A stretch of DNA of 43,583 nt from Torpedo marmorata (taxonomy: Eukaryota). The stretch is from the NCBI GenBank assembly GCA_977017645.1, contig OZ360238.1, forward strand, positions 43,462,001 through 43,505,583, in the 5' to 3' direction. The position numbers were made by a program, and so were the translations under genes. Below are positions 1-43,583 of this stretch, one piece after another. Position 1 is the stretch's first letter. Each line of letters begins with the position of its first letter. The notes beneath the pieces are model-generated. The model made no database searches, was not told the DNA's origin, and was given only the letters and a program-made list of their open reading frames with translations.

Positions 1-60
1 GTTTCAGGTCTGAACCCTTTATCAAGAGTGCTCAAGATTCCAGCATCTGCAGCTTTTGTG
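1..60 (+). mobile_element. Penelope-derived terminal remnant, degraded
   Basis: gtttcaggtctgaacccttTatcaag is the reverse of a hammerhead-like core; ccagcatctgcag resembles the Penelope 3' motifs seen elsewhere in the window. Confidence 0.4.
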
Positions 61-582
61 CTTCTCTATTTTCATTTTCTCTTTGGTGTGAGATTAAAAT
101 ACTAGTATTGCCCACTGAATTTGGACATTCAGCTTCCTATGTTATGTATGCAATCTGATTTCTTGCATTCCTATCATACATGGAATATCATAGTGAACTC
201 AACTGGAGGTAACATTACTTTGCTTTGCCTGAACGAGTGAATGAGAAAGGGCGGGGAAGATGGCAGATTATATCTGGGTTCTTTAAAAAATAGAAATATG
301 TTCCAATTTTGCTTCAGTTATTCTCAGTTACTCACAGTGCCCTAGTTACCCAGTTACAGAAAGTAAGGTTTCTTTCCACATATTCATTTTGGACTGTCCC
401 AGTGACTCAGTCACTAGCACACAGCCAGATGTGGAAGTGAGCCAAGGTCTCTCTTCCCATTCCTGAATGTTGTCAGCTGCACTAACAGTGGGCACAATAA
501 TTATCTTCAATGGTGCTGGATATCGACTGACAAAGAACGGAATCAGCTGGTGTTCCAGTTGCAACAAACATCTCTGCTGAAA

Positions 583-1120
583 GCACACTTGGAATATTGT
601 GTTCAGTTCTGGTCACCTCATTACAGGAAGGATGTGGGAGCTATGGAGAGGGTGCAGAGGAGATTTACCAGGATGTTGCCTGGATTGGAAAATATGTCCA
701 ATGAGGCAAGGTTAGCAGAGCTAGGGCTTTTCTCTTTGGAGCAAAGAAGGATGAGAGGTGACCTAAAAGATATATGCAAAATTATGAGAGGCATATATAG
801 GGTAGACAGCCAGTGCCTTTTTCCCAGGATAGGAATAGCAAACACCAGAAAATATCTCTACAAAGTGAAGGGAGGAAAGTTTAGGGGAGACATCAGGGGT
901 ACGGTTTTTAAACAGAGAGTTGTGGGTGTCTGGAATGCCTTCCCAGGGGTAGTGGTGGAGGCTGGAACAATAGGGGTGTTTAAGAGACTCTTAGACAGGC
1001 ACATGGATGAAAGAAAAATATAGGGAGGGTTTCGTTTTTTTGGGGTAGGTATACATAGGTTGGCACATATCATGGGCCAAAGGGCCTGTACTGTGCTGTA
1101 ATGTACTACATTCTATGTTC
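583..1120 (+). mobile_element. CR1 LINE, 5'-truncated 3' end
   Basis: Translation HLEYCVQFWSPHYRKD...ERVQRRFTRMLPGL...RRMRGDL...RVVGVWNA is the CR1 ORF2 C-terminus; 3' UTR gggcc..gggcctgtactgtgctgta and a ttctatgttc tail. Confidence 0.93.
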
Positions 1121-2469
1121 CATGCATGCGTAGACTGCTTGCAAAGATTGCACTCCTGTGGGTCAAAGCGCTTGTTCCTGTGCTATTCTACCTTTCTATG
1201 CACAGAACATAGTTGAAGGTATTGTTGTATTAACCCATGGCAAAATAGCCTGTTGATTGCTCTCTGGTTCGACTCACACAAGAAGACTTAATGAGACAAG
1301 GTTTATAACCAATGCTCACAGAGACTTCCTGCAACAACTGTCCAGCATATTGATTTAAAAATATAAATTCTTCTCTCTTTACTTAATTTATTCCATATGT
1401 ACTGTGTTCATGTTGTTCCTTCAATTTTCTGAAGTTGCAATAGGCAACTCTATTCTCTGATGTGGAATTGGGAGAACCACAAATCTGTTGTAATCTGATG
1501 AGATAACCAGTTGATAAGGATGTGGAGCCAATCTATTTGCTGACATCATATATGGCTGCACTCTTTAGCAAGTGAAGATGGAGTAGTCAATCACATTTGA
1601 TATATTCAGAATATGCATCCCTTCCTGGGACCGATCATGTGGGGCAGATGCCATTTTTATATTCCACTTTTTTCGTGGGTCTATTTGGGTAAATGTATCC
1701 ATCACCTCCATCCACCTTCCCAAGCCCCTATCTCCATCCCTGACTTACTTCATACACTGCTGGAACCTTTGTCAATGCCTTCGTTATCTCAGTGTTCAAA
1801 TTATCCTGTGAATAGCATTTTACCTCCTCCCTCTGCAAACTTGAGTTCCTGAAAAGCAATGGACTCCACATCCTAACTCGAACTAAAAGCCCCATCCGCA
1901 AATCTCTTGTATCCTGACACACATCTTGTCAGGTTGTACAATTGTTGTTACATTTCTCTTTTGAAAACAATGTGCCCATTTCCCCTTTATGGTCATTGGG
2001 TTTAGCTCTGAACATATTTCAGGTTTAGCCACAGAGAGAGTGTCCCTACGTCCATAATTCCACCATGGATTTCAATATTCTACTGCAATTTATCTGCATT
2101 ATTAATCACAAAATATAAGCACTAAAATGATCAGAAAGTTACATATGTTCCGCCCCAGATTCATAAATTCCTCCAAAATGTATTTATGGTTTCTCTGACT
2201 CTTCTAAAACCAGTGCAGCTTCCTCTCTCCCAAGTCATGCCCCCTCAATGCATGTAATTGCACATTGAGGAATTTCTACCTCGCGGTGTCTCATTGATTT
2301 TCAATATAATTGCAACAACATCTGTTCCCTCCATCTGACATTTGAGTCACCTTCCTGCAGGTAATCTTGCAACATAGTTCCTGTCTCTTATGGTTTTGCA
2401 AGAATTGAGACTTCCATCATAATCTAGCTGAGTTGAGTGTCAAAAGGAAAAGATGGCACAGATGATGAT

Positions 2470-2776
2470 TTATAGATGAGAGGTTAAATTGAGGTCCCAT
2501 CAGCCTGTAAGGGTCAATATAAAAGACGCCGAGGCATTATTCAATAATAAAAAAGCATGAAAATTCTCTCCATTGTCCTGACCAATACTTGCCCCTCACC
2601 AAAACTAATAAATGATAAAAACAAATTTTTGATCATTTTCCCATTGTTTTCATGGGATCTTGCTGAAGGAAAAATCCTAGTGGATTTTTTATATAATAAT
2701 GTTAACTAAACTGTAAAAGAAGTTGTTTTCTTGTAATTGTGCTTTGGGAAGTCCTGAGATTATAACGTGCTCTATC
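2470..2776 (+). mobile_element. DeuSINE (SacSINE1/AmnSINE-like), degraded
   Basis: Deu-domain-like gatgagaggttaaattgaggtccc...gtcctgaccaatacttgcccctca...tgggatcttgctg and tail gctttgggaagtcctgag. Confidence 0.65.
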
Positions 2777-3125
2777 CATCCAATTTATAATTCATCTATC
2801 TTTTGTTCTCTCTTCTTTATTACATTATAGTTTTATACTCTGACTGGCTCTCACAATGAAATAGAATGCCATATCTCTGCACTTTCTCTTAGAAGCCTTC
2901 CACCAACACTGTCATGTGCCTCTAGAAAAGATCTAGAGCTGAAATGAAAGTCGATTGAATTGAAAACACCTGAAGGGCATCATGAAGGTTTCAGCTAAGA
3001 AAACTCGTCCCACAAAGAAATCAGGTTTAGTATCAAATTCTGAACTAGATTTTTACATCTCAAGCCAGATCACAGACAAAACCTTAAGTCCTAGATTGTT
3101 TAATCACAGCATGTAAATTATATAT

Positions 3126-3891
3126 CAGCTCGTTGAATGGTGTAATGACAACAACCTTGAGCTCAACGTCAGCAAAACCAAAGAGATGATTGTGGACTTC
3201 AGGAGGAAGTCAGGGGAACACGACCTAGTCCTCATCGAGGGCTCAGTAGTGGAGAGGGTCAAGAACTTCAAATTCCTGGGTGTCAACATCTCCGAGGATC
3301 TGTCCTGGAGCATCCACGTTGATGCAATCACAAAGAAGGTTCGTTAGCGGCTATGCTTTGTGAGGTGTCTGCGGAGATTCGGTATGTCACCGAAGACTCT
3401 CGTAAACTTCTACAGGTGTACCGTGGAGAGCATTCTGGCTGGTTGCATCACTGCCTGGTATGGAGGCGCCAACTCTCAGGACAAGAATAAACTCCAGAGG
3501 GTTGTTAATTTGGCCTGTGACATCACAGGCACCAAACTTCACTCCATCGAGGACATCTACATGAGGCGGTGTCTTAAAAAAGCAGCCTCTATCCTCAAAG
3601 ACCCCCACCACCCAGGCCATGCCCTCTTCACTCTGCTTCCATCGGAAAAAAGGTACAGGAGCCGAAAGACGAGCACTCAATGGCACAAGGACAGCTTCTT
3701 CCCCGTTGCCATCAGATTCCTGAATAATCAATGAACCAAAGACACTGCCTTACTTTTCGTGCACTATTATTTATAATTTTTATAGTAATGTCGTAAGATG
3801 GTTAATATGAATGTTAATTGCACTATGATGCTGCCGCAAAACACCGAATTTCATGACTTGTTCATGACAATAAATTTTGATTCTGATTCTG
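3126..3891 (+). mobile_element. Rex1/Babar LINE, 5'-truncated
   Basis: ORF 3360-3734 ([32 protein letters not shown]...SFFPVAIRFLN); aataaa then a (gattct)n tail; flanked by atatat at 3120-3125 and 3892-3897; near-identical to 30743-32451. Confidence 0.92.
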
Positions 3892-3962
3892 ATATATTGA
3901 GGAACCAATGAAAAACAGAATACTTTTGATCCAGGATTGTGTAATTAATAAGGGAAGAGTGA

Positions 3963-4482
3963 TCATTGTGTTTAGTTCTGGTCACCTCATTACAGGAAAG
4001 ATGTGGATGCTGTAGAGAGAATTCAGAGGAGATTTACAAGGATGTAACCTGGAATGCAGAGCATGCCTTACGAGGATAGGTTGAGTGAACTGGTCTTTTC
4101 TCTTTGGAGTGATGGTGGATAAGGCCTGATAGAGGTGTACAAGATGATGAGAGGCACTGATTTTGTAGATGGCCAGATGGTTTTTCCCAAGGCTGAAATG
4201 GCTAACACAAGGGGGCATAGTTTTAAGGTGATTGGGAGTAAGTACAGGGGGGATGTAAGAGGTAAGTTCTTCACACAGAGAATGGTGGGTGCATGGAATG
4301 CACTGCTGGCAACGGTAGTGGAGGCAGATACAAAAGGATCTTTTAAAAGATGATTACATAGGTAATGGAACTGAGAAAAATGGAGAGTTATGCAGTAGGA
4401 CAATTCTTGGCAGTTAGAGTAGGTTATCAGATCGGCACAACATTGTGGGCCGAAGAGCCTGTATAGTCTTTATATTTCTATG
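3963..4482 (+). mobile_element. CR1 LINE 3' fragment
   Basis: ttctggtcacctcattacagg...; ORF 4135-4353 NTRGHSFKV...FFTQRMVGAWNAL; gggccgaagagcctgta 3' motif. Confidence 0.9.
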
Positions 4483-4550
4483 AGCAATGTTTTATTATAT
4501 TATACAACTTATTATAAAGATGGAATGTGATTTAGTTCAATCTGAAGGAA

Positions 4551-4850
4551 GGGGCGGCACAGTTTGCGTAGCGGTTAGCGCAATGTCTTTACAGCGCCAG
4601 CGATCGGGACTGGGATTCGAATCCCGTGCTGTCTGTAAGGAGTTTGTACGTTCTCCCCATGTCTGAGTGGGTGTTCTCTGGGGACTCCGGTTTCCTCCAA
4701 CCATTCGAAACGTACCGGGGGTGTAGGTTAATTGAGTTTAAATTGGGCAGCACAGACTCGTGGGCCAAAATGGTCTGTTACCGTACTGTACATCTAAATT
4801 TAAAATTTAAAAAGTTACATCTAAATTTAAATTTAAAATTTAAAATTTAA
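4551..4850 (+). mobile_element. tRNA-derived V-SINE (HE1-like)
   Basis: A-box-like tagcggttagcg, B-box-like gattcgaatcc, V-domain ctgtctgtaaggagtttgtacgttctcccc, CR1-like 3' end, AT-rich tail. Confidence 0.88.
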
Positions 4851-4984
4851 GGGTCTTGAATCAAAGTAAACTACAGATGCAGACAACATGAATTGGCAAT
4901 GATAGACTCCAAATTATATCATACAGTATGCAAACAATGATTAACATTTAAAGAGTTTTCCATAGTTTACAGAAGTGCCAACAC

Positions 4985-6590
4985 AAATTTATGAAAAGGA
5001 AATCTCGTTTGTCAAATCTGTTAGTATCTTTTGTGGTTGTAACTAATAGGATAGATAAGGAGGAACCAATAGTTATTGTGTATTTGAATTTTCAAATATT
5101 TTTTGGCAGGTGCTAAACAAGATTTATTAAATAATGTTATTCATGGAATTAAGGTGTTATATGAACTGGTTAAACAAGGGCAAACGGAGAGTGTGGATGA
5201 ATGGGTAATTTTGGGTTGGGAAGCTGTAACTAGTCATATACACAGGGATCATTGCTGAGTCTCCAGCTGTTCACAATCTATAGCAACGTTTGAATGAAGC
5301 GAGTAGATGTAACATATTCATGTTTGCAAATGTTACATAGCTGGGGACAAGGATACAGAGAAGCTTCAGGGGGATGTAGACAGGCTAATTCAAGATTCAA
5401 GATTCAAGATTCAATTTATTGTCATAGTAATAAAACAGTGTCATATTCCATGAAATTTCTTTTTGCCTGCTGCAAGGCAGACAGATTCGCCACTGGAAGA
5501 AATTGCCTAAGCGCCTCTTACATTCCTTACAGTCAGAGAAAGAGAAGCAAAAGAGAGTCCCCCCCCCCCCAGAGTCACCGAGTGTCCGTAGATTCGCCTC
5601 CAGCGCTTCCGCAGCCTCTGCAGCCACACAGAGTCCAGTCCAAACCATCGGCAACCCGAGCTCCAGATCCGAACCTCCGACACGGTCAGGAACCCTTCGG
5701 CGCCCTCGGCTCCACCTCGCATCCCGGTTCCGATACCTGGTACTCCTCCAGCCAGTTCGAGCCAGCCTCCTGCAGTCCGCAGCCCAGCGTGAGTCCCCTG
5801 ACAGCAGTCTCCAGCAGCCCACAGCCTCCGCGGGTTCCTCGCCTCGAGTCGCCAGCAGCCCGCCGCATGCACTGGTCCTTCAGCCTCAGAGCCCCTCACT
5901 GGTCCGCCGCCGTGGTCACCGTCCCGTGGGTCGTCTCCTTCGCTTCTCCTTCTCAGACGGGGGTGATCTTTCCGTCCTCTGGTGCCCTGCTCCAGTCCCC
6001 CGCTTCCCTGGAGTCTGCAGCCCCTCGTGGCTGCTGCCAATTAATTGGCGCTGCCATCTTGGGCGCAGACCCCGCGGTCGTGGGATCTCAAATAAAACCA
6101 CTGTCGGCTCCCTCAACGGGCCGTTCAAAAATTGAATGGGTGACAAATGGAAAAATGGAATAAAGAATAGAAAATGTGAAATAATCCACTGTTGTTGAAA
6201 AAAGTAAAAATCAATTATTTTTTAATGGTGACCGATTGAAAGTTGTTGGTGTTCTGAGCACCCTGGATAACCTTCTACAAGAAATACTAAATGTTAATGT
6301 TGAGGTACAGCAAGCAATCAGGAACCCAAATGTAAAGTTCCTTTACATTACAAAAATTTCTTCACCAGAAGTCAGTGATTTTTTAAAAAATTCTCTGCCC
6401 AAGAGAGCTGGGTAGTCTCAGTTGCTAAGTATTTGCAAGACAAAGATTGGATGTTAAGGGAATCAAGAGATTTTGGATCAGTCAAGGAAAGTGTTGTAAC
6501 TGTAAAAAATCAGTTATGATCTTATTAAATGCAGGAGCTCATGGGAAGGACTAATAGAATCTGTTCCTGCCTCTATTTTGAGCATATGTC
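4985..6590 (+). mobile_element. Old degraded CR1 RT region, split by the insertion at 5391-6129
   Basis: aaaggaaatctcgtttgtcaaatctgttag...gtgtatttgaattttcaa resembles KGKSCLTNLL...VYLDFQ; resumes at gaatggg...aaatgtgaaataatccac (W...KCEIIH) after 6130. Confidence 0.7.
5391..6129 (-). mobile_element. GC-rich non-autonomous retroposon with Rex-like 3' tail
   Basis: Minus strand ends atgacaataaatt(gaatctt)n; aagatggcagcg near the 5' end; aatt flanks at 5387-5390 and 6130-6133; homologous copy at 27100-27420; no RT-like ORF. Confidence 0.8.
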
Positions 6591-7415
6591 CTTATTTCAA
6601 TTGATTATGTTCATTCAGATTTGAATTTAGCTTTTAAGGTTAAGTCAATTCCTGTGTACTGTGCTGTTGGTCTCTCTCCTATGCTCATCCTCTTGATTTT
6701 TTCCTATTTAATCACCTTCACTCATTCTTATTTTACTCTCAGATGCAATGAAATAAGGTCATGTCTAGTGTACGTTTTGGTTAGGTTGCTTCAGTTCTAT
6801 GATTCCACAATGGGAGCATGGAAAACTGGATTTCTCTTAGGGGCAGCATAAATTCAATGGGCCAAATGTCCTTCCATACCATAATAATTCTATAATACTA
6901 TGATTTAGTTTTATATCATACTGGATAGGAAGTCTGCAAGACTTTGAAAACTACTCTGAATTTCCTTTGTCTTGTATTTTCCTGATCTGCAGAACTTGTC
7001 CAACTCTAATAATATGTGCCTAAACTGTTATTAATAACTTTTATCATTGTCTTTTGCAATGCTAGGAGTTGAGATATGTCCAGAGTGAACTTTCTGAAGT
7101 CCTTTTCAGGAATCATTTTCTCTGACTGTGAGTTTATTACTTTCCCCTCTTTCATACTGAGAGAAAATCTTGTTCTCCCTCTTCCCTCTCAAACATGGTG
7201 CTAATGGTCCTTTCTTTGCGCCATTCCTTGTCACATGGAGCACTTGACAATGACCCAGGGTTCTAGGATGCATTGGAACTTTACCACATTCAACATGGGT
7301 CCTATTTCTAGGTTTCTCTCCTGTTATTTCTGGAAGTAGAATATGGGGAGGGGAGGGGGGGGTGTTATTCCCAAATTGGCTATGATGCCTTCTTGCATTT
7401 CCCCACCCACAGTTG

Positions 7416-7656
7416 CAGCCATTCTCAACAGGGGCCTTACCCCCCACCCCCCACCCCCCACCCCCGGGGACAGCAGCACATTAAAGGGAGGACACAGACT
7501 GAAATCATAAAATATTTTTTATGTTTTCTATGTAGTTGGTAGGAGAGAAGTACAGAAGAAACCAACTAAACTTGACTGCTTCACAGGGAAGGGGGCCCAT
7601 AAATTTTGAGCAGTCCTAAGGAGACCATAGCCACAAAAAAAGGTTGAGAATGGCTG
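7416..7656. mobile_element. MITE, hAT/Charlie-like
   Basis: Perfect 14-bp TIRs cagccattctcaac / gttgagaatggctg; the 8-bp flanks do not match, so no TSD is confirmed. Confidence 0.7.
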
Positions 7657-8100
7657 TTTTAAAGGTATCATATGGGCTTCCTTTGTTATTTCTTGAGAGG
7701 TTCGCAGCAGAGCTGATTTCATTATTCCTTCTTTGCAAAGATGTTTCTTTGCATGAAACATGGGTTGGAAGTTACCATTGCTCCATGATAATTTTGGCTG
7801 CAATGCATGGAAAAGTAAATCAATGGATCAGTGAATTCACAACCCATACCCTGTGGGAATGCATTGGAAAGACCCAATAGTGAAATTGGCCTTTGTCTGT
7901 CCAGAATAAATGTTTCACTGATTGTTTATTCATAGTTTAGATCTCATTTCTCAAAAAGCTTATAATCCCACAGTACATTCACATGATATTTTGCCATACA
8001 GTGATGAATGTTCAGCCGGAGCTGTAATAGAATGCACAAGGTTGCTCCCTACTTCTTGTTTTCATTAATTCAACTCGTCTTTTGACAGATGTGTGTCCAT

Positions 8101-8716
8101 AGGCCCTTTTATAGTGAAAATTAGCGATTTGTTAAGACAGGTTTCCTCTGCCTTTAAATCGCTCCACTTACCTCCATAGAAGGTCCAGAGGAGGATTGGC
8201 TGGTCCAACTAGCTCCTCGTTCCTTCCGCCTAGGGTGGTAGTGTTAGAGGTGGAACAAAGTACCTCCACCTCCTCCGTAAAAGGATTGCCGCTGAAAGTC
8301 GCTCAAAAGGGGAGGGCTGATGATGTCGCGATGACGTCGTCAGCCCACGACCAAAGAGCATGAATTTTAAAGAACCCATATGGTCAAAAAGGGCAATTAT
8401 GTTGCACAGAAGATCTGCCTGAGTCCTAAGACTGCTTGCACAGATCTCCACTAGCGCTCGTACGTGCTCTTCAGTTGCCATTTTGAGTATAGGCCACTTT
8501 CCCTTCCCGGCGCGTATGTTTCACATCACGGTGGCGGGCGGCGCTACTGCACTACTCGACCCGCCTCCTTCAGCTTCGGAAGCCGGCTCTCGAATTACCC
8601 TGCATAAAAGCACTGCGCGATCCACATTTTCCGTCGTCAGCATAAAAGGTAAATTCGCCTTTTTTAAAAAAAAACTTGAGCAGCCGATAACGCGGTTTTT
8701 GAGCATAAAAACCCCT
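8101..8716. mobile_element. Probable Harbinger/PIF-derived non-autonomous element
   Basis: CpG-rich block; imperfect TIRs aggccctttta / taaaaacccct; repeated gcataaaa subterminal motifs; termini resemble the MITEs at 21662 and 26325. Confidence 0.4.
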
Positions 8717-11700
8717 AAGGTATGAAAGAAGTATCTTTCCAATTTAATCCATTGAGGTTTTCTACTTTCTCCCCTCATTATCATTTCACTGAATAAAGAC
8801 GTGTTCTCAAATTCCTCACCCTGTAACAATACCAATCCTCAGTTTCTGCTTTTGTCCACACCCAAAGCAATTCTACCTCTTTCAATCATTTTATCCTCTC
8901 ACCACACAGAACTTGAATTCATGTTGTTGGCAACAGTAAATGAAACCATTATGCGCGCATATCAGTCTGCATTTCTACTCTTTGTGGATCATGGAGTCAC
9001 TGCTTTCTGTCATCTGATTGTTTTCAGACTCTCTCATATAATTTTCCAGAATCTTTGGATGATTCATCTGAAACAGATCATCTCTGTTGTACAATGGTTG
9101 AATGGGATTGTACTAAAATAGATTTAGGCATACTAACGCAAAGAGAACATCATTTGTAATTGCTTCTCTGAGAGTTTCTACCATCCCCCCTTGCTTAATC
9201 TATTTTCCCCAAAACTATCCCCACCAGACCTCAAAGTCTCAATTATAATTAACGCACACAAACACATCTAGCATCACACCATTCCCTCCCTCAACGTCCC
9301 CTACCACTCCCCACCCTTGACCCCTTTGCATTCCAATAAATGACTATTTGGAGAAGGTCAACAAAGGCTAGGAGATCAGATCATTTGGGGAGAAACTGGT
9401 TCTTGTAGCTGTGCACTCAATGACAAGGAATAAAGAGAGAAAATAGAATAACGAGGGAGAGGAGAAATAACATCTTGATGTTGGGTTAGACATGAATGCT
9501 TTGTTGCAGGAAGTGGTGGAGGCAGAGCCATTCCTCCTCTCAATTGAAGAATGGGTATGTTTGAATTAAAGGATTAGTAGAACAGAGACGGACAAATCAG
9601 GGTAGTAGAATTAGCTTTGCAAAGGACAAACATGAAATTGAAAGTGGACTCATTCTGTGATTATGTGTTAATAGTTTGAACAACATAACCTAAGAGCTAA
9701 CAGTGCAAGGTGTGGTCTCAACCACATTGCTTGAATTTTGTCTTTGATACACCATTGTTGTCCCATTGTTTATTGAACAAGGTTAAATTCTATTTATATT
9801 TCTGCATATTTTCTTACCCTTTGCATTTTGTGGTGTAACTCAAAAGTTGCAAAACTAAATGTTTTTAAAGAAAAGTTCCCATGTACGTGCCTTCAAATTA
9901 AAATTAAAACATGTATATGCACAATCTTTGACGTGGAACATTTTGTCAAAATGATTTGGCTTTATCATTTCAACCTCAAATTTATTAGAAACATTTTCCA
10001 AGTATTCACCACAGGTAGAGTGCCACATTTCTCCTTGAATTTGTTTTAACTCAGATGACATGACAGGAAAGATTTGCAGCTTTGAAAGACCATTGATTCC
10101 ATAAGCCAAAGATTGCAATCAACAGTCTGATTTAATTAACAAAGGTCCCTAACAAAGTGTAATACAGACTATTTTATGACAGTTAGAATCTCTTATTTCC
10201 CTGAAAAGTTTGGTGGAATTTAAATGACCCCTTTCCTGCCTTTTCGGAACAGTGCGGAGATGGATTATTATGCACACGCAAATGGAAATTTGTACTGAAA
10301 GGAAATTGCACATAGACTCAAATGAATAATCAAAGTTGTTAGATTACGTGCAAAGAAAACAGAAGGTCATTTCCCCACTCTCCTCCATTTCAAAACTGAT
10401 ATTTTTACGTCAGTAGTGATTAGGTATTAACATTTGAAGTCAGTGTTTGTGTGAAGTTGCTGTATTAGTTTCACTTATAACGATGTACTAAAATTCCATT
10501 TACTCTCTCACCAATATCTGAAATTGATATATTAAGCCTTGCAAGCTAATTTTTTAAAAATATTTTATTTAAAATTTTAAATCACATGATAATACATGTT
10601 TATAAAATACAAAATTATCAGAATACATGTGAAATATTTTCACCCTCCCCTCCCTCCCTTACCCCTCCCTAACCCACCCACCCCTACTACTCTAATAATA
10701 TAGAAAGAAAGAAAAAAAAGAATAGATTTTTTTTTATTGTGGAACACAGGTTCGCCAGTCAGACCTGATACCGAGAGATCCTCAAATCCTTAAACCCACA
10801 ATCTTTATATATGGGCTCCATAAGAAATTATATTTATTACGTAAATTATAAGTTTTTTTTTTAAGTGGTATACATGAACGAAGTTCTGCATGCCATCTTT
10901 CTCACCCTAAATCTACATCAGACTTCCATGTAATAGCAATGCATTTCTTTGAAACAGCCAAAGCAATTCGCAAAAATTCTATTTGATACATATTTAATCT
11001 CATTTTAATACTAATTTGTTTAATATCTCCAAACAAAAATATCATAGGATTCATTGGGAGTGTAATTCTTAATACTTTGTCTAAAAACTTATTAACTTTC
11101 AGCCAAAAAGCATGTATCTTTGGACAAAGCCACGTAGAATGTACAAAAGAGCCTTCCTCTCTATTACATCTAAAACATAAATCTGATAATCTCGAGTTAA
11201 ATGTCTTTAGTTTCTTAGGCGTTAAATATAATTGATGCAAAAAGTTGTATTGCACTAACCTATATCTAACATTAATAATTTTCCTCATACTTTGTTTACA
11301 TATTTCTTTCCAATGTTCTTCATCGATTGTTATGTTCAAATCTGATTCCCATTTTAATCTTGATTTATGAATTCCTGGTTTAGGCATTTTTTTCTGTAAC
11401 AATCTATACATTTGAGAAATAAATTTATTTATACCCACATTAGTAACTAATAATTCCAATTCACTTTGTCTTGGTAAAATTAAACTATGACCTAACTTTT
11501 CAACTAAAAATGTTCTTATTTGATAATAAGCAAAAAGTGTATCATTTAATACATTAAACTTCTCTTTCATTCTTTGAAAAGTAATACATTTACTAGCTTC
11601 AAAACAATCATTCACTTTGTTAATCCCTTTTTGAAACCAAATTTTAACAATTGATTATCAATAGTAAATGGGATAAGTTTATTTTGATATAAAGGCATTT

Positions 11701-12011
11701 TACAAGAAATTAACCCTTTCCCTCCTATCTCCCCATCCACTTTATTCCATATTTCTAACAAATGTTTTAAAATAAGAGAATATTTACCTCCCCTTAATAG
11801 TAATTTAGATTTCCATTTATAAATAACATCTTCTTTTGATTCCTCTCCTATATTATTTAATTCTATTCTATTCCAAGCAGAAAATTTTTCTGAATCAAAC
11901 ATTTCATGAATGAATTTTAATTGAGCTGCCTTATAATAATTTTGAAAATTGGGAAGTTGTTAACCACCCATTTCATAATTCCAAGTTAATTTCTCCATAG
12001 CTACTCTGGCC

Positions 12012-14539
12012 CACCCTCCAACTCCCCCCTCTGACCTCCCCAACCCTCTCCCTCCCCCCAACACCCTCCACAACACCGATCCCCACTCTAACCCCTGCTT
12101 TGTTTTTACCATCCCCTCCGACCTTCCCCTCTCTGAGACGGAGCGCTCGGTCCTCAGTAGAGGCCTCACCTTCCTCCCCCTCCACCAACACCTCAACGAG
12201 TTCAGCGCACGCCGTGATGCCGAACTCTTCTTCTGTCGCCTCCACCTCCGGGCTGACTTCCATGACCGTGACTCTCCACCCCCCACCCAAGACCCTTTCT
12301 CCCACTTCAAGCCTTCTTCCTCTTCCTGGACACCTCGCCCTGGCCAGCTGACCGCTCTGGACCTTTTTATTTCCAACTGCCGCCGAGACATCAACCGTCT
12401 CAACTTCACCACCCCCCTCTCGTATTCCAACCTCACCTCCTCAGAACGCTCTGCCCTCCACTCTCTCCCCAACAATCCCAACCTAACCATCAAACCCGCA
12501 GACAAGGGCGGTGCGGTTATGGTCTGGCGCACTGACCTCTACCTTGCCGAGGCCAGTCGACAGCTCTCAGACACCTCCTCCTACCGACCCCTCCCACAGG
12601 ACCCCACCACTACACATCAAGCCACTGTCTCCAACACCCTCTCTGACCTCATCACCTGCGGTCACCTCCCCTCCACGGCCACCAACCTCATTCTCCCCCA
12701 CCCCCGCACTGCCCGTTTCTACCTTCTACCCAAGATACACAAACCAACCATCCGGGCAGACCCATTGTTTCTGCCTGCTCCTGCCCCACTGAACTAGTTT
12801 CATCTTACCTTGACTCCATCTTTTCTCCCCTGGTCCAATCCCTCCCCACCTACATCCGCGACACCTCACATGCCCTCCATCTCCTCAATGACTTCAGATT
12901 CCCTGAACCGGACCGCATCATCTTCACCATGGATGTCCAATCCCTTTATACCTCTATCCCCCACACGGAAGGACTGAAAGCACTTCGCTTCTTCCTGGAC
13001 CAAAGACCCGACCCGTCACCCTCTACCACCACCCTCCTCCGCCTGGCAGAACTTGTCCTCACTCTCAATAACTTCTCCTTGAACTCATCCCACTTCCTCC
13101 AAATCAAAGGAGTAGCCAAGGGTATCCGCATGGGTCCCAGCTACACCTGCCTGTTTATGGGCTTTGTGGAGCAATCAATGCTGCAAGCCTACACAGGCAA
13201 GACCCCTCATCTCTTCCTCCGTTATATCGATGACTACATCGGGGCTGCCTCATGCACCCGCGATGAGCTTGTCAACTTCATCCACTTCGCATCCAACTTC
13301 CACCACGATCTCAAACTCACCTGGTACATCTCCAATAACACTCTCCCCTTCCTGGACCTCTCTGTCTCCATCTCAGGAGACAAGCTTTCCACCGACATTT
13401 ACTACAAACCCTCCAACTCCCACAACTATCTGGACTACACTTCCTCACACCCTGACGCCTGCAAGGATTCCATCCCCTTCTCTCAATTTCTCCGTCTCCG
13501 CCGCATCTGTTCCCAAGATGAGGTGTTCCAGTCCAGATCTTCTGAAATGTCTGCCTTCTTCCACAAACGTGGCTTCCCCTCCACCACCATCAACTCAGCC
13601 CTCACCCGCATCCCCTCCATTTCCCGCTCATCTGCCCTGGCCCCCTCTGCCCCCAGACACAACAAAAATAGAATCCCCCTCATCTTCACCTACCACCCCA
13701 CCAGCCTCCGCATCCAACACATTATCCACCAGAAATTCCGGCACCTACTACAGGTTACCACCACCAGACACATTTTTCATTTTTCATTCTCCTCCCCTCT
13801 CGGCCTTCCGTAGGGACCTCTCCCACCGCGATTCCCTCGTGCACTCATCCCTCCCCACCCATCGCAACCCCGGCACCTTCCCCTGTGCCCACAGGAGGTG
13901 CAACACCTGCGCCCACACCACCCCCCTCACCATGGTCCGGGGCCCCAAACAGGCCTTCCAAGTGAAACTACACTTCACTTGTACATCCAGAGAAATTATT
14001 TACTGCATCCAGTCCTCCCTCTGTGGCTTTCTCTACATTGGAGAGACCGGTCGTAGATTGGGAGATCGCTTTGATGAGCACCTCCTCTCCGTCCGCAACA
14101 ACAGCGACCTCCCATTAGCCAACCATTTCAATTCCGGGTCACAGTCCCACACTCACAGTGCTGTCCATGGCCTTATGTACTATCCCACCCAGACTACCCG
14201 CATATTGGAGGAACAACATCTCATTTTCCGTCTGGGCACTCTCCAGTCAGATGGCATTAACATTGACTTTTCTGCTTTCCACTAAACCTGCTTGTCGTTT
14301 CCTTCCCCTCCCCCCTCACATGTCCTTCCTGTTTTTTTCCAACCCCCCAGCCATCCCTCCTCCCCCTCTTTGCTGCTGTCCCCTCCCTCCTTTCTCCACC
14401 TATCTCCTGCCTTGCCACCCCCCCTTCCCCCCTCACTCTTTTGTTCGGACGCCTGCCGGCATTTTCTCATACTTTGATGAAGGGCTACATAAAAGACACT
14501 GTTTGACCTGCTGAGTTTCTCCAGTATTTGTGTTTTTCA
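12012..14539 (+). mobile_element. Penelope-like element (RT + GIY-YIG), 5'-truncated, inside L1 ORF2
   Basis: IKPADKGGAV, MDVQSLYTSIPH, MGPSY, FLRYIDD, LPFLDL, and IIYCI..LCGFLYIGETGRRLGDRF.EH; splits L1 KGKLA|RVAMEKL; flanks ctggcc / ctagcc. Confidence 0.95.
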
Positions 14540-15130
14540 CTAGCCAACTTTCCCTTCCACAAAAAATTCCTAATAATTAAATTTAAATCCTTAAAGAATT
14601 TTTGAGGAATTTCATAAGGAATTGATTGAAAAAGGTATTGAATTCTTGGAAAAACATTCATTTTGATACAATTTACCCTTCCTATTAAAGTTATAGGTAA
14701 ATCTTTCCAACTCTCTAAATCCTTTTTAATATTAGGAAATAATGGTAAATGATTTAATTTATATAAATTACCTAATTTTGTATCTATTTTTATTCCCAAA
14801 TATTTAATTCCATTATTTGACCATTTAAATCGTGTAATTTCTTTACATTTATTATAGTCTCCTTATATCAATGTCATAATTTCACTTTTATCAGAATTAA
14901 TCTTATAACCAGATATTTCCCCATATTCTCTCAATAAAACAGTCAATTGTGTTAAAGAATTAATAGTTTTGTCATGTAAATCAACACATCAACTGCAAAT
15001 AAACTAATTTTATGTTCTTCTTTTCCAACTTTAATACCTACAATCTTAATATCTTGTCTAATTAATTCTGCTAAAGGTTCTATTGCTAAAATAAACAATG
15101 CTGACGAAAAAGGACATCCTTGTCTAGTTG

Positions 15131-15301
15131 TTCCGACGCCTGCCGGCATTTTCTCATACTTTGATGAAGGGCTCAAGCCCGAAACGTCGGTTATGTATTT
15201 CTACCTTTGCTACATAAAAGACACTGTTTGACCTGCTGAGTTTCTCCAGCATTTGTGTTTTTTACTTCAACCACGGTGTCTACAGATTTTCGTGTTTTAT
15301 T
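15131..15301 (+). mobile_element. Penelope 3'-terminal (pLTR) fragment inside L1 ORF2
   Basis: Near-identical to 38118-38286; perfect 14-bp TSD tccttgtctagttg at 15117-15130 and 15302-15315. Confidence 0.92.
15156..15198 (+). ncRNA. Minimal hammerhead-ribozyme-like motif
   Basis: uUGAUGA-a-GGGC(ucaa)GCCC-GAAAC(gucg)GUU with short AUAC/GUAU stem I; non-canonical U3. Confidence 0.5.
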
Positions 15302-16387
15302 TCCTTGTCTAGTTGAACTAGTCAACAAAAATTTTGAAGAAATTTGTCCATTTGTCACCACCCTGGCAGAGGGTTCTTTATATATAGTTTTAATCCAATT
15401 AATAAATGTAGTTTCAAAACCAAATTTTTCTAACACTTTAAATAAATAATTCCATTCTAATCTATCAAAAGCCTTTTCGGCATCTAATGTTAATACTAGT
15501 GCTAATTCCTCTTTCTTTTGTGCCACATTTATTAAACTAATCAATCTGGCAATATTATCCTTTGAATATCTATTCTTAATAAAACCCACTTGATCTGCAT
15601 GAATGAAATCTGGTAAATATTTTGCCACTCTGTTTGCTAAAATTTTTGCCATTATCTTATAATCCACATTTAACAATGAAATTGGTCTATATGATTCTGC
15701 TTTCAACAAATCGCTATCTTTTTTAGGTATAACTTATTATTGCATTTGAAAATGTTTCCGGTAGAGAATGAGATTCCGTTATTTGTTTTAACACCTCCAT
15801 ATATGGAGGTATCAATAAATCTTTAAATTCCTTTTAAAATTCTGATGGAAAACCATTCTCCCCTGGAGACTTTCCACTTGTTAAGGAACTAAGAGCATCA
15901 TTAACTTGTCTCATTGTAAATGATGCATCTAAAAATGTTTTACTTTGGGTATTTAATCTAGGTAACTTGATTTTAGATAAAAATTCATTAATTTTAGAGT
16001 CATCTTTATCGGTTTGAGATTTATATAAATTTAAATAAAATTCCTTAAATTAATCATTTATTTCTCGAGGTTTATATGTTATTTTCTTTGAATTCTTTTT
16101 ATAGCACTTATAGTTTGAGAAATTTGTTCTTTCTTTAGTTTCCATGCTAACACTTTATGAGCTCTTTCTCCCAATTCATAATATCTTTGCTAAGTTCTTT
16201 CAATTAATTTTTCCATTTTATATGTTTGTAACATATTATAATGGAATTTTTTTCTCAATTAAATGGCGTGATGGCATAGGTTGGAGACATGGGAATACAC
16301 CTCTCCCTACAGAATTAATCAAAAACTGTACAAAAAAAAATTATTTAAATACTAAAGAAGTTAAGATTGTTTGTTAACTACTGAAGA

Positions 16388-18782
16388 ATGTCTATAAGAA
16401 AAGGGAAAGAACAAAAGTCAAAGAAAATAGTGCTTAAAGAAAGTCTAATTCAAGAAGAAGTTTGGCCTACCTTAGTGATGGAGCTGCGGGATCAAGTTTC
16501 TCTCCCTCCCAGGATGATGCGGAAGATGATGGCAAAGGTAACTGCAGCACCAGCGCCACCTTCCCGGGGAGCTGGGGAAGATGGTGCTGGAGCTCGAAGG
16601 AAGACTAAGGAACTACAACGGGAGAGTGAATGACCGTGCACGCACGAAATGAAGCGCATGCGCGAAAAAGAACGGGAGCTGTCAATGTTAGTTGACAGCA
16701 AAAGAAGAGTCCTTCAATCATTTCAATATGATGCTGGACAAGAATTGTCATCATCAACGGAATCAGAGGATAAAAGGAGAGAGAAAGAAATATATGAAGA
16801 AGTGGAGGGAGAAACAGAAGAGATGGAGGGAGAGGAAGAAGAATTAAGTGGAGGAGAGGTAGCTCAAATACTTCAAGGTAAACAAGAAATATCAGCTACT
16901 TTTATTCAACCTATGGATAAATTAACAAAACAAGTGTCAATAATGAATCAACGCATGGAATATAGATTTAATGAAGTTCAGGAAGAAATGAAAGATATTA
17001 AACATGATATGAAAAAATATACAAATACTGTGGACAAAGTAATATTGAAAGTCCAGAAAATTGAAAAGGATGTTAAAGAAAAAGAACATTATGAAGAAAT
17101 GGTGGACTGTAAAGATAGAGAGGACAAAGTGGAAGACTCATTTACAGGTTGGGAGCAACAAAGAAATGAACTTTTACAAAAAATAGATACATTGGAGAAT
17201 CAGAGTCGGAGAAATAATGTTAAAATTGTGGGATTGCCCGAAGGTTATGAAGGGATAAATTCAACTGAATCCTTTCAAAATTGGATTCCAAAAATTTTGT
17301 GTAGTGAATATTTTCCAAAGGGACTTGAATTAGATAGAGCCCATAGAGATAACAGAAGGAAACCATATCCTGGACAAATGCCACGCTCAGTTACCAGGAT
17401 AAAGAGAAGATACTGAGATTAGCTGTTCTAAATTCTAGAAAGAATCAGGGTCCATTGATGATCAATAAAAATAGGATATATTTTTAGTTGAAAGGTTGGG
17501 TTATGGTTTGACTTTACCAAGACAAAGCGAATTGGAATTATTAGTTATTAATGGAGGTGTAAATAAATTTATTTCTCAAATGTATAGATTATTACAGAGA
17601 AAAATGCCTTAAAGTAGGAATTCACAAATCAAGATTAAAATGGGAATCAGATTTGAACGTAACAATAGATGAAGAACATTGGAAGGAATTATGTAAATTA
17701 AGTATGACAAAGATTATTAATGTCAGATATAGACTAGTGCAATATAATTTTTTTCATCAATTATATTTAACACCTAAAAAATTAAAGAAATTTAATCCGA
17801 CATTATCTGGTTTATGTTTTAGATGTAATAGAGAGGAAGGTTCTTTTGTACATTCTACATGGCTTTGTCCAAAGGTATATGATTTCTGGTTGAAAGTTAA
17901 AAAGTTTTTAGATAAAGTATTAAGAATTACTCTCCCAATGGATCCTATGATATTTTTATTTGGAGATATTAAAAGAATTAGTACCAAGATGAAATTAAAT
18001 ATGTATCAAATAGAATTTTTGCGAATTGCTTTAGCTGTTTCTAAGAAATGTATTGCTATTACATGGAAATCTGATGTAGATTTAGGGTTAGATAGATGGC
18101 ATGCAGAACTTCGTTCAGCTATACCACTTGAAAAAATTACTTATAATTTACACAATAAATATAATTTCTTTTTGAAAATATGGAGCCCATATATAAAAAC
18201 GGTTGGTTTAAGGATTTGAAGATCTCTGGATATCAGATCTCACTGATGAACCAATTTTACTAGATTAGTAGGGGTGGGAGGGTTAGGGAGGGGAGGGAGG
18301 GTGGGGAGGAGAAAATGTATCACATATATTTTGATAATTTTGCATTTTATACAGTGTATTGTGTGATTTAAAAATTTTAAATAAAATATTTTAAAAAAAA
18401 TAAATTAAAATAGGATATTTTTTATGCTGATCTAAACACAGCAATAATTAAAAAACGAAAAGAATTTAACCCAGCCAAAGCAATTTTTTGGAACAAAGGA
18501 TATGAATTTTCATTTAGATATCCTGCGATATTGAAGGTACAGTCGGGAGAGAATCAGTCATCTTTTTTTACTGATCATCAAGAAGCTTTGAAGTATGCAA
18601 ATTCACTCCTAAATTTAAAGAAAGATCAAGAATTGATTGGGCAACCTCAAGTTATTATGGAACCGACTCGGGACTTGTTTCCATCAAGAGAGAAATTTCA
18701 AGTAACTTCAGGACAAGAAGATGTAGTTGAAATAGATGATGATCAAGTTAACAGAGATCTGGAAAATGCTGGATTGGAATGA
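16388..18782 (+). pseudogene. L1 ORF1 (Transposase_22-like), disrupted and interrupted
   Basis: Coiled coil, then LENQSRRNNVKIVGLPEG, LELDRAHR; continues after the insertion as IFFYADL...RKEF...RYPAILKV. Confidence 0.9.
17480..18406 (+). mobile_element. 5'-truncated L1 3' end nested in ORF1
   Basis: ORF 17653-18219 closely matches the ORF2 C-terminus at 10902-11615; 12-bp TSD aaaataggatat at 17468-17479 and 18407-18418; A-rich tail. Confidence 0.92.
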
Positions 18783-19089
18783 AGAAACAATAACAAATGT
18801 TATGTAAAATCTGTATGGGGTGGGGGGGGGGTGGACTTTTTGTCTTCTCTGCACCTAACCACACGTCATCTTAGTGGAGAGGGCCACTTCCCAAACAGTA
18901 GAGGGTGGTAGTACTGGTATAAATATACCAGTATTATTATTTTTTCTCTTTTTAAAAAAAATATAGTGGGATTTTTTACTTTTTAAATTTATTTATTTTC
19001 TTTCCTTTCTAAGGAGATGTCAAATATATTACAAATGTGGAAGGGGGAACCAGTCAGTCGGATAGAGAGAGATTTATTAAATACTAGAA

Positions 19090-20050
19090 ATGGCGGATAG
19101 TAAATCAATAAATTTAGTAAGTATCAATATAAATGGGCTAAATAATCCGATTAAAAGGAAGAAAACTTTAGCATATATTAAAAAATTAAAAGTTGATATA
19201 GCTTTTTTACAAAAGACACATTTGACAGAAATAGAACATCAGAAGTTGAAAAGAGAATGGGTTGGTCAAGTGGTAGTGTCTTCATTTAATTCTAAAGCAA
19301 AAGGAGTTGCTATATTAATTAATAAAAAGTTACCTTTTAAAATACAATCTGTGGTTATAGATGTTGCAGGAAGATTTGTTTTAATAAATTGTCAAATATA
19401 TTCAGAAATGTGGACACTTATGAATATATATGTACCAAATATGGAAGATGAACAATTTATTCAAGACTCTTTTATGCACTTGTCAGAAGCAAATGATAAT
19501 ATTTTAATTGGTGGAGATTTTAATTTTAGTTTAGATCCAATAATGGATAAAACATCAGAATCAATTATCAGAACTAAAACTGCTAAAAGAATTCTTACTT
19601 TGATGAAAGATTTGAATTTAATAGATATTTGGAGGAAGTTGAATCCAAAAGAAAAATACTATTCCTTTTACTCTTTTAGACATGATTCTTATTCTAGAAT
19701 AGACATGTTTTTATTGTCATCACAATTAGAAGAGAGGGTGACTCAAGTGCAATATAAAGATAGAATAATTTCTGATCATTCACCTCTTTTAATGTCATGT
19801 ATAATTCCAGAAAAAGAAAAAATGATATATAGATGGAGATTTAATTCTTCCTTATTGAAAAGAATGGATTTTTGTAATTATATAAGAAGAGAAATTCAAG
19901 ATTTTTTACAGATTAATTCTAATTCGACTAATAATATATTTATTATTTGGGAAGTTTTAAAGGCTTATTTAAGAGGTCAAATAATAAGTTATTCTGCAAA
20001 AGTTAAGAAGGAATATATTCAGGAATTGGATAATCTGGAGAAGAAGATTG
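19090..20050 (+). pseudogene. L1 ORF2 N-terminus (APE endonuclease), truncated at the inversion point
   Basis: NINGLN, GGDFN, SRID, SDH and WRFN motifs; LQETH is mutated to LQKTH; the ORF runs into flanking DNA to 20148. Confidence 0.93.
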
Positions 20051-20391
20051 AGCCTTGCAAACTAATTGTGTTGTGTATTTTCTCTGACAATATGTGTTTA
20101 GATGTTACACTACTTTTTTTTCACTTTACATTCTTCCTGTTAATGTAAGGGTGTTTTGCTATTGAATGGAATACTTTCCATTTTGGACTTCCTCTATTAA
20201 TGTCAAGTGATACCAGGTAGCAGTTATAATCAGTGGAAAGCTTTCTCTGCTCAGCCTCCATCCACCTTCAAAATAACCCTTTCTACTGCATCCATTATCA
20301 ATTTTGTGTTTTCCATCATCCTTGAATTCATGTTCATTCGTACTAAATTAGGAGGTGGTTTTTGAAAATTGATCGATGCAGAGGGAAATAA

Positions 20392-20512
20392 AATATTGCA
20401 GATGTTGGAAATTTGGTATAAAACGGAAAATACTGAGAATATTCATAGGGTCAAGCAGCATCTGTGGAGAAAGAAACAGAATCAATGTTTCAAGTTAATG
20501 AGCGTTCATCAC
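20392..20512 (-). mobile_element. Old Penelope-derived terminal remnant
   Basis: ttgcagatgttggaaat...gggtcaagcagcatctgtggag...gtttc...ttcatca, the reverse of the pLTR motifs. Confidence 0.5.
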
Positions 20513-20542
20513 AATGGATTGCAGCTGGATTTGAAAGTATGA

Positions 20543-20955
20543 CTTGCATTCCTGCTGTTGTCCTCACAATACCTCAAAGTGTTTCGTAGGCAATGAAATA
20601 CTTCAAAAGAATTGTAGCTGTGGCAATGTAGGAAACAGTGCAGCTGATACATGTAGAACAAGCTCCCAGAAGTTGAAATATGCTTCTAATCAGATATGTT
20701 TTTGTTGCATAGCATTGAATTAATTATAAATATTGGCTCGGCAAATAGGGTTAACTTCCTTGCCCATCTTCTAAGAAGTGTGATGGAATCTTTCAATTTC
20801 GTTAATAGGTTCTTGTTTGAGATCAATCTTGAAAGCAGCATCACAACAATGAAGGATTCTCCCAGTATTGCATTGCAATGAAAGGCTAGGAGTTTTTTCT
20901 CTCCAAATTTATGAAAAGGGGCTGGATTATAACCAACTGATTTAAAAGCAAGTTT
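20543..20955 (-). mobile_element. DeuSINE, degraded
   Basis: Reverse Deu-like motifs acttgcatt...caaagtgttt...aatgaaatactt...aatgtaggaaac...ataaatattggc...atggaatcttt. Confidence 0.6.
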
Positions 20956-21145
20956 GTCATTCAAAGAAGCACAGTAGATTCAATGCAAGATATAAGTGCA
21001 ATAAAATCATTACCATTGATCTCTTGTTATGAGATGGACTGCAATTTAGACTATAATTTAGTTCTTCTGTGGGAAGAGGGAAAAGAGAGTGCAAACAGGA
21101 TCATATTACCAAATTTGTAGATGAAGCTGGTTTTTCTACCATTGA

Positions 21146-21495
21146 ACACTGTGGTATGGTTATTTAAGCTCATGCCTCACAATGTCAGAGAATGTTCAGT
21201 CCGGACCTTGGATGCTGGCTGTCTGGAGTTTGCATGTTCTCCTCATGACTGCGTGTGTTTTCCCTGGATTCTCCAGTTTCCTTCCACATCCCAAAGATTT
21301 GCAGATTGGAGGGTTAATTGGCCACTGTAAATTGACCCCAATGAGTAGATGAGTGGGAGAATCTAGCAGGAGTTGATAAAAATTTGGGGAGAGTAAAACA
21401 AAATGGGAAAAATAAAGGATCAATGGGAGGTCAATGGTCAGTGTGAACTCGATGGGCTGAAGGATCTGCTTCTGCGCTACATCATTCTATGGCTC
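21146..21495 (+). mobile_element. Older V-SINE (HE1-like)
   Basis: V-domain tgtctggagtttgcatgttctcc...gcgtgtgttttccc; taattggccactgtaaattgaccc; CR1-like end gggctgaagg...ttctatg. Confidence 0.8.
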
Positions 21496-21661
21496 TCAAA
21501 GAGAGGAATTTAGTGCCTGTGTGTACATGTGTGTTTGCAATTCTGCATTCTAGACCTATTGTTTCCACAGCTAAGAAGTCAGATTTTGCTGTTAACAAAA
21601 CCAAGTGATCAGCAGTTGTGTGCAGGTGGAAGGTCCAAGCATGGGAGAAGATGTGACAAAT

Positions 21662-22016
21662 ATGGTTTTTACACAGCCGCTGCATAACGGGAAAATATCG
21701 CAAAATTCCCGCAACGCAGGCTGTGTAAAAAGTTCGGAACGGAAATGAGTTCCTGTTCCGAAATTTTTCCTGCGGCAGCCCTCGACATAATTGCGGACTG
21801 CCTGCAGTCTAAACTGAACTGCAGGCACTCCGCAACAATGGGCTAATGAATACGATGTCGACCCACGTCCAGCTACGTAAGTACTGCACCTCAGGTACTT
21901 AAGTCTAAAAACATGGCAATATCCATATAGAAGTTGTTCTGTGTGAACGGCCAATCCGGAAGGTAGATGTGAAAATTGCCGACGGAAAAAAAACATCGGT
22001 TATGTGTAAAAACCAT
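21662..22016. mobile_element. MITE, Harbinger/PIF-like
   Basis: Perfect 14-bp TIRs atggtttttacaca / tgtgtaaaaaccat; CpG-rich; internal tgtg(t)aa repeats; no clean TSD. Confidence 0.75.
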
Positions 22017-22099
22017 GAAAGATTCTGGCAAAAATTTCAAATGAAATGGAGATGATCCACAAGGTAAGATCACAGAGGTTTGTTTCAGAATGAAGAGGT

Positions 22100-22392
22100 T
22101 AAGAGGATCACATTGAATGTGTTGCATTTTAAATGTGGTTTAAAGGGATCTGAGGAAGAATCTTTTCACCCAAGAGAGTGGTTACAATTGGAATTCTTTG
22201 CTTGATGGTGGATTTAAATACCTCACAGCATTTAAAAAGCATTGCTTGAGCACATGAGTTGCCAAGGCGCAGTAGACTACAGAGCAATTGCTGGTACATA
22301 GAATTAGTCTGGATGAGTACATGATGGTTTCTACGGACATGTTGGGGGTGTAGGGCCTGTCTCTATCTGTGTGTCTGGATGACATTATGATT
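22100..22392 (+). mobile_element. Degraded CR1 3' end
   Basis: gatctgaggaagaatcttttcacccaagagagtgg...ggaattct...agggcctgtctct. Confidence 0.55.
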
Positions 22393-23277
22393 CAAAGTCA
22401 GATGAGGTAAAGAAAAGAATACTCAAATTGTTAACTTTAATTTGTTGCAAGTTTTGGGCATTTATTATAAAGGTTTTTATTATATGAAAGATTTGAAAAA
22501 AATGCCAAGTAGAGCAATGTGCATTGGGATATTCTAAATATAGTTGATATTAACTTGGGTGTTCAGGTGAAGGGAAGATATTTAAAATGAGGAAGAGCTG
22601 CATTGAGTTATGCATCCTTTTCCTTCTCTGTCCTTGTGATTGTATACTTGCTTTGTTTCTGATACTGACACTTCAGTGGTGTGTTGTTTGAGTGAGTCAC
22701 TGCTGTATTTCCGAAATGCAAAACAAAGAGTAGGGGTTGGTGGAGATTAGTTTCTGATCAACCGCTCATAGCGGATGTTGGTATATAAAAAAACTTGCCT
22801 GGCTTTCTAATGGTAACTTTGTAAAAGAGCTAATAAACCTTCATGGTTAAGTCCTTGAAAAGTGCTTAGTTCCTTACCGCAGTGATGGAGCAAGGTCACT
22901 GGAGGAAGCTATGAAGATTCAAGAAGTACTGAGGTCAAAAAAGAACTCTCTAATACTCTAATAGGTCAGAATGAGGCCTTGATGAAAGGTTCGCACAGTT
23001 TGGATCAGAGAGGCCACTTTAAGGATTTGTTCCTAAAACACTGTGCTCAGTATCACCCGCCCACAATGTGCTGATATACTGCAGAATCTTGCAGGTGCAG
23101 TTACTGCAATCTGGTCTCTAATGTGAACTTATGGACATAGAAATACATGAATATGATTGAGAAATTATTACTTCACTCACTCTGCTTGCCCCCAACAAAA
23201 CTTAAGTGCTCAAGCTATTTTCCTGGAGGTCTATATTTTGCTATCCTTGTTTAATCTTCTTTTGAAAGTACTGACTT

Positions 23278-23574
23278 TCAAAAAATAAAAATCTTTTTTT
23301 TTTCTCTTCTTCTTTATCTCCTGAACTATTGAAATTAGTAGTTTACGCCTGTATTAAATAGGAATCGCTCTTATAATAGGTTGGGGTTAGAAATTAGATT
23401 AGTTGTAGATTTTTTTTTCTTTTTTCTTTTTTTTATCAATAACATGGATCATATGTATCTTGTTTACCATTGTTTACTATCTGTAATTTTAATTTACTTT
23501 TACCTGAACTTTATATCATATGTACCTATGTATTTGATTTTTTTTTCTCAAAAACCAATAAAAAGATTGGAAAA
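23278..23574 (+). mobile_element. Short retroinsertion, probably an L1 3' UTR of another subfamily
   Basis: Perfect 14-bp TSD gaaagtactgactt at 23264-23277 and 23575-23588; ends aataaaaagattggaaaa. Confidence 0.75.
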
Positions 23575-24044
23575 GAAAGTACTGACTTCTGCTGAGACAT
23601 CACATTACTATATTACCTATAAACCAAAGCAGACAGCCAGAGTGGGCATGTTGAGTGATTGTGGAAGGCTTGAATTCAATGAGTACCCTTACACATACAA
23701 CAAGCAAGAAACAAGATTAGGTTATTACTATATGTAAGCAATCAAAATAACTTTGATGGTTAAAACCTAAACAAAAAATTAAGTCCTTACTGCAAACATT
23801 ATCCCCTTATCATTGCTACACTAGTAATCAAGAAGCTGGGGCTGCAATTCAGAAATAGTTGCAGTAAATCGCAGAAAATAGTTTGAGAATTAGAATCAGT
23901 CTTAAAGATGTCAAAAAAGTGGCAGTGGATCTGCCGTCTGTGGTAAATATATAGCAGGTTCACGTTAACTGTTCTTACTTGCTTTGAGTTTTAATAGCTC
24001 TATGGGGCCTAAAAAAACTCGTCCTCCAGAAGATGCCACTGAAA

Positions 24045-25030
24045 TGGAAAGCCTCTCTCAACTCCATCTATACATCCCGTTTTCTCGAGAAAGCTGCCAA
24101 CATACTAAAGGACAAATCCCACCCCAGTCACATTCTCCTCTCCACCACCCCTTCTATAAAGCAGAGGAAACATTTATGAAAGCACGAACCTCCAGATTCA
24201 AGGGTAGTTTCCTTCCTGCTGTTATTGGATTCTTAAATGGACTTGTCTTTGATAAAAATATTTTACCCTTACACTGTTTTATCTGTATTTTACTCTTTTC
24301 CCTGCTCTTTGTCTTTGGAACACGATACTCTGCACTCATTGACTTACTGTAAAATTACACCCTGTACTTTTCTTTTGGGCTCCTCATTTAAGAAAGCATG
24401 TGCTGATGTTAGAGAGGATTTCAGAGGAGGTTCACAAGGATGATTCCGGGAATTAAAGGATTATCATATGAGGAACGTTTGACGGCTCTTGGCAAGTACT
24501 CATTAAAATTTAGGAGAATGAGGGGGGATCTCATTGAAACATTTCGAATGTTGAAAAGTATGGACAGAGTAGATGTAGAAATGTTGTTTCTCATGGTGGG
24601 AGAGTCTAGGACAAGAGAGCACAATTTCAGGATTGATGGGCAACCACTCAGAACAAACATGCGGAGGAATATCTTTAGCCAGAAGGTGGTGAATTTGTGG
24701 AATTTGTTGCCACAGGTGGTTGTGGAGGCCAAGTCATTGGGTGCATTTAAAGCAGGCATTGAATAGGTTCTTGATTAGCCAGGGCATCAAAGGTTATTGG
24801 GAGAAGGCCAGGCAATGGGGCTGAGTGGGAAAATGGATTAGCTCATGATTGAATGGTGGGGCAGACTCAATGGTCTGAATAGCCTATTTCTGCTCATATG
24901 TCTTATTGTGTTATGGTCTTATGGTCTTTCCCTGCTGTATTAAGCATGAGTTGACTTGCCTGGATAGCACGCAAAACAAAGCATTTCACTCTATCTTGGA
25001 ATACCTATCAATAAACAATGCAATTCAATC
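24045..25030 (+). mobile_element. Old Rex1-like 3' remnant split by CR1
   Basis: Degenerate KAANILKD..HP.H and ARTSRFKGSFLPAVIGFLN; tail resumes after 24930 with gcaaaacaaagcatttcact...aataaa. Confidence 0.6.
24375..24927 (+). mobile_element. CR1 LINE 3' fragment
   Basis: ORF 24440-24766 GLSYEERL...RRMRGDLIETF...FSQKVVNLWNLLP; (ttatggtc)n-like tail. Confidence 0.92.
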
Positions 25031-25431
25031 TGGTTCAATGCGTAGATGCTGCTGAATGGTTGAGTGTTTTTGACATTTTCTGTGTTTTTATTTCCCTAAC
25101 TGCAGTATTTTGCTATTGTACTTTTGCATCAAAACACTCCATCATTTCAACTAGGCAACTAGGGATGAGAAATAAATGTTGGCCTTTCCAAGAATTAATT
25201 AAAACATCATTCACGCATATGCCCAGCAGAAATCACTGGAAAATAATGAGCAGCAAATCCCTGAATTAATTTTTCCTCTTCATGGCTCCAGGGCATGATC
25301 ACAACTGTAGATCTCCCACAGTCAACTAGGATTCGAACCCTTTCCCAGTCTCTCCATTGCATGTAAAATTCTCTCTTCAATTTCATTCTCAATTTAAAAA
25401 AAATTCCTGCTGATATCTTGAATATTGAAAA

Positions 25432-25957
25432 CAGTTTTGGTCTCTTTATCTGAGGAAGGACATTCTTGCTTTGGAGAGAATGTAGTGAATGCTCGCCAGA
25501 CTGATGTGTGGGATGGCAGGGCTGACAAATGAAGAAAGACTGGAGAGACTAAAGTTACACTCATTGAAATTTAGAAGAATGAGAGGGGATCTCATAGATT
25601 CACATTAAATACTGACAGGACGAGACAGGTTAGATGCACAAAAATGGTTCCTGATGAACAAAGGGGGTCACAGTCCAAGGATAATGGGTCAGCCATTTAG
25701 GACTGAGATGAGGAGAAACTTCTTCACTCAGAGAGTTGTGAACTTGTGGAGCTCTCTGCCACAGAATGTTGTTGAGGCCAGTTCATTAGATATGTTCCAA
25801 GGGGAGTTGGATGTGAGCCTTATGGCTAACGGGATCAAGGGGTATGGAGAGAAACCAGTAATAGGTTGCTGAGGCTGATCATACTGAATGCTGGTGTAGA
25901 CTCGAAAGGCTGAAGGGCCTACGTCTGCATCCATTTTCGATGTGCCTGTGAGTCTAT
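25432..25957 (+). mobile_element. CR1 LINE 3' fragment
   Basis: ORF 25654-25872 FRTEMRRNFFTQRVVNLWSSLP; ggctgaagggcct 3' motif. Confidence 0.88.
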
Positions 25958-25989
25958 GAATAATCTTGATCGGGGGGGGGGGGGTGTTG

Positions 25990-26250
25990 GGGGGACATGG
26001 TTACCAAAGCAATTAGCGCAACATTTTTATGCAACAGCGACTTGGGTTTGAATCCGGCGCTGTCTGTAAGGAGTTTGTGCGTTCTCCCCGTTTCTGCGTG
26101 GGTTTCCTCCGGATGTTCTGGTTTCCTCCCACATTCCAAAGATGTACAGGGGTAGTAGGTTGATTGGCCACATGGGTTTAATTGGGTGGTTCAAGCTCAT
26201 GGGCTGGAAAGACCTATTACCATGCTGTATCTCTAAATAAGTAAAATAAT
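25990..26250 (+). mobile_element. V-SINE (HE1-like)
   Basis: gggtttgaatcc B-box-like motif, V-domain ctgtctgtaaggagtttgtgcgttctcccc, tail ccatgctgtatctctaaataa. Confidence 0.85.
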
Positions 26251-26324
26251 AATCAGAAACACATCAATTTTCCTCTCTGTCCTGTTCTGAAGCCATCAAT
26301 AAATGTTTTTCTATTATAATCATA

Positions 26325-26702
26325 AGCCCCTTTCACACTGGAAACTTGTCCTAGTAATTGCCGGCCGATTTACCGTTTAAGGGTCCAGTGTGAAAGCGAA
26401 TTAATCGGCACACCGGCGTCAAATCACGTTGGGGATGGACGGCCTCGACCCCTACTCTCATCCCCGGCGTCAACTGATGCCTGCGTGCCGATTAGCCCAG
26501 TGTGAAAGGGACACTTACACAGTGATGCATTGATGACGTTTACGGTAGAAGGTAGACTCTCCTATCCCCGGGGATGCCTTGTGGTGAATGTGAAAGGACG
26601 CAGTGTCCCGGTTAACAGTGGTCCAGTGTGAACAGCAAAAACGGCTTCTTTAACCGGGACACTGAACGGCCAATTTACTGGTTAGCCAATGTGAAAGAGG
26701 CT
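26325..26702. mobile_element. Harbinger/PIF MITE
   Basis: TIRs agcccctttcacactgg / ccaatgtgaaagaggct (15/17); 3-bp TSD ata at 26322-26324 and 26703-26705; repeated (cag)tgtgaa motifs. Confidence 0.85.
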
Positions 26703-26993
26703 ATAGATATTAACAAGTGTTTACCTGACTTTCTGTGCCAGACAGTTATGTAAACACATGATCATAATATATCTGGCTTAACATGATCAAGTAAAAAAAT
26801 ATTATTGCCTCTTATTATATAAACCAAGGTGGTGTGTAACTATTTCTCTGCTCCACTCTTCACTAACTCAGCATTATGTTCTTTTCAAGTGGACTAAAAT
26901 TGATGATTACATTCAATGAGTTAGACACTGGGAAATTTAGTAACATGTAATACTGTGTCGTGAAGACATTGAGCACAGCAACAAAAAAAAATC

Positions 26994-27454
26994 AATCTGC
27001 TGGAGGAACTCAGCAGGCTGAGCAGCACCAGTGGGAGAAAAAACACAATTGAAGTTTCATGTCAGATCCCTTCATCAAGACTTCATCATGAGAGTGCTGA
27101 CTGCAAGAAGGGTGCCCGAAGGGCCTCGGGCACTGACGGCTTTTTGATCGTGTCGGAGCTTTGGAACTGGAGCTCGGGTTGCCGATGGATCAATCAGGGA
27201 TCTGTGCAGCTGCAAAGGCTGCAGGAACATTGGAAGTGAATCCATGGACACTCAAGGGAGTCTGAAGGGACTCTCTTTTGCTACTCTTTCTCTCTTACTG
27301 TTAGGGGTGCTGGACAATGCTCATGGCGACTCTTTGTCTAATAGCAGGCAGAAGGAAATTTTGTGTAATATTACATTTTCTGTCTTATTACATGATAATA
27401 AAGGAATCTTGAATCTTGAATGCTGCTTGACCTGCTGAGTTCCTCCAGCAGATT
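26994..27454. mobile_element. Penelope-derived element with inverted termini
   Basis: 34-bp inverted repeats 26994-27027 and 27421-27454 (31/34) matching the pLTR motif gacctgctgagtt.ctccagca; reverse hammerhead remnant at 27054-27079. Confidence 0.7.
27100..27420 (+). mobile_element. Second, 5'-truncated copy of the GC-rich Rex-tailed retroposon
   Basis: Shares ctggagctcgggttgccgatgg, gggactctcttttgct and the aataaa..gaatcttgaatcttgaa tail with 5391-6129; tgctg flanks at 27095-27099 and 27421-27425. Confidence 0.8.
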
Positions 27455-30400
27455 ATTTTTTGCTAGAGCAAAGCAAAAGACAGTTCTGTGAGTCATTGAC
27501 AAAATAACTAAAACTTCCCAGTCATTTTGACACTTCATCGCTGCTAAGAAAAAACCTGCACTGATATAGCATGTCCCACTACTGCAGGATACCCCAAGTC
27601 ACTGTGAAGTGCAATTGAAGCATATAGTTAAGAGTTTAACAAATGCAGCAGCCAATTTGCAGATGACAGGTTTCCACAAACAGGGATGTGAAAATGAGCA
27701 GATAATGAGCTGAGACTTGATGGAATGGTAACTCATGCCTGACCAATTAGTTAGGCATTTTCTTGCACCATTCAGCTCAAATGTCCCATAACTTGCTGGA
27801 AGTTGAAGGTAACAGGGCATTTGGGACTCTGGTGAATGATGGAACCAACAGTCTGTCTCCTTAATAAATGATATTAATGGATTGAGTCATAAACAGAGAA
27901 AGGGCTGAAAAATAAATTGAATTAGAGTGAGAGAATTTACTGCCATTCAGGTACAGGAAGAGAAGTTGCAAAAGTAATTGGTTAAAAAGAGAAATAACGC
28001 AGAAAGGAAAAGTAAGTTAAAAATAATAAACTTAAAATGTTTCAAATCTTTACCAAGTGAAGGACCAAGACAACACAATTTTAATTGTTCTCTTTCTGAA
28101 CCAGAGAGTTTGATTGGCAATCATTAACAATTATCCCTTCATTAAAGGGCACTTACATTATTAATTACCAGATTAACTTCCTGCAGCGTGTTTAATGGGC
28201 AATTAATGTCCAAGAGTAGCAACTTTGTGAAACTTACAACAAGGATAAGGGCAGGATGGTGCTTTAAGAAAATGAATGGTGGAGTAGCACTAATCACCCA
28301 ACAACTTGTTGTGATTTGAAAATTACAGGGTACCTGATTTTCACTAGAAATTGCAAAATGATTTGCATCTTAATAATAGTATATGCTGCTCACACAACAT
28401 ATTTTTTTCAGTAGTTTCGGCCCAATCTGAAATCTAAATTTTACAAAAAGATAAAGGTTGTTCAAGATTTTTTCCATATTTCTTTAATTGGAGATGTTTT
28501 ACAATCACTTGAAAGGAATTAATATTTTATGCAAACTACAGCCCAACACTTCTTCTGTGTTGCAACAGAGGGTCAACCTAAATCACGTGCTGGAGCTTGA
28601 ACACATAAATTGTAGACTCAAATGCAAAGATGCCAGAAGCTCAACCACAACCTTTGCCTGATTTAGCACTTTCAAGCAACATGGAACTCTCCCCGGGTGG
28701 AATACTCCACTACTCTTCTATGCACATTTTATAAATTGGTTAATTCCTCTTTAGGAATGTGAAAGGCAGTTCTGAGAACTGTGTTTCTCTGTGGCATGAA
28801 ATTTATAATTTGCAACACCCGCAAATTGAAATTTTACAAAAATACTTACATATTGTAATGCTAAATATAGAGCAGATATCAGGTCTTGAAAGATAAGACT
28901 ACAATAGGCCTCATTCGATTTCAACAAGACAAAACAACGAATTAACACGTGATTAATCTAAAGATGTTTATGATTATTTTGTCTAATTTGAGTGCAACCT
29001 CCAGCACAGAATGAGCTTGGTGAAGTGATTTATATGAGGAGCAGCAAAAATGAACAGTTATACAATTAACAAAATTTGAGCAAAGTCTCTCCTAAATTGA
29101 ATCAGATGTGGTCTTAAATTGAGTCACTTGTGAACTGGGTTTGAAGGGGCATGTGTCAGTAACTGGTGAGAGCCAATAAATATAACAAGATAACTTATGT
29201 CAGAAAATTGTACTTCACAGGTTCTTGAATGCTGATGGTTTGTAAATTAGAAATAAATAGATACATTATATATTTTTTATAATGAAAGTTTTCTATCGCT
29301 TCAGATGCTGCATGACCTGCCAAGAAATTTAAGCAATTTTTGATTTTCATTCAGATTTTTGTCATCTGTAATAAAGTTTTGCAGTTGGAGAATATGTAAC
29401 CTTTTCCATTTTCCAGGAGGAAAAAGGAGTTTCATGTGATTGTAGTGGAAAATGTTAGAATTCGAGGGCAAATTACCAGTTTTGGAATTGAGAATAGGTT
29501 GGTTTTTTGATGACTGGATGAAGTGATCTGAAAGATTCCTCCTTTCACAGATGCTGCATGGTCTGCTGTGTATCTCAACACTTCTGCCTTTATTTCAGGT
29601 CTTAAAATCTTGCATTGGATGGTTTTGCCTTCTTTATTCTATTTACAGAAGTGGGAGCATGTAAACACTTTGGAATGTCTGGAGATATGAACGGCATGAC
29701 CTTAATTCAAGTTATTTTTTTCCAAAGAGAAGAGAAATGCAATGCTTGTGCACATGGAATGAGTAGTGGTTTTGATTGTTGAGTTCATCCAAAGAAATGA
29801 CTCAGATTTAATACCCCGAATGGCAATCTTTCTGTTGTTCGACGCTAAAATCTATCTATTTTGCACATGTTTAGTTCGTCCTGCTGTGGTCATATGTCTA
29901 GTGCTTAAGTGATTTGTACCCTGAGTCCCCAAACGGTTGTATTGCTTTAATTTATGGCAGCTTTATGATAGTAAATTGCAATATCATGGGGCCACGGTGA
30001 ATTTCCCAGCATTTCTGCAGACCGTCACTGTTTCAATTTAAGTAAAGGACTTTAGACGATCGATTGATTCAAAATACTTTGCTCACTCCCCACAGTGGGT
30101 GGTTATAGATTTGTTGTTGAAGGTGCTCACAACGGAACTGATGCGTACTGTAGTTATTAACACTTGCCAACGACCTGACGGTGGGCTGCAGGTTAGAGGA
30201 AGTGCAGTATACCCTCTTCACTTCCAAGACCTCTGTTGCTTTCAGTGTTTGGCCGTGTAATCTCATTGGCTGCGAAAAGAAAAACATCTACCATTCCGAA
30301 CAAAAAAATCTAAGTTCGGAAATCACTTACCTCCGCAAAACGGTAAACATTTAGACTGAAGCGTTGATTGGGAAATGGGCAATCTTCCAACGTTGGCTGG

Positions 30401-30742
30401 GTGATCAATGCCTGAAATGATCCGCGTTCGGTCTCCAGAGAACATCTCGCTCAATAATGTGTTTTTATTACCATCGAATGCTCAACTTGATAAAAGTTAA
30501 GTATCCAAGCTGCAGATATCATTTTTTTCGTGGTTATTTGGTGTTCTCATCGAGATTAAGGCGACCAGTGGTGGTAAAGAGGGAAAATTAACACGAAAGT
30601 GGCCAAAGAAATTCATTAAAATATAAAACAAATCTTTATTTTGGAGAATTACAGCGTGGTCCTGCAGCAAGGTTGAACCTGGCGACAGTGGGGGATGCAA
30701 GAACTGCTTACTCAACATTCCTATCAAGATTATAACCAATAT

Positions 30743-32451
30743 CAGAATCAGAATTTATTGTCATGAACAAGTCATGAAATTCGGTGTTTTGCGGCAGCAT
30801 CATAGTGCAATTAACATTCATATTAACCATCTTACGACATTACTAGAAAAAATAAAAATAATAGTGCACGAAAAGTAAGGCAGTGTCTTTGGTTCATTGA
30901 TTATTCAGGAATCTGATGGCAGCGGGGAAGAAGCTGTCCTTGTGCAGTTGAGTGCTCGTCTTTAGGCTCCTGTAATTTTTTCCCGATGGAAGCAGAGTGA
31001 AGAGGGCATGGCCTGGGTGGTGGGGGTCTTTGAGGATAGTGGCTGCTTTTTTAAGACACCGCCTCATGTTGATGTCCTCGATGGAGAGAAGTTTGGTGCC
31101 TGTGATGTCACAGGCCGAGTAAACAACCCTCTGGAGTTTACTCTTGTCCTGAGAGTTGGCACCTCCATACCAGGCAGTGATGCAACCAGCCAGAATGCTC
31201 TCCACGGTACACCTGTAGAAGTTTACGAGAGTCTTCGGTGACATACCGAATCTCCGCAGACACCTCACAAAGTATAGCCACTGACGAGCCTTCTTTGTGA
31301 TTGCATCAACATGGATGCTCCAGGACAGATCCTCGGAGATGTTGACACCCAGGAATTTGAAGTTCTTGACCCTCTCCACTACTGAGCCCTCGATGAGGAC
31401 TGGGTCATGTTCCCCTGACTTCCTCCTGAAGTCCACAATCATCTCCTTGGTTTTGCTGACGTTGAGCTCAAGGTTGTTGCCATTACACCATTCAACGAGT
31501 TGATCTATCGCCCTCCTGTACACTTCCTCATTGCCGTTTGTGATTCTGCCGACAACTGTGGTGTCATCGGCAAACTTGTCGATGGCATTGGAATTATGCC
31601 TGGCCACACAGTCATGGGTGTATAATGAGTAGAGCAGTGGACTAAGCACGCATCCTTGGGGTGCGCCTGTGTTGATAATCAGTGAGGAGGAGACGTTGTT
31701 TCCAATTCGTACTGACTGTGGTCTTCCGGTGAGAAAGTCAAGGATCCAGTTGCAGAGTGGGGTACAGAGGCCTAGAGTTTGTAGCTTCTTGACCAGCACT
31801 GAGGGAATGATGGTATTGAAGGCCGAGCTGTAGTCGATAAAGAGCAGTCGTATGTATGAATTGCTGTTTTCGAGGTGATCCAGAGCTGAGTGGAGAGCCA
31901 GCAATATTGCATCTGCTGTGGAGTGATTGTGACGATAGGCGAATTGCAGTGGTTCCAGATCTTTGCTTAGCTACATGTTAATTCTGGCCACGACCAGCCT
32001 CTCTAAGCATTTAATCACAGTAGAAGTTAGTGCTACTGGGCGGTAGTCGTTGAGGCAGCCCACACTACTCTTCTTGGGTACCGGGATGATTGATGCCCTT
32101 TTGAAGCAGGTGGGAACCTCTGACTGCCGCAATGAGAGGTTGAGAATGTCCGTGAACACTCCGGCTAGTTGGTTGGAGCAGATTTTCAGTACCCTGGCAG
32201 GTACGCCCTCAGGGCCTGACGCCTTGCGAGGGTTCACCCTCTTGAATGATGTTCTGACGTCGCCCTCAGAGACAGATATCACAGTGTCCTCAGCCTTTTC
32301 AGGGATTCTAGTAGGCACTGTTTTGTTCTCCTTCTCGAAACGGGCATAGAAGGTGTTCAGCTCATCGGGTAGTGAAGCCTCACCACCGTCTATAGTGTTC
32401 GCCCTCGCTTTGTAGACTGTGATGGCCTGCACTCCCTGCCATAGCTGGCGT
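30743..32451 (-). mobile_element. Rex1/Babar LINE, 5'-truncated, RT nearly intact
   Basis: [42 protein letters not shown]; one in-frame stop at 31971-31973; (gattct)n tail; aatat flanks at 30738-30742 and 32452-32456. Confidence 0.95.
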
Positions 32452-33711
32452 AATATGTAAATTAGTTGAAAACAATAATAATAACGGGCAAATTCCACGC
32501 TTTTATCCTTCACTATTTTGTTGCACATCCCCAGCGGTGATGTAAGATCCTATTTTTGTTCATTTTTTTGTTTCTTTCTTTGCAATAATGAAATTTTTAA
32601 AAATGCCCAATGGGTCAATTCCGGATAGGTCCTTTATGTCTATAGTCTATTTTGATACATATAATTTAGAAGATCTGCTACCTTCTCCTCTTTTTTTCCA
32701 GAATTTTCTCTTATTCTAGAAAAATTTGGGGGGGTTTGGTTAACACACCCTGATCTGCTCACCATTTTGTAGCCCAAATGGTTATACCATATTCTGCATC
32801 TATCTTATCCTTCAGAGTCATGCCCTGGCTCCCGCCCCAGTATCTGTCCTATCGCACGTCATTCCGGGGTTAGCAGCGCTCCAAGTGCTCATTTAATGTT
32901 GTTCAGAATCTAAGAAGGCTACCAGAGTTTAAAAGTAGGGATTTTGAATGTGAGGATATCAACAACTCCAGTGCAAAGAAAAATGAATACTGCGGAGAAA
33001 GCCGCAAATCAAAGTTATAAAGAGTATTTCGTTATTCTTCTGTACAACGCTGCTTAAAACAAAACGAACATGACAATGAGATAAAGGCGATGATCCTGGT
33101 AAATGGATAAAAGGTTTACCTTTGAGTCAGGATCTGGCGTAGGTAAAGAGTTCTCAATTTCTCATCAAAGCTATGAATTTCTCATTAAAACGGACATCAG
33201 TGCAGGATGGGCGTTATCAACACCCCACTTAGAACTCAACTCTTAAAGATTCTAATTTGGGACTAAGGGATGTATTTCAATAGCATCGACAGAGTTATTT
33301 TGAGCAACTTCAACAACAGTGTGAAGGATCTCGAACCTGTCAGCAAAATGGACACACTAGGGACTAATGTGAAAACCATGTCAAACATAACTGGCGAGAT
33401 TTCTTACGTGTATTGCTGGTACGAATCGGTAACAAAGGGATGGGGTGCACAAAGGGATGGAATTAGAAGAGCAGAAACCACATTGGTGTGCATGGTCAGG
33501 GAGGGGAGTGGGAATCAAGGTGTGAATTGGTGCGACCCATCGGGATATCAGAGATAAAACAATAAGAAAAGTTATGGAGTTATTTAAACACAGGGATGTG
33601 ATTTTAAAACGGATGCATTAGATTCAAATATCAAAATCTAATATCTTATCATCATGGCGCCAAGTTATTAACATTACCTACTTGCATCAATAACGACTCG
33701 ATAGGCCTGAG

Positions 33712-34370
33712 GGATACAGGCTCACAAATCCCTGAAAGTGGGGATAGAGGTTGACGGAGTGGTGAAGAAGACGTTTGGCATGATTGCCTGTATCGGTCAA
33801 GACCTTGAGTACAGAGGGTGGGACACCCATGTTGCAGCAATAGAAGATGCTAGTAAGGCCGCATTTGGGATCGTGCGTGCAATTCTGGTCTCCCTGCCGG
33901 AGGAAGGATTTCATTCAGCTCGAAGGGGTGCAAGGAAAGATTCACGAGGTTGTTATCAGGGATGAATAGCTGTAAGAGAGACTGGGAAGGCGATGACCTT
34001 TTTTTTCCCTGGAGGGAAGGAGGTTGAGGTACCCAAAATCGCGATGGGCATAGATAGAGCGAATGGTCACAGTCTTACCCCCACGGTTGGAGTATACAAT
34101 TAGATGTCATCGGTTGAGATTTAAAAGGGCCCTGAAAAGGCAACTTTTTCGAACAGAGGGTTGCGCGCACATGGAACAAGCTACCAGAAGAAGAGAGAGA
34201 AATAGGTACAATTGCGACCTTTGAAAGACATTTGGACAGATACATGATTAGGTAAGGTTTGGGGGGGGGGGATGCGCCAAGTGCCGCAAATCAAACCAGT
34301 TCAGTGGACAACTTGGTCGGCGTGGAATAGATGGGCCGGAGGGTCTTTCCGTGCTGTAAAGCTCCATGGC
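33712..34370 (+). mobile_element. Degraded CR1 3' fragment
   Basis: VVKKTFGMIACIGQDLEYR; caattctggtctccc; ggaacaagctaccag; gatgggccggagggtctttccgtgctgta. Confidence 0.8.
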
Positions 34371-34537
34371 TAACGCATGGCCTAGTTTTGTTTAAAAATG
34401 CGATTGCCGGTGAATGATCATGCTATTGAAATACATCCCTACCCTACAACGGTCCTCTTGTGTCCAATGCGCATTCTGGATTGTCCATTTCTAAACCAGA
34501 ACTATTTATTAGAATTGAAAATATATATAAAAAAACA

Positions 34538-34800
34538 AGTAAAAACACAAAGCTGGGTAAACCCTGCCTTCATTTTGCTCATACCTTGATGAAGGGCTCA
34601 AGCCCGAAACGTCGGTTATGTATTTCTAACTTTGCTACATAAAAGACACTGTTTGACCTGCTGAGTTTCTCCAGCATTTGTGTTTTTTACTTCAACCACG
34701 GTGTCTACAGATTTTCGTGTTTTACGTTCGTTTTGTATCTTTGCTACATAAAGTGCACTGTTTCCCCAGCATTGGTTTTACTCAATCACGATGTCTGCAA
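34538..34800 (+). mobile_element. Partial tandem Penelope pLTRs with a hammerhead-like motif
   Basis: 34578-34725 matches the young pLTR, is followed by a diverged second copy (tttgctacataaagtgcactgttt...tcaatcacgatgtctgca) and preceded by a short inverted piece agtaaaaacacaaagctgg. Confidence 0.85.
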
Positions 34801-35212
34801 TAAAAAGACAATACTGGAGGTACCAGACACGTGAAAAAAGGCAGAAAATTCGGGGCTGGGCAGCCTTTGTGAAAAGATAAACGAAGTTAACATTTTGGGT
34901 CGAAGACCTGCTGAATGTTTCCGCTATCTTATGACTTTATCAGAGCTTTTGGTTGGAAGTCATTTCCTTATTGAAGGAATTCGGATTAATTGCCGCAACT
35001 AACCAAACGCACCGTAATGATCGGGCAAAAACCGACATTGCCGCGTCCTGTCTCGCCAAGAGGACGGCAAGCGCACGACTGAAGGACAAAGCTGAACGGT
35101 GACCGCGCTGAATCAATAGCCCAGGCTGTCTACCGTCATTTACGATCTGTAATCTCATATAAGGAAATTATAGCGTCAGGTGTGCAAAGCCAAACAAAGG
35201 GGGTTGGCTTTT

Positions 35213-35300
35213 ATTAGATTAGATTAGATTAGATTCAACGTTATTGTCATGGTGCCAAGTAAAATACAAAGCTATTTAAATACAATTAGCATCCCACCAG
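35213..35300 (-). mobile_element. LINE 3' tail remnant with (ttaga)n
   Basis: Minus strand atgacaataacgttg(aatct)n, the same tail layout as the Rex-type elements. Confidence 0.5.
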
Positions 35301-36585
35301 AAGTTAAAAAAAATAGTGCTGTATACAAACAAACACACCACCAACACACAACATACCAACAAATAACTACGTGCGAATAAAAACAAGCGCATTCAGCAAG
35401 CAAACAATTATAAAAGTACTGGCAGTACAATGTGAGTGCAGTACCATTTATCCCTTCGATTATAACAAGAAACTAAATAACAGGGCAACGTTGGGCGGGA
35501 GTACTCCAATGTTTAAAGATCGGCAAAAATAAAACTCAATACTGCGAAGGGTAAATCGGATGCACGGGTTGCAGCGTGGATTTAAAAGATTACTTGTTAA
35601 ATCAAAGTTAATGTATTCATACATGGACAATGACACTAATGACTATTCATAGGCTTAATTGCGGCAACTGGATTTGCGCGGTGTTCGCACAGTGAGGAAA
35701 TGTAATCGGACCATCAAACCCGCAGACAAGGGCGGTGCGGTTGTGGTCTGGCGCACTGACCTCTACCTTGCCGAGGCCAGTCGACAGCTCTCAGACACCT
35801 CCTCCTACCGACCCCTCCCACAGGACCCCACCACTGCACATCAAGCCACTGTCTCCAACACCATCTCCGACCTCATCACTCTGGTCACTTCCCTTTCACG
35901 GCCGCCAACCTCATTCTCCCCCACCCCCGCACTGCCCTTCTACCTTCTACCCAAGATACACAAACCCAACTATCTGGGCAGACCCATTGTTTCTGCCTGC
36001 TCCTGCCCCACCGAACTAGTTTAATCTTATCTTGACTCCATCTTTTCTCCCCTGGTCCAATCCCTCCCCATCAACATCCGCAACACCTCACATGCCCTCC
36101 ATCTCCTCAATGACTTTAGATTCCCTGAACTGGACCGCATAATCTTCACCATGGATGTCCAATCCCCTTATACCTCTATCCCCCACACAGAAGGTCTGAA
36201 AGCACTTCACTTCTTCCTGGACCAAAGACCCGACCAGTCACCCTCTACCACCACCCTCCTCCACATGGCAGAACTTATCCTCACTCTCAATAACTTCTCC
36301 TTCAACTCATCCCACTTTCTCCAAATCAAAGGAGTATCCATAGGTACCCGCATGGGTCCCAGCTACGCTTGCCTGTTTGTGGGCTTTGTGGAGCAATCCA
36401 TGCTGCAAGCCTACACAGGCAAGACCCCTCATCTCTTCCTCCGTTATATCAATGACTACATCGGGGCTGCCTCATGCACCCGCGATGAGCTTGTCAACTT
36501 CATCCACTTCGCATCCAACTTCCACCACGATCTCAAACTCAACTGGTCCATCTCCGATAACACTCTCCCCTTCCTGGATCTCTCT

Positions 36586-37056
36586 TTTTTTAAAAAATAT
36601 TTTATTTAAATTTTAAAATCACAGATTACATAAAATAATTTTGCATATATTTCAAAGAAAAATACATGTGATTTACATTTTCTCCCCCCCTTCCCACCCT
36701 CCCCACCCTCCCCACCCTCCCTCCCCACCCTAACCCTTATATCCCCACTACTCTAAAAATAATAATATAGTAAAGAGAAAAGAAAAAAGAAAGATAGAAA
36801 AATAGAATGAGGAGACAACAAACTTAAAACTAATTTACCTTAGAGGTTATTTTCGCCAGTGGATCTGATATCCAGAGAGTTTACATTGTTAAACCCATAA
36901 TCCTCATATATGGGCCCCAAATTTTCAAAAAAGAATGATATTTATTTCGCAAATTATAAGTAATTTTTTCTAAAGGTATACATGAACGTAACTCTGCATG
37001 CCATCGTTCTAAATTTAAATCCACATCCGACTTCCAAGTAATAGCTATACACTTTA
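36586..37056 (-). mobile_element. L1 3' end nested in Penelope RT
   Basis: KCIAITWKSDVDL...IPLEKITYNLR; perfect 15-bp TSD ttcctggatctctct at 36571-36585 and 37057-37071. Confidence 0.93.
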
Positions 37057-38142
37057 TTCCTGGATCTCTCTGTCTCCATCTCAGGAGACAAGCTTTCCAC
37101 TGACATTTACTACAAACCCTCCAACTCCCACAACTATCTGGACTACACTTCCTCACACCCTGTCCCCTGCAAGGATTCCATCCCCTTCTCTCAATTTCTC
37201 TGTCTCCGCCACATCTGTTCCCAAGATTAGATGTTCCAGTCCAGATCTTCTGAAATGTCTGCCTTTTTCCACAAATGTGGCTTCCCCTCCACCACCATCA
37301 ACTCAGCCCTCACCCGCATCTCCTCCATTTCCCACTCACCTGCCCTGGCCCCCTCTGCCCCCAGACGCAACAAACATAGAATCCCCCTCATCCTCACCTA
37401 CCACCCCACCAGCCTCCACATCCAACACATTATCCGCCAGAATTTCCGGCACTTACTACAGGATCCCACCACCAGACACATTTTTCCTTCTCCTCCCCTC
37501 TCGGCCTTCCACAGGGACCGCTCCCTCCGCGATTCCCTTGTGCACTCATCCCTCCCCACCCATCGCACCCGCGGCACCTTCGCCCACACCTCCCCACTCA
37601 CCATGGTCCGGGGCCCCAAACAGGCCTTCCAAGTGAAACTACACTTCACTTGTACATCCAGAGAACTTATTTACTGCATCCGGCGCTCCCTTTGTGGCTT
37701 TCTCCATATCGAAGAGACCGGTCGTAGATTGGGAGATCGCTTTGCTGAGCACCTCCTCTCTGTCCGCAACAACAGCGACCTCCCAGTAGCCAACCATTTC
37801 AATTCTGGGTCACAGTCCCACACTCACATGTCTGTCCATGGCCTTATGTACTATCCAACCCAGACTACCCGCAAATTGGAGGAACAACATCTAATTTTCC
37901 GTCTGGGCACTCTCCAGCCAGATGGCATTAACATTGACTTTTCTGCTTTCCACTAAACCTGCTTGTCGTTTCCTTCCCCTCCCCTCACCTGTCCTTCCTG
38001 TTTTTTTGCACCCTCCCAGCCATCCCTCCTCCCCCTCTTTGCTGCTGTCCCCTCCCTCCTTTCTCCACCTGTCTTCTCCTGCCTTTGCCACCCCCCCCTT
38101 CCCCCCTCACTCTTTTGTTCGGACGCCTGCTGGCATTTTCTC

Positions 38143-38185
38143 ATACTTTGATGAAGGGCTCAAGCCCGAAACGTCGGTTATGTAT
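38143..38185 (+). ncRNA. Minimal hammerhead-ribozyme-like motif in Penelope 3' end
   Basis: Same motif as 15156-15198. Confidence 0.5.
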
Positions 38186-38397
38186 TTCTACCTTTGCTAC
38201 ATAAAATACACTGTTTGACCTGCTGAGTTTCTCCAGCATTTGTGTTTTTTACTTCAACCACGGTGTCTATAGATTTTCGTGTTTTACTAATGTAATCGGA
38301 CACCAATTCAGCGTGTTATGCATGGTGGTATTGACACCTCGCCTTGAGGTAAAGCTATCAAGATGTATCTTACGTTTTGGGTTGGGTGGTGGGGAAG

Positions 38398-38478
38398 GGA
38401 GAGTGAGAGAGAGAGAGTGAGAGTGGGAGAGAGAGAGAGAGTGAGAGAGAGAGTGAGAGAGGGGTGGGGGAGAGGGAG
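38398..38478. repeat. (GA)n/(GAGT) microsatellite
   Basis: gagtgagagagagagagtgagagtg... seen directly. Confidence 0.9.
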
Positions 38479-39277
38479 ATTTCGCGATCAATGGTAAGGT
38501 GTTTGAAGGCACGAAATAAAATGTTATGAAGTTCCAAAAGCTTCGAAATGGTTAAATAATTTCACATTACATTCGGAGAATAAAACACTTGTCGGCAAGT
38601 GTTGTCCATATCGTGGTTACTTTGTTCTTAACGATATGGACAATTCAATGAAAACTCAGCCCGGACGATATTGTGACGTTCTCCCAACTCCGCAATGTGC
38701 ATTTCCAAAGATACATTCAGAACAAACTTGGGCTGCACTTTGTCATGAAAGGTACATTCATATTTAGCGCAAAATCTTGTAACCTACAATTCTTATTAAA
38801 ACGCTCAACAACATTCACAGAATCGTGTAAATGACTTAATTTTCACCAGTGTCATTTGTTTCCACAGATATCTGAAGTCAAGTGAGAAAACAGGTAACAC
38901 GACGGCGAATGGAGCATCTGCCACTGAGCAGTTGTTCCAATAGCTGCCAAGGCGCTTCGGGAAAAGGCCGTGCAATGCGGAATAACATTTGCGGGTTTCG
39001 AGCGTGGGGCTGAAGTAACATGGCTGGATTCGCCGAAATCACACTCCGATAGTTTAACGTTACCTATTCCCTCATATGGAAGAACCTCATTAATCTGGCA
39101 GCAAAGGTAAATTTACTTTATTCTCTCGTTGAAGGCATTGGGAGCACTGAGACCAATTCGCAAAGGAGAACCCAAGGTGCCATCTCAGAACTGGCGGACT
39201 CTGGGCACGTGAACAAGTACTGTAACGTGCCCCGATAATATTATGCAGCTACAACTCAGCAGCATCTATTTCCAGAC

Positions 39278-39400
39278 AAACACAAAAACTGCAGATGCTG
39301 GAATCATGAGGAAACAATGAGAAGGTAGAGGAACTCAGCGGGTCAGAAAGCATTCCTGTGTAGTCAGTCATCGTTTTGGGTCGGGACTCTATCGCGACTC
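39278..39400 (-). mobile_element. Old Penelope-derived terminal remnant
   Basis: actgcagatgctggaatc...gaggaactcagcgggtcag...cgttttgggtcgggac. Confidence 0.55.
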
Positions 39401-39583
39401 AAGTGGAAAGGGCTGATATTAGTATATCAAGGGAAGAAGAAAGGGGCAAGATCCTATCCAATTGTTTTCATGATCTTATTACACTGGACAACGAAGATTT
39501 TGCATCCTGAACATTTTTGGGTGTATTTTATGGATTTTGGGCTGGTGATCACGAAAATCACCTTAAAATCACTTGTTTTCTTT

Positions 39584-39841
39584 GGGCAGCACCGTTAGTG
39601 TAGCGGTTAGAGCAACACCTTTACAGCGCCAGCGATCGGGACCGGGGTTCGAATCCCGCGCTGTCTGTAAGGAGTTTGTACGTTCTCCCCATGTCTGCGT
39701 GGGTTTTCCCGCGGGCTCCGTTTTCATCCCGCCGTTCGAAACGTAGGTTAATTGGGTGTAAATTGGGCGGCACGGACTAGTGGGCCGAAATGGCCTGTTA
39801 CCGTGCTGTATGTCTAAATTTAAAAATAAAATTTAAAAAAA
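39584..39841 (+). mobile_element. V-SINE (HE1-like) nested in Chapaev
   Basis: Same family as 4551-4850; B-box ggttcgaatccc; CpGs retained. Confidence 0.9.
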
Positions 39842-40186
39842 TGTTCCTATTGCCTACCGTTTTTTAGATGTGCCCTATGTTTGTGATTTCCTGTCATATT
39901 TTAAGTCCACTAGTATATTGCCCACAAAGCAAGCTGTTTTGGTCAGTCCAAGCATGCCTGGGCATGCACGCAGTTGTAGGTGCTATAGGAATGTTGTATT
40001 AGGCCTGGGCATGCTTAGTCAGGATAGATGCAGACAGGCTACAAAAGCAGCTCACATATACAGATGCTGTGCATTACATTGCTATAGATTGAATGCCTGT
40101 TGATGCACATGTTCTTCAGGCATGAGCATAGAGAGTGTACTTAACAATAGCATTTAATGTCTTCAGGAAGATTCAATACAGCAGAA

Positions 40187-40392
40187 ATGTCTGGTCAATG
40201 TAGCAACCTCTGCAATACATTATGTTACATTTGTGGCCAATATGCGCTTAAGGCTCAAAGACGCAGCATGACTGCACTTATTAAGAAAGCCTATGAGCTC
40301 TACTTCTGTTGTAAAATAGGTAACCAAGACAAACCCTGGGCTCCTCACATTTGTTGTGCAACATGTGCAGTCAACCTGAGAGCTTGGCTCAG
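40187..40392 (+). pseudogene. Chapaev transposase N-terminal Zn-finger fragment
   Basis: CYICGQY...KKAYELYF.CKIG.QDKPWAPHICC..C..NLRAW, recalled as the Chapaev3-type transposase N-terminus. Confidence 0.75.
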
Positions 40393-41472
40393 CATCATTA
40401 TGCGATTAAACACGTTAAATTCAATAAAAGTTAATTTAATGTTCTCCAACTTCGTACTTGATACAGCAAATCTGAAATTATCTTTGTGTTCAGTTTGAAG
40501 TTGTCTATCATAATCCCCAATTTTCTTTCAGGAAGCAAAACCTTTTGAAAATATTTGTTGTGCAGTGATTATCAACCTGAATGTTGCTGCCTGAACAAAC
40601 CTGCCGCCCAGGATAAACCTCTTACCTGAACAAAATACCCTGCAGTCTATAACCAACATGATATGAGTTTGAGCTGATCGCAGTCAGCAAATAAGTTTGT
40701 GTTCTCCCTCGGTCTCAAAGGAACATCTCAATCACCAATCCTACTGCCTTCCCCGCTGTTCTTGTTATTAGTTAAACACAAACATCACGCGCAACATTAA
40801 TGTAGAATTAGAAATAACATAACAAGTCTGTCAGCAAATGAAAGGTGAGATACAGATTAATTTCTGATTCGGATCCTTTATCAGTTAGGTCAGAGATCTC
40901 ATATCATTTTTCTTTTGTTTTCAGGTACTAACTGATCTTTTTAAATATCAGGTGTACCAGTTTGACTGTAATCATATATAGCCTGGTTTTACACTAAAGA
41001 GGGCATAAAAGGATTCGTACTACTTATTCAGCAGACTATCATCCGTCACCAAATGGCTTTACATGCGACCTGGACGTCAGGTGGGTTGCAAGTTGAATTA
41101 CACTCGTCCCCATCTCCTCACTGAATGTCAACCCATCAAGTGTGGATTGTATCGGCGAGATCAGCCCGAATACCACTGTTGACATCAAGTATTACCCTCG
41201 TGGTGGTACATCACGTTATCCATTTTACAACAGCATCGTACATTAAGATATCGAATGTTGCATTTATATACGACATGACTTATTTCTGATCCATTACCAT
41301 TTTGAAAATAGAGGCCAGGAATTTGCAACGTCTTTAGGGGCGTCCCGTTTCCATTTTACATCTAAATCACGGCAAGGGAAATTTGCCAACACGGTTAGAA
41401 ATAGCGCAAACTGTTCTGCCGCATTGGCAGGCGCAGAAATCGTCGCTACAAGGTGCATCTTGCTGGAAAACG

Positions 41473-42275
41473 AAGACTTGAATTGATATATCCCTTTTCA
41501 ATAAGCCTTATTTTTAAAATTAGCTGTTCGCAGCTATTTAAGAACTTTCGAGGTGCGGTCGCTATTGTATTGTGGGGTTAAATTGTGCTCAACATAAAAC
41601 GAATATGAACATTATCAATTTATTTATTGCTTGCGGAAAAAAAAGTGCCATTCAGGATAGTGCTCATTGCACTTAAAAAAAAAATGCTTTGAAATCTTTG
41701 ACGTCTATCTGAGGGAACAAACTGGAATCCGGGTCTTCCCCGAAAGAGGTCATCTCCAAGAAAGCACAGTATGCGCTTTTACCTCTGGAGTTGGGTTTGA
41801 ATCTGAAACGTCCTAACTCAGAGGTGGGAGAGCTCCGCAATCCTTGCGCTAAACCTCTGGAGTTGGGTTTGAATCTCAAACGTCCTGACTCGGAGGTGGG
41901 AGCGCTTCGCAATCCTTGCGCTTCTTCTCTGGAGTTGGGTTTGAATCGGAAACGTTCTGAATCAGAGGTAGGAGCACTGCGCAATATTTGCGCTTATATC
42001 TCTGGAGTTGGGTTTGAATCTGAAACGTCCTGACTCAGAGGTGGGAGCACTTCTCAATACTTGCACTTATACCTCTGGAGTTGGGTTTGAATCTGAAACT
42101 TGACTCAGAGGTGGGAGCACTGCGCAATATTTGCGCTTACATCTCTAGAGTGGAGTTTGAATCTGAAACGTCCTGAATCAGAGGTGGGAGCACTGCGCAA
42201 TACTTGCACTTAACCTCTGGAGTTGGGTTTGAATTTAAAACGTCCTGGTTCAAAGGTGGGAGCTCTGCGCAATTG
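41473..42275 (-). mobile_element. DeuSINE (SacSINE1-like) with amplified head
   Basis: Minus strand head ccacctctgagtcaggacgtttcagattcaaacccaactccagag, then Deu-like ctcagatagacgtcaaagat, and tail tatatcaattcaagtc. Confidence 0.6.
41772..42272. repeat. Minisatellite, 7 units of 70-73 bp
   Basis: Unit anchor (g/a)gagt at 41787, 41859, 41931, 42004, 42077, 42147, 42219. Confidence 0.95.
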
Positions 42276-43583
42276 AGACACAATTGGTGACAGCGGATGG
42301 TATGGTACAGGTCACTGTTTCCAATGCAACCCTTTTGCGACCAGAAACTGCAGACTGCTACATATTTTACTGAGACCCTTAACATAAAAGTTCCCATTTA
42401 GATATTTACTTGCTTAAGCCTTGTGTCTGAATCCTTTCCAGAAAGCACATTCAGCGAGTGTGCGTGCGTACATGATAAGGTAAAGAGGGAACGAATGACC
42501 TTGCTTAATGGGTCAACCCTGCCTTGGTTGATCGTCCCCTGATTTCCAAGTTGATAGTTGTAGGTCCAACCCCTTTTGCTAAGGACCTGGGGGTCAAATT
42601 TCCATGGTGCTTTAATGGGACAGAGTGGGAGGACGGGGGCATCTTTACGGTGTCAGGTGAAACCATTTGTCTGTTGGAGCTCGCTGGAGACAGAATGGCT
42701 TCAGCCTTGAAAAGGGCTGGTGGGTGTCTCAGGGTCCCCGACTGCGCAGAATTTTTGAAATAAATTAATGAATGGCTGGTTGAAGATGTTTAAAATTCTC
42801 CAAACTATTCTGATATCTCTGCGTCGGTATCACTGTGGAAGATAGTGAGAGGGAATGAACGACATCAAAAGGAAACGGCGTGTATTAATTTCAATCTTAA
42901 CACAACGAAGGAAGTGCTCTGTACAAGATAACCGACGTACTCGCATCATTGAAGCGCTTCATTCCATGCTTTCGTTTATGTAAATCACAGATACGTTTCA
43001 CAATCTCCCACCATTATGAGTAATATTGGTTTCGACGCTATTCTCCGCTCAGCCCCCACCTCCCTTCTCCGGCGGCGGTTAAACAATGGAAACGATAAGG
43101 TTTTCGTTGCGAGATCCCAATGGAGGGGAGGATGAAACGTCCCAACCTTGCGCACTTAACTGGGGGAGAACTTTGCGCATCTAACGGAACTTTCCACCGT
43201 GATAAGGATTCCGAAAATGTCATGGCAAACGCGTTTTATGTCTTTAGCCGGATGCGCCCAATCTTACAACAAACTAAATGTGCTTGCATAAACTTCTCAG
43301 TAAAAACTTTTTTTTTGCTCCACGTGGCACCATTAATTTCAGAACCATTTCCAGATGCACAGGCGTAAATACACGCACATGAAACGTTTTCGCTTTTTAT
43401 TTTGTTTCTCCGGATTAGACTTTGTTTCGTGTTTCTGTCGTTTTGCGAACTATTCGCTACGTTCATATTGCGCCAAGCTGCGGTCCTTTGATCGCCTGAC
43501 CCGTTCGTGGTCAATGCAACTTCGAGAAAGCTTGTTCTCAAGAAAACCTTGTGAACCTTGACACAAGCATTAACATAAGCATG

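What the first reader, a model, noticed from the sequence alone, without database searches (positions are those of the whole stretch)
10535..20067. Two apparent back-to-back L1s are one element with a twin-priming-type inversion reaching the 5' end
Seen: a 17-bp TSD (16/17) brackets the whole 9.5 kb. The plus arm holds the 5' UTR (aaatggcg at 16261), ORF1 and EN, ending at ...ELDNLEKKI. The minus arm starts near 16255 with ...YNMLQTYKMEKLIERT*QRYYELGERAHKVLAW, the ORF2 segment shortly downstream, and runs to the A-rich tail. Removing nested inserts leaves about 5.8 kb. Established: the layout TSD-antisense(X to 5')-sense(X to 3')-tail-TSD is the twin-priming product described for mammalian L1. 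Inference: the same mechanism operates in a cartilaginous-fish L1. The inverted arm is unusually long (about 2.85 kb without its insert) and appears complete.
Basis: partly seen in the sequence, partly recalled or inferred. Interest (0 to 1): 0.7.

Follow-up and report, generated by a model that had tools for sequence, protein, structure and literature searches.

The report
Front-flipped L1, common in this genome
Two back-to-back pieces of a dead L1 jumping gene are one insertion whose front half landed backwards, likely because both cut DNA ends copied the same RNA as in human L1; at least one in nine sampled relatives in this fish-like genome show the same flip, so the quirk is likely not special to mammals.

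Summary
Confirmed, with small corrections. A 17-bp target-site duplication (16/17) brackets 10535-20067. Against a natural colinear copy, the plus arm is family positions 8-2819 and the minus arm 2869-end. So 49 nt are lost at the flip and about 7 G-rich nt at the 5' tip; the arm is nearly, not fully, complete. Both arms meet at 16264 and belong to one subfamily. The layout recurs: 20 of 28 head-to-head candidate loci (window included) carry a bracketing TSD, against 1 of 462 mismatched pairs. Among copies picked by their 3' end, 7 of 61 (11%) are TSD-confirmed inversions and 11 of 61 have the layout; published human values are 26-31%. TSD ends match the L1 RNA at the flip point more than chance (P=0.004), although strict microhomology was not enriched (P=0.16). 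Best reading: twin priming, a known mechanism, working routinely in a non-mammalian L1. Arms look longer and gaps larger than in humans (9 of 20 gaps are 282-4566 nt). No empty site was found; read support is one short contig below the tool's threshold. This scan already noted single flipped L1s in this genome and flipped LINEs in other genomes; the frequency was measured here.

The parts
10535..10551 (.). Target-site duplication, copy behind the tail
   Evidence: 16/17 identical to 20051-20067; scored with the same caller as other loci
10552..16264 (-). Non-inverted 3' arm: ORF2 from family position 2869 through RT and C-terminal region, 3' UTR and short A-rich tail; about 2.99 kb without two nested inserts; broken by stops and frameshifts
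   Evidence: 92-98% to the reference copy in 5 pieces; RVT_1 E 7e-23, zf-RVT weak
12015..14539 (+). Nested Penelope-like element (RT plus GIY-YIG-like end); possible imperfect 9-nt TSD (7/9); ends approximate
   Evidence: RVT_1 E 1e-6; GIY-YIG E 0.015, below the curated cut-off; 88-95% to a second copy at 35710-38286; flanks
15131..15301 (+). Nested 171-nt terminal fragment of the same Penelope-like family, with a perfect 14-bp TSD (15117-15130 / 15302-15315)
16264..16264 (.). Inner (head-to-head) junction; one base shared by both arms
   Evidence: both arms' matches to other copies end at 16264; one 78-nt contig of run X1 covers 16214-16293
16264..20052 (+). Inverted 5' arm: family positions 8-2819 (5' UTR, ORF1, spacer, ORF2 endonuclease and linker); about 2.85 kb without the nested L1
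   Evidence: 5' ends of other copies
16388..18782 (+). ORF1 remnant (coiled coil, RRM, CTD type), frameshifted and split by the nested L1; start codon read from the sequence
   Evidence: the ORF1 frame of family copy L052 matches human ORF1p 2yko at E 2e-10; no L1 ORF1 Pfam hit
17486..18406 (+). Nested 5'-truncated L1 of a sister subfamily (family positions about 4844-end, 86-88%), with a 17-18 nt TSD (17468-17485 / 18407-18423)
19090..20052 (+). 5' part of ORF2 (APE endonuclease and linker), cut at the inversion point X
20051..20067 (.). Target-site duplication, copy beside X; its first 2 nt (20051-20052) also fit the L1 sequence

Best explanation
This is one dead L1 insertion whose front 2.8 kb sits backwards inside a single 17-bp target duplication, likely made by twin priming. 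Inferred steps: the endonuclease nicked the first strand beside 20067/10551 and the freed end primed cDNA from the RNA tail up to family position 2869 (about 2.99 kb). The second strand was cut 17-21 nt away; its 3' end paired inside the same RNA at position 2819 and primed a second cDNA that ran almost to the 5' end (position 8). The 49 nt between the two start/stop points were never copied. The two cDNA ends were joined head to head over one shared base and repair finished the job. Three elements inserted later. Shown: layout, TSD, gap, junction bases, common subfamily, recurrence in the family. Inferred: the order of events, a single RNA template, and priming by the target end.
For: TSD 16/17 around the whole unit. 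X and X' 49 nt apart on a 5859-nt map; all 35 fetched copies with this endonuclease end run straight on through the missing 49 nt. Both arms sit among the 26 young copies of 32 colinear ones, 2.5% and 4.1% from the majority against 2.2+/-0.9% and 3.2+/-0.8% for those copies. Same layout with a bracketing TSD in 16 of 22 candidates and 4 of 6 more, against 1 of 462 mismatched pairs. In 15 other inverted copies the last 4 nt of the TSD match the L1 at X in 2.07 positions on average against 1.32 at random (P=0.004; last 6 nt 2.73 vs 1.86, P=0.004). In the window the target end pairs with the RNA at X over 6 positions, 4 standard and 2 G:U (read by hand). Of 20 confirmed loci, 11 have X and X' within 50 nt, 6 as overlaps and 5 as deletions, as described for human twin priming.
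Against: Strict microhomology was not enriched at either junction in 15 copies (outer mean 1.07 vs 0.76, P=0.16; inner 0.80 vs 0.88, P=0.60), whereas human inverted L1s nearly always have it; 3-5% decay weakens this test. The inner junction shares only one base. The first-strand nick site has only two T, a weak match to TTTT/AA. No empty site was found: both flanks are single-copy next to the insertion. The one contig over the inner junction has only 29-30 nt on one side, under the tool's 31-nt rule, has 3 differences and may come from the assembled sample. Trees do not resolve sub-branches inside the young subfamily. Nine of 20 confirmed loci have gaps of 282-4566 nt, which fit one template less neatly.
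Confidence: 0.9

Rival explanations
1. A full-length L1 inserted normally, and its front half was inverted later by DNA break repair.
For: For an arm that reaches the 5' end this gives the same layout, and end-joining also leaves small deletions (49 and 7 nt here) and short shared bases.
Against: One break would have to fall on the TSD edge. That happens at 20 loci of the family, 12 of them with 5'-truncated arms that cannot come from an intact full-length copy by one inversion. Six loci have overlaps (duplicated L1 sequence) at the flip.
Confidence: 0.04
2. Two L1 RNAs were copied at one target site, one from each DNA end, or two separate insertions met head to head.
For: Head-to-head and nested L1s are frequent in the fetched loci. 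Arm divergences differ a little (2.5% vs 4.1%). Nine of 20 loci have gaps of 282-4566 nt.
Against: Independent templates would put X within 50 nt of X' about 2% of the time (100/5859, my estimate), yet 11 of 20 loci do so. The plus arm has no tail and no TSD of its own. The higher divergence of the second region is seen in colinear copies too.
Confidence: 0.04
3. Assembly error joining two repeats.
For: Very high-copy repeat; no long reads seen; only the inner junction was laid against public contigs.
Against: An error would not produce a TSD, adjacent breakpoints, and private TSDs at 19 more loci. A contig of run X1 covers the inner junction (below the 31-nt rule).
Confidence: 0.02

Closest known systems
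5'-inverted (twin-primed) human L1 insertions. Model of Ostertag and Kazazian 2001 (not held), seen as described in PMC2912911 (first 10,000 characters and passages), bioRxiv 10.1101/2021.12.20.472354 (passages) and bioRxiv 10.1101/2024.08.27.596794 (passages)
   Same: TSD - antisense arm starting at X - sense arm - tail - TSD; TSD of about 15 nt; small deletion or duplication at the flip; complementarity between the TSD end and the RNA; a substantial share of copies (26% of 1,271 polymorphic L1s; 30.9% of 2,068).
   Different: Non-mammalian-type L1 family. Human inverted arms are short (median 666 bp, 88% under 1.5 kb; 89% of junctions in the last 2 kb) and gaps small (medians 14.5 and 22 bp in tumours). 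Here the arm is 2.8 kb and reaches position 8; 3 of 8 arms in the 3'-anchored sample exceed 1.5 kb (median 1.27 kb, P=0.06); 9 of 20 gaps are 282-4566 nt. Strict microhomology was not shown.
De novo LINE inserts in HeLa and chicken DT40 cells (PMC4245944, passages)
   Same: Links inversion to TSDs of 10-20 nt; here a TSD was called for 20 of 27 inverted loci with both ends against 9 of 22 plain copies (P=0.02).
   Different: That study saw inversions only with human L1 in human cells, apart from one zebrafish Nimb-2 insert, and concluded that host and element both matter. This genome shows them as a routine product in a non-mammalian host.

Membership tests
L1 clade non-LTR retrotransposon | ORF2 with APE endonuclease followed by RT, homologous to L1 ORF2p | tested here: met
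   Window endonuclease region vs human ORF2p E 4e-43; RT in the other arm; an intact 1273-aa ORF2 of a sister subfamily matches human ORF2p end to end, E 3e-174
L1 clade non-LTR retrotransposon | ORF1 of the coiled coil-RRM-CTD type | tested here: met
   Family copy L052 matches human ORF1p 2yko, E 2e-10. The window's own split ORF1 gave no significant hit
L1 clade non-LTR retrotransposon | A-rich tail and TSDs of about 15 nt | tested here: met
   Short A-rich tails; TSDs of 13-23 nt called in 9 of 22 plain copies
Twin-primed 5'-inverted insertion | One TSD brackets an antisense 5' arm and a sense 3' arm with tail | tested here: met
Twin-primed 5'-inverted insertion | Arms are consecutive parts of one template, with a small gap or overlap | tested here: met
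   Positions 8-2819 and 2869-end, 49-nt gap; same subfamily
Twin-primed 5'-inverted insertion | Complementarity of the TSD end to the RNA at X | tested here: met
   2 shared nt in the window, 6 pairs with two G:U; family-wide excess P=0.004. The stricter measure was not significant
Twin-primed 5'-inverted insertion | Microhomology at the inner junction | tested here: inconclusive
   1 nt in the window; no excess in 15 copies
Twin-primed 5'-inverted insertion | First-strand nick at an L1 endonuclease consensus (TTTT/AA) | tested here: inconclusive
   Only two T at the nick in the window; most TSDs of other loci begin with AA or AG; no formal test
Twin-primed 5'-inverted insertion | Empty site with one TSD copy; inversion present from the moment of insertion | not testable with these tools

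The most novel reading that the evidence does not exclude
Twin priming is an ancestral, routine behaviour of vertebrate L1: this non-mammalian family flips about 11-18% of its copies, and it does so with multi-kilobase second cDNAs that often run to the 5' end and often start far (0.3-4.6 kb) upstream of where the first cDNA stopped, so the second priming event is less tightly coupled to the first than in human L1.
Probability: 0.55. Interest if true: 0.5.

Novelty: new member of a known kind. Interest (0 to 1): 0.38.

Why it matters
5' inversion is described almost only for mammalian L1, and one cell-culture study tied it to human L1 in human cells. A frequency of the same order in a distant vertebrate would make it a general property of L1 with 15-nt staggered cuts. 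Long arms and large gaps give a natural data set for when and where the second DNA end primes. In practice, annotators would count such loci as two elements and overestimate full-length 5' ends: 4 of 37 sampled copies with a 5' end are flipped and dead. The single locus on its own is ordinary.

Tried and rejected
Empty site through paralogous flanks: the left flank has 1 match (itself); the right flank has repeats only from about 300 nt away. Runs X2, X4, X5 hold only short pieces of related repeats and say nothing on this locus. Strict microhomology scoring gave no excess and is fragile to decay. Trees of 630- and 590-nt regions separate subfamilies but not lineages within the young one. Candidates without a called TSD: L096, L048, L056 (arm end apparently interrupted by other elements), L035 (tail not in the fetched DNA), L103, L110, L136 (unclear), L184 (score 10; a 14-nt TSD is visible by eye). 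Weak Pfam hits of ORF1 to EspA, Laminin II and similar families are below cut-off and lie in the coiled coil; rejected. Papers not held: Ostertag and Kazazian 2001, Kojima and Okada 2009, Ichiyanagi et al. 2007. PMC4476161, PMC5389967, PMC3747384, PMC6007223, PMC12350158 and 10.1101/2025.02.02.635956 were searched by term; the passages shown gave no non-mammalian L1 inversion.

Full report
OBSERVATION. The two 17-mers at 10535-10551 and 20051-20067 match at 16 of 17 positions; no other site in the window comes closer than 4 mismatches. The plus strand from 16264 holds an L1 5' UTR, a broken ORF1 and the endonuclease part of ORF2, which matches human ORF2p residues 6-318 at E 4e-43. The minus strand from 16264 to 10552 holds the rest of ORF2 (RVT_1 E 7e-23) and a short A-rich tail. 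Three later insertions interrupt the unit: a Penelope-like element at about 12015-14539, a 171-nt fragment of that family with a 14-bp TSD, and a 0.92-kb L1 3' fragment of a sister subfamily inside ORF1 with its own TSD.

MAP ON THE FAMILY. The genome (6.2 Gb) holds thousands of candidate copies. With one natural colinear, TSD-flanked copy as a ruler (5859 nt), the plus arm is positions 8-2819 and the minus arm 2869-end. All 35 fetched copies with this endonuclease end continue through the 49 nt that the window lacks. Most 5'-complete copies begin with a G-rich 7-8 nt tip that the window lacks, so the arm is nearly complete. Some colinear copies also start a few bases in, so the loss is unremarkable. 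The outer junction shares 2 nt with the TSD and the inner junction 1 nt. Among 32 copies colinear across X, identity to one arm tracks identity to the other (Pearson 0.99, driven by subfamily differences; Spearman 0.55). Both arms fall in the young group, at 2.5% and 4.1% from its majority, within about one standard deviation of the 26 young copies. Lineages inside that group are not resolved.

RECURRENCE. I sampled the best-scoring copies four ways and mapped about 10 kb around each. (a) 3' UTR anchor: 37 of 40 hits fetched (own locus and 2 likely duplicates left out); 8 show the head-to-head layout, 5 with a TSD. (b) Late-ORF2 anchor: 24 of 40 fetched (own, 10 hits of one duplicated cluster, 5 in or near loci already held left out); 3 show the layout, 2 with a called TSD. 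Together 7 of 61 (95% interval 6-22%) are confirmed and 11 of 61 (10-29%) have the layout. (c) 5' anchor: 37 of 40 fetched (own and 2 already held, both colinear, left out); 4 confirmed, 1 more by layout. (d) Endonuclease anchor: 35 of 40 fetched, 33 independent events; 9 confirmed (one through its duplicate in set a), 3 more by layout. Overall 20 of 28 candidate loci, window included, have a TSD score of 12 or more; mismatched pairs reach that in 1 of 462. One locus (L171) was tested against two possible tails. The same caller finds a TSD in only 9 of 22 plain copies, so the confirmed share is a floor. Candidates were picked by eye from the maps, and the samples are top hits, not random draws.

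JUNCTIONS. Of the 20 confirmed loci, 6 overlap at the flip (1-42 nt), 5 lose 3-49 nt and 9 lose 282-4566 nt. Two of the large-gap loci keep an intact 5' tip at the junction, so their gaps are likely primary rather than later deletions (inference). Eight of 20 arms reach within 8 nt of the 5' end: the window, 4 from the 5'-anchored set, 3 of 9 from the endonuclease set, and none of 7 from the 3'-anchored sets. In 15 loci (window left out), the last 4 nt of the TSD match the L1 at X more than random junctions do (2.07 vs 1.32, P=0.004). A stricter exact-overlap measure was not significant at either junction (P=0.16 and 0.60). I ran the strict test first and the softer one second.

READS AND EMPTY SITE. 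One public run (X1) holds 57% of the words of the left flank. Both flanks are single-copy, so no paralogous empty site exists.

MECHANISM. The layout is that of twin priming as described for human L1. Inferred here: first cDNA from the tail to position 2869; second cDNA primed by the other target end at 2819 and run to position 8; head-to-head joining; later nesting. Later inversion, two templates and misassembly are each left at a few percent, mainly because the outer break sits on a TSD edge at 20 loci and X lies within 50 nt of X' in 11 of them.

COMPARISON AND NOVELTY. Human polymorphic L1s are 26% inverted, with 88% of arms under 1.5 kb; human- and chimpanzee-specific L1s are 30.9% inverted. 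A cell-culture study saw inversions only with human L1 in human cells, apart from one Nimb-2 insert. Eight literature searches listed no paper whose title or abstract start reports twin-primed L1 in a non-mammalian vertebrate, but three key papers were not held and two more on zebrafish and vertebrate LINE junctions were seen only as citations; no supplements were read. The host is non-mammalian by inference (several L1 subfamilies, Penelope-like elements, whose absence from mammals is recalled); 'ray or skate' comes only from unchecked earlier notes. Those notes already list single flipped L1s in this genome and flipped RTE, Rex1, Penelope-like and L1/Tx1 copies in others. Verdict: a real, well-formed example of a known mechanism in a new lineage.

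Noticed in passing
window 35710-38286: A second copy of the Penelope-like element (88-95% to 12486-14541), itself interrupted at about 36586-37054 by an antisense 3' fragment of an older L1 subfamily (70% to the reference copy).
   Followed up: partly
window 3120-3887 and 30741-31508: 768-nt inverted pair, 96% alike; the second lies in an RT frame with an ALKBH8_N-like end, likely two young copies of another LINE.
   Followed up: no
window 41772-42273: Tandem array of seven 72-nt units, 85% matches.
   Followed up: no
G000:C25 about 202.7-205.3 Mb (L044, L054, L055, L127 and further hits): One inverted L1 with nested inserts recurs about ten times within 2.6 Mb, so it has been multiplied by segmental duplication.
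   Followed up: partly
L092 (G000:C1:124913640-124923540), 3165-4472: A TSD-bounded insertion made only of the first 466 nt of L1, flipped, and the last 825 nt: a 4.6-kb internal gap with an intact 5' tip.
   Followed up: partly
L132 85-3903 (minus): An open 1273-aa L1 ORF2 frame and a 461-aa ORF1 frame of a sister subfamily (76% to the window), so that subfamily may be younger.
   Followed up: partly
L031-L197: L1 copies of this family are very often interrupted by other L1 copies; nesting preference was not tested.
   Followed up: no
L037 (G000:C59:49674100-49684000), 2575-8538: TSD-bounded inversion with a 3' arm of only about 65 nt and an inverted arm of 3.3 kb, the reverse of the usual human proportions.
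   Followed up: partly
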